Notes: generated from the sequence alone by a model not told the origin. A stretch of 64,000 bases of DNA from Oligoflexia bacterium (GCA_963758495.1 CAVWVI010000005.1:1-64000), one strand, 5' to 3'. Positions 1-64,000 are shown, numbered from the stretch's first letter. Translations and numbers: made by a program.

Positions 1-52
1 TTTTGATGCTGTTTTATAACCCCTCAAACTCTTCAAAAATGGTTCAATTTAA

Positions 53-361
53 ATACAAAGGCACCTCAATCAGGCTCCAGAACTCTATTACTGGGTTAGG
101 GAAAAGAAAGGATCATTAGCAGAAGTTGATTATCTTCTTGGCTGGGGTAAGCATGTATATCCTGTAGAAGTCAAAGCAGGATCATCACAGCGAGCAAAAT
201 CTCTTCAGGTCTTTCTCAATGAGAAAAAAAATTCTCTTTTGGGAGTTCACTTCTCGCTTGAACAGGGTTCATTTGATGAAAGGAATAAAATTCTCCGACT
301 TCCCTTCTACTTGGTGGAACAGCTTCCCAGGATTTTAGACGCGAGAAATCGACTCATTTAA
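53..361 (+). pseudogene. 3' remnant of an AAA_14/DUF4143 ATPase gene
   Basis: Frame 2 reads ...PELYYWVREKKGSLAEVDYLL...YPVEVKAG...LPFYLVEQLPRI*, the typical DUF4143 C-terminus. In-frame stops at 17-19 and 50-52 precede it and there is no start codon. Confidence 0.7.
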
Positions 362-426
362 GGTTGCCCACGGATGTGATCAAGAAACTAAAAGAAAGAA
401 CTAAAAAGAAGGACTTAAATAATTAA

Positions 427-657
427 ATGAACTACAAAAATAAACTCGACTAAATTGACAAGCAGAGCAAAGAGACCCAATCCTTTCGTCCCATCTCCCA
501 GCATGCCCTCAAGCAGATCAAGGAATACTTCCGCATCGGATTGACCTATAGCAGTAATGCCATCGAAGGGAACACACTGACCGAGACTGAAACAAAAATA
601 GTTCTTGAGGATGGGCATGGTCATTTTGAGAGGAAAAAACAGAAAAAAAAAGCATAA
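427..657 (+). pseudogene. Fic-family protein N-terminal remnant
   Basis: MNYKNKLD*IDKQ...FRPIS...EYFRIGLTYSSNAIEGNTLTETETKIVLEDG. The SNAIEGN motif is typical of Fic N-termini. Internal TAA at 451-453; truncated before the HPFxxGNGR motif. Confidence 0.75.
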
Positions 658-771
658 ACTCCAAGTTGTCAAAAAAATGCCAATGGTTATCTATATGTTG
701 TAAAAATAAATGATTTATTTCAGAATAATAAGCTAGGTTATTTTTGTAAATACAACTTTAAAGGTAATCAT

Positions 772-2370
772 ATGATTCATACAGTGAGTTTTAGTGTAAT
801 GCGCGCTAAGAGAATGATTAAAAATGAGAGCGCAAGAGCGGTTTTGGTGCTTCTCATTTCATTCATGCTTATGTCTCAGGTTTCCTTTGCAGGGACTGAT
901 CTTATTTCAGCCGCGTACGATGGCAATCTGTCTCAAGTCACATCTCTTGTTAAAAAGGGAGCAGACGTAAATTATACAAATAATAATGGATCTACCGCTC
1001 TTTTATTTGCGGCACAAAAAGGCCACATAAAAATAGTAAAGTACTTGATAGAAAAGGGAGCAGACGTAAATCATGTAAATAATGATGGATTTACCGCTCT
1101 TTTATTTGCGGCACAAGATGGCCACTCAGAAGTAGTAAAGTGGTTGATAGAAAAGGGAGCGGAAGTAAATCGTGCAGCTAAAGATGGATCTACTCCTCTT
1201 CTGGTTGCGGTAGAAATGGGCCACCAAGAAATAGTAAAGTGCCTGATAGACAGGGGGGTAGACGTAAATCATGCAACTAAGGGTGGAGCTACCCCTCTTC
1301 TGGTTGCGGCAAGTCATGGTCACATAAAAATAGTAAAGTACTTGATAGAAAAGGGAGCAGACGTAAATCATATAGCTAATGATGGATCTACCGCCCTTTT
1401 ATTTGCGACAAAATATGGTTACCAAGAAATAGTAAAGTACCTGATGGAAAAGATAGCGGAAGTAAATCATGCAAGTAATGATGGAGAGACCTCCTCATCG
1501 CCGATTACATCGCATTTTTTGAGTTCTGCGATTTCAAAAAATACAGATACCATTGATCATAAAATAAATGAAAACATTGGACACATCGTCGCTGCTTTTG
1601 ATCCAGAAGAATTACCAGGATCATTCAATACGGGATACATGGACGTTAATGAATCACTTTTTACCTATTTAGATCTAGTTAAAGAAATTAAGAATAATGT
1701 AGGTTATTTTGACTATCAAGCATTATTAAATATTCCTATAGGTAAGCATTCGGAATATAAATTACAAAATTTAGATACAATTGTAGTGGAAATAGAAAAA
1801 CAATTTCACTTAGGAAAGAAAATTTATTCAACTATTTTAGGAAAAATTGGACATTTTGTAACTCTAGCAATTAATAGCGAAGGAAAGGTTACGATCATCG
1901 ACTCAAACAACAGCACTCAACCACAACTAGGAAAAGATGAAAGAGCAGCATTGCTTCAAGCTCTTAATAGTCAGAAGATAATAATTTCAGATGCCACAAA
2001 ACCTATTGAGTTTCGATTCAATAAAGACATTAGAGCACAACAACAGAAAGCTGATAATGACTGTCTCATATATAGTATGCTCAATGCTTCACAAATTGCC
2101 AAAGAAGGAAATATAAGTGGGTACAAATCCGTAACTTCGTTTTTAAACTCTGGCAAAATTGGAAAATATGAAGATTATAAACAAATTGGGAATCCTGATT
2201 TTTCGGACAATAAAAGTATAAGCAATGGCACAACAAAGCTAGTCGATGATGCAAAAGCTAAGTTTTTAAAATCGTATCGGAACGAAATAAAAAAGAGATT
2301 TTTACAATTATTGCCACCGGACATTCAGGATAAATATGGATACAAACCTGAATTAGATTATCATAAATGA
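772..2370 (+). CDS. Signal-peptide ankyrin-repeat protein with C-terminal CE-clan (Ulp1/C48-like) cysteine protease domain
   Basis: Signal-like VLVLLISFMLMSQVSFA (start may be 814); about six 33-aa ankyrin repeats; C-terminal GHFVTL...IIDSN...QQQKADNDC in His-Asp-Gln-Cys order. Confidence 0.75.
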   Translation: MIHTVSFSVMRAKRMIKNESARAVLVLLISFMLMSQVSFAGTDLISAAYDGNLSQVTSLVKKGADVNYTNNNGSTALLFAAQKGHIKIVKYLIEKGADVNHVNNDGFTALLFAAQDGHSEVVKWLIEKGAEVNRAAKDGSTPLLVAVEMGHQEIVKCLIDRGVDVNHATKGGATPLLVAASHGHIKIVKYLIEKGADVNHIANDGSTALLFATKYGYQEIVKYLMEKIAEVNHASNDGETSSSPITSHFLSSAISKNTDTIDHKINENIGHIVAAFDPEELPGSFNTGYMDVNESLFTYLDLVKEIKNNVGYFDYQALLNIPIGKHSEYKLQNLDTIVVEIEKQFHLGKKIYSTILGKIGHFVTLAINSEGKVTIIDSNNSTQPQLGKDERAALLQALNSQKIIISDATKPIEFRFNKDIRAQQQKADNDCLIYSMLNASQIAKEGNISGYKSVTSFLNSGKIGKYEDYKQIGNPDFSDNKSISNGTTKLVDDAKAKFLKSYRNEIKKRFLQLLPPDIQDKYGYKPELDYHK

Positions 2371-2495
2371 TTCTATTCTTGCGGCTTGAATCGGGGATAT
2401 GCTGAGTTTTATCTGAAAAAAAGAATATCTTAACTTCGGATATCCTAATTCATAGTGGTTATTGCAAAATTCAGGATTCATTTTAGAATCAAGAA

Positions 2496-4799
2496 ATGAT
2501 TCAAAATTTCGGCGGGAGAGTAGGAAAATTCCTATTTTATTTCTTAATGATCTTTGTGACACACAGAGCTGTTGCCGAAATCAGTTACCGAGACATGAAG
2601 GGGGTTCATGCTGTATTGAGTCCGGAGTATGACTATTTATCTCCGGTTTATGGATTCACCTTACTTGCCACAAAGACGCTTGAGAATCTAAGATTCTATG
2701 GCAATTACGGTTCTAAAATGGAGGGTTTGGGATGTCTTGAGAAGGCATCTCGGATTCATGAGCTTTTAGTGAAAAATAACGATTGCCCCCAGGATCACAC
2801 GGCTGAGCTGATTCAGAGGCTCTTTCCATCTCAAGATGGTGTGAACTTCGTTGCCAATCAAATTGACTCTGATCTAGTATCCCACTTGACTCCTGAGCTT
2901 ATAGGAAAAGTATTAGGGATGCTTTCTCAGGTTCATGATGAAGAGTTGAAAGATCTAAAAAGACGAGAAAAGTTCAGCGAAAATTTAAAGAAAATTTTAT
3001 TTGAAGGGCTTCATTCCAAAAGAGTGAAAGAACTCTCCAAGCTCATTGTTGAATCTATGCAGGAATCCAGGAGTTCTTCTTTGACTTACTCCAGCCATCT
3101 ACTTGAGCAGGCGCTTCTTGCTTTTTTCTGGAAGAAAGGGGATCAGAGGCAAGACTTTCTACGACTCTTTTACGGCATGGCTCAGCTCAATCCGAGGATT
3201 CTCCGCAAGGGTGATGCCTTGCATGAATTTGAGAATCAAAAATCTTATTTAAAATCGGATGTCCATCTCGCAGAGCTTCAATCAGAGGCTCAAGAAAATC
3301 CAGGAAAGGTGGCTGAAGATTTCATCCGAAATCCAGAGAAGCTCGCTCTTTATGCTCATGAAGATGCGCTTTCTGTGAAGCCTCTTCCTCCCATTTTCTC
3401 TTATGGACAGGCTCGGCATTTGAGTCTAGGGGAGGACGTCTACCCAGATTGTGGAGAAACAAGCCTTAGGAATTTTTTAAATATCGCGATCTATAATCCC
3501 ACGAACGGAAAATTTAATATTGATTTTTTGAGAAATCAGGCACAAAAAAATCCTCAATTACACCTTTATCCAAACTTGATTGAGTTTTATCAGAAGCATA
3601 GTGATCCAGCTTTAGCGATGACTCAGGCACCTCGGAATGAATGGAGTGAGAAAGTGACATCACGCCATGATGGAGTGACTTATCTTAAGCCACAAGAGGC
3701 TCCGCAGTGTGAAATCACCTCACAGAGTTCAGGAGGATTGGGTTTTGATAATATGATGAAGGTATTGGATCGGTTACTTTTTAACCGAGATTCCTCTTCT
3801 TTGACACACGATCGAGCGCAGAAGCTCGATGAGCTTTGTCAATCACTTTCTCGTGAGGGATTTAAACTCAGTTGGAAAGTGGAAGGGGAGACTCAAGGCA
3901 AGGATCGGGAAAAGATCAACGAGACAAAAGATCATGGAATTTCTCTAGTCTTTAGCATGAATGAGACGCCGAGCTTCACTTGGCAATTTTATCCAGGGCA
4001 CTTTGTTATTCAAGAGATTCATCAAGGGAAGGAAAGTTGGAAAGATCGTGTGGGCGTACGGGTAGCTCAGAAGATGATTCAAGGAGAAAAACCCATCTCC
4101 CCTTTGTTCCTGAGTTGGTTTTTGAGTCCATGGAATTTGGACCTGCTTATACCCTATGCTCGTTTAAAAAATATAGTAAGTCTTACTTATGCCCTCCCTC
4201 TTGCATCAACAGATGGAAAGGTTTTTGCATTTGAGAAAATATTAGAGACTGGATTGCATTCCCAGTATCTTCTGGCTCAGAGACTACAGGCAAAGCTTCC
4301 CACTGAGGATTGGGAGGCGCAAAAAAGGATTTCAATTGCACTCGCCAATCAGGATTATCCTTTCCCTTTTGCTCCTCCTGAGAAGACTTTTTCAGGAGCA
4401 GTCTATCAGCGAGTGGGCGATCCAGAGATTGTGAAAAGACTAGGAAAGTCTTGGAAAGACTCTCGAGGATTGATTTGGGGTGATGTAGTTAAAAAGGAGG
4501 ATGGAATCCCACGAAAGATGCATCACTCGGACGCGGAAGCCTACTGTAAATTTATAGGTGCCCGTTTGCCAACGAAAGAAGATTTTGAAAAGTTGGCTGA
4601 AGAAATGGGGAAAGGCTCTCAGAGGGGCTATATTCCACAGTTTTTGCCTCACCTTTACGGATTGTGGTTTTGGTCGTCGTCAGTCGACTCTAGTGATGCT
4701 GCCTATGCCCATACCTTCGATGGCTGGTTTGGCTGCATCGGCCCCAGTCACCGGGATGAGAATGGGGGTGCCGCCCGCTGTGTGTTGCCGACACGTTGA
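2496..4799 (+). CDS. Secreted protein with uncharacterised PDCGETSLRN domain and C-terminal DUF1566/Lcl-like C-type-lectin-fold domain (possible DGR target)
   Basis: N-terminal signal-like segment; C-terminal GLIW...AEAYC...GARLPT..FE.L...WFWSSS...A..F....G......R......ARCV. Confidence 0.7.
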   Translation: MIQNFGGRVGKFLFYFLMIFVTHRAVAEISYRDMKGVHAVLSPEYDYLSPVYGFTLLATKTLENLRFYGNYGSKMEGLGCLEKASRIHELLVKNNDCPQDHTAELIQRLFPSQDGVNFVANQIDSDLVSHLTPELIGKVLGMLSQVHDEELKDLKRREKFSENLKKILFEGLHSKRVKELSKLIVESMQESRSSSLTYSSHLLEQALLAFFWKKGDQRQDFLRLFYGMAQLNPRILRKGDALHEFENQKSYLKSDVHLAELQSEAQENPGKVAEDFIRNPEKLALYAHEDALSVKPLPPIFSYGQARHLSLGEDVYPDCGETSLRNFLNIAIYNPTNGKFNIDFLRNQAQKNPQLHLYPNLIEFYQKHSDPALAMTQAPRNEWSEKVTSRHDGVTYLKPQEAPQCEITSQSSGGLGFDNMMKVLDRLLFNRDSSSLTHDRAQKLDELCQSLSREGFKLSWKVEGETQGKDREKINETKDHGISLVFSMNETPSFTWQFYPGHFVIQEIHQGKESWKDRVGVRVAQKMIQGEKPISPLFLSWFLSPWNLDLLIPYARLKNIVSLTYALPLASTDGKVFAFEKILETGLHSQYLLAQRLQAKLPTEDWEAQKRISIALANQDYPFPFAPPEKTFSGAVYQRVGDPEIVKRLGKSWKDSRGLIWGDVVKKEDGIPRKMHHSDAEAYCKFIGARLPTKEDFEKLAEEMGKGSQRGYIPQFLPHLYGLWFWSSSVDSSDAAYAHTFDGWFGCIGPSHRDENGGAARCVLPTR

Positions 4800-4854
4800 G
4801 CGTGGGTGTCTTGCTGATGATTTTGTGAGGGTCAAAACCTCATTCTTGAGCGCC

Positions 4855-5298
4855 CTAAGTGTCTTGTTTTCGAGCTGATTTAATACTGTCTAAAATTCCA
4901 TTAATGAACGCAGGGGTTTCGGATGTACCAAATTGCTTGGCCAGTTCGATTGCTTCGTCGATAATGACGGGCGTGGGAACATCTGTGCAGTGGACTATTT
5001 CGTAAGTTGCCATACGAAGCAAGCTTCGGTCCACTGAACTCATGCGAGCTACGGACCAATTAGCGGTATGTTTTTCTAAGAGTGCATCCAAAGTAGGAAC
5101 CTCGGTGAGTGTCCCGGTCACGAGTTGGCCGGCAAACTCTCGAATGGTGTCAGGAACATTGAAATGATTGAAGTGATGCGAAAGATGAGTTGCAAGATTT
5201 TGACCCTTAGGCGGTAATTGCCCAGTGGAGTGAGTCGCTAAATCGTACTGATATAAAATTTGAAGGGCAATTTCGCGAGCGCGATGACGGGATTTCAT
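4855..5298 (-). CDS. nusB: Transcription antitermination factor NusB
   Basis: RHRAREIALQILYQ, DRSLLRMATYE, IDEAIELAKQFG...FINGILD. Confidence 0.97.
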   Translation of the reverse strand: MKSRHRAREIALQILYQYDLATHSTGQLPPKGQNLATHLSHHFNHFNVPDTIREFAGQLVTGTLTEVPTLDALLEKHTANWSVARMSSVDRSLLRMATYEIVHCTDVPTPVIIDEAIELAKQFGTSETPAFINGILDSIKSARKQDT

Positions 5299-5359
5299 AA
5301 TATACTTCCAATTCCTATTCCAGATTTAACCTGGATTTTGATTCCGGTGAATGAATTTT

Positions 5360-6628
5360 TTATACTTTATACATAGGAAACATTTGGCAAAGTTCTTTCA
5401 CCTCTGTACGAATTTCAATTAATTTTTCTTGATCGCCTCGAGTTTTTAATGAGCGATCGATCCAGATTGAAATTTGTTTCATTTCCTCTTTTCCCATTCC
5501 ACGAGTTGTAATCGCTGGAACTCCAATTCGAATTCCACTTGTAATAAATGGGCTCCGGCTTTCATTGGGTATGGTGTTCTTATTTACGGTAATACCAGCC
5601 AGATCTAACCAAGCTTCAGCATCTTTACCTGTGGTGTTTCCATGGTCCCATGCTGTTAAATCCACGAGCATCAGATGGTTATCTGTTCCATCCGTCACAA
5701 GTTTGAAGCCCCGGCTCATGAGTTCCTGAGCTAAGGATTTAGAGTTTTCGAGAATTTTTCTTTGATATTCATTAAATGCAGGGGTGAGTGCCTCAGCAAA
5801 CGCGACCGCCTTTGCAGCAATGACATGCATCAAAGGCCCACCTTGAATGCCTGGAAATATCAAGGAGTTGACTGCCTTGATTCGATCGGCGCGGCAAAGA
5901 ATCAGTCCACCCCGAGGACCTCTCAAAGTTTTATGAGTAGTGGAGGTAGTATAGGTTGCGTAAGGAATAGGAGATGGATGTAACCCCGCTGCAACCAGTC
6001 CGGCAATATGCGCCATATCGACTACGAAAGGGATTCCCGCTTCTTGAGCGATATTTCCTAGAGTTTCAAAATCGATGATACGTGGATACGCGCTTGCGCC
6101 TGCGACGAGTACTTTTGGCTTTTCTCGTTTTACTAAATCTCGGATATGATCATAATCCAAACGATGGGTTTCTGGATTGAGGCCATAAGAAATCACTTTA
6201 AAAAATTTTCCGCTGAAATTTGCAGGACTGCCGTGAGTGAGATGTCCGCCGTGGGAGAGGTTCATTCCCATTAAAGTCTCGCCGGGAGACATTAAGGCAA
6301 GATAAGCAGCCATATTGGCTTGTGAACCCGAATGGGGTTGAACATTGGCTGCCTCAGCTCCAAAAATTCGACAAGCTCGTTCAATGGCTAAAGCTTCAAC
6401 CTGGTCTACGAATTCACATCCACCATAATAGCGCTTTCCAGGATAACCTTCTGCATACTTATTCGTGAGAATGGATCCTTGTGCTTCTAAAACGGCAGAG
6501 CTGACATAATTTTCAGATGCAATGAGCTCGATGCCTTCTTCTTCCCTTGTCCATTCCCGTTGAATCGAGGCGAAAATAGCTGGGTCTGCATCTTTTAAAT
6601 TTCGAGTGAACATAGGAACAGGTGTCAT
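5360..6628 (-). CDS. glyA: Serine hydroxymethyltransferase
   Basis: [34 protein letters not shown]. Confidence 0.99.
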
Positions 6629-7080
6629 TTGGCCTCCAGTGAACTTATTTTTTTAACCCGCATTAAATGCCGAGGATCTTCTGAAAAGGATGTAGTGAGC
6701 CAAGCCTTTGCAATTTCAACTCCGTATTCAGGAGCCACAAAACGAGAACCTAAACAAAGTACGTTCGCATCATTGTGTTCCTTGGATAACCTTGCGGCAA
6801 CTGGGTTTTCAACGACAGCAGCACGGATTCCAGGAATCTTATTGGCCGCAATGCTCATCCCGATTCCACTTCCACAGATGAGAAGACCATAACGGGCTTC
6901 GCCAGAAGTAATTTTGGTGCCGAGTAATTCTGCGTAATCAGGATAATCGACTCGTGATGAATCCATTGGACCTAGGTCTACCCATTCCCAGCTAGCGAGG
7001 CGTTTTTGGATTTCAGCTTTTAAGGCAATTCCAGCATGATCCGAAGCGATAAGAATGCGTTTTTCCGAAGGTATGAGCAT
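6625..7080 (-). CDS. rpiB: Ribose-5-phosphate isomerase B
   Basis: [33 protein letters not shown]. Start placed at 7080 because the longer ORF overlaps fabF. Confidence 0.95.
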
Positions 7081-7087
7081 CTTTCTT

Positions 7088-8404
7088 TTAAATCCTACCA
7101 AAAATAAGACTCGCGTTTGTTCCGCCAAATCCAAAGCTATTTGAGAGAGAAAAATTAAGCTTTTTCTCCACAGCATGATGTGCCGTGAAATTAAATCCAG
7201 ACTCGACACATCCTGCATCGAGGGAGTCCAAATTAATCGTCGGTGGAATTCGACTTTCTCGAATAGCCAAAATAGAAAACATAGATTCCAGGGCGCCTGC
7301 TGCACCCAGTAGATGGCCTGTCATAGACTTAGTCGAACTGATATGGAGATGGTCTTTTCCTTGTGGAAATAACCGTGCAATGGCTCGCGCTTCCTCAATA
7401 TCTCCTGACGGAGTGGAGGTGCCGTGCGCGTTGATATAACCAATCTGTTCGGGATTGAGGCCGGCATCTTGAATGGCCATAGCCATAGCTCGACGGCCTC
7501 CCTCTCCTTCGGGAGAAGGAGAAGTCATGTGATACGCGTCGCCGGAGAGACCGTAACCTAAGATTTCACCATAGATCTGAGCCCCTCTTTTCTTCGCGAA
7601 TTCGAGTTCCTCAAGAACGAGAACTGCCGACCCTTCGCTCATGACAAACCCGTCACGATCCTTATCGAATGGGCGGGATGCCTTTTCGGGATCATCATTT
7701 CGAGTAGAAAGAGCTCTCATGGCAGCAAAGCCCGCTATTCCCATTTTGCAGATCACAGCTTCAGCTCCACCTGTAATCATCACGTCCACGTCTCCGCGTT
7801 GAATTTGTCGAAAAGATTCACCTAAGCTATGAGCGCTAGATGAACACGCAGTGACATTGCAAAGATTGGGGCCTTGTAGATTGAGTAAAATACTGAGTTG
7901 TCCTGAAGCTATATTGGCAATGACTTGAGGAATAAAAAAAGGAGTCACTCGACGGTAGCCTTTAGCCAAGAACTCGTTATGGACGTCTTCTATTTCGGGG
8001 AGTCCACCCATTCCTGCGCCAATATTGATTCCCATTCGAGTGGGATCGATTTTTGATCGTATGGAGTCTAAACCTGAGTCACCATACGCTTCTAATCCTG
8101 CAGCCAACGCAAAATGAACAAAACGCCCCACGCGTCTCGCATCTTTTGAATTGGCTGCCTGTGTAACTGGGGTACTTGAAGTAGGATAGAAGGGGCCGAC
8201 AGAGCGTGTCACATCAAAGCCCTTTACCTCTCCACTGATCGTCACTGGGCAATCTGTCAATTCAAAGCGAGTTGTTCGAGCAATGCCGGATTTGCCTGCA
8301 AGTGCTTGGCTCCAAGTTTCCTTTGCAGAAAGGCCCAATGGGCTGACTGCACCGAATCCTGTGACTACAACGCGACGTTTACCTTGAGATTCCTTCGATG
8401 TCAT
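7088..8404 (-). CDS. fabF: Beta-ketoacyl-ACP synthase II
   Basis: RRVVVTG, TACSSS, NAHGTST, KSMTGHLLGAAG, SNSFGFGGTN. Confidence 0.97.
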   Translation of the reverse strand: MTSKESQGKRRVVVTGFGAVSPLGLSAKETWSQALAGKSGIARTTRFELTDCPVTISGEVKGFDVTRSVGPFYPTSSTPVTQAANSKDARRVGRFVHFALAAGLEAYGDSGLDSIRSKIDPTRMGINIGAGMGGLPEIEDVHNEFLAKGYRRVTPFFIPQVIANIASGQLSILLNLQGPNLCNVTACSSSAHSLGESFRQIQRGDVDVMITGGAEAVICKMGIAGFAAMRALSTRNDDPEKASRPFDKDRDGFVMSEGSAVLVLEELEFAKKRGAQIYGEILGYGLSGDAYHMTSPSPEGEGGRRAMAMAIQDAGLNPEQIGYINAHGTSTPSGDIEEARAIARLFPQGKDHLHISSTKSMTGHLLGAAGALESMFSILAIRESRIPPTINLDSLDAGCVESGFNFTAHHAVEKKLNFSLSNSFGFGGTNASLIFGRI

Positions 8405-8525
8405 ATCACTTCATCTCCCACAGTCATCTTCCTTAGTTGTTTTTCACAGTCATTTTTCATAGTCATCCTTGACTACAATTACAATAATCCTTTTTAAAGT
8501 CATGATTGGATATTGGATGCTCTTC

Positions 8526-8768
8526 TCAATGAGTGGATTTAGATGCAATGTACTTAATTACATCTCCCACAGTTTTCATCTTTTCAGCATCTTCATCTGG
8601 AATATCTAAATCAAATTCCTCTTCCATAGTCATTACTAACTCAACAATATCAAGACTATCAGCCCCTAAATCATCAATAAATGAGGCAGTCGGGGTCACT
8701 TTTTCTTGTTCAACAGCAAGCTGGTCACAGATAATAGTACGAACTCTTTCTTCAACAGAAGCAGACAT
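8526..8768 (-). CDS. acpP: Acyl carrier protein
   Basis: [14 protein letters not shown]. Confidence 0.98.
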
Positions 8769-8796
8769 CTTTTATCTCCTTTTATTACATACATTC

Positions 8797-9540
8797 CTAC
8801 ATGTACATTCCACCGTTTACCCCAATCACTTGGCCAGTAATATACCGACTTGTTGGGGAAGCCAAAAATGCTACTAAAGACGCTACGTCTTCAGGAGCTC
8901 CAAAAAATCCGAGGGGTACGCCGCGCAGAATCGCCTCTTTTTGTTCATCAGTCAAGGCCCCTGTCATATCCGTTGTAATGAATCCGGGGGTTACTACATT
9001 GACTCGCACTTGGCGGCTTCCCAGTTCTTTTGCAACGCTTTTGCTAAATCCTATTAAACCCGCTTTTGCAGCTGCATAGACACTTTGTCCAGCATTCCCT
9101 GTTTCGCCCACAACGGAAGAGATCTGGATAATACTCCCCTGTTTCTCTCTCATCATTTGTCTTGCCGCTGCTTTGGTGCAGTAAATTGCGCCTTTTAAGT
9201 CCACAGAGAGAGTTTTGTCTAAATCATCATTTTTCATACGGATCAACAGAGAGTCAATGGTGATTCCTGCATTATTGACGAGGACACGAAGGGGGCCTTT
9301 TGTTTTGGCGATGGCTTCTAGTTTTTCGTCTACTTGTTGAGGCATTGACACGTCAAAGCCACAAAGTTCACCGGAACCCCCAGCAGAAGTTATTTTATCG
9401 AGTACCTCACGGGCTTTACTTTCGTTGGAAGAATAATTCAATAAGACAAAAAACCCATCTTGAGCTAAGCGAAGTGCGATAGCGGCACCGATTCCACGAG
9501 ATGCTCCTGTGACTAAAGCAATAGGTTTTTGGATTGTCAT
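8797..9540 (-). CDS. fabG: 3-oxoacyl-ACP reductase
   Basis: TGASRGIG, NNAGIT, YAAAK; fab operon context. Confidence 0.96.
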   Translation of the reverse strand: MTIQKPIALVTGASRGIGAAIALRLAQDGFFVLLNYSSNESKAREVLDKITSAGGSGELCGFDVSMPQQVDEKLEAIAKTKGPLRVLVNNAGITIDSLLIRMKNDDLDKTLSVDLKGAIYCTKAAARQMMREKQGSIIQISSVVGETGNAGQSVYAAAKAGLIGFSKSVAKELGSRQVRVNVVTPGFITTDMTGALTDEQKEAILRGVPLGFFGAPEDVASLVAFLASPTSRYITGQVIGVNGGMYM

Positions 9541-9548
9541 AATAACTC

Positions 9549-10601
9549 CTACGATCGGTTAACAGGTTTAAGAACATTTCCCATATTTTTTAACGAATTC
9601 GAGTCATTAACTGAAGCTAAAATACAGCTTTTTGACTCATGAGCAGAAATTCGCTTAATCAATCCTGTGAGTACTTTACCCGGCCCAAATTCAATTGAAG
9701 TGGTAAAACCACTGTTTAAAAGAGACTGAATCGATTGTTTCCAAAGGACGGGGTGGTCTATTTGTTCGATCAGCAGTTCGAAAATCAGTCCGGCTTCTTT
9801 AGAGAGACGGCCCGTTCGATTAGGGACATAGGGACAAGAAGGTATCTTCGGTTTTTGAGCAGGTGTGGCGAGGGTAAAAAGCTCAGCCATTCGATTTCGA
9901 GCTTCACTCATCAGTCGACAATGGAAGGGGGCACTCACTTGTAATGGTATTGCTTTTCCTCCCGCAAATTCTCCACCTGCTTTAATCAGTGAAACCGCTT
10001 CTTCGACAGCGTCTTTTGAACCCGCGATCACTGTCTGACCTGGGGCATTGAAGTTAGCAGGTTCTACAATTGCCGGAACAGAAAATTCTGACCCCTCTTC
10101 TTGAGAGCGTTTTTGTTCAGCTAGGGCGGTGGCTTTTTTACAAAGGTGTTGAATCAGGGTATCGTCGTCAAGACCTAAAACTGCGGCCATGGATCCCTGT
10201 CCAGGCAGCACCGCTCTTTGCATGGCGGCGCCCCGTTCTCGCACCCATCGGGTAGCGACGGCTAAATCTAAACTGCCAATTGCAACTAATGCTGAATATT
10301 CTCCCAACGAATGTCCAGCGACTGCTCCTGGAGCGAAATCAAACTCTTTTTGTGCAACTCGAAATGCAGCAACGGAAGAGACAAGAAGGCAGGGTTGAGT
10401 ATTTTCTGTTAAAATCAGATCACTCTCCGGACCATTAAAGCAGAGCTTTCTTAAATCTGTGCTAATTGCATCGGAGGCTTCTTCAAAAATTTCTCGAGCG
10501 ATTGAAAAATTATCATGAAGATCTTTGGCCATGCCAACGTGTTGAGAGCCTTGTCCAGGGAATACCGCAAAAATAGACGAAGATAATGTCGAATGATTCA
10601 T
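9549..10601 (-). CDS. fabD: Malonyl-CoA:ACP transacylase
   Basis: FPGQGSQ, GHSLGEY, VSAPFHC. Confidence 0.97.
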   Translation of the reverse strand: MNHSTLSSSIFAVFPGQGSQHVGMAKDLHDNFSIAREIFEEASDAISTDLRKLCFNGPESDLILTENTQPCLLVSSVAAFRVAQKEFDFAPGAVAGHSLGEYSALVAIGSLDLAVATRWVRERGAAMQRAVLPGQGSMAAVLGLDDDTLIQHLCKKATALAEQKRSQEEGSEFSVPAIVEPANFNAPGQTVIAGSKDAVEEAVSLIKAGGEFAGGKAIPLQVSAPFHCRLMSEARNRMAELFTLATPAQKPKIPSCPYVPNRTGRLSKEAGLIFELLIEQIDHPVLWKQSIQSLLNSGFTTSIEFGPGKVLTGLIKRISAHESKSCILASVNDSNSLKNMGNVLKPVNRS

Positions 10602-10658
10602 TTGAACTTTATTCCTCCAAGTAACAGTTTCAAGTGACAGGTTTTCAGTAAAATCCCG

Positions 10659-10710
10659 GATGAATTACAAAGATAAATTACAAAGATGAATTATCAAGAT
10701 GAATTACCAA
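10659..10710. repeat. Four degenerate 13-bp tandem repeats (GATGAATTACAAA) overlapping the fabH stop
   Basis: gatgaattacaaa/gataaattacaaa/gatgaattatcaa/gatgaattaccaa. Confidence 0.8.
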
Positions 10711-11720
10711 CGCAACAGAACAGAGCCATAAGTGAGTCCTGCACCAAAAACATCGAATAGTACCGTTTGTCCAGGTTGAATTCGACCATCACGGACTGCC
10801 TCATCAAAAGCAGTCGGGACGGTAGCAGAAGAAGTATTTCCAAATCGGTCAATATTGACCAGAACCTTTTCCATAGACACGCCTAAGCGTTTGGCAACTG
10901 CTTCAATAATTCTTAAATTAGCTTGATGGGGGATGATCCAGTCTAGCTCCGATAGAGTTAAACCATTGGACTCAAGCGCTTCGATTGCAAAATCTGCAAG
11001 GGTTTTTACTGCGACTTTAAAAATTTCTTTTCCCTTCATTTGCATTTTGTTGAGTTTTTGCTCGTAGGCTTCCGGTGTGACCTCCATGGCGGATCCTCCA
11101 GCAGCAATATGAAACAACTCCCAAAGTTCGCCATTCGATTTGAGGTGACTGGATAAAATGCGTCGTTCGGAATCCGCGGAGGTTCGTTCTAGGATGGCTG
11201 CACCAGCACCGTCACCAAAAAGAATACAAGAAGTTCGATCTGACCAGTTTGTGAAGGCACTCAGTACGTCTGCACCGACGACGAGTGACGTTTTGACTTT
11301 TCCAGACTGAATGAACTGATCCGCAATGGAGACGCCGTATACAAATCCAGAACATGCTGCATTAATATCCAGTGCCCATGCACGATGAGCTCCTAACTTT
11401 TTTTGTAACCAACAAGCGGTGGATGGAATGGGTGTGTCCCCGGTGCAGGTTGCATACAAAATTTGATCAATATCTTCTGGCTTTTTCCCAGCCATTTCTA
11501 GCGCAGATAAGGCCGCGCGATAGCCCAGTGAAGAATTCAAATCTTCGGGATTTCCAGGTCTTGAAATTCGACGTTCCCGAATTCCAGTTCTCTCAGTAAT
11601 CCATTCGTCGGAAGTTTCTACTTTTCTAGACAATTCTGCGTTAGTGAGAATGGTCTGAGGATACCCAGATCCTGTACCTGTAATTCTTGAGGCAAAAATA
11701 TTATCTTTTGAATGATTCAT
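10704..11720 (-). CDS. fabH: Beta-ketoacyl-ACP synthase III
   Basis: AACSGF, LFGDGAGA, PHQANLRII, GNTSSA. Confidence 0.97.
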   Translation of the reverse strand: MNHSKDNIFASRITGTGSGYPQTILTNAELSRKVETSDEWITERTGIRERRISRPGNPEDLNSSLGYRAALSALEMAGKKPEDIDQILYATCTGDTPIPSTACWLQKKLGAHRAWALDINAACSGFVYGVSIADQFIQSGKVKTSLVVGADVLSAFTNWSDRTSCILFGDGAGAAILERTSADSERRILSSHLKSNGELWELFHIAAGGSAMEVTPEAYEQKLNKMQMKGKEIFKVAVKTLADFAIEALESNGLTLSELDWIIPHQANLRIIEAVAKRLGVSMEKVLVNIDRFGNTSSATVPTAFDEAVRDGRIQPGQTVLFDVFGAGLTYGSVLLRW

Positions 11721-11743
11721 GAGATTTTTAACATACCTCCGGT

Positions 11744-12865
11744 TTACCGTGTCGTGTTTACCAAAGCGTGTTCCAGTCGTTCTACAAAACGTCCTTCAGT
11801 CGCTTGATTTGCGCGAAGTAGCGCATTCTTAATAGCTCTTGGATTACTTCGTCCATGGCAGATAAAAACATAGCCCGCCACTCCTAACAGAGGGGCTGCT
11901 CCATAATCTGCATAGTCGAGTCTTTTTTTAAATTTTGAAAATACTCCAGCATCTCCTAGTCCTTCAATCGTTTTAAGAACTACATTGCCCACAAAGCCAT
12001 CCGTGACCATGACATCAATTTTTCCTGAAAAGATTTCTTTGCCTTCTGCATAGCCCATAAAAGAACCGATAGCATCCGGTCCGGGCTCGAAACATTCGAG
12101 TTTTTCGATCAGCGCGAGAGAAGCTCGTGTGAGTTCATTTCCTTTTTTCTTTTCCTCACCGTTTGAGAGAAGTGCAACTCGAGGAAGTGTTTGGCTGTGG
12201 CGTTCAATTTGAGCAAAAATAGCACCCATAACAGCGAAGTCTCTTAAGTGTTCTGGTTTACAGTCTACGTTTGCACCCACATCAATTAAAACACAACCCT
12301 CTTTCCCTAGTGTGGGTAGTTTGATGGCAATTGCTGGGCGCTCAACTGAGGAGAGCCGTCCCATCTGTAGAAGCGCAGAAGCCATGATGGCACCTGAGTG
12401 GCCAGCGCTAATAAAGGCGGCAGAAGAGGCAGAAGTAGAACTGGGCACTTTATTTTTTTCTGCTCTATTTTTCCGTGTTGTATCTGGTTCTAAAGATCGC
12501 TTTTTTGTTTCAAGATAGCTCTGAGCCGCTAATTGACAACCAATATTAATGGTTGCGTTGGGTTTATTTCGAACCGAGCGAATTGAATCTCCCATCTCAA
12601 TCGCTTCGGAGGAATGGATGAAGCTCACTTGAAAGGGGGAGGACGTCAAGCGTGATCGAGAAGATGAGGTTGCACCACCACCTAACGCTTGAACGAGGGC
12701 TTTATATCGCCGCTGATTCAGCAAAGGTCGAATGATTCCTTCATCTCCGACGATAATCAGTTCCCCATTGCAATTTTGAAGTTCTGGAAGTGCTTGTATC
12801 GCGCCTTCCAGTATGGCTCCTGGGCCATAGTCACCTCCCATTGCATCGAGGATCAGTCTGGGCAT
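11744..12865 (-). CDS. plsX: Phosphate acyltransferase PlsX (with apparent internal deletion)
   Basis: LDAMGGDYGP, DVGANVD, DGFVGNVVLK, GAAPLLG, HGRS; lies between rpmF and fabH. Confidence 0.93.
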   Translation of the reverse strand: MPRLILDAMGGDYGPGAILEGAIQALPELQNCNGELIIVGDEGIIRPLLNQRRYKALVQALGGGATSSSRSRLTSSPFQVSFIHSSEAIEMGDSIRSVRNKPNATINIGCQLAAQSYLETKKRSLEPDTTRKNRAEKNKVPSSTSASSAAFISAGHSGAIMASALLQMGRLSSVERPAIAIKLPTLGKEGCVLIDVGANVDCKPEHLRDFAVMGAIFAQIERHSQTLPRVALLSNGEEKKKGNELTRASLALIEKLECFEPGPDAIGSFMGYAEGKEIFSGKIDVMVTDGFVGNVVLKTIEGLGDAGVFSKFKKRLDYADYGAAPLLGVAGYVFICHGRSNPRAIKNALLRANQATEGRFVERLEHALVNTTR

Positions 12866-12874
12866 TTGAAAAGA

Positions 12875-13066
12875 CTAAGCGTGAGCTTTAGCTGCGGGTA
12901 GAATCGCTTTTCCGTCATAAAAGCCACAAGCACAAACGCGGTGAGGTCGTGTCGGCTCACTGCAGCTTGGGCAGATCTTTGTCGAAGTTTTTGCGAGTTT
13001 ATTTCCACCTGCAAATCGGCGCATATTACGACGGCTACGGGAAACTTTCTTTTTAGGGGTTGCCAT
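12875..13066 (-). CDS. rpmF: 50S ribosomal protein L32
   Basis: [21 protein letters not shown]...PHRVC.CG.Y. Confidence 0.97.
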
Positions 13067-13080
13067 TTTATTAATCTCCT

Positions 13081-13722
13081 TTAGATTTTAAAGTTATTTA
13101 GGACTGAAAAAGGGCTTGTTTTTTTGATTTTTGCACAAGCACATCGACCGACATTGAGGTCGGTTCCACACTCAAGGCAGACTCCCTTACAACTCTCTTT
13201 GCAAAGAGGCTGAAAGGGTACTTGAAGTTGGAGTTGCTCAGTCAAAACTTCTCCAAGATCAATGTATTCATGTGAAAGATAGGTGATGTCAAGGTCTTTA
13301 CCAGAAGAAATCAGCTCACCTGCCTCTTCGTCATGAGCATGGCGAGCAAATCCTTGATTTTGCCCTGCAGGGCGACCTGGGTTTCGATGGTCATTATTTT
13401 GGTATTGTAAATGAGCAACGCCAGCCATCACTGGGTCTTTGCAGAAGAGACCTGAAAAGCTGAGGTTACAACGATGCTCAAAAGTGTTAGCACAACGGCT
13501 ACAGACAAGCTCAATAAATGTATTGAGTTGACCTGATACAACCACCACCTCATCCACTTTTCTTAGAGAAAAGTGGGTTTGGATACCACGTTTTTTTGGA
13601 GGGGTGATGGGTTCTTCAATATGTTCATCAGCACGTAGAACAGCATTCACCACCCAAGGTTCTTCCTCTGTGAAGTCAAGTTCTGTCTCTAAGTCTGATA
13701 TTTCACGCAAATAAATCTTCAT
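13081..13722 (-). CDS. yceD: YceD/DUF177 family protein
   Basis: CSRC and [18 protein letters not shown] motifs; upstream of rpmF. Confidence 0.9.
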
Positions 13723-13803
13723 CCACCACGCCTCAGCAGCCGCTCCAGTCCATATAACAGACCGAGGACTTGCTTTCTGATAACAATTCTAAGGAGTCGG
13801 ACA

Positions 13804-14925
13804 TTATCTGCTGGTTGCGATGGAGTCAACCGGAATTACGTCGAATCTTCCAGTGTTTCCGTTAGAGTCTTGATCCGTGCCTTGAAAAGACCAAGTGACT
13901 TGTCGATCTGCCAAGTGTCCGGGGGGCAGCCCAAGAATCCTGAATGGAACTTGTGTTAAATGATGAACCGTGTTTTTAAAGGTTTTTAAGATAGATTCAT
14001 GGCGGCGTAAAGCCTCGGCTTTTACCCATCGGCGATAAACGTCGGTGATGACAAAGCCTCCCCCCGCCAATTGGCCATTTTTAAGTCGGCAGGCTCCCTC
14101 TTTAAAGTGAATTTGATGAGAGCCAAAAGAGTGCCATTTTGGGTTTCTGGAGGAATAACCTCCCGCCACTAGGCAGTCAGAAATAAAGCAAATAGATTGA
14201 GAAGGGTGAAGCTGAAGTGTCCAATGGATAACAGAGGGAGAAACATGAACTTCATCTATAATGAGTTCTAAGTAAGTTTTAGGGTTTCCTAGCGCCGCGC
14301 CCAATGCGCCAGGTTGACGCTGATGAAAAGATAAAGCATTCCAAGCATGCGTTACCCCCTGAAACCCCTGCTTAAAAGCAGAGCTAGCTTGCTGTTCCGA
14401 AGCTTGGGAGTGTCCAAGGGAGAGTATGATTTCTCGAGATTGACTCCAGCGTGAAAGTTGGCGAAGTTGGTGCGGGCTGAGGATCTCGGGTGCTACGGTT
14501 AAAATTTTCAAGGTTTTCTGGCTGATTAGCCAGAGATGATCTAATTCATCCCAATTGAGCTTCCTGACTGTATGGGGAGGGTGCGCGCCACACGCCAATG
14601 GGTTGATGAAGGGCCCTTCTAAATGAATTCCCAGGGGTTTAGCTCCTGGAAATCGATTCATTCGAATCCAGCGGCCAAGTCGCTCTACTGAAGTAGCCAA
14701 TTCTTTTTTGGGTGAGGAAAGAGTGGTCGCGCAAAATCCTGCAACGCCCTTTTTCCATAATGCCTGAGAAAGAGTGTCGAGATCCTTGGGGGTGGCTGTC
14801 ATTAGATCGATGCCAAAGGCACCATGGAAGTGAAGGTCAATCGGCCCAAGGGTCTTTATTTGGGTGGGGGTTGACGTTAAAGTGGCTTCGTGTTTACTCT
14901 TGACGACTCTAGTGTGACGTGACAC
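13804..14925 (-). CDS. nagA: N-acetylglucosamine-6-phosphate deacetylase (divergent)
   Basis: IDLHFHG, GIHLEGPFI...GAH, TVAPE, GHS, THAWNA, ISD. Confidence 0.8.
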   Translation of the reverse strand: MSRHTRVVKSKHEATLTSTPTQIKTLGPIDLHFHGAFGIDLMTATPKDLDTLSQALWKKGVAGFCATTLSSPKKELATSVERLGRWIRMNRFPGAKPLGIHLEGPFINPLACGAHPPHTVRKLNWDELDHLWLISQKTLKILTVAPEILSPHQLRQLSRWSQSREIILSLGHSQASEQQASSAFKQGFQGVTHAWNALSFHQRQPGALGAALGNPKTYLELIIDEVHVSPSVIHWTLQLHPSQSICFISDCLVAGGYSSRNPKWHSFGSHQIHFKEGACRLKNGQLAGGGFVITDVYRRWVKAEALRRHESILKTFKNTVHHLTQVPFRILGLPPGHLADRQVTWSFQGTDQDSNGNTGRFDVIPVDSIATSR

Positions 14926-15108
14926 CTCATCAGTTTACCATAAAGAGATTAACTTTAGAGGTAAGTTTTGAGAAGAATGCTTTGAGAAAAAGTAGAGGGT
15001 AGGTATATAAAGCTTTTTAAGCTCATGATATACATGTCGACTTCTTACCTGTATAATAATGGGTGGAGCTTATGGATAAAGCAGATTTTGGCTAAAAGGT
15101 GAAATTAG

Positions 15109-15702
15109 ATGACAAAGAAATCGGCGAGTTCAAGTGAAAAGACCATTCCATCAAAAAAAGCTAACGCTGCGATGAAAGTGTATTCAGCGTCTGGCTCTAA
15201 AGCTGCTGGAAAACAAAAAGGGTCTAATTCGTCTTACTCATCTGGGAAGTCTACTTCATCTTTAACTAAAGCTATAACTAAAGCGAAGATGGCCGGCTCT
15301 AATGGAATTGCGGGGAAAAAATCAACGGGGGGGAATTCGAGAGGAATTTTGGAAATGGGTGAGACAGTTTGTCGTGAAGTGGCTTGTGAGGGGTTATCTA
15401 CCTCGGGTGGATATTGTCGGCTTCACTACATAAAAAATTGGAAGAAGATTAAACGGAAGGAATTGATCCTCCGTGAGAAGAAGCTGAATCAATATATTGA
15501 AGAGCTTGTCGCAAAATATCCAGATAAGTATATTGAAGCGATTCGACAAGATTTAGCAAATGATAAAGATTTTGCAAAAGTGATCTACGACCTGGATCTC
15601 GATGAAGGTGTGGATGATTTTGATATTGAAGGCGGAGAGTCCGCTGACTCATTGATTGATACCATCAAGAGAGATTTTGATGATGATGGGGATGGGTTTT
15701 AG
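15109..15702 (+). CDS. Hypothetical protein: K/S-rich N-terminus, CxxxxC..CxxH motif, acidic C-terminus
   Basis: 197-aa ORF with CREVAC...YCRLHYIKNWKK. Confidence 0.75.
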   Translation: MTKKSASSSEKTIPSKKANAAMKVYSASGSKAAGKQKGSNSSYSSGKSTSSLTKAITKAKMAGSNGIAGKKSTGGNSRGILEMGETVCREVACEGLSTSGGYCRLHYIKNWKKIKRKELILREKKLNQYIEELVAKYPDKYIEAIRQDLANDKDFAKVIYDLDLDEGVDDFDIEGGESADSLIDTIKRDFDDDGDGF

Positions 15703-15745
15703 GTCAGGGTGATTTCTTCGAAGAGTTGGTTTTCCCGTAAGCGTT

Positions 15746-15822
15746 CAGGCCACAGGCCACAGGAAACAGGCCACAGCTAAATCCGCTGTCAGCTAGGATA
15801 GTCCTGTTTTAGCTGTGGCCTG
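15746..15822. terminator. Inverted repeat (CAGGCCACAGCTAAA / TTTAGCTGTGGCCTG) with 7-bp tandem CAGGCCA units; possible terminator
   Basis: 15-bp perfect arms at 15767-15781 and 15808-15822, downstream of the 15109-15702 gene. Confidence 0.45.
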
Positions 15823-15904
15823 AGCGCTTGGTTTCTAGTTGCTCTATTTTCAATTGTAGCTTTTCAATGTGAGAGACTTCTTCACGAAATTCATTAAAAA
15901 TTAC

Positions 15905-16067
15905 ATTGTGCGCCTGCCACGAAGGATGAATTGTAAAAAACCATAAAGAATTCATATATTCATCAAGGTAAAGTGGCGATCTGAACCCACTCATCATCAA
16001 GTTATCAAAAAAGCGATGTCATCATGATGATTTAACTTAAACTCGTCCTTCGTGACAGGCGCACAAT
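15905..16067. mobile_element. 163-bp MITE, copy 1
   Basis: 25-bp TIRs ATTGTGCGCCTGCCACGAAGGATGA / TCGTCCTTCGTGACAGGCGCACAAT; near-identical copy at 27321-27483. Confidence 0.85.
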
Positions 16068-16318
16068 AAAAAATTACACTACCTGCAAATGCAGCTGGCG
16101 AAATGGGACTTTTTAATAAAAAAATTATGAATATTACGGCAAAATGGAGTGTTTGGTTTTGATTTATTTTTATCATTTTAACTTGCCTAAATAGCTTAGC
16201 ATTTGAAAAGTCAATTATGGAATCCTTGGCTATAGTGAATCTATAACCACTTAGGGAGCTATTTGGGAAAAATCAATCTTCTGGTATTCATATCGGATTC
16301 AATTCATAATTAATCCAT

Positions 16319-19087
16319 ATGAGAACCAAACTTGGGGTGTCAGGTTGGATTTTACTCTTATCCATTCTTACTTTTTCTTCCGTTTGGGCTGGGCCAGGGT
16401 CAGACTCCATTCAATTTCCTTCTCTCAAGACAGATGGAGAAAAGTTAGCCTTCCTGATTGAGATCAAACAGAAGATCCCCAAGCTCTTTAGTGATGCGGC
16501 AATGTACGATATCGATCTTTTCTCATTGCTCGACGATGAGGCACAGCTATTAAAAAGGCTGAAATCGAATCCGAAATACCTCCATGAATTCGAGAATAAA
16601 TCCTATGACGAAATTACTGTCACGCCCCCTCCAGAAGGGCTGGAAGTAGGGACTAAAAAGATCAAATCAGAGGCAATCCAGCATTGGAAGAGTGAGCTCT
16701 ATCAATCTCTCCAAGAATTGAAAGAGGAATTGAAGGCAAAGTTGAATGTCGGAAAGGGAGGGATCTCTCCTGAAAAAGCTTTGAGTTCTCAGATCAATAG
16801 TACTGTTGAAAGTTTGGCAAATTCTGGTGACTTATCGAATCTCTCAGGTAAGAAATTTGGTCGTCTTTTGGCTGAGTTTGGAAGGGAAAAACAAAACCAA
16901 GCACTCTTTAATGAAAAAATTGGAAAAGCCAAAGACTTGGATCTGAAGGGCAGGCTGACCTTGGTGCTGGAACTCTATGATCAGTTTCCGGTCAAGCCTC
17001 ATACTGTTACAAAAGGACACCTGGAACAGGCAATTCAATTCTTGTCCGAGGTTGAAAAACTGATCGCCTTATCCACACTGCAAGTGGTTCTTCACCGCCC
17101 TGGACAAACTGAAAATGCAGATGGAACACCCTGGGAGTCTTGGAAGGCAGCTGAAGATTCGCTGAATCGACTGAACGGACAGGACCTTGAATTTTTTCTC
17201 GATAAACAAGATGCCTTAGCTCCTTTAGTGAGGAGTTTAATCTCTCATCATGAACCCCAATTGATTGAGGCTATTTTCAAGGGTATTGAATTTTATGCCC
17301 AACAAACCGAAGGAGGAAATCAAAGGGCAACTGAGAAAATTCGATTGACTCAGGTTCCTCCAGCGGTGGGGATCTTTAGGGGATGTACGGGTGGAGATTG
17401 TTCGTCACAATATTCTTTTCCCTATCCCAATGATCCTCATGAGCGAGTGTTTTTTATTTACGATTCAGAGGACAAACTCAAAGGCTATGTGAGTAGTACG
17501 GAAGTAATGGCTCAGGGCAAACCCTCTCTTTATATCATTACGATGAGCGGCAGTAGAGTGAATGCAGCGGATACCGAATTGGTTTTAAGAGCTTTGGAGC
17601 GGGCAAAAGAGCAGCTTGGAGTGAAAAATATTTTACTTCCGGAACCATCGAAATTGCCTGGTTTAATTAATTTTCAGGAGATTCGGGGAGTTTATGAGGC
17701 GTACACACGCCATAAGCATCTCATCCCTATTCACTATCAGGATCCCGATCTCAGGCAAATCATCGAAGGGTACGAGGGTACTCAATTTAATAGCGGTCAG
17801 TATGATCATATGAGTAACAATCAACACGGAGTGGTTTTAAAATTCTCGGACCAGAAGTCAAGTCAGTTATCCGTCCACCATGAAAGACTTTCCGAAACAC
17901 GGATTCTTCCCAAGCCAGTCATAGAAATGCAAAATTCGGATATCGTAGAATTCCTACTGGATCTGAACAAGTCTGGACGAAGGAGTCTCATTCAGAAAGT
18001 GACTCAAATTCAGGAAGTCCGATCGAAGATCAACCTTAAACATTTTATTGAATTGACTGAAAATTTGTTGAAGAAATGTACTGAAACAGCAGGCAATCCT
18101 CTGAGCGTACAGACTTACCGACACCAAGTTCAGACTTTGTTCTCTGAGTTGGGAATGGATTCAAACTATTTAGAAAATCATCTCTCTCTGCTTTATCCTG
18201 GCATTGTTCATTGTCAGGACCCCTATTCGGATCAAAATGTCAATCTAACTACGGAATTCATCATCAAGGATATGAAGGAAAATGAGGGTCTCTGTCCTGG
18301 TATAAATTTATCCACTCTGAAAGGCTCAGATACAAAAGCCATTTCACAGAGTGCTCCGTTTTTGAAGTATTATAATCAATTAGCCCAACAGATCAGCGAT
18401 CCGAGTTTCAAACTTTCTCAAAAAGTTGTAACAGCTTTTGCACTATTGCAAGAGTTGGATGATCTCAAGATAAAGGATCTGGCACTTGCTCATACATTGT
18501 TTGGGCGATTGAAGAGCTCTGATGTCGATGTTCGATGGTTAGCTAAAAGGTTGTTGAAAGTTCTTAATTCAAGAAATCCAGCGATAGCGCATGCACTGGC
18601 TGAACATTTGAAAGATCCTGATATCAATGTTAAATATACAGCTATAATCGTGCTGGGAGAGATCCAGTCGAGTGATCCAGCGATAGCACATGCACTGGCT
18701 GAACATCTGAAAGATCCTGATCACTGGGTTAGACGTGCAGTGGTATTTGCGTTGGATCAGATCAAGCCGAGTGATTCAGCGATAGTACATGCACTGGTTG
18801 AAAGTCTAAAAGATCCTGATGGCGGGGTTAAATATCAAGCTATAGTGGCAATGAGAGGTATCAAGTCGAGTGATCCAGCGATTGCTCATGCTCTAGTTGA
18901 ACTTCTGAAAGATCCGAGTTTCAATGTTAGATCTGCAGTTGTACAGGTGTTGGGAGAGATCAACCCAAGAGATCCAGCGATAGTAAATGCACTGGTTGAA
19001 AGTCTAAAAGATCCTGATGACAGGGTTAGATATTTTGTTAAAAGGGCGTTAGAAAAGATTCAGGGTAACCATATTAATAGTCCGTAA
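16319..19087 (+). CDS. Secreted protein with GCTGGDCSS domain and six C-terminal HEAT (PBS-lyase-like) repeats; paralog 1
   Basis: Signal peptide ending SSVWA; 33-aa repeats of the type IAHALAEHLKDPD..VR..A...LG.I...DPA. Confidence 0.85.
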   Translation: MRTKLGVSGWILLLSILTFSSVWAGPGSDSIQFPSLKTDGEKLAFLIEIKQKIPKLFSDAAMYDIDLFSLLDDEAQLLKRLKSNPKYLHEFENKSYDEITVTPPPEGLEVGTKKIKSEAIQHWKSELYQSLQELKEELKAKLNVGKGGISPEKALSSQINSTVESLANSGDLSNLSGKKFGRLLAEFGREKQNQALFNEKIGKAKDLDLKGRLTLVLELYDQFPVKPHTVTKGHLEQAIQFLSEVEKLIALSTLQVVLHRPGQTENADGTPWESWKAAEDSLNRLNGQDLEFFLDKQDALAPLVRSLISHHEPQLIEAIFKGIEFYAQQTEGGNQRATEKIRLTQVPPAVGIFRGCTGGDCSSQYSFPYPNDPHERVFFIYDSEDKLKGYVSSTEVMAQGKPSLYIITMSGSRVNAADTELVLRALERAKEQLGVKNILLPEPSKLPGLINFQEIRGVYEAYTRHKHLIPIHYQDPDLRQIIEGYEGTQFNSGQYDHMSNNQHGVVLKFSDQKSSQLSVHHERLSETRILPKPVIEMQNSDIVEFLLDLNKSGRRSLIQKVTQIQEVRSKINLKHFIELTENLLKKCTETAGNPLSVQTYRHQVQTLFSELGMDSNYLENHLSLLYPGIVHCQDPYSDQNVNLTTEFIIKDMKENEGLCPGINLSTLKGSDTKAISQSAPFLKYYNQLAQQISDPSFKLSQKVVTAFALLQELDDLKIKDLALAHTLFGRLKSSDVDVRWLAKRLLKVLNSRNPAIAHALAEHLKDPDINVKYTAIIVLGEIQSSDPAIAHALAEHLKDPDHWVRRAVVFALDQIKPSDSAIVHALVESLKDPDGGVKYQAIVAMRGIKSSDPAIAHALVELLKDPSFNVRSAVVQVLGEINPRDPAIVNALVESLKDPDDRVRYFVKRALEKIQGNHINSP

Positions 19088-19225
19088 CGAAGAGTTGTGC
19101 ATGGAAAATAAAGGTCAGAATTCTTGTGACACAACTAGATAAAAAAATCCTTAATGTTTTCTTATTAAAAGCGATGAATTAAATTTCATTGAGAGTCCAA
19201 CTGATTCAATTCATAATTAATCCAT

Positions 19226-21619
19226 ATGAGAACCAAACTTGGGGTGTCAGGTTGGATTTTACTCTTATCCATTCTTACTTTTTCTTCCGTTTGGGCTGGG
19301 CCAGGGTCTGACTCCATTCAACTTCCCTCTCTCAAGACAGATGGGGAGAAACTCGCCTTCCTGATTGAAATCAAACATAAGATCCCCAAGCTTTTTAGTG
19401 ATGCGGCAATGTACGACATCGATCTTTTCTCATTGCTCGACGATGAGGCTCAGCTATTAAAAAGGCTGAAATCGAATCCAAAATATCTTCATGAATTCGA
19501 GAATAAATCCTATGACGAAATTACCATAACGCCTCCTCCGGGTGGTTTGGAGGTGGGTACTCGAAAGATCAAGCGAGAGGCCATTCAACAATGGAAGAGC
19601 CAGCTCAATCAAACTTTCCAAAAATTGAAGGCGGAGTTGAGCGTCGAAAGGGGAGTGTCTTCTCCTCAAAAAGTAGTGAACTCTCAGATCAATGAAATTA
19701 TCAGAAGCTTGGAAGCTTCTGGAGACTTTTCTAATCTCTCAGGTAAGAAATTCGGTCGTCTTTTGGCAGAGTTTGGGAAGGAAAAACAAAACCAGGCACT
19801 CTTTAATGAAAAAATTGGAAAAGCTAAAGACTTAGATCTGAAAGGCAGGCTGACCTTGGCACTGGATCTCTATGATCAGTTTCCAGTCAAGCCTCATGCC
19901 GTTACAAAAGAACATCTGAAACACGCGATCCAATTCTTTTCCGCGGTTGAAAAGCTGATCTCCTTGTCTGCCTTACAAGTGGTTCTTCACCGTCCTGGAC
20001 AAGCGGGGAATGCAGACGGAACACCCTGGGAGTCTTGGAAGGCTGCCGAGGATTCTTTGAGTCAACTGAATGGCCAGGACCTTGAGTTTTTTCTGGATAA
20101 ACAAGATGCCTTAGCTCCTTTAGTGAGGAGTTCCATCTCTCATCAAGTTCCTGCGATGAGTGCTCAACCTTCACTCTCGGCACTCTCGGCACTTGAACCG
20201 CAATTGATTGAAGCTATTTTCAAGGGTATTGAATTTTATGCCCAGCAGACCGAGGGAGAAATTGAAAGGGCAACTGAGAAAATTCGACTGACTCAGGTTC
20301 CTCCAGCGGTAGGGATCTTTCGGGGATGCACGGGTGGAGATTGTTCTTCGCAATATTCTTTTCCCTATCCCAATGATCCTCACGAGCGAGTGTTTTTTAT
20401 TTACGATTCAGAGGACCAACTCAAAGGTTATGTGAGTAGTACGGAAGTGATGGCTCAGGGCGAGCCCTCTCTCTATATTGTTACGATAAGCGGAAATCGG
20501 GTGAATGCCGCGGATACGGAATTAGTTTTAAGAGCTTTGGTGCGGGCAAAAGATCAGCTGGGAGTAAAAAATATTTTACTTCCAGAGCCCTCTAAAGTGG
20601 TAGGTTTAATTAATTTCTCAGAAATTCTGGGGATTTATGAAACGTACACTCGACAGAAGCCTCTCATCCCCATTCAATATCAGGATCCTACCCTCAGAAA
20701 AATCATAGAAGGGTATAAAAGTCAGTTTAATAATGGCCACTATGATTACATGGGAAACAATCAGCACGGAGTGGTGTTGAAATTCTCGAATCAGGAGTTA
20801 CGTCAGTTGTCCGTCCAACATGAAAGACTTTCCGATACACGAATTCTTTCCAAGTCATTAAATGAGCTTCAAAATTCGGATATTATAGAGTTTTTGTTGG
20901 ATTTGAATAAGTCAGGACGGAGCGAGATCGTGCGGAAAGTGGTTCAAATTCAGGAAGTCCGATCGAAGATCAATCTTAAACATTTTATTGAATTGACTGA
21001 TGATTTATTGAAGAAATGCGCTGAAAAAGCAGGCAGTCCTCTGAGTGTACAGACTTACCGACACCAAGTTCAGACTTTGTTCTCCGAGTTGGGAATGGAT
21101 TCAAACTACCTGGAAAATCATCTCTCTCTCCTTTATCCAGGCATTGTTCATTGTCAGGATCCCTATTCGGATCAAAATGTCAATCTGACTGTGGAATTCA
21201 TCATAAAGGATATCAAGGAAAGTGAGAGTTTGCATCCTAAAGGCATAAGGTTGGTCGATCTAAAAAACTCAGACAAAAAAGCCATTTCACAGAGTGCTCC
21301 GTTTTTGAAGTATTTTAATAAATTAGTCCTACAGATCATCGATGGGCATTATAGTTTTGATACGAAAGAGGCACAAATTTTTGGATTATTGCTGGTCGAT
21401 CTCAACCTCAACCCAAAGGATTTGGCAATTGCCTATACAGTGGTTGGGCGATTGGAGGACTCTAATTCCAGGGTTCGAGAGAGCGCTGCAACGATGTTGG
21501 AAATTCTCAAGCCAAGTGATCCAGCGATAACACATGCACTGGCTGAACATGTGAACGATCCTGATGTCAGTGTTAGAGATGCAGTTAAAAGGGCACTGGA
21601 AGGGATACAGGGTAAATAA
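19226..21619 (+). CDS. HEAT-repeat secreted protein, paralog 2 (two repeats)
   Basis: Clearly alignable to 16319-19087 and 23136-25511. Confidence 0.85.
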   Translation: MRTKLGVSGWILLLSILTFSSVWAGPGSDSIQLPSLKTDGEKLAFLIEIKHKIPKLFSDAAMYDIDLFSLLDDEAQLLKRLKSNPKYLHEFENKSYDEITITPPPGGLEVGTRKIKREAIQQWKSQLNQTFQKLKAELSVERGVSSPQKVVNSQINEIIRSLEASGDFSNLSGKKFGRLLAEFGKEKQNQALFNEKIGKAKDLDLKGRLTLALDLYDQFPVKPHAVTKEHLKHAIQFFSAVEKLISLSALQVVLHRPGQAGNADGTPWESWKAAEDSLSQLNGQDLEFFLDKQDALAPLVRSSISHQVPAMSAQPSLSALSALEPQLIEAIFKGIEFYAQQTEGEIERATEKIRLTQVPPAVGIFRGCTGGDCSSQYSFPYPNDPHERVFFIYDSEDQLKGYVSSTEVMAQGEPSLYIVTISGNRVNAADTELVLRALVRAKDQLGVKNILLPEPSKVVGLINFSEILGIYETYTRQKPLIPIQYQDPTLRKIIEGYKSQFNNGHYDYMGNNQHGVVLKFSNQELRQLSVQHERLSDTRILSKSLNELQNSDIIEFLLDLNKSGRSEIVRKVVQIQEVRSKINLKHFIELTDDLLKKCAEKAGSPLSVQTYRHQVQTLFSELGMDSNYLENHLSLLYPGIVHCQDPYSDQNVNLTVEFIIKDIKESESLHPKGIRLVDLKNSDKKAISQSAPFLKYFNKLVLQIIDGHYSFDTKEAQIFGLLLVDLNLNPKDLAIAYTVVGRLEDSNSRVRESAATMLEILKPSDPAITHALAEHVNDPDVSVRDAVKRALEGIQGK

Positions 21620-21763
21620 AAATTAAAAACTTTGGATTATGTAGATCGTGGTAGAATTTCACCATCCCAAAGCGCAGTGAAAAATGCATGAACACCCATC
21701 AGTGGTGAATTTCTGAAGTAGGACTGAACGACCTCGGTCCTTGGTATGCGTTTGCAAAACGGA

Positions 21764-21798
21764 TTGACTAAGTCATTTTTACATGTAAAAATGACTTA
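21764..21798 (+). promoter_or_regulatory. Perfect 30-bp palindrome (putative operator) overlapping a sigma70-like promoter and the ATPase start codon
   Basis: TAAGTCATTTTTACA|TGTAAAAATGACTTA at 21769-21798; TTGACT at 21764-21769. Confidence 0.65.
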
Positions 21799-22955
21799 TG
21801 TATCCGCGATTTTATAAGTCATTGAAAAATCAAAGTTTTTTTCTATTCGGGCCGAGGGCTACTGGGAAAACTACTTGGCTAAAGAGTACTTATCCTCATT
21901 CTCAAAGGTTGGATTTACTTCATTCGGAGACCGCTCGGTTGTTATTAGCTTCTCCAGCTCGACTTGAAGGGATGCTTCAAAGAGGGGATTCAGGAAATAT
22001 TGAAAATCCTATCATTATTGATGAAGTTCAAAAAATACCCTCACTTTTGGACGAAGTTCATCGACTCATTGAAGATCAGAAGCTGAAGTTTATACTCACG
22101 GGATCAAGCGCGCGTAAATTACGAAGATCCGGGGCAAATCTATTAGCTGGAAGAGCGTATCAGAGGTTTTTTTACCCTCTTACTTGCTGGGAATTGGGAG
22201 AGGCATTTAATTTAGAGAAGGCACTGAGAGTGGGTTTGCTTCCAAGTGCCTGGGACGCGGAAAGTCCGAAGGATTTTTTATCTTCCTATATTTACACTTA
22301 TTTGAAAGAAGAAGTGTCCGCTGAGGGATTGACACGTAATTTAGAGGCTTTTTCCAGGTTTTTAGAGTTTTCTAGTTTTTCTCAAGGTCAGCCCCTGACC
22401 ATGACCACTCTTGCTACCGACGTAGGAGTGAGTGCGAAGCTGATTGGTTCTTATCTTGAGATACTCGAGGATCTTTTATTAGCTAAACAGATTCCTGTTT
22501 TTACAAAGAGGGCTAAGCGAAGGATGGCTGTTCATCCTAAGTTTTTTCTTTTTGATGTGGGTGTCTATCGTACTCTTCGACCTAAAGGTCCACTGGATAG
22601 CGACAGTGAGGTGGATGGAAGCGCTTTAGAGACGCTTTTTTTTCATCATCATCGTGCTTTAGGTGAGTTTACCCAGTGGGATCAGGAGTTATTTTATTGG
22701 AGAACAGCACAGAAAGCAGAAGTGGATTTTGTGAGTTATGGGGGATTGGGTATTTTCGCATTTGAGATCAAACGCGGTGCTGTTCTTCGACAGGAAGAAT
22801 TGAATGCACTTAAACTTTTTAAACAGGATTACCCTATGGCTAAGTGCTTTTTTCTCTATGGAGGAAGAGAGGAACGTCTGCTCGATCAGATTCAGATCTT
22901 GAACTTCGAGAAGGCACTTTGGAAGTTACCCGAATTGATGGGGGTTCATTTATAA
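21798..22955 (+). CDS. AAA_14 + DUF4143 ATP-binding protein
   Basis: FGPRATGKTT, IIDEVQK, LTGSSARKL...LAGRA, PKFFLFDVG, YWRT...EVDFV...FEIK. Confidence 0.9.
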   Translation: MYPRFYKSLKNQSFFLFGPRATGKTTWLKSTYPHSQRLDLLHSETARLLLASPARLEGMLQRGDSGNIENPIIIDEVQKIPSLLDEVHRLIEDQKLKFILTGSSARKLRRSGANLLAGRAYQRFFYPLTCWELGEAFNLEKALRVGLLPSAWDAESPKDFLSSYIYTYLKEEVSAEGLTRNLEAFSRFLEFSSFSQGQPLTMTTLATDVGVSAKLIGSYLEILEDLLLAKQIPVFTKRAKRRMAVHPKFFLFDVGVYRTLRPKGPLDSDSEVDGSALETLFFHHHRALGEFTQWDQELFYWRTAQKAEVDFVSYGGLGIFAFEIKRGAVLRQEELNALKLFKQDYPMAKCFFLYGGREERLLDQIQILNFEKALWKLPELMGVHL

Positions 22956-22981
22956 CGGGAGCCGTTTTTGAGATAGAGCGT

Positions 22982-23055
22982 AAGCATTGCGAAGGAGTCC
23001 TGTTGCGCCGGGAATCCAAATCTTTACGGCGCAATAGGACTCCTTCGCAATGCTT
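22982..23055. repeat. 29-bp-arm inverted repeat (long hairpin/REP- or IS-end-like)
   Basis: AAGCATTGCGAAGGAGTCCTGTTGCGCCG - 16 nt - CGGCGCAATAGGACTCCTTCGCAATGCTT, one G-T mismatch. Confidence 0.8.
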
Positions 23056-23135
23056 GTTAACATCCCTAAAGGAACTGGTTACGATAAATCAATCTTCTGG
23101 TATTCATATCGGATTCAATTCATAATTGAATCCAT

Positions 23136-25511
23136 ATGAGAATCAAGCTTGGGGTGTCAGGTTGGATTTTACTCTTACCCATTCTTATTTTTTCTTCCGT
23201 TTGGGCTGGGCCAGGGTCAGACTCCATTCAACTTCCCTCTCTCAAGACAGATGGGGAGAAACTCGCCCTCCTGATTGAGATCAAAAATAAGATCCCCAAG
23301 ATTTTTAGCGATGCAGCAAAGTATGACATCGATCTTTTCTCATTGCTCGACAATGAGACACAGTTATTAGAAAAGCTGAAATCGAATCCCAAATACCTTC
23401 ATGCATTCGAGAATAAATCCTATGACGAAATTACCGTAACGCCTCCTCCGGGAGGTTTGGAGGTGGGTACACGAAAGATCAAGCGAGAGGCCATTCAACA
23501 ATGGAAGAGCCAGCTCAATCAAACTTTCCAAAAATTGAAGACGGAGTTGAAGGCAGAGTTGAGCGTTGAAAGGGGAGGACCCTCTCCTCAAAAAGGAGTG
23601 AGTTCTCAGATCAATGGGATTGTCAGAAACTTGGAAGCTTCTGGAGACTTTTCGAATCTCTCAGGTAAGAAGTTCGGTCGTCTTTTAGCAGAGTTTGGGA
23701 AGGAAAAACAAAACCAGGCACTCTTTAATGAAAAAATTGGAAAAGCTAAAGACTTGGATCTGAAGGGTAGACTGACCTTGGCGCTGGAGTTCTATGATCA
23801 GTTTCCAGTCAAGTCTCATACCGTTACAAAAGAACATCTGGAAAGCGCGATCCAATCTATGGCCGAGGTTGAAAAGCTGATCTCCTTGTCTGCCTTACAA
23901 GTGGTTCTTCACCGTCCTGGACAAGCAGAGAATGCAGATGGAACACCCTGGGAATCTTGGAAGGCCGCCGAGGATTCTTTGAATCAACTGAATGGACAGG
24001 ACCTTGAATTTTTTCTGGATAAACAAGATGCCTTAGCTCCTTTAGTGAGGAGCTCGATCTCGCATCAAGTTCCTGCGATGAGTCCACTTGAACCCCAATT
24101 GATTGAGGCTATTTTCAAGGGTATTGAATTTTATGCCCAGCAGACCGAGGGAGAAATTGAAAAGGCAACTGAGAAAATTCGACTGACTCAGGTTCCTCCA
24201 GCAGTAGGGATCTTTCGAGGGTGCACGGGTGGGGATTGTTCTTCACGGTATTCTTTTCCCTATCCCAATGATCCTCACGAGCGAGTGTTTTTTATTTACG
24301 ATTCAGAGGACCAACTCAAAGGTTATGTGAGTAGTACGGAAGTGATGGCTCAGGGCGAGCCCTCTCTCTATATTGTTACGATAAGCGGAAATCGGGTGAA
24401 TGCAGCAGATACGGAATTAGTTTTAAGAGCTTTGGCGCGGGCAAAAGATCAGCTGGGAGTAAAAAATATTTTACTTCCAGAGCCCTCTCATGTGAAAGGT
24501 TTAATTAATTTCCCAGAAATTCGGGGAGTTTATGAAACGTACACTCGACAGAAGCCTCTCATCCCCATTCAATATCAGGATCCTACCCTCAGAAAAATTA
24601 TAGAAGGGTATAAAAGTCAGTTTAATAATGGCCACTATGATTTCATGGGAAACAATCAACACGGTGTGGTTTTGAAATTCTCGGATCAGAAGTCAAGTCA
24701 GTTGTCCGTCCAGCATGAAAGACTTTTCGATACACGAATTCTTTCCAAGTCATTAAATGAGATTAAAAATTCGGATATTGTGGAATTTCTGTTGGATCTG
24801 AACAAGTCAGGACGGAGCCAGCTCGTTCAGAAAGTGATTCAAATTCAGGAAGTCCGATCGAAGCTCAATCTGAAACATTTTATCGAATTGACTGAAGGTT
24901 TGTTGAGGAAATGTGCAGAAAAAGCAGGCAGCCCTCTGAGCGTACAGGCGTACCGACACCAAGTTCAGACTTTGTTCTCTGAATGGGGAATGGATTTAAA
25001 CTACCTCGAAAATCATCTCTCTCTCCTCTATCCTGGCATTGTTCACTGTCAGGACCCTTATTCGGATCAAAATGTCAATTTGACTGCGGAATTCATCATC
25101 AAGGATATCGAGGAAAGTGAAAATTTTTATTTTTATTCTAAGTGTATAAATTTGTTCGCTCTGAAAGACTCAGATCAAAAAGCTATTTCAGAGAGTGCTC
25201 CGTATTTGAAGTATTTTAATAAATTAGTCCTACAGCTTAGCGATTCGGGTGATGAATTTAATACGAAAGGGATGCAAATTTTTGGATTATTACTCAATCT
25301 CAAGCCAAAGGATCTGGCAATTGCTCATACACTCGTTGGACGATTGAAGGACTCTGATGCCAGGGTTCGAATGAACGCTGCAAGGGTGTTGGAAATTCTC
25401 AAGCCAAGTGATCCAGCGATAGCACATGCACTGGCTGAACATGTGAACGATCCTGATATCAGGGTTAGATCTTCAGTTCAAAAGGCGTTGGAACAGATTC
25501 AGAGTAAATAA
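23136..25511 (+). CDS. HEAT-repeat secreted protein, paralog 3 (two repeats)
   Basis: Paralog of the two upstream genes; shares 5' flank with copy 1 and 3' flank with copy 2. Confidence 0.85.
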   Translation: MRIKLGVSGWILLLPILIFSSVWAGPGSDSIQLPSLKTDGEKLALLIEIKNKIPKIFSDAAKYDIDLFSLLDNETQLLEKLKSNPKYLHAFENKSYDEITVTPPPGGLEVGTRKIKREAIQQWKSQLNQTFQKLKTELKAELSVERGGPSPQKGVSSQINGIVRNLEASGDFSNLSGKKFGRLLAEFGKEKQNQALFNEKIGKAKDLDLKGRLTLALEFYDQFPVKSHTVTKEHLESAIQSMAEVEKLISLSALQVVLHRPGQAENADGTPWESWKAAEDSLNQLNGQDLEFFLDKQDALAPLVRSSISHQVPAMSPLEPQLIEAIFKGIEFYAQQTEGEIEKATEKIRLTQVPPAVGIFRGCTGGDCSSRYSFPYPNDPHERVFFIYDSEDQLKGYVSSTEVMAQGEPSLYIVTISGNRVNAADTELVLRALARAKDQLGVKNILLPEPSHVKGLINFPEIRGVYETYTRQKPLIPIQYQDPTLRKIIEGYKSQFNNGHYDFMGNNQHGVVLKFSDQKSSQLSVQHERLFDTRILSKSLNEIKNSDIVEFLLDLNKSGRSQLVQKVIQIQEVRSKLNLKHFIELTEGLLRKCAEKAGSPLSVQAYRHQVQTLFSEWGMDLNYLENHLSLLYPGIVHCQDPYSDQNVNLTAEFIIKDIEESENFYFYSKCINLFALKDSDQKAISESAPYLKYFNKLVLQLSDSGDEFNTKGMQIFGLLLNLKPKDLAIAHTLVGRLKDSDARVRMNAARVLEILKPSDPAIAHALAEHVNDPDIRVRSSVQKALEQIQSK

Positions 25512-25594
25512 AAATTAAAAATTTTGGATTATGCAGATCGTGGCAGAACTTCACCGTCATTATTGATGGGGCGCATCTATAATGGAGCCGCTCT

Positions 25595-26173
25595 TCACTT
25601 ACGTCGCGGCCCTGTCACAAATAGATTCTCAGTTTCTTTTTGTTCTTCGGCTTCACGCTCTAAAAATTCAGGATCATGCTTGGAGAGCCACTCATTGGCA
25701 GCGTCATCCAGGAGAGGATTGGATTGATCGATTTTAATAAAAATCCGTTTTCCATCTGACTCTATGGAAGTCCAAAGGAGAGGGAGCTCTTGAAGGGCAG
25801 AGTGCGGCTCCTCTGCTAATAGAGTGATTGCTTCAGGGTGGGTGGGGTCCAGAAGCTGTCCAAAGATCGATCCAATCGCATCCACACAGGCGGAGAGGAG
25901 ATCTTCGAGAATAGGTGCACTTGCTTTTGGATCAAAGTCACTACTGGCATAGACAGTGGTGCCGCTGATTTGGTTTTCTGCTAGCAAGGAAACAGCGAGG
26001 AGAATCTCATCCGGGAATATTTCACCGCGTGCTCGAAAATGGGGATTCTTTTTTGATTGGCTGTAAATTTTTAATCCCTCATCAAAGTGAACTGAAAAGG
26101 TATCGCTTACCATTTGAAGGTAGTCTTTAGGGAGGGAGCTGGGCTTTGCGGTAAATTGTTTTCTTTGTTCCAT
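25595..26173 (-). CDS. Hypothetical protein
   Basis: 192-aa ORF directly abutting the degP stop, same strand. Confidence 0.75.
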   Translation of the reverse strand: MEQRKQFTAKPSSLPKDYLQMVSDTFSVHFDEGLKIYSQSKKNPHFRARGEIFPDEILLAVSLLAENQISGTTVYASSDFDPKASAPILEDLLSACVDAIGSIFGQLLDPTHPEAITLLAEEPHSALQELPLLWTSIESDGKRIFIKIDQSNPLLDDAANEWLSKHDPEFLEREAEEQKETENLFVTGPRRK

Positions 26174-27270
26174 TTAAATAATTCCTTTCGGGAGATTTGT
26201 GAGTCGAGGTAACTCTTCCAGCTTCACTAATATCTCCCGTTGTTTTTTCCCTCGAAAGATTTTCAAAGAAACCTGATCATTGGGTTTGTGCTTAGCCAAA
26301 ATTCTCTCTACATCGTTCGGCTCTTGAGTATTCATATTATCGATGCTCACGAGAATATCGCCTTGTTGAAGGCCTGCCCGATCTGCAGGAGCGCTTTCTA
26401 CAGTATCATAGATCAAGACACCTTTCGCGGTCTTTAATTGATAATACTGTTCCAATTGAGGAGTCAGCTTGTCTCCTAATATTCCAAGCCAAGGCCTAGG
26501 TACACGCCCATATTTTTTCAAGTCCGGAATCAACTTCTTGGCTTCATTAATTGGAATAGCAAAACCTAAACCACTGCTTTGACCTGTATTGGAATGAATC
26601 ACTGAGTTAATGCCAATCACTTCCCCTTTTGCATTGAAGAGGGGGCCTCCGCTGTTGCCAGGATTAATGGATGCATCTGTTTGTAAAAAATTATCAAAAG
26701 GTCCGAGGCCGATGGTACGATTTTTTGCGCTAATAATACCGCGGGTCACTGTATTTTGAAATCCAAATGGATTACCGACCGCAACAGCAGTTTCTCCAAT
26801 GCGAACGGTATCTGAGTCTCCTAACGGAACAGGGGTCAGTTTAGCGGGCGCAGTGTAATTCTTGTCACGTACTTGGATCAGAGCAAGATCCATTTTGTCA
26901 TCTTTTCCAATGATTTTTGCGCGAAGTTGTCGCTTATCAGGAAACGTCACTACGACTTCCGAGGCCTGCTCAACCACATGATTATTTGTGAGAATGTAAC
27001 CATCCTTATCAATGATAAAGCCTGATCCCAGCGATGTTTGTTTTCTCTCTGTGGAATTCCCCAAAGGCGCATGAACTCGTCCATTCCATACACCTGATAA
27101 TTAATTACGGTTGTAGAACTAATATTGACTACGCCGGGAGATATTTTTTCTATCATATCAGGCAGACTCTCTCCGCAAGCGACCGGGGCGCTTGCTTCTG
27201 CTTTTTGGATGAAATCAGGGCTTAGAGTTGCTATGCAGGCCACAAGTAAGCAAAGCGTCGGTATTCTCAT
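26174..27270 (-). pseudogene. degP: DegP/HtrA-family serine protease (trypsin + PDZ) split by a frameshift near 27045
   Basis: First frame: signal peptide MRIPTLCLLVACIA...ISPGVVNIS. Second frame: SLGSGFII, TNNHVV, DLALI, QTDASINPGNSGGPL, PDZ. Junction in CACAGAGAGAAAAC. May be a sequencing error. Confidence 0.8.
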
Positions 27271-27320
27271 TTGGAATGTTTTAAACTGAGTTTTTAAGAC
27301 TGACAAGTGGGTAATTTTAC

Positions 27321-27483
27321 ATTGTGCGCCTGCCACGAAGGATGAATTGCAAAAAACCATAAAGAATTCATATATTCATCAAGGTAAAGTGGCGATCTGA
27401 ACCCACTCATCATCAAGTTATCAAAAAAGCGATGTCATCATGATGATTTAACTTAAACTCGTCCTTTGTGACAGGCGCACAAT
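27321..27483. mobile_element. 163-bp MITE, copy 2
   Basis: Two substitutions relative to 15905-16067, same orientation. TACA occurs on both sides if the ends are taken as TTGTG...CACAA. Confidence 0.85.
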
Positions 27484-27730
27484 ACATGATTAAGCACCTC
27501 TGATAATTGAAAAAATTTGCAAAAATCGGAGGTACTTGTAGCAGTTGACCTTCATCCTTTAGGGATTGGAAAACCACAGTATTTCATTTTTGATTCAGGA
27601 CTTGCTCACAGACTAAAATAGTTAGCTATTTGATTTTAGTTCTAGAAACTTAGGTGCGCTAGCGTTAGGGTAGGGCTGAACTTGAACTTGCTGTCTGAAG
27701 ACCTTACTGAAGGACTTGAAGGAGAATTTT

Positions 27731-28909
27731 ATGCGAGAAGTAGTTATTGTGAGTATTGCCCGAACTGCCCAAGGGAGTTTTCAAGGAGCGCTCTCCTCTA
27801 TTTCCGCCCCGAAATTAGGTGCAATTGCCATAGAGGCGGCGATCCAGCGTGCCGGCATTCAGCCCTCGCAAGTTTCAGAAGTGATCATGGGAAATGTTTT
27901 GACTGCGGGTGAGGGGCAAGCTCCTGCACGCCAAGCAGCGATTTATGCAGGGATTCCTAAGTCGGTACCCGCAATGACCCTCAATAAAGTTTGTGGCAGC
28001 GGAATGAAAGCCGTCATGTCTGGAGTCCAGTCCATATTGCTGGGCGATAGTGAAGTCGTAGTTGCAGGTGGAATGGAAAATATGAGCCAGTCTCCATTTT
28101 TACTTCAAAATGGCAGAGCAGGGTTTCGGATGGGGCATCAGACACTCGTGGATTCTATGATTCATGATGGGCTCTGGGATCCCTATAATAAGCAGCACAT
28201 GGGCAATTGCGCAGAGCTTTGTGCCCGCGAGAAAAAATTCTCTCGTAAGGAACAAGATGATTTCGCTGCAGAAAGCTTTAGAAGAGCTCAAGAGGCTCAG
28301 AAGGCTGGCAAGTTCGCCGAAGAAATCGTAGCCGTTGGAATTCCTGGTAAAAAAGGGGAAGTGCATCAATTTGATCAAGACGAAGGCCCGAGCAAAGTCC
28401 AGTTTGATAAAATTCCAACTCTGAAACCGGTCTTTGATAAGCAAGGAACAGTAACGGCTGCCAATGCTTCGACTATCAATGATGGAGCTGCAGCACTCGT
28501 ACTGATGTCTGCTGATGAGGCCCGGAAGTTAGGTCTCAAGCCTCTCGCGAAAATCGTTTCTTACGGATCGAATGCGCAAGAGCCCGAATGGTTTACGACA
28601 GCCCCAGCAGAGGCGATGAAACGGGCTTTGAAAAAGGCGAATTGGGAAGTGAAAGACGTCGATCTTTTTGAGGTGAACGAAGCATTTGCCGTCGTGGCTC
28701 TGGCCGCTCAACGGGACTTGGGCATTCCTGCAGATCGACTCAATGTGTGGGGAGGTGCAATTTCGTTGGGCCATCCTATTGGAGCCAGTGGTGCTCGAAT
28801 TATAGTGACGTTGCTTTCTGCTCTCAAAGATAAAGGACTCAAGCGCGGTATTGCGGGTATTTGTATTGGTGGAGGCGAGGCGACTGCGATTTGTGTAGAG
28901 AGAATTTAA
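27731..28909 (+). CDS. atoB: Acetyl-CoA C-acetyltransferase (thiolase)
   Basis: NKVCGSG, NEAFA, GHPIGASG, CIGGG; GGAG RBS before ATG 27731. Confidence 0.93.
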   Translation: MREVVIVSIARTAQGSFQGALSSISAPKLGAIAIEAAIQRAGIQPSQVSEVIMGNVLTAGEGQAPARQAAIYAGIPKSVPAMTLNKVCGSGMKAVMSGVQSILLGDSEVVVAGGMENMSQSPFLLQNGRAGFRMGHQTLVDSMIHDGLWDPYNKQHMGNCAELCAREKKFSRKEQDDFAAESFRRAQEAQKAGKFAEEIVAVGIPGKKGEVHQFDQDEGPSKVQFDKIPTLKPVFDKQGTVTAANASTINDGAAALVLMSADEARKLGLKPLAKIVSYGSNAQEPEWFTTAPAEAMKRALKKANWEVKDVDLFEVNEAFAVVALAAQRDLGIPADRLNVWGGAISLGHPIGASGARIIVTLLSALKDKGLKRGIAGICIGGGEATAICVERI

Positions 28910-28955
28910 CAATATCCGGTAGTCACTGAAGCGGATTGAATCATTTTGGAGTTTT

Positions 28956-29657
28956 ATGAATAAATTAGTCGCAGACGCGAAAACAGCGGTTCAGGATATT
29001 CCTGAAGGAGCGGTGCTGGCACTGGGTGGTTTTGGTTTGTGTGGAATCCCTGAAAATTGTATTGCGGCATTGGTTGAAAAAGGGGTGAGGAATCTCACCT
29101 GTATTTCGAATAATGCCGGAGTCGAGGATTTTGGCATTGGACTTCTTCTTCAACGAAGACAAGTCAAGAAAATGATCTCCAGCTATGTCGGGGAAAATAA
29201 ATTATTCGAAGCGCTAGTCCTCTCTGGGGAATTGGAAGTGGAGCTCACTCCGCAGGGAACTTTGGCTGAAAAGCTTCGAGCAGCGGGAGCCGGAATTCCA
29301 GCTTTTTATACGCCTACAGGTGTAGGGACATTAGTGGCAGAGGGAAAAGATATCCGTGAATTTGACGGAAAAAAATATGTCCTCGAACGAGCATTAAAAG
29401 CAGATTTTGCTTTGGTTAAGGCATGGAAAGGCGACCCGATGGGTAACTTAGTCTTTCGCAAAACTGCCCGAAATTTTAATCCTGTGGTGGCTACGGCGGG
29501 CAAGATCACCATTGTAGAAGTAGAAGAGTTGGTCCCACTGGGCGCTTTGGACCCAGATCAAATCCATCTGCCAGGAATTTATGTAAAACGCATTTTTCAA
29601 GGTAGTAACTATAAAAAGAGAATTGAAAAACGGACGGTTAGAAATGCAGCAGTCTAA
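28956..29657 (+). CDS. scoA: 3-oxoacid CoA-transferase subunit A
   Basis: [30 protein letters not shown]. Confidence 0.92.
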
Positions 29658-30312
29658 AGTATTGACTCGGGAACAGATCGCTCAACGAATTGCACGGGAA
29701 TTAAGGGATGGTTATTACGTGAATTTAGGAATAGGGATTCCCACGTTAGTGGCTAATTATATTCCTAAAGGAATAAACGTAATTCTTCAAAGTGAAAATG
29801 GTCTTTTGGGGATTGGACCCTTTCCCACCGAATCAGAGGTAGACCCAGACCTGATCAATGCGGGAAAAGAAACAGTGACTGCCACCCTCGGCTCTGCATT
29901 TTTCTCTAGTGCAGATTCTTTTGCTATGATTCGAGGAGGCCATGTGGATCTCACGGTCTTGGGTGCCATGGAAGTGGATGAACAAGGAAATATTGCCAAT
30001 TGGATGATTCCTGGAAAAGTGGTGAAGGGAATGGGAGGCGCCATGGATTTAGTAGCCGGTGCCCGCAATGTGATCGTGGCAATGCAGCATGTTGCCAAAG
30101 ACGGTACAAGCAAAATCCTTCCTCGATGCACACTTCCATTGACCGGGGTAGGGGTTGTGAAAAAGATTGTCTCAGAATTGGCCGTGATTGATGTCACTCG
30201 TGACGGACTGGTTTTGATTGAGCGCGCCCCTGGAGTGAGCGTAGAAGAAATTCGCAAAGCCACCGCTGCGAAACTTCATATTGCCCCGCATGTGCCTGAG
30301 ATGACGTTTTAA
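29644..30312 (+). CDS. scoB: 3-oxoacid CoA-transferase subunit B
   Basis: [23 protein letters not shown]. Confidence 0.92.
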
Positions 30313-30341
30313 CATAAGGGTGGTTGTACGGCAGGCACTCT

Positions 30342-31451
30342 ATGAAACTCCAAAGATTCATCTTATGTGTGATCCTATTCACGGGTTCAGTTTTCTCAAG
30401 CCAAGAGGCATTTTCTCAGAGTGACTTTGGCCAGTTTTACTTGAAGAACCGGGATCAGACAATTCAATATAGTCAACGTCAAATCGAGCAAGTGCGGAAG
30501 CTCCATTTTATTTTGATTCCAGGCATATTTGGCCACTTCGCAAATCTGAAGCATTCCTTACCGAAATGGAGCCAGCATAAACAAGTATTAGAATTATTCG
30601 ATCAGTGGAACCCAACTTATTTCGAGGAGATGGTCAGCGTGATCCGAGATGAGCTGGGAAGCGATGTGACTATCTTGTATAGGGACCCGAAAGAAAATTT
30701 TCGAAAAAATTCCGACTCATTTTCAGATCGGTTCCGTCAGATCTACGAGAAGAGATCACCCAAGAGCGTTGTGAAGAAGCTAGTCGTCATAGGCCACAGC
30801 AAGGGTGGGATAGATGCTGTATTGACTGGGCTGTGGCATCCCAAGCTTTTCGAAAATGTCATCGAGTACGTCGTTGCGGTTCAGTCTCCGTTTCAGGGAG
30901 GACATGGACGCCCAGAAAATATCGAGGAAGATTTCTTAGCAAGGATTTGTAACAGGTATGTTGAACGGGTAGACGAGATGAGCCCTGCTAGAATGATCGC
31001 CTTATTCAATGAGGCATTGAGGAGCCTGACCGTTCTTTCGCCAGATCAGCGCAACACGATTTCGAGTAGGATTGGGTTTGTAGGGAGTTATATTCGAAGT
31101 GAAGAGGACCGATCTTGGCTGACTCGTTTATTATTCCACTCCATAGGAATGAAATTTTCTGGTGAAAAAAATGATGGGTTAATACGATCTCGGGATCAAG
31201 TATTGGCCTTTGGGCAAGAAAATACGTCCGACGCCAACCTCATTCCGGCAATAGGCAAATTATGGGGTTTTGTTGAGGCAGATCATTGCGATCCATTTAT
31301 CGGAAAGGGTCTTTTGCTTTTGAAAAAAAGTTATTTAACCCCGAAAGCCTACTTTCGAGATTTGCCTATGGATAAAGAGGCGGCGGTAAAGATGCGCCTG
31401 CAATTTGCTAGAGTTTTTATCCTTTATCTATTGGGTGAAATGGTCAAGTAA
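30342..31451 (+). CDS. Secreted alpha/beta-hydrolase (lipase-like)
   Basis: Signal peptide, IPGIFG oxyanion-like motif, GHSKGG nucleophile elbow, NDGLI, ADH. Confidence 0.7.
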   Translation: MKLQRFILCVILFTGSVFSSQEAFSQSDFGQFYLKNRDQTIQYSQRQIEQVRKLHFILIPGIFGHFANLKHSLPKWSQHKQVLELFDQWNPTYFEEMVSVIRDELGSDVTILYRDPKENFRKNSDSFSDRFRQIYEKRSPKSVVKKLVVIGHSKGGIDAVLTGLWHPKLFENVIEYVVAVQSPFQGGHGRPENIEEDFLARICNRYVERVDEMSPARMIALFNEALRSLTVLSPDQRNTISSRIGFVGSYIRSEEDRSWLTRLLFHSIGMKFSGEKNDGLIRSRDQVLAFGQENTSDANLIPAIGKLWGFVEADHCDPFIGKGLLLLKKSYLTPKAYFRDLPMDKEAAVKMRLQFARVFILYLLGEMVK

Positions 31452-31588
31452 ACGGCTCCCTTGTCTATCGGTTGGCAGTTTATACTTAAAGAGCGAACTG
31501 ATCCAGTAGAAGTCCTGGACTTTAGAGGTTGAACTACTCTGTTTTGGTAGTTCGGTTAAGTGGGACTTCCCGCAGTATAGGTCGTTTC

Positions 31589-33391
31589 TTATTCAGCAAC
31601 CGCAGCACCTTCTCCACGAGGGTCGGGCACTCCTAAAGTCCTTCCATTGGGAAGCTTTTCGATTGCATGGACTTTTCCGAGGCTAGCAACTTCTTCGAGA
31701 GTGTATCCTTTTTTCTCGAGGATAGAGCGGGTTTCAAAAGGGAAGCCAAATTTTTCAATGGCTACGGATTCCGGCTTCCACTGTTGATGAAAGCGAGGCA
31801 TTGCAACAGCATCGGTCAGAGACATTCCAAATTCTAAACGATTCAATAACGACAAGAATACTGAGGTGATAATACGGGGTCCTCCTGCTGCACCTATAAT
31901 TATTTTCGCGTTGCCGTTTATATCTCTCACTACAGTCGGTGACATCGAGCTGAGAGGGCGCTTTCGGGAGGCAATCGAGTTGGCTTCGCCTCCGACGAGG
32001 CCAAATAAATTAGGTACGCCGGGTTGGATGCTAAAATCATCCATTTCATTATTCATGACGATACCCGTTCCAGGAGGAACAAAGCCTGAGCCAAAATTAT
32101 CATTGATCGTAGTGGTGATTGCCACAGCGTTTCCTTCTCGATCGATTACGGAAAAGTGCGTTGTGTGCTGAGGTTCGGGATTGAAAATTTTCCCAGCAGA
32201 AGTGGGGAGATGGGCGTAATCTGCTTGGAAGGTTTTCCATTGCTTATCTAGATACGCTGGAGAGAGTAATCGATCTAAAGGAACATCTATAAAATCAGGG
32301 TCTCCAAAGTATTGAGCCCGATCGGCATAAGAGAGTGACATGGCATGAATGAGTGCGTGAATCGAGTCAGCAGATCCAAAGCCATTTTTAAATGCACCCT
32401 TGGCCTCCGCTCTTTCTGCATAATTGAACAGTTGAAGTACTATAGCGCCACCGGATGAAGGAGGTGGCATCGAGATGACTTCGAATTCATGGAACGTTCC
32501 TTGAAGGGGTATTCTGAGTTTAGGATGATAAGAATTCAGGTCTTCAAGGGTAATAATACCTCCCGCATCTTGGATTCCCTTGACGATCTTTTTTGCAACT
32601 GGACCTTGGTAAAATCCTTGAGTTCCCATTTGAGAGATCTGCGTTAAGACACGGGCGAGATCAGGTTGTCGAATCAGGGTACCTGGGGGGCAAGGTGCTG
32701 AAGGTTTTTGATGGGCTTTGGGTTGAGTTACTTTATATTGAGTATTTAGGGAGGTGCATCCAAAAATCATTTTTGCGGCATCATTCATTGCGGACCAGCG
32801 GTCGAGTTCTGCATCTTCTAAGTGAGTTGAGAAGCGAAATCCTTTTTTCGCAATTTCAATGGGACGACTCAGAAGTTTTTGCCGAGAAAGCGTGCCGAAT
32901 TTTTGAAGGGCGAAGAGGAGTCCTGCTGGAACTCCGGGGATTCCTGAAGCCAAGGCACCATTTTTTGAGAGATTCGAATTTGCCTTCCTGTTTTGAACAA
33001 AGAGGTCTTTATGAGCAGTTGATGGAGCTTGTTCTCGATAATCGATCGCTTGGCATGGGGATGGACCTTTTACTCCTGGATGTGGGCAGAAAAGAAGAAA
33101 GCCACCCCCACCGATGGAGGCATAATGGGGCCGAGTCACGGCCAATGCAAAAGCGGTTGCGACAGCGGCATCGATAGCATTTCCGCCTTGTCGTAAAATT
33201 TCAGCACCCCATTCAGAGGCCTCACGATCATCTGATACCACCATTCCGCGTGTGCCCGTAATGAGCTGATCTCGACTGAGTGAAACAGATTCTGGGCCAC
33301 CGATAGATGAACCCAGGGTGTTTAAAGAAGAGATGAAGCATAAGACGATCGTTAGGATTCTGAGCGCTTGGATTCTGCGTGAGAGTATCAT
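31589..33391 (-). CDS. ggt: Gamma-glutamyltransferase
   Basis: GGNAIDAAVA, IDYRE, TTHFSVID, NNEMDDF, RPLSSMSP, DPR. Start placed at MILSRR. Confidence 0.96.
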   Translation of the reverse strand: MILSRRIQALRILTIVLCFISSLNTLGSSIGGPESVSLSRDQLITGTRGMVVSDDREASEWGAEILRQGGNAIDAAVATAFALAVTRPHYASIGGGGFLLFCPHPGVKGPSPCQAIDYREQAPSTAHKDLFVQNRKANSNLSKNGALASGIPGVPAGLLFALQKFGTLSRQKLLSRPIEIAKKGFRFSTHLEDAELDRWSAMNDAAKMIFGCTSLNTQYKVTQPKAHQKPSAPCPPGTLIRQPDLARVLTQISQMGTQGFYQGPVAKKIVKGIQDAGGIITLEDLNSYHPKLRIPLQGTFHEFEVISMPPPSSGGAIVLQLFNYAERAEAKGAFKNGFGSADSIHALIHAMSLSYADRAQYFGDPDFIDVPLDRLLSPAYLDKQWKTFQADYAHLPTSAGKIFNPEPQHTTHFSVIDREGNAVAITTTINDNFGSGFVPPGTGIVMNNEMDDFSIQPGVPNLFGLVGGEANSIASRKRPLSSMSPTVVRDINGNAKIIIGAAGGPRIITSVFLSLLNRLEFGMSLTDAVAMPRFHQQWKPESVAIEKFGFPFETRSILEKKGYTLEEVASLGKVHAIEKLPNGRTLGVPDPRGEGAAVAE

Positions 33392-33509
33392 AATAGAAAA
33401 TATGAAAGGTTTAGGGGGAAACGTCCACAAAAAATCATGATTGGAACAGGCCGGGTCATGATATGACAGGTTTGGTGAATTGAGGTCATATTTGAAAGGC
33501 ACTCAGAAA

Positions 33510-34493
33510 ATGTCAAGCAACCCATTCAGTTCCACGTCTACTCTTTCTCTCGATCGTAGAGTTTATCAAGGGTCTCTTCAACCCAGAGGTTTTCCATCTC
33601 TTCCTCTACATTGGGTATCCGAGTGGGATACTTTTCCTAGTGCAGATGGGAAGTTGCAGCTTTTTTCAGTGGTCCATCATGCCGAAGAGTGGAAAGGTCA
33701 TCGAGTATTAGTCGTGTTCCACGGTCTGGGTGAGCATGGTGGAAGATATATTCATTTTCCCTATTTTATGCAGTCGTCCGTAGATGCGGTCTATTGCCTG
33801 GATCATCGAGGGCATGGTCGTTCTGAAGGCTTGCGGGGGCATGTTGAGACTTTTAATGCGTATTCGGATGATGTGGTGTTGGCAATTTCCAGACTGGATG
33901 AGCATTTAAAAAAGCGTTTCGGTGATTCTGAGATTCATGTTTTGGGACATAGTATGGGTGGACTCATTACACTCAAAACTTTTTTTAATCATCCCAATCT
34001 TCCGGTCCGGTCCGTTACTATTTCCGCACCGTTACTCGGCATTCGAGCGCCCGTGCCACCCTTTAAAAAGTTTGCCGCAATAGCTCTTTCTAGAATATGG
34101 GGCTCCATTCATATGATGACAGAACTCGATGCAACTCAGCTCTCTCATGATAAAGATGTGGTAGAGGCTTATTTATCAGATCGATTAGTACATAAGAAAG
34201 TGACCCCAAGATTTTTTACAGAATTACAATTAGCCATGGCAAATACGGTGAAAAAAGATTCTGGGTTTAATTACCCGCTTCAAGTCATCATTCCGCTTCA
34301 AGACCAAATCGTGAACCCGGACGTGACCCTTGAGTTTTTCCGAAGTTTAAAACTGAGAGATAAACTTTTGAAAGTCTATCCTAGTTTTTTTCATGAACCC
34401 TTTAATGAAATAGGCAAAGAACAAGTATTTGAGGACTTAAATTTATGGATCAAAAATCACTCAGCGAACTCACGCGTCTTATTCGAAAGTTAA
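33510..34493 (+). CDS. Lysophospholipase-like alpha/beta hydrolase (Hydrolase_4)
   Basis: HGLGEHGGRY, DHRGHGRS, GHSMGG, HEPFNE. Confidence 0.88.
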   Translation: MSSNPFSSTSTLSLDRRVYQGSLQPRGFPSLPLHWVSEWDTFPSADGKLQLFSVVHHAEEWKGHRVLVVFHGLGEHGGRYIHFPYFMQSSVDAVYCLDHRGHGRSEGLRGHVETFNAYSDDVVLAISRLDEHLKKRFGDSEIHVLGHSMGGLITLKTFFNHPNLPVRSVTISAPLLGIRAPVPPFKKFAAIALSRIWGSIHMMTELDATQLSHDKDVVEAYLSDRLVHKKVTPRFFTELQLAMANTVKKDSGFNYPLQVIIPLQDQIVNPDVTLEFFRSLKLRDKLLKVYPSFFHEPFNEIGKEQVFEDLNLWIKNHSANSRVLFES

Positions 34494-35023
34494 GTTATAG
34501 AGAGGGGAGTTTTACTCTCGCTTCAGGAAAGAAAAGTTCTTTTTATATCGACCTTAAAGCGACCACCCTTCACCCTGATGGGGCATTCTGGATTGGAGAA
34601 GCTACGCTCGATTTACTCCAAAGAGAAAACTTAAAAATTGATGGGGTGGGGGGGCTCACTCTAGGTGCGGATCCATTAGCCACAGCGATCTCGCTTGCAG
34701 CTCGAACACGTGGAATGATCTGGCCCGCTTTTATTGTGAGGAAAGAACCCAAAAGTCATGGAACTTCACAGTATATTGAGGGTACCGAGAACCTTCCAGC
34801 AGGGGCAAAAGTGGTTGTTTTGGAAGATGTGGTGACTACGGGTGGATCAAGTTTGAAAGCAGTAGAGCGTCTTCGGGAAGCAGGATTTCATCCTGTGGCT
34901 ACTCTGACCGTCGTAGACCGAGAAGAAGGGGGCGCCGAAGCCATTAAAAAAGCGGGACTTCAGTTTATGGCTCTCACGACTTTGAAGAAAATCTGCGACT
35001 CGGAGCCGCAGGAACAAAGTTAA
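34445..35023 (+). CDS. pyrE: Orotate phosphoribosyltransferase
   Basis: FTLASGKKSSFYID, VRKEPKSHG, VLEDVVTTGGS. Confidence 0.96.
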   Translation: MDQKSLSELTRLIRKLSYREGSFTLASGKKSSFYIDLKATTLHPDGAFWIGEATLDLLQRENLKIDGVGGLTLGADPLATAISLAARTRGMIWPAFIVRKEPKSHGTSQYIEGTENLPAGAKVVVLEDVVTTGGSSLKAVERLREAGFHPVATLTVVDREEGGAEAIKKAGLQFMALTTLKKICDSEPQEQS

Positions 35024-35029
35024 CGATCT

Positions 35030-36688
35030 CTAGATCACGGTATCAACCGCATAATGCTCGTCATCCGTATGAGGATAATCGACTGTGTAATGAAGACCCC
35101 GACTTTCTTTGCGTAGGAGAGCGCATTTGACAATGAGTTCCGACACAGTCAGAAGATTTCTCAATTCAATTAAATCTGGGGTGAGTAAAAAATTCCAGTA
35201 ATAGGCATTGACCTCTTCCTTAAGAAGGTTCAGTCGCCTTTGTGCTCTTTCCAATCTGCGATTGCTTCTTACAATTCCTACATAATTCCACATGAGATAG
35301 CGGATTTCCAGCCAGTTTGCCGCAATATCGATCTTCTCTTCAAGTTCAACTGCATGCCCACTATCCCATTTGGGTAAATTCATGGGTGAAATCGAATGTG
35401 TCTCCTGAGAATGGAGATAGGCATGAAGATTAGAATTCATTTGAGCGGTTGCGTGTTCTACTGCACGATGTGCAAAAACCACAGCTTCTAATAGAGAATT
35501 ACTCGCTAAGCGATTTGCGCCATGGAGTCCCGTGCAAGCCACTTCTCCTACCGCATAGAGTCCTGAGATATTCGTCTGAGCATATTCATCGACTAAAACT
35601 CCACCACAAGAGTAATGGGCGGCTGGTACAACCGGAATGGGACTTGATGTAATATCAATTCCAAAGCTCAAACAAGTTTTATAAATATTTGGAAATTTTT
35701 TTCGAAGTTCTTTTTTAGGAATGGGTGAGCAATCCAAGAGAACGTGTTTATCCCCTGTCCTTTTAATCTCTATATCAATAGCTCGAGCCACCACGTCTCG
35801 AGGTGCCAAAGAAGCCATGGGATGGTGACGAGTCATAAATTCATCTCCAGAAAGACTTTTTAAAATCGCCCCTTCTCCGCGCAAGGCTTCCGAGATCAGA
35901 AAGGTTCGGGTACTGGGATGATAAAGGCAAGTAGGATGAAATTGCATAAATTCAAGATTAGCGACTTGAGCACCTGCTCGAAACGCGATAGCGATGCCAT
36001 CGCCAGTAGCAATGTCTGGGTTGGATGTATAGAGATAAACTTTTCCTGCACCTCCTGTGGCAAGCACCGTAATTTTTGCAGCGAGAGTGATGACCTTCTC
36101 AGAGCGGATATCCAGAACGTAAGCACCCAAGCATTTTCCTGGTTTTGGGTGGTGTTTAGCCACTTTTCCTTCGGTAATTAAATCAATCGCAATATGATAT
36201 TCCAAAACTTGAATACGAGGATGTTGGTTGATTTGATCTAAGAGGGCTTTCTCTATAGCCCATCCTGTTAAATCATCAGCATGAAGAATTCTACGTCTGC
36301 CGTGACCCCCCTCTCGATGAAGGTCAAATGTTTCTGCAGGATCAGTAGGTAAAATTTGCCCTTCTAGATGACTGGTTTTAGTAAACTCTACTCCCAATTG
36401 GATCAATTCTTTGACACGTGTGGGACCTTCGTGAACACAGATGTCTACAATATTGGGATGACATAAACCCGCCCCCGCAGTCTGAGTATCTTGTTTATGC
36501 TCATTGAAGCTGTCTTGCTTTGACCAGACGGAAGCAATGCCTCCTTGTGCATACCGAGTGCTGCCTTCCGCCCGATCTGCTTTACAGATTAAAATGACTC
36601 TATTGTGGTCAGCAAATTTGAGAGCTGTGCTGAGGCCGGCGATTCCTGTGCCCAAAACTAATACGTCTGTTTCTACTTGATATGCCAT
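35030..36688 (-). CDS. nadB: L-aspartate oxidase
   Basis: GTGIAG, STRYAQGGIA, EGGH, QFHPT, SEALRGEG, HGANRLASNSLLE. Confidence 0.95.
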   Translation of the reverse strand: MAYQVETDVLVLGTGIAGLSTALKFADHNRVILICKADRAEGSTRYAQGGIASVWSKQDSFNEHKQDTQTAGAGLCHPNIVDICVHEGPTRVKELIQLGVEFTKTSHLEGQILPTDPAETFDLHREGGHGRRRILHADDLTGWAIEKALLDQINQHPRIQVLEYHIAIDLITEGKVAKHHPKPGKCLGAYVLDIRSEKVITLAAKITVLATGGAGKVYLYTSNPDIATGDGIAIAFRAGAQVANLEFMQFHPTCLYHPSTRTFLISEALRGEGAILKSLSGDEFMTRHHPMASLAPRDVVARAIDIEIKRTGDKHVLLDCSPIPKKELRKKFPNIYKTCLSFGIDITSSPIPVVPAAHYSCGGVLVDEYAQTNISGLYAVGEVACTGLHGANRLASNSLLEAVVFAHRAVEHATAQMNSNLHAYLHSQETHSISPMNLPKWDSGHAVELEEKIDIAANWLEIRYLMWNYVGIVRSNRRLERAQRRLNLLKEEVNAYYWNFLLTPDLIELRNLLTVSELIVKCALLRKESRGLHYTVDYPHTDDEHYAVDTVI

Positions 36689-36790
36689 TTCAAAATTCCT
36701 TATCAGGCCTTCGTTCTTATCAATTTTATGTTATTATTATAATAGGAAACAAAAACAAACCGTATAGGTTGGAAACTCAATAAATTACCC

Positions 36791-38002
36791 ATGAAGTCGA
36801 TTAAAACGAAATTAGGAAGCCGACCCGGCTTTGGGCCCGAAGGCTTTTTACACCGCTTAAAAGAAACTGAAAAAAAAGTACAAGAGCGGGTTGTCGTGGA
36901 AATGAGTTCATCGGCAATCATAAATAATTATCGAGCAATTCAAGAGTTAGTGCCGGGTCAACAAATGCTTCCCATGATTAAGGCTAATGCCTATGGTCAT
37001 GGGGCCGCTTGGGCTGCTCGTCATTTAAGCTCCATGCCGGGTCTTTATGGTTTTGGTGTGGCTACGCTGGAAGAGGGGGCTGAGCTCCGAGCTGCTTTGG
37101 CTTCAAAACTGAGAAAGATTCCCCTTATTGTATTTTCAGGTACTGTCCCTTGGACTGAAGAAAAGGGACTGTTTTGCGAGCGATTTGGTTTGACCGTGGT
37201 GATCACTTCTGAGGAAGATTGGTATACCTTTACAAAGGGAGGCTGGCCCAAGCGGCTTCGTTATGAGTTACAATTTAATACAGGGATGAACCGGCTTGGA
37301 ATTTCTCTTCCTTTTGTGCGATCGATTGCAAAAGCTTGTCAGGCGATGGATCCGAGTGAGCATCCGCAAGGTGTTTTTAGCCATCTAGCGATGAGCGAAA
37401 CTCCTGATTCTAAACTTAGCTTAAGCCAATTAGAGAAATTTAAAATTCTCAAACATGAACTCTTTTCAATTTTACCGACCACTCAGTTTCATTTGGCAAA
37501 CAGTGGTGGGATTTGGAATAGTAAAAACTTTGGAATTCTAGGCTTAACGGATGTAGTCAGACCGGGTTTAGCTCTCTACGGAGTACCTCCTTGGGCGGGT
37601 GCTGCTGAAAGGGGACTTCTTCCTGTGATGTGTTTTAAAGTGCGCGTTGTTGCTATTCATCGTGTTAAGCCGGGTGAGTCAGTTGGCTATGGTGGAACCT
37701 ATCGAGTCAATGGGAACGAATCTGTGTATGTCGCTATTTTAGGGGCGGGTTACGCGGATGGAATTAAACGAGCTCTCAGTAATCGAGGATTTGCTTGGTT
37801 AGAGGGGAGAAGTACTCAGTTTTTAGGAGTGGTCAGTATGGATTTATGTGCAGTGGAGTGCTTAGAGAATACTCAGATAGGCACTTGGGTAGAACTCATC
37901 GGCCCTCAGGTTGATATTTGGGCTCAGGCGAAAGCAGCTGGAACGATCCCATATGAGCTTTTCACTTCTTTATCAAGTAGGGTAAAAAGGATTTATGATT
38001 GA
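36791..38002 (+). CDS. alr: Alanine racemase
   Basis: IKANAYGHG, NTGMNRLG, RPGLALYG, GYADG, VSMD. Confidence 0.95.
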   Translation: MKSIKTKLGSRPGFGPEGFLHRLKETEKKVQERVVVEMSSSAIINNYRAIQELVPGQQMLPMIKANAYGHGAAWAARHLSSMPGLYGFGVATLEEGAELRAALASKLRKIPLIVFSGTVPWTEEKGLFCERFGLTVVITSEEDWYTFTKGGWPKRLRYELQFNTGMNRLGISLPFVRSIAKACQAMDPSEHPQGVFSHLAMSETPDSKLSLSQLEKFKILKHELFSILPTTQFHLANSGGIWNSKNFGILGLTDVVRPGLALYGVPPWAGAAERGLLPVMCFKVRVVAIHRVKPGESVGYGGTYRVNGNESVYVAILGAGYADGIKRALSNRGFAWLEGRSTQFLGVVSMDLCAVECLENTQIGTWVELIGPQVDIWAQAKAAGTIPYELFTSLSSRVKRIYD

Positions 38003-38780
38003 ACCTCAAGCCAAGAATCTCAATCCCATTGTTATAGAAAACATTTATAAGAGCTTTAAAAAAGATAGGGAACCTGTTTTAAAGGGGATTTCACTGAGTT
38101 TTGAAAAAGGGAAATTGACCTATATCCTGGGTTCATCGGGCGTTGGAAAATCTGTGCTATTGAAGCATATCTTGGGTCTATTGAAACCTGATCAAGGGAA
38201 AGTATGGATTGATGGAGAAGATATCAGCTTACTTGGAAATCAAGAATTATCACGAATTCGGCTCAAGTTTGGTATGCTCTTTCAGAATTCCGCTCTTTTT
38301 GATGACATGACTGTTTTTGAAAATATCGCTTTTCCCCTTCGTGAGCACACCTCGCTGACTGAGAATGAAATTCTGGAGCGAGTGAATAAGACTCTTTCTA
38401 TTTTGGGAATGAAATCGGGGTCAGATAAAATGCCTGATGAATTATCAGGTGGCATGAAAAAGCGAGTAGGACTTGCTCGAGCGATTATTCGCGAGCCCTC
38501 AATATTACTATATGATGAACCGACGACGGGTTTGGATCCTGTGACCCGTACTACCGTAGATGAACTGATTGAGACCCTGAAGCGAGAGTTGAGATTGACG
38601 TCTATTGTGATCAGTCACGATATTGCTTCAGCACTGCTTTTGGCGGATTCAATTGCATTCATTCATGAAGGGCAAATTGCTTTTTTTGGAGTTCCTGCAG
38701 AATTTCGACAATCCAAACATCCTGCGATTCAAGAATTTTTAAATGCAGAGCGTCGTACAGCGGCCGTCTTTCAAGTTTGA
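37995..38780 (+). CDS. mlaF: MlaF/Mkl-type ABC transporter ATP-binding protein
   Basis: GSSGVGKS, LFQNSALFD, LSGGMKKRVGLAR, YDEPTTGLDP. Confidence 0.8.
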   Translation: MIEPQAKNLNPIVIENIYKSFKKDREPVLKGISLSFEKGKLTYILGSSGVGKSVLLKHILGLLKPDQGKVWIDGEDISLLGNQELSRIRLKFGMLFQNSALFDDMTVFENIAFPLREHTSLTENEILERVNKTLSILGMKSGSDKMPDELSGGMKKRVGLARAIIREPSILLYDEPTTGLDPVTRTTVDELIETLKRELRLTSIVISHDIASALLLADSIAFIHEGQIAFFGVPAEFRQSKHPAIQEFLNAERRTAAVFQV

Positions 38781-38852
38781 ATTCAAGGTGAATAGGGCTA
38801 TTCTGAGGAGAATCTTATGGATCAACTTTTAAAACCGAGGATGAATTAATTT

Positions 38853-39320
38853 ATGGACCAGTGGCTCATTCGCACCGCGCAGAACTGGATTGCAGGACCC
38901 TATACTTGTGAACAAATTCGTCAAATGATTTCTGAAAATAAGCTGACGCTACAGGATGAAGTGTGTGTTGCCAACGGATATTGGTTTTCCATTCATGAAA
39001 GAGATGAAGTTTTTAAATATTTAAAAATTGAACCTCCTCGTCAAAACACCGAGGGCATGGAGGATGAGGTCACTGAGACTCAGACGGATGTTCAAGAGGT
39101 TCATTCAGAACTGAAGTCGCAGTCAGCTTCACAAAACGCCATTCTATCCTCTGCAAACAGAAATTTAAGGATAGAGATTAAAAGCCAGCCCAATCAGCGG
39201 AATATAAAGGATTTTATTAAATCAGTATTTAAGTCTCTGGGACTGATGGTGTTACTTACCGTGGGGTTAGGTGCAATTGCAGTCATTTTAATGTTGAAAC
39301 ATGCGCGAATGCCAGAATGA
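38853..39320 (+). CDS. Hypothetical membrane protein (GYF_2-like N-terminus, C-terminal TM helix)
   Basis: W.I.....IAGPY...I..MI....L...DEV; hydrophobic C-terminus. Confidence 0.6.
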   Translation: MDQWLIRTAQNWIAGPYTCEQIRQMISENKLTLQDEVCVANGYWFSIHERDEVFKYLKIEPPRQNTEGMEDEVTETQTDVQEVHSELKSQSASQNAILSSANRNLRIEIKSQPNQRNIKDFIKSVFKSLGLMVLLTVGLGAIAVILMLKHARMPE

Positions 39321-39323
39321 CCC

Positions 39324-39394
39324 TGAGTCATGACTCATGAGTGATCATGATGAGTGATCATGATGAGTGATCATGATGAGTGATTATGATGAGT
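39324..39394. repeat. 13-bp tandem repeat (GAGTGATCATGAT x4) preceded by palindrome TGAGTCATGACTCA
   Basis: Units at 39339, 39352, 39365 and 39378, between convergent genes. Confidence 0.9.
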
Positions 39395-39401
39395 TGTGAG
39401 A

Positions 39402-39734
39402 TCAGTACCGTGTATTACGGGGATCTACAAAGTGAATATCTTTTAGAATTTCTTTAGGGGGCGTGAGGCCTTTTTTTGCGCAAGGTGTCTTTCCATTCAG
39501 AATATCAAGGATCTGATGTTTGCGATGGAATAATTCAGATCTCCAGATAGGATGTTCCACTTCTACCCAAAGCACTGAACTTTGAACGCGCACCGCTCTT
39601 GCGTGTTTTGCAATGACTTCACCTACAGCAATGGGCCAACGACCCAATGCTTCCGCTTCAGAAAGTCTCAAGGAGAAAGCTGGGTGCTTCTTTTGAGCTT
39701 TTCTTATAATTTCTAATAAGCTATCCAGCTTCAT
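39402..39734 (-). CDS. dciA: DciA/DUF721 family protein
   Basis: W..AVGE.IA.HA....V....L.V.V..P.W..EL...K..IL..LN. Confidence 0.75.
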   Translation of the reverse strand: MKLDSLLEIIRKAQKKHPAFSLRLSEAEALGRWPIAVGEVIAKHARAVRVQSSVLWVEVEHPIWRSELFHRKHQILDILNGKTPCAKKGLTPPKEILKDIHFVDPRNTRY

Positions 39735-39762
39735 AAAATTACTGTATTACTGATAGGTAGAG

Positions 39763-40392
39763 ATGATCTACCATTATTTGCGACGATTGAGTTTTGTCCC
39801 ACTTCTTTTAATTCAAGTCATGGGCTTCGGGGGCTGTGGTTACGGCTTTCAAAACTCTCGTAACCCATTGTTTTTGAAAGAGGGAATTAGAAAAGTGTAT
39901 GTTTCCCCTGTTGTGAATAATTCTTATAAAGCGGGTATTGAAAATGTTATCTATAATAGTTTAATTCGGGCCATGGCAGCCTCTGGGAGGGTTGTACTGG
40001 TTCAGAACTCAGAGGATGCGGACGCTGTCCTTCAAGGGACTGTGGTGACCGCAGTCTATGGAAGAAGTGCTGCTACTTCTACGGTGGCGGGATTGAACCC
40101 CGCGGGTATTGGATTGAATCTCCCTACGAGAGATTATGTGATTTCAACGGAATACACAGCGACTCTGTCCTGTTCTTTTGTATTGGCGCGAAAACATCCC
40201 AGTCCTTCTAAGAAAACACAAATTTGGGCTTCTTCATTTGCCAGGTCTAAACCTTTTCCTGCTGCGAACCAATTGGATGTTCCTGGAACAACCTCTCCGT
40301 TGATTAATGAGAGTGAATTTGATCGCACATTATCGGATATTTCTAAGAGCATGATGGATGATGTTCATGAATCTATGTTAGCCATGTTTTAG
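39763..40392 (+). CDS. lptE: LPS-assembly lipoprotein LptE-like
   Basis: Lipobox FGGCGY; directly upstream of holA. Confidence 0.7.
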   Translation: MIYHYLRRLSFVPLLLIQVMGFGGCGYGFQNSRNPLFLKEGIRKVYVSPVVNNSYKAGIENVIYNSLIRAMAASGRVVLVQNSEDADAVLQGTVVTAVYGRSAATSTVAGLNPAGIGLNLPTRDYVISTEYTATLSCSFVLARKHPSPSKKTQIWASSFARSKPFPAANQLDVPGTTSPLINESEFDRTLSDISKSMMDDVHESMLAMF

Positions 40393-40400
40393 AAAACTTT

Positions 40401-41393
40401 ATGCCAAAATTAGAACTGAAAGCAGTCCAACGGGAATTAGAACAAGGTGTCATCTGGCCGGTTTACTGGCTTTACGGTCCTGAAAAGTTAAAATCTCGAG
40501 AACTCTTAAAAAGAATTCGTTTTGCTGTTTTAGGCCAAGAGGGGTCAACTACTGCGGGACAGTGGAATTTTAATGAAGAAGTTTTTGAAGGGAATGAGAT
40601 CGATGCTACTTCGGTTTTAGATTCTGTTCGAAGCCCATCTTTAATAGGAGGAGTTCGTCTCATTTTAGTTCGAGAGGCTCATGCAATGAAGAATCCAGAG
40701 GTCTTGTCTGAACTCTTCGGGGCACCTACAAAGCTTTCAGAACTCATGAGTGTGTGTGTTTGTATTTCAAAGGACTTGGATGGAAGGAAGAAGTTTTCTA
40801 AGGCCCTCGTGGAGGGGGCTGCAGTGGTCTCTTGTGAGGAAGTCATCGAAGTCCAGCGGGAGCCTTGGATTCAGTACTTGGCCCAACGAAGAGGGGTGGA
40901 GCTGAATTCCACTTTAGTGACTCGGCTTTCAGGTCTTGATCCGTGGTCATTAGATATTATTGAGCAAGAACTGGAAAAATTTGTGGTGGCAGGTTCTTCT
41001 CCTGATGTGATTTTGGATAGCCTCGGTCTTTCGGGGGTGACAGAGAGATTTATCGAAGATTTCTTCTCTCGCGATCTAGAAGCAGCCCTTCCTCTCGTCA
41101 GTCGATTTGCAGACTCTCCAGACGAGTCCTTGCCCCTTCTTGGACTGATTGGATGGAATGTCAGACAGCTTGCGATTTGGCTTGCGGACCGTGACAATGG
41201 CACTCGAAATTCAAAACTGAATCCCTATGCAGTGGAGCGATTTCGAAAATGGAGTCCCTTCTGGAAGCAACACGAAGTGATTGAGTTACAAGCTAGGCTT
41301 TCTGAGTTGGATTTTCAGCTTAAGCAAACTCCTCTTTTACCTCTGGGGTTGTGGAGTAGTTTGGTGCTTCGGTTTTGTAGTAAGAGTTCTTGA
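40401..41393 (+). CDS. holA: DNA polymerase III delta subunit
   Basis: PVYWLYGPE, PSLIGGVRLILV, DGRKK, QELEK, D..LK; lptE-holA context. Confidence 0.85.
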   Translation: MPKLELKAVQRELEQGVIWPVYWLYGPEKLKSRELLKRIRFAVLGQEGSTTAGQWNFNEEVFEGNEIDATSVLDSVRSPSLIGGVRLILVREAHAMKNPEVLSELFGAPTKLSELMSVCVCISKDLDGRKKFSKALVEGAAVVSCEEVIEVQREPWIQYLAQRRGVELNSTLVTRLSGLDPWSLDIIEQELEKFVVAGSSPDVILDSLGLSGVTERFIEDFFSRDLEAALPLVSRFADSPDESLPLLGLIGWNVRQLAIWLADRDNGTRNSKLNPYAVERFRKWSPFWKQHEVIELQARLSELDFQLKQTPLLPLGLWSSLVLRFCSKSS

Positions 41394-41445
41394 GAAGATA
41401 TTCTTTAATAAAATCGAATAATTTATTACAAATTGTAATTTGCAA

Positions 41446-44103
41446 TTACTCACGCGAATGGATCGGCAAATAAATACTCAGGTTAGATTCACTCGATGCA
41501 ATCGACTTTCGTTTTGCTTTGGCAATGCTTGACCTAACAGTAGTTTGTAAGATGCGCTGAGCCTCTCTCCCGTTAAGAATTTCACCTTTGGATTGAGCAA
41601 TGAGGTACTTAGAGGTAATGTTGTCCAAGAACTCTTTTTCATTTTCAATCTGGATCGATTTCTTACTTTCTAATTCTTGCTCCTGAATGAGTCTTTTCAG
41701 GCCCAGCTGAATGATGGCTCTAAATTCAGTTTCGCTTGGAGGAAAGATGGGCACTGCTGCTTGAAAACGATCCAATACGGGAGCTGGAATGCCTCCTCGG
41801 ATCAGTTCCTGAGTTAGTTCGTTCTTTGTTACTGGTTTGGTATTCGAATGCAGTAACTGCTGCGCGGCATTGGTGGTTGCAAAAATGTGTGAATTCTTAA
41901 AATTAAGAATGTTACTTGTTTTGCCTCCTGATTGGTTTGAATTGATATTTTCAGAGATGGTCATTTCGCCACTATCTAACAATGCCAATAGAGCCTGTTG
42001 TACAGTGGGAGCTGCTTTTTCTAATTCATCTAAAATAATGACTGAATAAGCATTTTTTCTGATCACTTCAGCCATTTCTCTTCGAAAGCCTTCAACGTTA
42101 CCTTCAGCATATTTATTCATTTCAATTCTGACCGACGGCAAATTCATGCCTTTACCCAGCGTTCGGCCCAGTTCTGTTTTGCCAACTCCTGGAAGGCCAG
42201 CTACTAAGACCCTGAGTGCTGGTTTTGTTTTATCATGTGAATGGGTGAATCGTTGTTCAACTAGTTCAAATAATATGTCTTTGGCGAATGTTTGCCCAAT
42301 GAGTGTTTGATTCAAAAAATCAGGAAAGTTTTGAATTTTCTCTTCTACTTTATGAGTGTCAAAAAAAATGGGATCGATGTTATAGAGTCTACTTGCTGCT
42401 TGATTGATATCTTGAATGGTAATGTCGCTGACGTTGTCATCTTTTAATTGTTTAGTGGCGTATACTTCACTCAGGAGCCCAGTCGCTTTGGAAGGTTGGG
42501 AGCCTGAAGCGCTAAATTCGTTCGATAAATGAATGATGTGCTTCAATACATCTGCCTTAAGGATGGGCTTATTATAGCGCTTCGACCATCCATTTATATA
42601 ATTGGGTAATTCTTCTTCACTGGGTTCCTCTAAATTAATAATCGAGAATCTTCTGAGTAATGCCTGATCACCTCCAAAAGCTTCGTAAAACTCGGAGTGA
42701 GTTGATGTACCAATGAGGGTAACATCTCCCTTGGCTAAATAGGACTTCATGTGTTGGAATAAGTCATTACTATCGCTCTTGGTGGTTCCAGCTCCTCTGA
42801 AGGAGTGAATTTCGTCCATGAAAATAATGGAGTTTTTATGAGAAGACATCATGGATAGGAATTTATTGAGTTTATCTTGAACTTGCCCCACAAATTGAGA
42901 TTTACTATCTAAAAAAGTTCCAATATTAACTGATTTCACTAGAGTATTCTTTGGCAGTTCTGGAAATTTTCCATTTCCAATATCAGCAAGAAATTTCATT
43001 ACTAACTGAGTTTTTCCTACTCCGGGATTTCCAAGAATCACTACATTTTTGCACTCTGGTTTTTGCAGTGATATTCTAATTTTATTTATCAAGTCCTGGT
43101 ATGCTTTGGTAGATTCGAAGTGAAGTGAGTTATCTTTAGATTCTCCTTCATGTTTTTTTAGATCTGCTTCTTCTTTTTTAAGAATAATATCTACAATCTC
43201 ACGTACGTCAAGCCTTTCTGCAGTCATGAGAGGGGTTTCTCCCGAAAATCCATGAGTACTATTTAGGTTAGCTCCATGATTGATCAGAAGTTTTGCAATT
43301 TGAACATGTCCATTTTCGATAGCCAGTTGGAGAGCGGTTTCGTAGTAAGAGTTCTTATGGTTTACGTTAGCTCCTGATGTAAGTAGAAGTTCAACGATTT
43401 CAGTATGCCCCTTTTCGGCTGCCCAGATGAGAGGCGTTGTTCTATATGTACCAAAAGTAGTATTTAAGTCAGCCTGATGATTGATGAGGAGCTTTGCAAT
43501 TTGGGCATGCCCATTATTAATTGCCACGATGAGAGCGGATTCGTCATACTCGTTCCTAAGGTTGACCTTAGCTCCTGATGTAAGTAGAAGTTCAACGATT
43601 TCAGTATGCCCGTTTTCGGCAGCTATGATTAAGGGCGTTTTTTTTCCATAATCTATTTTGTAATTTACATTGGCTCCAGCTTCGAGCAAGAGCTTTACCC
43701 TATTTGTGTCACCCTCTGCGGCAGCATTGTACAGAGATTTATCTTGTTGCTCATTTTGATCCTTGAGTGATTGTACGGCAGTAGTGGCAGTGACACCCAT
43801 AATACCACTCATGAAGGCACGTTTTTTAGTATTTCTCTGGTTTCTATATGAATCATTATTTTGATTGTATTGATTTTGAGAATAAGTTCTTATTTTATTT
43901 ATATGTAATGACTTACCTAAAGTTAGTTGTCGGCTGGGGGTGATGCGATTCAGGGTAGATGGTAATTTAGACATTCTATTACTGATAGGCTTACTAAATA
44001 AGTTTATACCATCCTTGATGATGCCTGCTTTTGCGATATCTGAAAGGAGAAATGCACTTACAAGAGTGGCGGTTATCGTCGACTTAGGTAATAATGCTTT
44101 CAT
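41446..44103 (-). CDS. Signal peptide + ankyrin repeats + two Clp/Hsp100-type AAA+ domains; paralog 1
   Basis: About six ankyrin repeats; GNPGVGKT/IFMDEIH/DQALLRRF; LIGQ, GLPGVGKT/RIEMNKY/ILDELEKA. Confidence 0.88.
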   Translation of the reverse strand: MKALLPKSTITATLVSAFLLSDIAKAGIIKDGINLFSKPISNRMSKLPSTLNRITPSRQLTLGKSLHINKIRTYSQNQYNQNNDSYRNQRNTKKRAFMSGIMGVTATTAVQSLKDQNEQQDKSLYNAAAEGDTNRVKLLLEAGANVNYKIDYGKKTPLIIAAENGHTEIVELLLTSGAKVNLRNEYDESALIVAINNGHAQIAKLLINHQADLNTTFGTYRTTPLIWAAEKGHTEIVELLLTSGANVNHKNSYYETALQLAIENGHVQIAKLLINHGANLNSTHGFSGETPLMTAERLDVREIVDIILKKEEADLKKHEGESKDNSLHFESTKAYQDLINKIRISLQKPECKNVVILGNPGVGKTQLVMKFLADIGNGKFPELPKNTLVKSVNIGTFLDSKSQFVGQVQDKLNKFLSMMSSHKNSIIFMDEIHSFRGAGTTKSDSNDLFQHMKSYLAKGDVTLIGTSTHSEFYEAFGGDQALLRRFSIINLEEPSEEELPNYINGWSKRYNKPILKADVLKHIIHLSNEFSASGSQPSKATGLLSEVYATKQLKDDNVSDITIQDINQAASRLYNIDPIFFDTHKVEEKIQNFPDFLNQTLIGQTFAKDILFELVEQRFTHSHDKTKPALRVLVAGLPGVGKTELGRTLGKGMNLPSVRIEMNKYAEGNVEGFRREMAEVIRKNAYSVIILDELEKAAPTVQQALLALLDSGEMTISENINSNQSGGKTSNILNFKNSHIFATTNAAQQLLHSNTKPVTKNELTQELIRGGIPAPVLDRFQAAVPIFPPSETEFRAIIQLGLKRLIQEQELESKKSIQIENEKEFLDNITSKYLIAQSKGEILNGREAQRILQTTVRSSIAKAKRKSIASSESNLSIYLPIHSRE

Positions 44104-44406
44104 TTTAATGACCTTTTTTTACTTATTAATAATAGTGATGGCATTTATAATCTTTATTTCTTTATTATTCAAGTAAAATATAAGATAATGTGGGTAATAA
44201 GCCAAATGTCCGATTTTAGGACACCCACGAATCCAACTCGAACTAAAATATTGCATATTGAACATCAATAATTAAAATGAAGTGGCTATTTTTATGTGAA
44301 AAATTCATAAATCAAATAAGTTAAAGATATTTAGCTTGATGTAGGAGTGAGTTGAGTAAAATAGGCTAAAAATATACTTATTAAATTTAAGTTATTTTGA
44401 GGACTA

Positions 44407-45180
44407 ATGAGGATTGATATGAAAAAAATGGCAGATAGTTTTAAATCGAATCTTTTATTGGCGTGTGTTTTTTCTTTTGTAGGAGTCACGGTTTTTGCAA
44501 ATCCAAGTGAATCCGTAGTCATTCGTCGGATCAACCAAGTTTTGAGAAACTGTGACGTTTTTACTCCAGTCCGATTAGATCCAAAATGGAAAAATCAGTG
44601 GAATCACGCAAGAAGTCAGCTAGCTTATTCTAGACTTGCTCAGAATATATTAGTGGCTAAGGCGACTTGTGGTGCTTATGCTACACCTACTGCTGCTGAA
44701 CTGACTCAGTACTATAATGAGTTGGAGCCTTTTCGTAGGCTCAGAGAAACTCTCAGAGACAGTGCTGAAATTGCTAAAGAAAGACTGATTCAAGATGCTC
44801 ATTTATCAAAAGAAGAAATTAAGCAACTTGATGATGAGGCCGACATTCAAGAATGTGCGCTGAATGATAGTTTAGGACAGAGGGACGGCAAAGAGGGACT
44901 CTTTGTTGCGCTTGAAACTCAGATCGCAAATGCAAATGATTTTAGTAGTCAATTCGTTTCAGAAGAGGATAAAAGATTGGAAGACACTCGTAGTATTGCA
45001 AGAGAGTCCATTCAAAGTCTTTTACGTACGCCTATTCATGCTTATGAATTAGCCCGAAGTTGCGGCGACCTATTTCTCAATGCTGTTCGAACTCGAGCTA
45101 AAAATAAGGCTAAAGCAGCAAAGAAGGCTAAAGAGTTGGAGATTAGAAGATATCAGCAGATCCTGGACGACGATTGCTGA
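44407..45180 (+). CDS. Hypothetical secreted helical protein
   Basis: Signal-like LLLACVFSFVGVTVFA; 257-aa ORF. Confidence 0.65.
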   Translation: MRIDMKKMADSFKSNLLLACVFSFVGVTVFANPSESVVIRRINQVLRNCDVFTPVRLDPKWKNQWNHARSQLAYSRLAQNILVAKATCGAYATPTAAELTQYYNELEPFRRLRETLRDSAEIAKERLIQDAHLSKEEIKQLDDEADIQECALNDSLGQRDGKEGLFVALETQIANANDFSSQFVSEEDKRLEDTRSIARESIQSLLRTPIHAYELARSCGDLFLNAVRTRAKNKAKAAKKAKELEIRRYQQILDDDC

Positions 45181-45261
45181 TTCTGAAGAAGTATCAGTTC
45201 CAAGAATACAAGGGTTTGAGCAGGAGCGCGTTCGAAAAACTGACAGATAATTAATGATCTA

Positions 45262-45292
45262 TCTGGCGTCGTCCTGTGTGGATGGCGCCAGA
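45262..45292. terminator. GC-rich hairpin resembling the IS right end
   Basis: TCTGGCGTCGTCC-TGTGT-GGATGGCGCCAGA; 18/21 identity to 46700-46720. Confidence 0.5.
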
Positions 45293-45296
45293 AACG

Positions 45297-45360
45297 AACT
45301 CCTCTTGTGCCTCTAGGGTTGTGGAGTAGTTTGGTGCTTGGGTTTTGTAGTAAGAGTTGA
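45297..45360 (+). repeat. Duplicate of the holA 3' end (att-like direct repeat of 41327-41388)
   Basis: 58/62 nt identical; encodes TPLVPLGLWSSLVLGFCSKS* versus holA TPLLPLGLWSSLVLRFCSKSS*. Confidence 0.9.
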
Positions 45361-46724
45361 TTGTGCGCCGGAAAAAAAGGAAAAGGTGGAGCCCTCCTTA
45401 AGGTGGCTGAGTACAGATTTCGATCACTGTGAAAGATATTCGGATCGGTGCTCCTATTGGGGTAAGGTCGAAGACATTGAATTTAAATACGATTTTGTGA
45501 CTGCTTAGGATCGAGCAAAGGCTGAAGACCTGCATTCAGAGTCTTCTATGCAAGAAGATCCTTTTATTCTGAGACAAAAGTGTTTCCACCCACCCTATTG
45601 CCCAAATGAAATGTGCAAGTTTCATCTTCCCTCCAATGAGAAGGATTCCAATTCTTTTTTTTGGTCAAATGGTTGGGCTAAAACTCGATGCTATCCTTAC
45701 CGGGTTCGCCAATTTCGATGTCGTTCCTGCAAGAGAAATTTTCGGTATACTTATTTCAAGCTCGATTTTCGCGAAAAAAAACCTGGCTTAAACTGCAAGA
45801 TTTTCAGTTATATGACGTGTGGAGTGTCCAATCGAGAAATTGCAAGAAGACTGGAGACTTCCGAACATCTCATCCGCCTCAGAGTGAGAAAATTGGTTCA
45901 GTGGGCGCTGATAAAACAAACAGAGCGCACCCAGGCGTTGAAGATCAGCGAGCCCCTCGTTTATGATGGCCTCGAAGCGTTTGCTAAAAGTCAGTATGAT
46001 CCGAATCAAATCCAACAAGCTATCGGCAAGGAGTCTTTGTTTATTTATGACTTTAACTTCGCGCCACTTAATCGAAAAGGAAGGATGTCTCCAAGGCAAA
46101 AGCAAGTCCGACGGTTGACGGAAGAAAAAGAGGGGCGTTACCCGCCAAAAGCCATTCGAATTAGCACGGTGGAGATCTTCTCTCGCCTCTATGAAAGAAG
46201 AGCGGATCTAGCTCAGCCCTTGGTGATTTATTCGGACGAACATTTTCAATATCGTAGAGCTGTTGAACGCGATTTGAAGGATCTTAAAATCCATCAAGTC
46301 ACGGTATCTTCTAAGCAGACGCGGAATTATCAAAACTGTCTATTCAGTGTAAATCACGCGGATCTCTTAATTCGTCAGCATATGGGAGCGTTCAGTCGGG
46401 AAACCATCTGCTTTGCAAAAAACCACGCTCGAATGGTTGGAAAGTACGTCCTCTTCATGGTTTGGAAAAATTTCTTTCGGCCTCAATTTGTAAAGCCTCA
46501 TAAGAAAGATCCAAAGTCTAACCAGAACACTCCAGCTATGAGGCTGGGCTTAACCAAGAGGGCCCTTGAGTTTTATGAATTTTTTGACATCAAAAGGACT
46601 TTAGCACAAATCAACCTGAATCGAGAGTGGACCTTGTTTCATGAAGATCAAGTATTTTACCCCCGGTCCTTAGCTGGAGCATCGGCGTAATAGGGGGACA
46701 TCATCCTGTGTGGACGGCGCACAA
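45361..46724 (+). mobile_element. Putative insertion sequence (~1.36 kb) with TTGTGCGCCG...CGGCGCACAA termini
   Basis: 10-bp perfect TIR enclosing a single transposase-like ORF; right end resembles the MITE TIRs. Confidence 0.7.
45548..46690 (+). CDS. IS1/IS1595-like transposase (Zn ribbon, HTH, RNase-H-like core)
   Basis: CPNEMC...FRCRSCKRNF, VSNREIARRL, YDGLE, YSDEH..Y, NHADLLIR, TPAMRLGL. Confidence 0.75.
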   Translation: MQEDPFILRQKCFHPPYCPNEMCKFHLPSNEKDSNSFFWSNGWAKTRCYPYRVRQFRCRSCKRNFRYTYFKLDFREKKPGLNCKIFSYMTCGVSNREIARRLETSEHLIRLRVRKLVQWALIKQTERTQALKISEPLVYDGLEAFAKSQYDPNQIQQAIGKESLFIYDFNFAPLNRKGRMSPRQKQVRRLTEEKEGRYPPKAIRISTVEIFSRLYERRADLAQPLVIYSDEHFQYRRAVERDLKDLKIHQVTVSSKQTRNYQNCLFSVNHADLLIRQHMGAFSRETICFAKNHARMVGKYVLFMVWKNFFRPQFVKPHKKDPKSNQNTPAMRLGLTKRALEFYEFFDIKRTLAQINLNREWTLFHEDQVFYPRSLAGASA

Positions 46725-46771
46725 ATAAATTGACAACATGCCCATTTTATCTTACTTCCCCTGCTTAAGAA

Positions 46772-47368
46772 ATGGGGTGTGTGATGAAATTCAATAAAAG
46801 TACCTTAAAAGTGGCTCTAGGGTTATCGGTTTTAGCGTCGCAAACAGGGTGTATCTCTGCTCTGGTTTTTCCTCCTCTGATCATTCCAGGAGTGATTTTT
46901 TATGCTCTCGGAGTAGGAGAGCCTTTTGAAAGAGGTGAAGGCCTGAGATTTACAGGGGTCTTATTAGGCTCAAAAGATCCTGGTCATGCTGTGGCTTTAA
47001 ATCAAATTCCTTTGGATGAGAGTATTGCACAAAAAGCTGGGGTGAGTGTTGAGGACATTGAAGATTACAATAATAACCTCAACCAGATTCGAACTGTTGC
47101 GCTCGAGTTGCAACAGGATATTCGTTCGCAACTCGCACGGTCTGAACTCAAGCACTATACAAGAATGGATCAGCTCGCTCAGGATGTTCAGGTGGATTCA
47201 CTTGCAAAGAAATACGGCTTTGGAAGTGGGCAGGAGTTTTTAGAAACGATGACTTCTCAACATCTTTCAAATGAAAAGGTGCAGTCTTTTTCTGAAGCAA
47301 CTCACCTTGAAGCCGCACAGGTCAAAATTCTGCTTCATTACGGATTTGGCGTTAAGATGACTCGTTAG
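46772..47368 (+). CDS. Hypothetical lipoprotein
   Basis: MKFNK...VALGLSVLASQTGC lipobox-like; likely start 46784. Confidence 0.6.
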   Translation: MGCVMKFNKSTLKVALGLSVLASQTGCISALVFPPLIIPGVIFYALGVGEPFERGEGLRFTGVLLGSKDPGHAVALNQIPLDESIAQKAGVSVEDIEDYNNNLNQIRTVALELQQDIRSQLARSELKHYTRMDQLAQDVQVDSLAKKYGFGSGQEFLETMTSQHLSNEKVQSFSEATHLEAAQVKILLHYGFGVKMTR

Positions 47369-47391
47369 TAGTGGTTAATTAGGAAATTGTT

Positions 47392-48597
47392 ATGCAAATA
47401 AAAACACTGGGTTCTTTAAGACGACACTTGGGTGCTGCAAGAAGGACGGTGTTTTTATTTGCATTTCTATTGAGTTCCGTTGCCTTTGGAATGGGCGGAA
47501 AGCTTCAAAAGTATGAATCTCAGCATCACTCTTCTAATTGGCAAGTAAAAACTCCCAAAGTAGTGATTGCCTTTGGAATGTTGGATAGCGGTTTGATCCA
47601 ACGATATAAACGCTTTTCAAAAGATACTCTGGAAAAATATCTCAAAAGAGTCAATCCTCTGCTCCGTCTTGAAGTCATCGAGAAAGCTCAAAGTCAGGAT
47701 GTAGTCCAAGTCTTAGCCGATAAAAGTACGGTGGGGTTCATCTTTATCAGTCATACTTATAAGGCTAAAAACATCGATGCAGCCATCTCTATTGCTGCGG
47801 ATGGACACCCACTTCCTCCAGATATCTTGTCGGCAGCGACTCCGTCTTTAAGATTTAGTAGCTTCTTGGGCTGTCATGGTCCTGAAATCATGAAAGAGTA
47901 CGGTGTTGCTTATGAATATAAGCGTCTTTCTGGGAGTCATATTTTTTATTACAATAGAGATGAGTTGCTTTCCGCTAATTTCATGTTTATTGATAATTTA
48001 AAAAAGTTATTGAAAAAGGAAATAAAAGATTTGGCGAGATTTGATCCTCGTTATTTTATGAGCGGTCAAATACCTCATGAAGATGAGAACGGAAAACTGA
48101 CAATCCGAGTGAAAGATGTTTATCCGGGTATCGAACCTCGATTTGTTTATCTGAATGGCCGAATTGTGGGGATGTTGGGTACAGAAAAAGGAAATTCCAA
48201 TCAAAGCTTAAATTATGAGGAATTTACTTTTGAGGTGCCAGCCTATGCCTTGGAAACAAAGAAGGAGGGTCAACATCATGTTAAAATTCTTTCGAGTGAG
48301 ATTTCTCCCGGTGCTTTAGCTGATAACTATTTGATCGAATCTGTCACTCTTGAAGCTCCCTTTGGAAAGCTAGAAAAGCATTATTCCCCGTCATGGCATA
48401 TTGGAGATGCAGATGCTCCTCCTTCTATTGCTGACTTTAAAGTGGAGCTTCATGGATCAAAAAAGGAGCAAAAAAAACAACTTCTGGATCATATTCGAAA
48501 GTATATGGTCCAGCTTGAGTGGATGGATCGAAACCCCGAAGTCTGGGCAGCTTCACCTCTCAATGGACGTCGTATTTTTTCAGACGTGTTACAATAG
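47392..48597 (+). CDS. Hypothetical secreted protein
   Basis: Signal-like VFLFAFLLSSVAFG; 401-aa ORF. Confidence 0.65.
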   Translation: MQIKTLGSLRRHLGAARRTVFLFAFLLSSVAFGMGGKLQKYESQHHSSNWQVKTPKVVIAFGMLDSGLIQRYKRFSKDTLEKYLKRVNPLLRLEVIEKAQSQDVVQVLADKSTVGFIFISHTYKAKNIDAAISIAADGHPLPPDILSAATPSLRFSSFLGCHGPEIMKEYGVAYEYKRLSGSHIFYYNRDELLSANFMFIDNLKKLLKKEIKDLARFDPRYFMSGQIPHEDENGKLTIRVKDVYPGIEPRFVYLNGRIVGMLGTEKGNSNQSLNYEEFTFEVPAYALETKKEGQHHVKILSSEISPGALADNYLIESVTLEAPFGKLEKHYSPSWHIGDADAPPSIADFKVELHGSKKEQKKQLLDHIRKYMVQLEWMDRNPEVWAASPLNGRRIFSDVLQ

Positions 48598-48601
48598 GCT
48601 G

Positions 48602-51268
48602 TCATTCCCGCGCTTGGATCGGCAAATAAATACTCAGGTTAGACTCCTTCGATGCAATCGCCTTTCGTTTTGCTTTAGCAATGCTTGACCTAACGGTATG
48701 TTGTAAGATTCGCTGAGCTTCTCTCCCGTTAAGGATTTCACCTTTGGATTGAGCAATGAGGTACTCAGAGGTAATATTGTCTAAGAATTCTTTTTCATTT
48801 TCAATCTGGATCGATTTCTTACTTTCTAATTCTTGCTCCTGAATGAGTCTTCTCAGGCCCAGCTGAACGATGTCTCTAAATTCAGTTTCGCTTGGAGGAA
48901 AGATGGGCACTGCTGCTTGAAAACGATCCAATACGGGAGCTGGAATGCCTCCTCGGATCAGTTCCTGAGTCAGTTCGTTCTTTGTTACTGGTTTGGTATT
49001 CGAATGCAGTAACTGCTGTGCGGCATTGGTGGTCGCGAAAATATGTGAATTCTTAAAATTAAGAGTGTTACTGGTTTTTCCGCCTGTTTGGGTTGAGTTG
49101 ATATTTTCGGAGATGGTCATTTCGCCACTATCTAACAACGCCAATAGCGCCTGCTGTACAATAGAATCAGCTTTTTCTAATTCGTCTAAAATAAGGACTG
49201 AATAGGCATTTTTTCTGATAGCTTCAGCCATTTCTCGTCGAAATCCTTCAACGTTACCTTCAGCATATTTATTCATTTCAATTCTGACAAACGGCAAATT
49301 CATGCCTTTCGCCAGCGCTCGACCCAGTTCCGTTTTACCAACTCCTGGAAGGCCAGCCACCAAAATCCTCAGTGCTGGTTTTGTTTTGTCGTGTGATTGT
49401 GTGAAGCGTTGTTCAACGAGTTCAAATAAAGTATCTTGAGCAAGTTTTTGCCCGATGAGAGTTTGATTCAGAAAATCAGGAAATCTCTGGAGTTTTTCTT
49501 CTATTTTATGGGTGTCAAAAAAAGTGGGATCGATGTTGTAGAGTCTGCTTGCTGCTTGATTGATATCTTGAATGGTAATGTCACCGATGGTGTCGCCTTC
49601 TAACTGTTTGGTAGCGTATACTTCACTCAGGAGCCCAGTCGCTTTGGAAGGCTGTGAACCTGAAGCGCTAAATTCGTTCGATAAATGAATGATGTGCTTC
49701 AATACATCTTCCTTAAGGATGGGTTTGTTATAACGCTTCGACCATGCGTTCATATAACTGGGTAATTCTTCTTCATCAGGTTCCTCTAAGTTAATGATCG
49801 AGAATCTTCTGAGTAATGCTTGATCACCTCCAAAAGCTTCGTAAAACTCGGAGTGAGTTGATGTACCAATGAGGGTAACATCTCCCTTGGCTAAATAGGA
49901 CTTCATGTGTTGGAATAAGTCATTACTATCGCTCTTGGTGGTTCCAGCTCCTCTGAAGGAGTGAATTTCATCCATGAAAATAATGGAGTTTTTACGTGAA
50001 GACATCATGGATAGGAATTTATTGAGTTTATCTTGAACTTGCCCCACAAATTGAGATTTACTATCTAAAAAAGTTCCAATATTAACTGATTTTACTAGAG
50101 TATTCTTTGGCAGTTCTGGAAATTTTCCATTTCCAATATCAGCAAGAAATTTCATTACTAACTGAGTTTTTCCTACGCCAGCATTTCCAAGAATAACTAC
50201 ATTTTTGCACTCTGGTTTTTGCAGTGATTTTCTAATTTTATCTACCACTTGCTGGTACGCCTTTGTGGATTCGAATTGATCTGAGTCTTTTTGAAGATTT
50301 TGCTTAGATTCCAAGGATTCAGAGAGTGATTCATCTTGAGCTTCTCTTAGAGATTGATTCGAATCGTCAGCCTCGTCTTCTTCATGGGTGCGTGATGGAG
50401 AGTTTTCAATAGGTGAAAGTTCTTGAGGATCTGCTCCTTTTTCAAGAAGTGCATCTACGATCTCACGTTGGTCATATCTATGTGCGGACAGGAGAGGGGT
50501 CTCTCTAAAGATTCCTCCTTTAAAATTTAAGTCAGCCCCATGATTGATGAGGAGCTTTGCAATTTGAACATGGCCGCGTTCGATTGCTTCTAGGAGAGCG
50601 GTCATTTTGAACATGCCCTGGTGATTTACATGAGCTCCTGCTGCGAGTAGAAGTTTTACGATTTCGATATGACCGTTTTCGGCTGCCCAGATGAGAGGGG
50701 TCATTTTGAGCTTGCCCTGGAGATTTACATGAGCTCCTGCTGCGAGTAGAAGTTTTACGATTTCTGTATGATCGTTTTCGGCTGCCTCCATGAGAGGCGT
50801 GGTATTTGTAATGTCTGACTGACGATTTACGTCGGCTCCCGCTTCGAGCAGGAGTGTTACCTTTTTGGTATCACCCTTTGTGGCTGCCAATCGAAGAGAT
50901 CTATCTTTTTGATCTTGATCAGTGTTTTTAAAAGAGATGTCGTTGCTTGGACTGTTTTTGACTTTTGAGTAGAGAGGTTGAGGTTGAAGATACCCAAATA
51001 AGTTAAATTTATAAGTTGAATTTTCAGGTTTTTCTGAAGTGGGGTGATCGGTAGAGAAATTTCTGAATGAAGGGAAGAAGGGGTGTTGAAACTTATAATT
51101 AAAATGAGGTTTTTTAGATGGGAATTTGAATGTGCTCTTGTTTACTTTGTTTTTAAATAATTTTAAGCCGTTATTAAAGGGATTTGCATTTGCCACGTTC
51201 GATAACAGAAGGGTGCTGACGAGAGTAGTGATTGTTATGGATTTAGACAACGGCTCTTTCATATTCAT
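48602..51268 (-). CDS. Signal peptide + ankyrin repeats + two Clp/Hsp100-type AAA+ domains; paralog 2
   Basis: About five ankyrin repeats, acidic linker, AAA module nearly identical to that of 41446-44103. Confidence 0.88.
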   Translation of the reverse strand: MNMKEPLSKSITITTLVSTLLLSNVANANPFNNGLKLFKNKVNKSTFKFPSKKPHFNYKFQHPFFPSFRNFSTDHPTSEKPENSTYKFNLFGYLQPQPLYSKVKNSPSNDISFKNTDQDQKDRSLRLAATKGDTKKVTLLLEAGADVNRQSDITNTTPLMEAAENDHTEIVKLLLAAGAHVNLQGKLKMTPLIWAAENGHIEIVKLLLAAGAHVNHQGMFKMTALLEAIERGHVQIAKLLINHGADLNFKGGIFRETPLLSAHRYDQREIVDALLEKGADPQELSPIENSPSRTHEEDEADDSNQSLREAQDESLSESLESKQNLQKDSDQFESTKAYQQVVDKIRKSLQKPECKNVVILGNAGVGKTQLVMKFLADIGNGKFPELPKNTLVKSVNIGTFLDSKSQFVGQVQDKLNKFLSMMSSRKNSIIFMDEIHSFRGAGTTKSDSNDLFQHMKSYLAKGDVTLIGTSTHSEFYEAFGGDQALLRRFSIINLEEPDEEELPSYMNAWSKRYNKPILKEDVLKHIIHLSNEFSASGSQPSKATGLLSEVYATKQLEGDTIGDITIQDINQAASRLYNIDPTFFDTHKIEEKLQRFPDFLNQTLIGQKLAQDTLFELVEQRFTQSHDKTKPALRILVAGLPGVGKTELGRALAKGMNLPFVRIEMNKYAEGNVEGFRREMAEAIRKNAYSVLILDELEKADSIVQQALLALLDSGEMTISENINSTQTGGKTSNTLNFKNSHIFATTNAAQQLLHSNTKPVTKNELTQELIRGGIPAPVLDRFQAAVPIFPPSETEFRDIVQLGLRRLIQEQELESKKSIQIENEKEFLDNITSEYLIAQSKGEILNGREAQRILQHTVRSSIAKAKRKAIASKESNLSIYLPIQARE

Positions 51269-51481
51269 TTATCCTCAGCAATTAAAAACATACAGAAACT
51301 ATAAAAATAGATGTCGCATAGTTATCATGTATTAATGTATAAAGTCAAGTAGGTTATTGCTTTAGTCAGGATTTGTTTCTTCGTTCTTCTGAAAGTAGGA
51401 GGGTAAAAAGGCACACAACTGAAATAGTTGTCGAAGAATGGCGCCCTTTGATTGAGAGGGCATTGCAAAATTTTTTGCTAT

Positions 51482-51615
51482 AGACTTCAAGAAAATGTTT
51501 TTGGGCCGGGGAATGCGGAGCAGGAACGGAGCATCCGTCAGCCCAGTGGGCTGTCTCGGCATGGATGCCGAGAAGGCCAATTATAAACGGCCCAAAAGAC
51601 ATTTTCTTGAAGTCT
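51482..51615. mobile_element. 134-bp MITE/REP-like element with 27-bp TIRs and internal hairpins
   Basis: AGACTTCAAGAAAATGTTTTTGGGCCG ... CGGCCCAAAAGACATTTTCTTGAAGTCT; internal CAGCCCAGTGGGCTG and CTCGGCATGGATGCCGAG. Confidence 0.65.
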
Positions 51616-51708
51616 TGTCACGAAATGATTCTCCGAATCTCTATAGAACTTCCGGTTCATGCCCCAGAGTTCGGCAGTCTAAAACAAATTCTGGAGCACA
51701 CGCTATCT

Positions 51709-52125
51709 TTACGGAGAAGTAGGTGGAGTTCTATACCTAAAGGCAACGCGCGCATCAGGTAAACTCAGTGCAAACAGGGGGAAGCTATTTATACAGGAAG
51801 CATCGTGAAACTTCATGAACTCCACTACTATTCCCTCAAAACCTGGAGTCTCCTCGAGTTTATCCCATCTTCTTACATCCCTGTTTTTTTCGTAACTGGC
51901 TATTAATATCTGATAAAGGGCGGTTGGATTGCAATTTGTCTCTACATTAACCTGAGCGGCTATTGCCCCCGTGCATCGCTCGGTTTGAAATGCACTGAAC
52001 GCAGAGGAAAAAATTTCCCGAAAGATTTCTGTTTCCAAGTATTCATCGAATGCAAAACTTGGTACAGAACCGAAAATAATAAAAGCGCATATTGCTAATT
52101 TTTTCAAATAATTTGTAAAAAACAT
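51709..52125 (-). CDS. Hypothetical secreted protein
   Basis: Signal-like KKLAICAFIIFGSVPSFA; GGAG RBS upstream. Confidence 0.6.
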   Translation of the reverse strand: MFFTNYLKKLAICAFIIFGSVPSFAFDEYLETEIFREIFSSAFSAFQTERCTGAIAAQVNVETNCNPTALYQILIASYEKNRDVRRWDKLEETPGFEGIVVEFMKFHDASCINSFPLFALSLPDARVAFRYRTPPTSP

Positions 52126-52420
52126 ATTTCTCCTTGAATAGGCTTGATCTAATAGTACAAGGCCAACTTTTAATATACTCCTATTTTCCGGTCACTTTCC
52201 CGACTTTGACACTCTAAAGTCGAAGGTCCTATGAGCCTCCACGATCGAAGCAAACCCCTTACATTGCACGTGAGAATGCCTAACCTTCCTCTGCCTGGGT
52301 CGTCAGGTCTCCTTAAATTTTATTTACGTTTCAAAAACCAAGGCATCTCAATTTTTGACGAACTATACACTTTAATGAGATCTGCTCCTGTAGCGTCATA
52401 ATCTATTTTCTTGAACGCTA

Positions 52421-52457
52421 TAGTTAAAATCCTGTGGGAATCACAGGATTTTAACTA
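52421..52457. terminator. 16-bp perfect hairpin downstream of the HiPIP gene
   Basis: TAGTTAAAATCCTGTG-GGAAT-CACAGGATTTTAACTA. Confidence 0.65.
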
Positions 52458-52473
52458 GCAATCCAAGCCCAGC

Positions 52474-52848
52474 TTAGGATTTCTTGCTCCAAGAACCACA
52501 CCAGCCTTCGCTGGAAACCAGTCCTGATGTGAGCATCTGGCACTTGCCCCATCCCTCATTGACAGAAGTATAGAGAGCGCAATTTTTACAGTGTTGATTT
52601 TTCGCTTCGGGTTTTTTGCGCTGAGGATACTTTGCATAATCAATGTCTTTAATGTTTTGACGGTAACCAATTGCCGAAGCAACTGGATCTGATTCCAAAA
52701 CGGCTGTTTGTCCAGCCGGAAGTGCTACAAGCTTTTTGTCTTTTGCAAAGGCATCCAGTGAACGGAGTAATAGTCCTGTGCAAGGGATCGCTGCAGCAGC
52801 AAGGGTGAGTTGTTGTAAAAATTCTCGACGAGAGTTGGATTTTTTCAT
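52474..52848 (-). CDS. High-potential iron-sulfur protein (Tat-exported)
   Basis: SRREFL Tat motif; A.AIGY, CKNCALY, WGKC, V...GWC.SW. Confidence 0.9.
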   Translation of the reverse strand: MKKSNSRREFLQQLTLAAAAIPCTGLLLRSLDAFAKDKKLVALPAGQTAVLESDPVASAIGYRQNIKDIDYAKYPQRKKPEAKNQHCKNCALYTSVNEGWGKCQMLTSGLVSSEGWCGSWSKKS

Positions 52849-52906
52849 AAATAAGGCTGCACCGTATCACAGTTGGAGAGCACGTGAAAGGGGCTCCTTG
52901 CAGTGC

Positions 52907-54007
52907 TTACTCTTCAATGCCAATGAGCGAAGCGGCAAAGGTAATCCCAATTTGAGCAATTTTAAAAAAATAATCCTGATGGATCTTGTCGTAAGTATCG
53001 CCGCCGTTTTGATCAAAGTGAGGATTATTGAAAGGGTTGTGCTCAGAGAATACGACCGCAGGAACTCCAATTTCCCACATTGCGTAGTGATCACTGTTTT
53101 CCGCCATGCAGCCTCGTTGTACTTTCATTTGTGAGTACGTGAGTGCGATTTTTTCAAGTGCATCTCCTAAGGGTCGAAAGTCAAAATCTTCATATTCACC
53201 TGCACAGCTGAAAACATCAAAAGTATCGGCTGGCTGGCCTGACTTGCCCTCGCTACATCGATTGTCTGCGGCACAACTCCATCCGCTTTGTTCGTTATCG
53301 ATCGCTGCAATGATTTTAAAATTTTCCTTTTGTGAGATATTTTTAAGATAAGATGCATAACTGCGGGCGCCTTCAAGGCCAGGATTCGCATGTTCTTCGT
53401 AATCTGCAGCGACGAAACGAACCGTTTTTTGCAAATGGCCCTTGTACTGGACTAAGATCTTTGCCGTTTCGAGCATGATTGCCATTCCAGTCATGTCGTC
53501 ATCAACCCCTGGATTTTCTGATTCATGTCCTTCTGGGCCGATACTGTCGTAATGAACAATAATGACAATGGAGTCTTTTGACTGACCCGGAAGTACCGCT
53601 TCAAGGTTATGTCCTTGCGGTTCTCCTATCGAGTGCTGGGTTGGATAGCTGAGTTCTTGAGCTGGAATTCCGAGGGATTCAAAATACTGAAGCCAGTAGG
53701 CGCGAAAGTTTTTCTTAGAAAGGGGAGAGTAACGATCTGTAATCAAATAAGTAGATCCATGGATCGTGACGGGTAGAGTCCCTGTCATCTCTTTGAGTGC
53801 GATCTGAAGTCGAGTTTGATCCACCGTTTGAAAGATCTTTTGATAAAGAGGGCGTGGTGAGTCCGCAGGAGTCATTTTCAACTGTGATCGTGGAAGGTAA
53901 TGAACTTTAGACCAATCTGAAGCGAAAGCAGAGGAATCAGCAGAGAGAGTTTCCAGGATTCCTAGAATCAGTGCTAAAAATATGAAGTTCCAATGAGTTG
54001 TTTTCAT
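52907..54007 (-). CDS. M28-family secreted metallopeptidase
   Basis: NLEA, VHYDS, PGVDDDMTG, EEH, SDHY, H...DT. Confidence 0.88.
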   Translation of the reverse strand: MKTTHWNFIFLALILGILETLSADSSAFASDWSKVHYLPRSQLKMTPADSPRPLYQKIFQTVDQTRLQIALKEMTGTLPVTIHGSTYLITDRYSPLSKKNFRAYWLQYFESLGIPAQELSYPTQHSIGEPQGHNLEAVLPGQSKDSIVIIVHYDSIGPEGHESENPGVDDDMTGMAIMLETAKILVQYKGHLQKTVRFVAADYEEHANPGLEGARSYASYLKNISQKENFKIIAAIDNEQSGWSCAADNRCSEGKSGQPADTFDVFSCAGEYEDFDFRPLGDALEKIALTYSQMKVQRGCMAENSDHYAMWEIGVPAVVFSEHNPFNNPHFDQNGGDTYDKIHQDYFFKIAQIGITFAASLIGIEE

Positions 54008-54146
54008 TTTTTACCCTTCCATAGGTTCCCAAACAGTTTAAGCCGTTTGGTATGAAAATACTAACTCAAATTGTGCTTCGGAGAGCGTCACGTCATTCTT
54101 TTATATGCTTCAATAACGCAACACTCTCCGAGGCAGAGAATGTGAT

Positions 54147-54422
54147 TTAAATGACGGTTGGCAAAGCCTTCTTGGTCAATCTTGTCAATCGGCTAATTTT
54201 GCGAGAGGCTCTAGATTTAGGAATAGATCCTTTGCTAGCAGCCTTGCTGATTGCTTTCACAGCGTGGTGATAAGCTTCTTTGACTTTGGCTAGATCTTTA
54301 GTCTTGATTGCATCTAAAGCGGTGCGGAGAGCAGTCCGGGTTGCGCTTTTAATGGTTTGGTTTCGTTCTTGGCGCTTAATCGATTGGCGCGCACGTTTTG
54401 TCGCAGTTCTTGTATTAGCCAT
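54147..54422 (-). CDS. rpsT: 30S ribosomal protein S20
   Basis: MANTRTATKRARQ...RN...KS, KAASKG.I.K..ASRKISRL. Confidence 0.97.
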   Translation of the reverse strand: MANTRTATKRARQSIKRQERNQTIKSATRTALRTALDAIKTKDLAKVKEAYHHAVKAISKAASKGSIPKSRASRKISRLTRLTKKALPTVI

Positions 54423-54559
54423 TTTGGCTCCTTTATCACTGAGTCGTCACTTTCTTAAAAACCAAGAAATATGGATCAGTTCGCCGAGTACCATACAAAA
54501 AAAGGCTGAATTATACAAGCGGTTTTAAAAGTAAGGCTCCATAAATTAATGCAGCGCAA

Positions 54560-54577
54560 TAGGCCAAGGTTTTGCAT
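54560..54577 (+). promoter_or_regulatory. Possible sigma-54 (-24/-12) promoter
   Basis: taGG-CCAAGGTTTT-GCat has GG-N10-GC spacing with TTGCA, about 40 nt before the SRPBCC start. Confidence 0.35.
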
Positions 54578-54617
54578 TAACTGCTGACAGCTTTAATTAA
54601 CTCAAAGAAGGACTATT

Positions 54618-55391
54618 ATGGAAATAATCTCCAAAAATTCATTAGATCCACGTAATCCCTTGCGGTTGAATGTGGGGAGGGCCGAACGTCTTTTTTCGTC
54701 CATTTTGGGAATTTCCCTTTTGACGCTTGGGCTTAAAAAGAATCGAATCAAACGGGTAGGGATCTCCATTGCAGGTCTTGAACTCCTGAGGCGTGGGTTA
54801 ACGGGTCGCTCGTATCTTTATAGAGCATTGGACGTAACGACTCGAAATCTTCGTTCATTGAGTCACGGAGAACTCAAAAAGGGAGGTAATTCATTTTTTG
54901 GATCGCGCCAATTATTTACTGAAAGAGTGGTCACGGTAAACAAACCTCGCGAAGAGCTTTTTCAATTCTGGTCAGATTTCAGAAATATGCCTTTATTTAT
55001 GGAAAACGTCGAAGAAGTGAGGGTGATCGGAGATCAGCGTACCCATTGGATTGCCTATGGGCCGGCGGAGTCAACTTTAGAATGGGACGCTCAAATAACA
55101 GATATACAACAGGGTGAGAGCATCAGTTGGGAAACAGTGCGATCGTCGTCAGGAGTGCGAGTCAAGGGGCGAGCGCAGTTTGCTGATGCTCCTGGTGGCC
55201 GAGGTACTGAAATTCGTGTTCGAATAGAATATGCGTTTGAGATGAGTAAGGTTGGCCACCTTTTCTTTCAGATCTTCGGTAGGGATCCCGATCAACAGCT
55301 TAGGAAAAATCTCCGGCTTTTCAAAAAGCTAATGGAAACGGGCGAAATTATCCAGGTGGCAGGTCAAACTTCAGGTCGTTTAGCAGCGTAA
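54618..55391 (+). CDS. SRPBCC (polyketide cyclase/dehydrase) protein with DUF2892-like N-terminus
   Basis: NVGRAER, VTVNKPREELFQFW.DF.N.P.FM, F..APGGRGTE, L..FK.LMETGE. Confidence 0.85.
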   Translation: MEIISKNSLDPRNPLRLNVGRAERLFSSILGISLLTLGLKKNRIKRVGISIAGLELLRRGLTGRSYLYRALDVTTRNLRSLSHGELKKGGNSFFGSRQLFTERVVTVNKPREELFQFWSDFRNMPLFMENVEEVRVIGDQRTHWIAYGPAESTLEWDAQITDIQQGESISWETVRSSSGVRVKGRAQFADAPGGRGTEIRVRIEYAFEMSKVGHLFFQIFGRDPDQQLRKNLRLFKKLMETGEIIQVAGQTSGRLAA

Positions 55392-55401
55392 AGGTGAGTG
55401 T

Positions 55402-56592
55402 ATGAAAGCATTATGTTGGAATGGCGTAAATGAGTTAAGTGTAGAATATGTTCCAGATCCAAAGATTCTTAACCCGAAGGATGCGATTGTGAGGGTTAAA
55501 ATGTCTTCGGTGTGTGGGTCAGATCTCCATCTCTTGGATGGTTATGTTCCGACTATGAGAAGGGGGGACATCATTGGCCATGAGTTTATGGGAGAGATTG
55601 TAGAAGTAGGCTCAGAAGTCAAAAAGTTTAAGCACGGTGATCGTGTGGTGGTGGTTTCCGTGATTGGATGTGGTGCCTGTTCTTTTTGCAAAAAACAAGA
55701 GTGGTCGCTTTGTGATAATACGAATCCGAATGATGCGATTCTCATTAAAGCTTTCGGAGATACCACCAGCGGGATTTTTGGGTATTCTCACGCATTTGGA
55801 GGATTCTCAGGAAGTCATGCAGAATATGTACGGGTCCCTTTTGTGGAAAATGGAGCTTTCAAAATTCCAGAAGAGGTGAGTGATGAGCAGGCTGTGTTTG
55901 TGTCTGATTCAGTTCCGACCGGTTTTATGGGCGCTGACTTTTGTGATATTCAGCCTGGGGATATCGTTGCAGTTTGGGGCTGCGGTGGAGTAGGGCAAAT
56001 GGCCATTCAAAGTGCACGATTGCTCGGCGCAGAGAGGGTGATCGCTATTGATCGTTATCCAGAGCGATTGCAATTCGCAAAAGATAAGGGTGGGGCTGAA
56101 ATTCTTAATTACGAAGAGGTGCATATTTTAGATGCTCTCAAGGAATTAACAGGGGGGCGCGGACCTGATGCATGTATTGATGCAGTGGGAATGGAGGCTC
56201 ACGGGGTCGGGCTTTCTTACGCCTATGATCGAGTCAAACAAGCCATCATGTTAGAAACGGATAGGCCAGAAGTTCTGCGGGAAGCGATTTTAGCTTGTCG
56301 CAAAGGTGGTACGATTTCAATAGTCGGAGTTTATGGTGCTGTTTTAGATAAATTTCCCATGGGAGCGGCTATGAATAAAGCGCTCAAGTTTCGTATGGGT
56401 CAACAGCATGGACAGAAGTATGTTCCAAGATTGCTCGATTATATTCAAAAAGGTAAGCTGGATCCTTCATTCTTAATGACGCATTCTATGAGTCTTGAGG
56501 AGGGTGTTCGCGGATACGAAATATTTAAGAAAAAGCAAAATCAGTGTATGCGTGTCGTGTTTACACCTGGGAGCTCTAAAGAAGTCGCGTAG
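55402..56592 (+). CDS. Zn-dependent alcohol/formaldehyde dehydrogenase family protein
   Basis: CGSDLH, GHEFMG, CGACSFC...C, GCGGVG, DAVG.EA. Confidence 0.9.
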   Translation: MKALCWNGVNELSVEYVPDPKILNPKDAIVRVKMSSVCGSDLHLLDGYVPTMRRGDIIGHEFMGEIVEVGSEVKKFKHGDRVVVVSVIGCGACSFCKKQEWSLCDNTNPNDAILIKAFGDTTSGIFGYSHAFGGFSGSHAEYVRVPFVENGAFKIPEEVSDEQAVFVSDSVPTGFMGADFCDIQPGDIVAVWGCGGVGQMAIQSARLLGAERVIAIDRYPERLQFAKDKGGAEILNYEEVHILDALKELTGGRGPDACIDAVGMEAHGVGLSYAYDRVKQAIMLETDRPEVLREAILACRKGGTISIVGVYGAVLDKFPMGAAMNKALKFRMGQQHGQKYVPRLLDYIQKGKLDPSFLMTHSMSLEEGVRGYEIFKKKQNQCMRVVFTPGSSKEVA

Positions 56593-56640
56593 GTAGTGGT
56601 CTATTCATTGCATGCGGTCACCTCTTGAAATGAGGGAGCT

Positions 56641-58578
56641 ATGGGAGCTTTTAATCAAGAGTGGCTAGTCACAGATCAGAGGGGCGCTTATGCAATGGGC
56701 ACCTCTGATGGAATTCGCACTCGTAAGTATCATGGATTTTTCATGGGTGACGCAGGTCGATCCCAAAAAGCTTTCCTGGTTGACCTTGATTTTGTATGTG
56801 ATGGCATTTCACTTTGGCCGCATTGTTACTCGGGTCCGGAAGGGCTCGTGTTTTTTCCTGACTTGGAGAAATTAGGAATCTCCGTTCATTTTGAGCTCTG
56901 TGAGGAAGGTCCTCAGTGGCATTGGATTCTTCCTCACGGAAAACTCAAATTTAGTGTGAGACCTTCTTATCCGGGTGGCATCCAGTTAAGTTGGTCATGG
57001 TCTTCTAAAGAGCATAAAAAAGCACACCTTTGTGTACGTGGTTTTTGGGGAATGCGAGATCTGCATTCGCTAGGGGGAGCTTCTTGGAGTTGGAAGCCTC
57101 AGGAGACTTCTGTAACTGAGTCTCGAGCCAGAGTTGAGGGAGCGCAAGGTAAGGGCGTATACTGTTTGTTGAAGGGTGCTTGGAAGTGGACTGACAGTCC
57201 TCAGTGGAATCAAAACTTTCACTATTCGGAAGAACTCCAGCGAGGCTATGCAGCTGATGAAAATCTTTTCTCTGCGGGTACATTAGAATCAGATCTTAAT
57301 TCAGATGAAAATGTCGATTGGCTTATTGCAGAAGATGAAAATGATCTGAGTGAAAAAAATTTTACTATTAACGGTCCTCGTCCTAAAATTTGCGATTTTG
57401 TCGTCACAAGACCTGCAGGAATTATAGCAGGATTTCCTTGGTTTGGAGAATGGGGTAGGGACACTTTTATTTCCTTACCTGGGATTATAAGTGCCTTTTT
57501 AAAGATAAGAAAAGATCCAAAAGAAATCTGGCCATGGGCCCGAGAGCTTTTACATCGATGGGGAACCTGGATTGATCGAAATGGAATGTTACCTAACGTC
57601 ATTGAAAAGGAAGGAGTACTTCAGTGGGAGTCTGCGGATGCAACTCTATGGTGGTGTCATTCTTTGGCTGAATTATGGATGTTTTCGCTTTGTGTTCCTT
57701 TTCCGGTTGCCGAAATTTCACTTGAATTTAATGGGTTATTGGGGCGAGCCATTGAGTCTATTCGAAGTGGACATCATCGGTTTTTAAAAGAATCAGTATC
57801 GGGTACTTTAGAAGTGACCGAGCCCCATGTGACTTGGATGGATGCAAAAGTGGATGGAATGATCATTTCACCTCGAATAGGCGCGCTGCCGGAAATTAAC
57901 GCGCTTTGGTTTGAGGCGCGGTGCTTGCAATGGTTATGGTCGGAGGAGGAGGATTTTTCTGAAATTGAGGAATTAGGAAAAAAGGTTCTTCAGTGTCAGG
58001 AAGCAGATCGTCCTAACACTATCTTTTTACATAGTTTACCTTTAGCGCCTTCTTTTGTTTTGAAGGATTGGGAAAAATTAGAACGAGATTTGATAGATAT
58101 TGCTGAAAAATTTTGGACTCCTGTAGGTTTAATGACGTTGAGTCGATTCAATCCTCATTTTCGACCTCGTTGTGTAGGTACTCAAGAACAACGGGATCGA
58201 TCTTATCATCAAGGACCGGCGTGGGCATGGTTGGGAGGAAATTTTGAAATTGCTCGACATCGATTAGTTACGTGTGTTCCAGATTCTACCTGCTTTAATC
58301 ATTCTCAATTTGATAAAATGTTCACTCTTCAAACACTTGAGGAAATGCCCGTGAAAGATCACATTCCAGAACTCTTTGATTCAGAGCCCCCATTTACTCC
58401 ACGAGGAGCTCCCGCCCAGGCGTGGAGTCTCGCCTGTTTAGAAGAGGCGAAGGCAAGGCGGCGGATGAGAGTGGATTCAAAAATAAGTAAAATATTAGCG
58501 CAGCGCTGGTTAGGTCGGAGTGAGCGAAAACTAAAAGGAAGACGGACTAAATCCATGATTGAGACCCTAGACAAATGA
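56641..58578 (+). CDS. Amylo-alpha-1,6-glucosidase (glycogen debranching, GH133)
   Basis: EWLVT...GAYA..T...TRKYHG, IAGFPWFGEWGRDTFIS, DATLW, TWMDAK, YHQG.AW.W, QAWS. Confidence 0.88.
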   Translation: MGAFNQEWLVTDQRGAYAMGTSDGIRTRKYHGFFMGDAGRSQKAFLVDLDFVCDGISLWPHCYSGPEGLVFFPDLEKLGISVHFELCEEGPQWHWILPHGKLKFSVRPSYPGGIQLSWSWSSKEHKKAHLCVRGFWGMRDLHSLGGASWSWKPQETSVTESRARVEGAQGKGVYCLLKGAWKWTDSPQWNQNFHYSEELQRGYAADENLFSAGTLESDLNSDENVDWLIAEDENDLSEKNFTINGPRPKICDFVVTRPAGIIAGFPWFGEWGRDTFISLPGIISAFLKIRKDPKEIWPWARELLHRWGTWIDRNGMLPNVIEKEGVLQWESADATLWWCHSLAELWMFSLCVPFPVAEISLEFNGLLGRAIESIRSGHHRFLKESVSGTLEVTEPHVTWMDAKVDGMIISPRIGALPEINALWFEARCLQWLWSEEEDFSEIEELGKKVLQCQEADRPNTIFLHSLPLAPSFVLKDWEKLERDLIDIAEKFWTPVGLMTLSRFNPHFRPRCVGTQEQRDRSYHQGPAWAWLGGNFEIARHRLVTCVPDSTCFNHSQFDKMFTLQTLEEMPVKDHIPELFDSEPPFTPRGAPAQAWSLACLEEAKARRRMRVDSKISKILAQRWLGRSERKLKGRRTKSMIETLDK

Positions 58579-60032
58579 GGTCAGTACGTCAGGTTCGTGT
58601 TTTAATGTTAGGTTGGGAGTATCCACCCAGATTTGTTGGCGGTATGGGGAAAGCTTGTCAGGGGTTATCTCAAGCCATGGCGAAGCTCGGAGCTCACTTA
58701 TTTTTTGTTTTACCTACTTTTCCAGAGAGAGTTTCAGAACAGCACTTAGAAGTCATTGGAGCTGAGGAGTGCTTAGAGGAAGCAGGCTGGATCCCTGAGG
58801 TGGGCTTTGCTTCTCAAGTTACGAATGCAGCTCCTCAATTAAAAAAAACATCGGGTATCACTCTTAAATCGGTTGATGCACAAATTTATCCTTATGGTGC
58901 TCACCCCCAGGATCCCCTTTCAGAAAATTTAAGACAAGTGATTGAGAGGATGTCTACCTCTGATTTTTTTAAAAAACCAGATAGAAAAAATAGAGTTACT
59001 TCTAAAATAATTCCAAAAGTTCAGAGAACGATAAAAAATATAATGGAAGAGTGCCCTTCTCGTTCTTCATCCGAGATTTATGGAAAAAATCTCTGGTCAG
59101 AGATTGAGCGGTATTGTTTTGCCGTGCGACATTTGGCGGATGCTCATGAAGTTGACTTAGTTCATGCGCATGACTGGATGACTTTTCCTGCTGCATTCGA
59201 ATTTCAACGGGTGACTGGAGTTCCTGTTTATCTGCATGTCCATGCCACGGAATATGATCGAAGTGGGGATAATCTCAATCACGAAGTTTTTAGAATAGAA
59301 AGAGAAGGATTTCGAAGAGCAAATCATATTTTTGCAGTCAGTCGATATACTGCAGGGATCATTGAGCGACTTTATGGCGTGCATCGAAAAAAAATAAGTG
59401 TGGTCTACAATGCACCCGAAGAAGGAATTAAATCTTTATTATCCATCGCCGAATCTGATCGTCGATTCGATGTGGTGTTTTTAGGAAGATTAACTTTCCA
59501 AAAGGGACCCGATCATTTTTTGAAGGCAGCAGCCTTAGTGAGTCAGGCGAATTCAACTGCTCGATTTGTCCTCTGTGGAACTGGGGATATGCTTGATAAA
59601 TTAAGAGCTCAAGCCTTCAAATTGGGTATTGAAGATCGGGTTCATTTTGCAGGTTTTGTTGAACCTGCTGGTGTTGATGAAATATTACAACATTCAAAAG
59701 TTCTAGTGATGCCTAGTGTTTCTGAACCTTTCGGTTTAGTTGCGTTAGAAGCGATTCATTGTGGAATACCCGTAATCCTTTCGAAACAATCAGGAGTGAG
59801 GGAGGTCCTTCAACGTGCGTTACAAGTAGACTTTTGGGATCATGAGAGATTAGCTGATCAAATTCTGGCAGCCCTTCGGTTGGAAGGTCTTTCTAAACAA
59901 CTTGTTTCCGAGGGGATGGATCAATTGAGATTGCTCAGTTGGGAAAAGTCTGCTGGAAAGGTGATGGAAGTCTATCGAAAACATCTAGGAAGTATTTATG
60001 CACAGGCGATAGGAGGAATACATGGCCATTGA
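58575..60032 (+). CDS. GT4 glycosyltransferase (probable alpha-glucan synthase)
   Basis: LGWEYPP..VGGMG, HAHDWMT, HATEYDR, GRLTFQKG, PSVSEPFG..ALEA. Confidence 0.88.
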   Translation: MRSVRQVRVLMLGWEYPPRFVGGMGKACQGLSQAMAKLGAHLFFVLPTFPERVSEQHLEVIGAEECLEEAGWIPEVGFASQVTNAAPQLKKTSGITLKSVDAQIYPYGAHPQDPLSENLRQVIERMSTSDFFKKPDRKNRVTSKIIPKVQRTIKNIMEECPSRSSSEIYGKNLWSEIERYCFAVRHLADAHEVDLVHAHDWMTFPAAFEFQRVTGVPVYLHVHATEYDRSGDNLNHEVFRIEREGFRRANHIFAVSRYTAGIIERLYGVHRKKISVVYNAPEEGIKSLLSIAESDRRFDVVFLGRLTFQKGPDHFLKAAALVSQANSTARFVLCGTGDMLDKLRAQAFKLGIEDRVHFAGFVEPAGVDEILQHSKVLVMPSVSEPFGLVALEAIHCGIPVILSKQSGVREVLQRALQVDFWDHERLADQILAALRLEGLSKQLVSEGMDQLRLLSWEKSAGKVMEVYRKHLGSIYAQAIGGIHGH

Positions 60033-61284
60033 TATTTGTATGTATTTTCAAGTTCACCAGCCTTGGCGATTGAGACCTTATCGATACTTGGAGGTTGGAA
60101 AAAATCATCAATATTTTGATGAAGAGAAAAATTCTGCAATATTAAGGAAAGTAGCGGATAAATGCTACCTTCCCATGAATAATCTCCTTTTCGAATTAAT
60201 TACAGAATATAAAGGTGACTTTAAGGTTTCATTTTCAATTACAGGTACTGCCATTGAACAAATGGAAGCTTACGCACCGGACGTCATCGCTTCATTTAAG
60301 AGACTTTTTAATACGGGCTGTGCTGAGTTATTATCTGAAACTTCTCATCATTCCTTAGCGGCCTTGTATAGCCCTGAGGAATTCAAACAGCAAGTGGAAC
60401 GTCATCGAGAGATCATGAGTCGACACCTCATCCACCCTGTTTCAGTATTTAGAAATACGGAGCTTATTACAAGCAATGGAATTGCGAAGTTAGTTTCTGA
60501 TATGGGATATAAATCAATTCTTATGGAAGGTGCTGATCATATTTTAAGATGGAGAAGTCCGTTATTTAAATATCATATGGCTGAAGCGCCTCATCTCGTT
60601 GCGCTTATGAAAAATTATCGACTGAGTGATGATATTGCTTTTCGTTTTTCAGATCGGGGTTGGGCACAATGGCCTTTAACTTCCGAGAAATTCACGGAAT
60701 GGGTAAAGTTAATTGAACTTGAAAATCCAGTCTCCTCTCGAGGGGGGGTTCCATTTTTAGGGTTATTTATGGATTATGAAACCTTTGGAGAACATCAATG
60801 GGAAAATACAGGGATTTTTGATTTTATGCGTGCAATGCCTGGAAAACTACTCCAATCGGAAGGAGTTCGTTTTATTATGCCATCCGAGGCTACTGCTTTG
60901 GCAAGGAATGATGAAGCGATCCATTCTTTTTTGATTGATGCTCCGGATCCTTTTTCGTGGGCTGATGTGGAGAGAGATCTTTCTGCATGGCAAGGAAATT
61001 CAATTCAAGACTCAGCATTTAGAATGGTTTACGCACTTGAAGATGCAGTTCGCCGAAAGGCAGCGCAAGAGGATGGCGAAGCAGCTGAAGAGCTTCTGGA
61101 GACTTGGCGTCGTCTTCAAACGAGCGACCATTTCTACTATATGTGTACAAAATATTTTGCAGATGGAGATGTGCATAAGTATTTTAATCCCTATGAATCT
61201 CCTTACGATGCGCATATCATTTATATGAATGTGATTGCAGATCTAGCATTGAGATGTGGAGTTGAAGAACAAAGTATTGCCTAA
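60022..61284 (+). CDS. GH57 alpha-amylase-like hydrolase
   Basis: FQVHQP, CYLP.N, FRNTEL, LSDDIAFRFS, FMDYETFGEH, LQTSDHFYYM. Confidence 0.92.
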   Translation: MAIDICMYFQVHQPWRLRPYRYLEVGKNHQYFDEEKNSAILRKVADKCYLPMNNLLFELITEYKGDFKVSFSITGTAIEQMEAYAPDVIASFKRLFNTGCAELLSETSHHSLAALYSPEEFKQQVERHREIMSRHLIHPVSVFRNTELITSNGIAKLVSDMGYKSILMEGADHILRWRSPLFKYHMAEAPHLVALMKNYRLSDDIAFRFSDRGWAQWPLTSEKFTEWVKLIELENPVSSRGGVPFLGLFMDYETFGEHQWENTGIFDFMRAMPGKLLQSEGVRFIMPSEATALARNDEAIHSFLIDAPDPFSWADVERDLSAWQGNSIQDSAFRMVYALEDAVRRKAAQEDGEAAEELLETWRRLQTSDHFYYMCTKYFADGDVHKYFNPYESPYDAHIIYMNVIADLALRCGVEEQSIA

Positions 61285-61306
61285 CTATATGAAGGGGTAA
61301 AAATAA

Positions 61307-63250
61307 ATGGGATGGGAACAAAGACCCTCTTCTGAAGTTCAGATGGGGAATGGAACCCTTCTTGCGACTTTTGATTCTGCAGGTGAAATCGAACAGCTTT
61401 TCGCACCCCATATTGATGCGCTTCAATCTCGTGTTGGAGCGTTTCACACTTCAGTAGTGATTCCTGGTAATCTAGACTCATCTCCTACAAATCCAACAAT
61501 TATACCCGTCAATGCTGAAATTTTTGATATTCGGATGAGCCTTCGAACAGGTTCTCAGATACTTCAAGTGGAATATCAACATAAGTCCAGGCCTCTTCGG
61601 ATGGTACGAAAAATTGGATTGCATCCATTGGAACCATTGCTTTTGGATCAATGGAAAATAGAAGAAGAAAAGGGTGGGCTTCTTCATCAGTCCATTCCTT
61701 GGATGGGAAACAGTACTTCAGCTCATTGTTCAATGTATCATCCCACTTTTAATGGAATCGTCCATCATCGAGGTAGGCGATGGTTAGGGATTGTTGCACG
61801 AGGCCAAACTCAATGGGAGAGAGTGGGGCATTTATCTGATTCAGATCGCTATCGCCTTTGGGCAGGAGAGCGAATTTCAGTTCCATTGGGGGAGCATGAT
61901 CTTGCAGGGTTTCCAGCGGGCCCTGTACTTCGAGGTTGGAATCAGATCGTGCAAGGCTGTGCTACCTGGGGGGCTCTTGCGGTTGGTCCTGCGGTTGAAA
62001 TTGAGTTTATAGTCATCTGTGCAGAGAGTGAAGTGCATTTAGGCCGCTTGATTACTCAAGTCGAACATCTTCCAACGCGGCGATATTTTCAAATCATTGA
62101 TGGAGCGGTGGAGCGACGTTATACACCGGCAATAGATCTACTCAATAAAATACAAAACCCTCAGGTCAGACACCTCTGTGAAAGATCAATTGATGTTTTG
62201 CATGCTCTTCAAGATAGCACGAGCGGTGCCCTGATGGCTGCGGCTGAAGTGGATCCTCATTCCCGAATGTCCGGCGGTTATGGTTATAGTTGGCCAAGAG
62301 ACGGTGCCTATCTCGCTGCAGCTCTTGAGGCGTTTGGATATCGAGAAAGGGTAGAACATTATTTTCGATTTTTAGCAGACACTCAAGATCGCTCAGGGAC
62401 TTGGTGGCAACGGTATCTTTCGACTGGGCATGCCGGTCCGAGCTGGGGAAGAATTCAAATTGATGAACCCGCTACAGTTTTGGCGACAGCCTATTTGCAT
62501 TTTCGTCGGACAAAGGATCATCTTTGGTTAGAGAATTTCTGGCCCACTTTGCAAAACGGTCTCTCATTTTTAGAGAGTTTTCATTCAAATGAAAACTCCA
62601 TGGGGCATCCTTCTCATGATCTTTGGGAAGAGCGAATGGGTATTCATGCTTATTCTTTAGCGGCGGTGTCAGCTGCATTTTTGACAGGGGCGTCTTTGGC
62701 AGGAGAGCTGATGGAATTTAAGGCTCAGGAGAAATACCGTGAGCTAGGTGAGCGGGTTCGAGGAATTATTATGGATCGATTTGTATCTCCTGAAGGCCCC
62801 ATCTATCGATCTTTTATTTCAAACTATTGGGATCAAGCCGTTGATGTTTCTATGTTGGGTTTAATTCGACCTTTCGGAATTTTAAAAAAAGGGAGCCCTG
62901 CTGCCCGAAGAATTTTAGAGTCAGTTCGGTCAAAGCTTTGGTGTCACCCTACAGGTGGCATATTCAGATATGAGGGAGATTGTTATCGAGGAGGAAACCC
63001 TTGGTTGTTGACTACGCTCTGGCTTGCAGGTGTTGAACTGACTTTAGGGAATATTGATGAAGCTCGAGAAGGATTTCGCTGGGCGGTTTCAAAAGCAACT
63101 CCTTTAGGGATGTTTCCCGAACAAGTTCACCGAGAAAGTGGAAAGCCCTTTTGGGTAATACCCTTAGGCTGGTCTCATGCCATGTTTCTTTTGTTTGTAA
63201 GAGATGTCATTGAGCTTAAGTTGGAAAATCAGATTTGGGATGTACTCTAA
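61307..63250 (+). CDS. GH15 glucoamylase-like hydrolase
   Basis: Y.YSWPRDG, QIDE, DLWEER.G, RYEGD.Y..GNPW, PEQV, PLGWSHAM. Confidence 0.9.
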   Translation: MGWEQRPSSEVQMGNGTLLATFDSAGEIEQLFAPHIDALQSRVGAFHTSVVIPGNLDSSPTNPTIIPVNAEIFDIRMSLRTGSQILQVEYQHKSRPLRMVRKIGLHPLEPLLLDQWKIEEEKGGLLHQSIPWMGNSTSAHCSMYHPTFNGIVHHRGRRWLGIVARGQTQWERVGHLSDSDRYRLWAGERISVPLGEHDLAGFPAGPVLRGWNQIVQGCATWGALAVGPAVEIEFIVICAESEVHLGRLITQVEHLPTRRYFQIIDGAVERRYTPAIDLLNKIQNPQVRHLCERSIDVLHALQDSTSGALMAAAEVDPHSRMSGGYGYSWPRDGAYLAAALEAFGYRERVEHYFRFLADTQDRSGTWWQRYLSTGHAGPSWGRIQIDEPATVLATAYLHFRRTKDHLWLENFWPTLQNGLSFLESFHSNENSMGHPSHDLWEERMGIHAYSLAAVSAAFLTGASLAGELMEFKAQEKYRELGERVRGIIMDRFVSPEGPIYRSFISNYWDQAVDVSMLGLIRPFGILKKGSPAARRILESVRSKLWCHPTGGIFRYEGDCYRGGNPWLLTTLWLAGVELTLGNIDEAREGFRWAVSKATPLGMFPEQVHRESGKPFWVIPLGWSHAMFLLFVRDVIELKLENQIWDVL

Positions 63251-63290
63251 CAAGCTGGTATTATGATAAAAGGTGCAGTATGCATAGCCT

Positions 63291-64000
63291 ATGAATCCCC
63301 AATCACTCCGACGTATTCAAGAAGAATGCCTTCCTTTAATTGAATTAAAATTAATGGAATTTTTTGACCAAAAGGTGACTCAAAAAATTTCTTGGAATGC
63401 AGAGATGAGTCGTTATCATTTTTTAACAGGAGGAAAGCGACTCAGAGCTCTCATTCCTTGTTGGGTGTACGCAGCTTACGGAAAAGATCCATTGGATGCC
63501 ATCCCTTTGGGATGTGCTCTTGAATTGATTCATAATGCTACTTTGGTCCATGACGACCTTCAAGATCGAGATTCTGTTCGACGTGGAAAACCTACTGTAT
63601 GGATGAAATACTCTGAACCACAAGCAATTAACTGTGGAGACGCTCTTTTTCAATTTGCCTTTCAATTGCTTTTTGAACTGAAGGTAAATCCAGAAAATTT
63701 TCGTCGTATCATTCAGAGAATGGTTCATGGGACTTTACATGTAATTGAAGGTCAGGCTCAAGAGTTTCTCATGAAAGATGAAGCTTATCCTGATCTAGAT
63801 CGTTATTTTGGAGTGGTGCGTGGGAAGACGGCATGGTTGATTTCGACTGCGGTGGTGGCCTCATTAGAAGCATTAGGGCTGAATTCGAATTTGTGTAACA
63901 CAATCGAAAAAGCTGCATTAAAATCCGGTATTTTATTTCAAATTCAAGATGATCTTCTTGATGTGTATGGAGATAAACAAAGGGAAAGTAAAGCAACTGA
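63291..64000 (+). CDS. Polyprenyl diphosphate synthase (partial, runs off the window)
   Basis: Not in the ORF track because it has no stop. Reads GGKRLR, ELIHNATLVHDDLQD.D..RRGKPT, GD, GQ, KT, FQIQDDLLD. Confidence 0.9.
   Translation, partial: MNPQSLRRIQEECLPLIELKLMEFFDQKVTQKISWNAEMSRYHFLTGGKRLRALIPCWVYAAYGKDPLDAIPLGCALELIHNATLVHDDLQDRDSVRRGKPTVWMKYSEPQAINCGDALFQFAFQLLFELKVNPENFRRIIQRMVHGTLHVIEGQAQEFLMKDEAYPDLDRYFGVVRGKTAWLISTAVVASLEALGLNSNLCNTIEKAALKSGILFQIQDDLLDVYGDKQRESKAT

Follow-up and report, generated by a model that had tools for sequence, protein, structure and literature searches.

Gene organisation at the locus

The window (the whole 64,000-nucleotide stretch analysed, CAVWVI010000005.1:1-64000 of Oligoflexia bacterium GCA_963758495.1) carries two intact paralogous open reading frames (ORFs) on its minus strand, paralog 1 at 41446..44103 (885 aa) and paralog 2 at 48602..51268 (888 aa), which were assigned by ORF and Pfam searches (Ank/AAA/AAA_2) and, for paralog 2, also by BLASTP against paralog 1 and an AlphaFold2 model. 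These analyses confirmed the layout given in the first-pass annotation, with a signal-peptide-like N-terminus, a basic leader, ankyrin repeats and Clp-type AAA+ rings (ClpA-like D1 and D2) in both proteins; the arrangement in paralog 2 is that of paralog 1, but with a longer acidic linker joining the ankyrins to D1. In paralog 1, the signal-peptide-like segment (aa 1-26, 44026..44103) is followed by the leader (aa 27-112, 43768..44025), the ankyrin-repeat domain (approximately aa 113-300, 43204..43767; PF12796/PF00023) and the AAA+ body (D1 aa 331-590, D2 aa 591-885; 41449..43113). The corresponding segments of paralog 2, likewise on the minus strand, are aa 1-28 (51185..51268), a Lys/Phe/Pro/Asn-rich leader at aa 29-118 (50915..51184), Pfam ankyrin repeats at approximately aa 119-285 (50414..50914) and an AAA+ body, defined by Pfam, PDB sequence search and alignments, with D1 at aa 334-593 and D2 at aa 594-888 (48605..50269).

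Each paralog matched PF00004 (AAA; D1, the first ring), PF07724 (AAA_2; D2, the second ring) and Pfam Ank families (E 1e-33 to 1e-40), while Clp_N (PF02861), whose place the ankyrin repeats occupy, was found neither among these matches nor in the precomputed Pfam annotation of P0001 and P0002. The best NCBIfam model was ClpA (TIGR02639), colinear over model positions 201-716 of 734, with scores (209.4 and 212.1 bits) below the curated cut-off of 993.15. Identity between the paralogs is 67% over their whole length, rising to 91-92% beyond about residue 325.

Both genes lie in a 12.75-kb island (41394..54146) between holA and rpsT, delimited by tblastn synteny and by its lower GC content (0.38-0.42), which was found in this genome only; rpsT directly follows holA at 14 of 24 loci in relatives. 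A repeat search showed that the 67-nt 3' end of holA (41322..41388, plus strand) recurs as a direct repeat with 91% identity at 45292..45358 (plus strand), and the two copies flank a 3.97-kb segment that holds paralog 1 and a gene (44407..45180, plus strand) for a 257-aa protein with a signal-peptide-like N-terminus and no Pfam or NCBIfam match. Also in the island are a 380-aa IS-type transposase-like gene (45548..46690, plus strand; a weak IS1 match to NF033558 at E 9.8e-5, below the cut-off), with five further copies at 82-98% identity by blastp against the genome's ORFs, and two genes for proteins of 198 and 401 aa (46772..48597, plus strand) with hydrophobic signal-like N-termini and no family match.

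The genome, which is 92% complete, contains 79 Ank_2 matches compared with 0-13 in 40 relatives, an expansion that hints at eukaryote contact, and 23 of its 24 ankyrin ORFs pass the signal-peptide heuristic described below, as against 1244 of its 3147 ORFs overall. It also has four secretin genes; VirB4 (T4SS) and TssC (T6SS) were not found in the 92%-complete genome. A T2SSK search of the genome gave non-specific matches. The F-box score in the genome was below the cut-off, and no U-box match was obtained, the U-box control likewise matching nothing.

Predicted signal peptides and basic leaders

The N-termini MKALLPKSTITATLVSAFLLSDIAKA (paralog 1; cleavage proposed after AKA, before G) and MNMKEPLSKSITITTLVSTLLLSNVANA (paralog 2; cleavage proposed after ANA, before N) pass a home-made heuristic that looks for a basic n-region, an uncharged h-region of 9-15 residues and a small-x-small site (-3/-1). 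The heuristic is permissive, being passed by 36-40% of all ORFs and also by 2 of 15 canonical Clp proteins. Among the members of the family described below, 26 of 30 pass its strict form and all 30 its relaxed form, so that a Sec-type export signal is, as predicted from these N-termini, a trait of the whole family; this backs the Sec-type signal peptides proposed in the first-pass annotation and, with them, its claim that the proteins are exported. Each start is preceded by a Shine-Dalgarno-like motif (AAAGG in paralog 1, GAGGA in paralog 2), that of paralog 2 being better suited to the second ATG (M3), which would give a protein of 886 aa, and the hydrophobic N-terminus is included in the publicly annotated genes (886 and 885 aa). 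The two signal peptides share 54% identity, and the AlphaFold2 model of family member L018 has an N-terminal helix at residues 4-22, with strands next.

The leaders of about 85-90 aa are basic and poor in acidic residues in both paralogs, as had been described, the first 50 mature residues of each containing 9 basic and 1 acidic residue (net +8); a net charge of at least +8 is reached by just 10 of 1137 heuristic-positive ORFs, both paralogs included. They had also been described as unalignable yet alike in composition, and in this they do share the same net charge at only 14% amino acid identity (41% nucleotide identity; 60% in the ankyrin region for comparison), but their R-x-[YF]-S motifs align in BLASTP. 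The motif lies at mature position 46 in paralog 1 (RTYS, aa 72-75, 43879-43890, minus strand) and 41 in paralog 2 (RNFS, aa 69-72, 51053-51064, minus strand); its chance rate in leader shuffles is 4.3% and 2.0%, respectively, and 85 of 2830 ORFs (3%) have it somewhere within residues 27-120. Because BLASTP aligns RTYS with RNFS, the motif is present in both leaders, as the first-pass annotation noted, but counts as one inherited occurrence and not as two independent ones.

The leader of paralog 1 contains 7 Arg and 8 Lys, and its hydrophobic moment ranks within the highest 5.4% of the background; the leader of paralog 2 lacks Ala and contains 14 Lys, 1 Arg, 10 Pro and 13 Phe, with a hydrophobic moment equalled or exceeded by 15.7% of the background. 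Residues 1-115 of paralog 2 are modelled by AlphaFold2 with no helix, and its leader with no secondary structure of any kind, at low confidence (pLDDT < 50). The hydrophobic stretch reported for paralog 1, AFMSGIMGVTATTAV, was recovered at aa 96-110 (15 aa; mean Kyte-Doolittle value 1.41), but it is too weak, and also too short, for a membrane helix and has no counterpart in paralog 2; the highest 19-aa Kyte-Doolittle windows within aa 31-330 (1.16 in paralog 1 and 1.12 in paralog 2) both fall within the ankyrins.

Conservation of the AAA+ rings

When aligned with ClpA and ClpB of the same genome, the pair shows the Walker motifs GNPGVGKT/FMDE in D1 and GLPGVGKT/LDELEKA in D2. Both rings have preserved Walker A/B, sensor and arginine-finger motifs, and the sensor-2 Arg is kept: across 17 sequences, D1 residues G364, G366 and K367 (Walker A) and D433/E434 (Walker B) are conserved in at least 90%, and D2 residues G639, K645, E698, K699, A700, N748 and R782 are invariant in all 17. 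Aromatic pore-1 loops typically read K-[YF]-R-G in D1 and G-Y-V-G in D2. The pair keeps an aromatic D1 loop as Q-F-V-G, and its D2 loop reads G-N-V-E-G, with Tyr replaced by Asn; G-Y-V-E-G is kept by P0003 only. Relative to ClpA, there is also a 12-residue deletion in the D2 pore loop region and an insertion of about 12 residues after the D2 Walker B motif, and the loss of the pore aromatic together with the 12-residue segment makes full threading uncertain.

The ClpP-docking loop ([ILV]-G-[FLM], after D2 sensor-1) is deleted in both paralogs; the position reads LGM in the genome's own ClpA and [IMVLF]-G-[FY] in most family members. The ClpB-type middle domain, an insertion of about 120 residues in the genome's own ClpB, is missing from the pair. 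Between the paralogs, dN/dS is 0.17 in D1 and 0.14 in D2 (555 codons; dS 0.22-0.32), and both copies are under purifying selection. Since the ATPase motifs are conserved in both rings, the site of action should be one where ATP is present, in agreement with the earlier argument that an ATPase would not be expected to function in the ATP-free periplasm.

A signal-peptide-bearing Clp-like family in Bdellovibrionota

A search with the AAA part returned 11 non-self proteins at 242-442 bits, none with Clp_N or ankyrin Pfam domains, followed by a gap, with canonical ClpA at no more than 148 bits. A profile scan of 301 Bdellovibrionota genomes placed 25 loci from 22 genomes above 400 bits and a canonical ClpA next, at 373.9 bits; the family is also present among metagenome proteins. 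The AAA+ phylogeny proposed in the first-pass annotation was run with ClpA, ClpB and ClpV rows: in this tree, built with FastTree alone and containing several long branches, the 30 family rows stand apart from the 15 ClpA/ClpB/ClpV rows (branch length 1.38, SH-like support 100), and the pair is nested in the separate family clade as sister to P0003 and P0236 (support 99). The closest homologs of the pair elsewhere are 41-45% identical.

A short conserved motif, [FI]-x-[ND]-G-x-x-L, follows the signal peptide in the family; NPFNNGLKLF and GIIKDGINLF of the pair align to the family FEFxNGxxL, and conservation at columns A28 and F31 reaches at least 90%. The usual N-domain of the family is beta-rich and about 250-400 aa long, and ankyrins and leader take its place in the pair only: none of the 28 other family proteins gave an ankyrin match (best blastp E 0.02; phmmer none), and the leader is missing from them as well. 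No conserved gene neighbour was seen across seven family loci. Judged by sequence, these proteins appear to constitute a previously undescribed family of ClpA-derived, signal-peptide-bearing ATPases in Bdellovibrionota, with the pair as a lineage-specific offshoot. In the literature searched, no AAA+ protein termed periplasmic, secreted, extracytoplasmic or exported was found, nor a secreted Bdellovibrio AAA+ unfoldase with a signal peptide.

Comparison with known systems

Skd3 (human CLPB) is the intermembrane-space disaggregase of mitochondria. In the accessible part of its description (PMC7343390), it consists of a targeting sequence, a conserved hydrophobic stretch of about 35 aa, ankyrins and a single NBD2-type AAA+ domain, the GYVG tyrosine of which (Y430) is essential. 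The pair resembles the protein so described in the order of an N-terminal targeting region, ankyrins and Hsp100-type AAA+ module, and in being a stand-alone machine with no ClpP partner, but it has two rings, its D2-type ring lacks the pore tyrosine, and in place of the 35-aa stretch there are only the 15 weakly hydrophobic residues of paralog 1. Human CLPB/Skd3 was not among the best 60 of 97 PDB matches with both rings or the best 60 of 207 with D2 only; the best solved relatives were ClpA, ClpB and ClpC, and Hsp104 too ranked above Skd3 among the matches listed. As the ankyrin-AAA+ fusion of the pair arose inside a bacterial family that is otherwise ankyrin-free, the likeness is convergent. 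The Skd3/CLPB-like architecture of the first-pass annotation was not upheld, the resemblance to Skd3 being superficial given the two rings, GNVEG in place of GYVG, the weak hydrophobic stretch and the nearer ClpA, ClpB and ClpC.

Similarity is greater to ClpA, the class-1 Clp/Hsp100 unfoldase of ClpAP (E. coli structures 1KSF, 6W1Z and 7UIV), with which the pair shares two colinear rings without a ClpB-type middle domain, the Walker A/B motifs, the D1 aromatic pore loop, sensor-1, the arginine fingers and the sensor-2 Arg. In the PDB search, ClpA was matched over one stretch (131 bits; query positions 19-386) that extends just into D2. Unlike ClpA, the pair lacks Clp_N and the ClpP-docking loop and has a signal peptide, scores 209-212 bits against the cut-off of 993, and belongs to a separate long-branch clade. 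From ClpB and Hsp104 it differs in having no coiled-coil middle domain in D1.

Plasmodium HSP101, of the PTEX translocon, is a class-1 Clp/Hsp100 ATPase that is exported by its maker and acts in a host-derived compartment. Its PDB match (6E10, 6E11; 96 bits) was weaker than those of ClpA, ClpB and ClpC, and it differs from the pair in being eukaryotic and ClpB-like, in having both a middle domain and an N-domain of the Clp_N type, and in forming part of a defined membrane translocon; seven loci of the pair's family showed neither a translocon partner nor a conserved neighbour. If we are right about export, the family would work like HSP101.

Within the same phylum, Bdellovibrio deploys much of its proteome into prey, and the Bd3460-type protein of Bdellovibrio bacteriovorus is a periplasmic, Sec-exported ankyrin immunity protein, as reported in the accessible part of PMC8289219. 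That protein resembles the pair as a Sec-exported ankyrin protein, and its export indicates that exported ankyrins need not target eukaryotes, but it is small and ankyrin-only, without an AAA+ body, and acts by blocking the predator's own peptidoglycan endopeptidases.

Alternative explanations

The first-pass annotation took the pair for effectors delivered into a eukaryotic host or prey, with leaders serving as mitochondrial presequences cut at R-x-[YF]-S and the proteins as bacterial counterparts of Skd3/CLPB in mitochondria. Mitochondrial presequences are Arg/Ala/Leu/Ser-rich amphipathic helices. The leaders' rank among the most positive of the heuristic-positive ORFs, the hydrophobic moment of paralog 1 and the maintenance of composition and length at 14% identity, as targeting peptides behave, fit such a function, but the Lys-, Pro- and Phe-rich, Ala-free leader of paralog 2 has an unremarkable hydrophobic moment and no modelled helix. 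The R-3-type motif, with its chance rate of 2-4% in each leader, shrinks to one inherited occurrence; the domain order of Skd3, as outlined in the accessible part of PMC7343390, is set against two rings, a lost D2 tyrosine, a hydrophobic stretch that is weak and confined to paralog 1, and no specific kinship; and the ankyrin expansion against the VirB4/TssC and F-box/U-box results. A folded, hexamer-forming ATPase of about 95 kDa would, moreover, be a poor import substrate. Absence of the leader from homologs was one clause of a refuting condition named beforehand, and the 28 other members have neither leader nor ankyrins. Mitochondrial import of the pair is not supported and seems unlikely, and the full proposal, with its mitochondrial Skd3 counterpart, seems to us very improbable; so does a version in which the family consists of extracellular unfoldases working inside other cells and the ankyrin pair reaches a eukaryotic host, its basic leader, laid bare by removal of the signal peptide, being a mitochondrial import signal and the pair a convergent counterpart of Skd3. 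The periplasm is generally held to be ATP-free, which weighs against the pair remaining in the producer's periplasm or envelope as ankyrin-guided chaperones, scaffolds or immunity factors with little ATP turnover or another ATP source, as does the family-wide conservation of catalytic motifs in both rings at dN/dS of 0.14-0.17, which suggests that ATP hydrolysis matters. We rate retention of this kind as rather unlikely, although a signal peptide is present with no second-step secretion signal identified, nearly all of the genome's ankyrin ORFs carry heuristic signal peptides, the D2 pore loop is degenerate, and periplasmic ankyrin immunity is known in Bdellovibrio (accessible part of PMC8289219).

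The ATP problem would be solved if the N-terminus were left uncleaved as an inner-membrane anchor (N-out), with the AAA+ body in the cytoplasm as a tethered unfoldase like FtsH or Msp1. By the positive-inside rule, a basic flank favours a cytoplasmic location, and the strongly basic leader beyond the h-region fits this topology; its basic run, however, begins only past a neutral flank: the 15 residues that come after the h-region are neutral in both paralogs, and in the relatives they are mostly acidic, as a translocated flank would be, an orientation typical of classical signal peptides. The h-regions are also short (about 11-15 uncharged residues), with small-x-small sites next to them and Lys/Arg ahead of them in 26 of 30 members. 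In relatives that keep the docking-loop tripeptide, a tethered unfoldase could pair with cytoplasmic ClpP: full-length ClpP matches in five genomes were of the cytoplasmic type only (three of the six sequences were inspected, all without a signal peptide), and these two observations might together point to action in the cytoplasm. On this evidence we regard an anchored form as distinctly unlikely. That the pair is decaying cargo carried by a mobile island and now functionless is hardly credible, for although the island is strain-specific, low in GC content and home to an IS element present in six copies, and the nearest homologs elsewhere are only 41-45% identical, both ORFs and all catalytic motifs are intact and dN/dS is 0.14-0.17 over 555 codons at dS of 0.22-0.32.

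Proposed function and significance

On balance, we think it somewhat more likely than not that the pair are Sec-exported, double-ring unfoldases or remodellers of the Hsp100/Clp type without a ClpP-docking loop, which act in an ATP-containing space of another cell. In one lineage, the usual beta-rich N-domain would have been replaced by a disordered basic leader and four to five ankyrin repeats, and the gene subsequently duplicated within the strain-specific island. Sec export, with cleavage of the signal peptide, would be followed by exit from the periplasm, for which a secretin-type channel may serve; the proteins would then assemble into hexamers and draw on ATP in one of the other cell's compartments, their ATP source probably lying outside the producer. 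That cell may be bacterial prey, as expected for the phylum, or a eukaryotic host, at which the strain's many exported ankyrin proteins hint. The ankyrin head would pick the target protein and the first ring would thread or remodel it. The leader, cationic and apparently constrained in composition but not in sequence, most likely tethers the protein flexibly to anionic surfaces or else serves as a regulatory or targeting tail.

AAA+ unfoldases need ATP and are therefore taken as cytoplasmic machines. A family in which a Sec signal is always predicted and both ATP sites are under selection would mean that bacteria export an ATP-driven unfoldase into a foreign ATP-containing compartment, for which Plasmodium HSP101 is, to our knowledge, the only established parallel. 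The implication for predatory Bdellovibrionota is a new kind of tool with which the proteins of prey or host are taken apart. With a mass of about 95 kDa and apparently no need of a partner, the ankyrin pair would be a compact, testable example, and it suggests that the head by which such a machine recognises its target can be exchanged, and copied, on a mobile island.

The two paralogs

Both paralogs are encoded on the minus strand by intact ORFs, of 885 aa for paralog 1 (41446–44103) and 888 aa for paralog 2 (48602–51268), each with Pfam matches to ankyrin repeats, to PF00004 in the first AAA+ ring (D1) and to PF07724 in the second (D2). Their overall identity of 67% is a mosaic along the length, with nucleotide and amino acid identities of 62% and 54% in the signal peptide, 41% and 14% in the leader (the basic, acid-poor stretch before the ankyrins), 69% and 60% in the ankyrin region, 93% and 92% in D1, and 91% and 91% in D2. 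Synonymous sites diverge in parallel: dS is 0.22–0.32 for the AAA+ part and 0.73 for the ankyrins, and it is saturated in the leader. The 3′ two-thirds were therefore either recently duplicated or homogenised, while dN/dS between the paralogs (0.17 in D1, 0.14 in D2) indicates that selection keeps both copies.

The top NCBIfam model for the pair was ClpA, colinear over positions 201–716 of 734, with a score of 209–212 bits against a cut-off of 993. Ankyrin proteins from many organisms match the ankyrins of the pair at 41–49% identity, and other ankyrin ORFs of this genome do so at up to 45%; no donor could be named. The linker between ankyrins and D1 of paralog 2 contains an extra stretch of ~45 residues (50270–50413, aa 286–333) that is strongly acidic and rich in Ser, Glu and Asp, with no equivalent in paralog 1.

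N-termini and leaders

The N-termini of the pair consist of a basic n-region, an uncharged h-region of 11–12 residues and an A-x-A site, with proposed cleavage at AKA|G in paralog 1 and ANA|N in paralog 2. Both pass our home-made signal-peptide heuristic (n/h/c regions plus the −3/−1 rule), a permissive test that 36–40% of all ORFs pass. A Shine-Dalgarno-like motif precedes each start, and the hydrophobic N-terminus is contained in the public gene calls. Each paralog has 9 basic residues and 1 acidic one among the first 50 of its mature form, and a net charge of at least +8 was found in only 10/1137 heuristic-positive ORFs. R-x-[YF]-S lies at mature position 46 in paralog 1 and 41 in paralog 2; it arose by chance in 4.3% and 2.0% of shuffles, respectively, and 3% of ORFs carry it within a stretch of comparable extent. 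The two motifs line up in the BLASTP alignment of the paralogs and so count as one inherited feature. The N-terminal observation of the first-pass annotation is thereby confirmed.

The charge and length of the leader are conserved between the paralogs but its sequence is not, and the leaders are 32–34% GC. The ‘hydrophobic’ stretch of paralog 1 is 15 residues long with a mean KD of 1.41 and has no counterpart in paralog 2. In the AlphaFold2 model of paralog 2, residues 1–115 and the linker between ankyrins and D1 had pLDDT <50 and no secondary structure.

The signal-peptide-bearing Clp family

Whole-protein searches for AAA+ relatives were swamped by ankyrins, and only two proteins, P0003 and P0236, stood out. 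When residues 335–888 were used as the query, 11 non-self proteins were recovered at 242–442 bits, followed by a gap and then by canonical ClpA at no more than 148 bits; none of the 11 is named, and Clp_N, ClpB_D2-small and ankyrin Pfam domains were found in 0/11. Further members were identified in same-order relatives and as a third gene of the genome under study (contig C3:683521–686283). When 301 genomes of the phylum were scanned with a profile, 25 places, spread over 22 genomes, scored above 400 bits, the next-ranked match, at 373.9 bits, being an ordinary ClpA. Carriers numbered 6/35 genomes in the window’s taxonomic family, 7/26 in the rest of the order, 0/8 in the rest of the class and 9/232 elsewhere in the phylum; as only three candidates were scored per genome, the copy numbers are minimum values. 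A contig search with the family alignment picked up the Walker-B pattern, and 79 of the 80 loci listed had E-values of ordinary Clp proteins; the other was a family member identical to that of genome G030.

A signal-peptide-like start was present in all 30 family members examined (strict heuristic 26/30; relaxed, with the n-region charge requirement dropped, 30/30), and the heuristic was passed by 2/15 ClpA, ClpB and ClpV controls. Within a few residues after the proposed cleavage site most members carry F-x-F-x-N-G-x-x-L, which in the pair reads NPFNNGLKLF and GIIKDGINLF, and alignment columns A28 and F31 are conserved at ≥90%. In the FastTree phylogeny the 30 family rows were split from 15 canonical rows by a branch of length 1.38 with support 100, and the pair was sister to P0003 and P0236 with support 99 (both values are local SH-like only). 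P0003 and P0236 carry the usual non-ankyrin N-domain, and no ankyrin similarity was detected in the 28 other family members. The nested position of the pair among these ankyrin-free relatives therefore suggests that ankyrins and leader replaced most of the ancestral N-domain in this lineage only, the predicted signal peptide being kept together with the first conserved motif. The usual N-domain was modelled by AlphaFold2 with a mean pLDDT of 53 (16 sequences, mean identity 18%), and that of P0003 had no usable match in the ESM Atlas.

No gene neighbour was shared across the seven distinct family loci compared (L024 and L106 being one place), and only the window and genome G008 have a HiPIP gene close to the family gene. 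Most family members end in a single conserved Cys ~4–15 residues from the C-terminus, in the context [ST]-x-C-[EDA]-x-x-L (seen in P0003, P0236, P0267, P0268, P0270, P0271, P0273, L014, L016, L017 and L019), which may serve in sorting or in disulfide bonding; it is absent from the window pair, and a subgroup (L003, L015, L117, L120 and L122) has an aromatic ...Y-[NQT] terminus instead.

Motor motifs and the ClpP question

Alignment of the pair with ClpA and ClpB of the same genome showed that Walker A and B of both rings, the sensor-1 residues, the sensor-2 Arg and the arginine fingers (R-R and R) are retained, as is the aromatic pore loop of D1 (Q-F-V-G for K-F-R-G); the ClpB middle domain is absent. 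D2 lacks a segment of 12 residues ahead of its pore loop, which reads GNVEG in place of GYVG (GYVEG is kept only in P0003). Also deleted is the loop that holds the ClpP-docking tripeptide of ClpA. In 17 family members compared, conservation at the Walker, sensor and finger positions is complete or ≥90%, and the AAA+ body of the AlphaFold2 model has pLDDT 80–95. Alignment and model together describe a predicted ATP-dependent machine driven by its first ring and devoid of the ClpP-docking loop.

Where ClpA has its ClpP loop, [IMVLF]-G-[FY] is kept by most other family members (alignment A1, columns ~1277–1300; see also locus L145, C3:568725–571943 in the genome of the window). One full ClpP-length match was found in each of five genomes (G000, that of the window, and G035, G030, G025 and G032), with a second in G035, and none of the three such ORFs read (G000, two in G035) has a signal peptide. 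The ClpP-type loop is thus retained in a family that looks exported, although the ClpP ORFs read are of cytoplasmic type and no exported one was found among them. Weak SppA-like matches of 341–369 aa, apparently membrane-anchored ClpP-fold peptidases, occurred in 4/5 of these genomes, both ORFs read (G000, G032) having an N-terminal hydrophobic segment.

Genomic island

In 14/24 relatives’ loci rpsT directly follows holA, whereas here the two are separated by 12.75 kb (41394–54146) of lower GC (0.38–0.42) that holds both paralogs. A 67-nt direct repeat at the 3′ end of holA (41322–41388) is found again, at 91% identity, at 45292–45358; between the copies lie paralog 1 and a 257-aa gene whose N-terminus is signal-like. 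The island also encodes a HiPIP (52474–52848), an M28 peptidase (52907–54007) and three or four small signal-bearing proteins without family match (44407–45180, 46772–47368, 47392–48597 and 51709–52125). A 380-aa transposase-like gene (45548–46690), with a weak IS1 match and no Pfam match, is present in six copies in the genome, which fall into two classes by sequence (98% and 82% identity), the other five being at C3:350220–351371, C3:114255–115406, C1:176338–177477, C1:541204–542343 and C1:418218–419357; it seems to be an IS that is active and poorly classified.

Ankyrin proteins and secretion routes

The genome has 79 Ank_2 matches compared with 0–13 in 40 relatives, and 23/24 of its ankyrin ORFs passed the signal-peptide heuristic compared with 1244/3147 of all ORFs. 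The signal of most of these ankyrin ORFs leads straight into the repeats, with no basic leader in between. At least five of the exported-looking ankyrin proteins form a paralogous group with a long, near-identical N-terminus before the repeats (MIH..V(K/M)RAKR.IKNE.ARAVL...SQVSFA), including 772–2370(+) in the window, C4:926033–935211 and C4:1004576–1006489, several members lying in tandem on contig C4.

Four secretin genes were found. Searches of the genome, which is 92% complete, for VirB4 and for TssC detected neither. The T2SSK family search matched 10/14 control genomes and was hence uninformative. An F-box-like search gave one match, under its cut-off, and a U-box search gave none, though its control matched nothing anywhere either. 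Public sequencing runs, RNA included, were looked for and none was listed.

Discussion

The feature described in the first-pass annotation is real, and it is an unusual one. The comparisons show a predicted Sec-type signal to be a hallmark of the family, and the pair to be an apparently intact double ATPase with a swapped recognition head. The export proposed in the first-pass annotation is upheld by the signal-like N-terminus throughout the family, and we regard the pair as probably an exported member of it. Once exported and its signal cleaved, the pair would work wherever ATP exists outside the producer’s cytoplasm, the simplest such place being the inside of another cell; the ankyrin head would pick targets, which the first ring would thread or remodel, and the leader would be a flexible cationic tail acting as tether, regulator or targeting element. 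We favour this whole picture, if only by a little. Bdellovibrio reportedly sends a large secreted proteome into its prey (PMC8289219). Given the strain-specific expansion of exported-looking ankyrins, the cell entered could also be that of a eukaryotic host.

The same annotation had likened the pair to mitochondrial Skd3/CLPB, with the leader driving import into host mitochondria, and in favour of this are the charge, the motif and a composition conserved without the sequence; but the leader of paralog 2 is rich in Lys, Pro and Phe and helix-free, relatives are leaderless, an injection system (VirB4, TssC) was not found, and no specific kinship to Skd3 emerged among the 60 best PDB matches listed, so that the resemblance appears superficial and mitochondrial import very improbable. 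Residence in the periplasm is unlikely, although a better candidate, and must account for the conservation of both ATP sites. An unfoldase anchored in reverse and facing the cytoplasm would explain both the ATP supply and the ClpP-type loop of the relatives, yet short h-regions, cleavage sites and the distribution of flanking charges all speak against it, and we consider it improbable. That the pair is decaying is contradicted by dN/dS and hardly credible.

By sequence and layout the body of the pair is a divergent ClpA. It departs from ClpA itself in its sub-threshold score and in lacking Clp_N and the ClpP loop, from ClpB in lacking the middle domain, and from Skd3 in having a second ring, in lacking the D2 pore tyrosine and the Skd3-type hydrophobic stretch, and in kinship. 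Since the pair is without the ClpP loop, a functional likeness to stand-alone Hsp100 proteins (ClpB, Skd3) would hold. Plasmodium HSP101 is a Clp ATPase exported from its producing cell, and is the cell-biological parallel that the pair would resemble. In phrase searches of the open-access literature no exported bacterial AAA+ unfoldase came up, nor, in that on Bdellovibrio, a secreted, signal-peptide-bearing one. The main interest lies in a family of signal-peptide-bearing Clp ATPases, of which the pair is an ankyrin-headed, island-borne variant.
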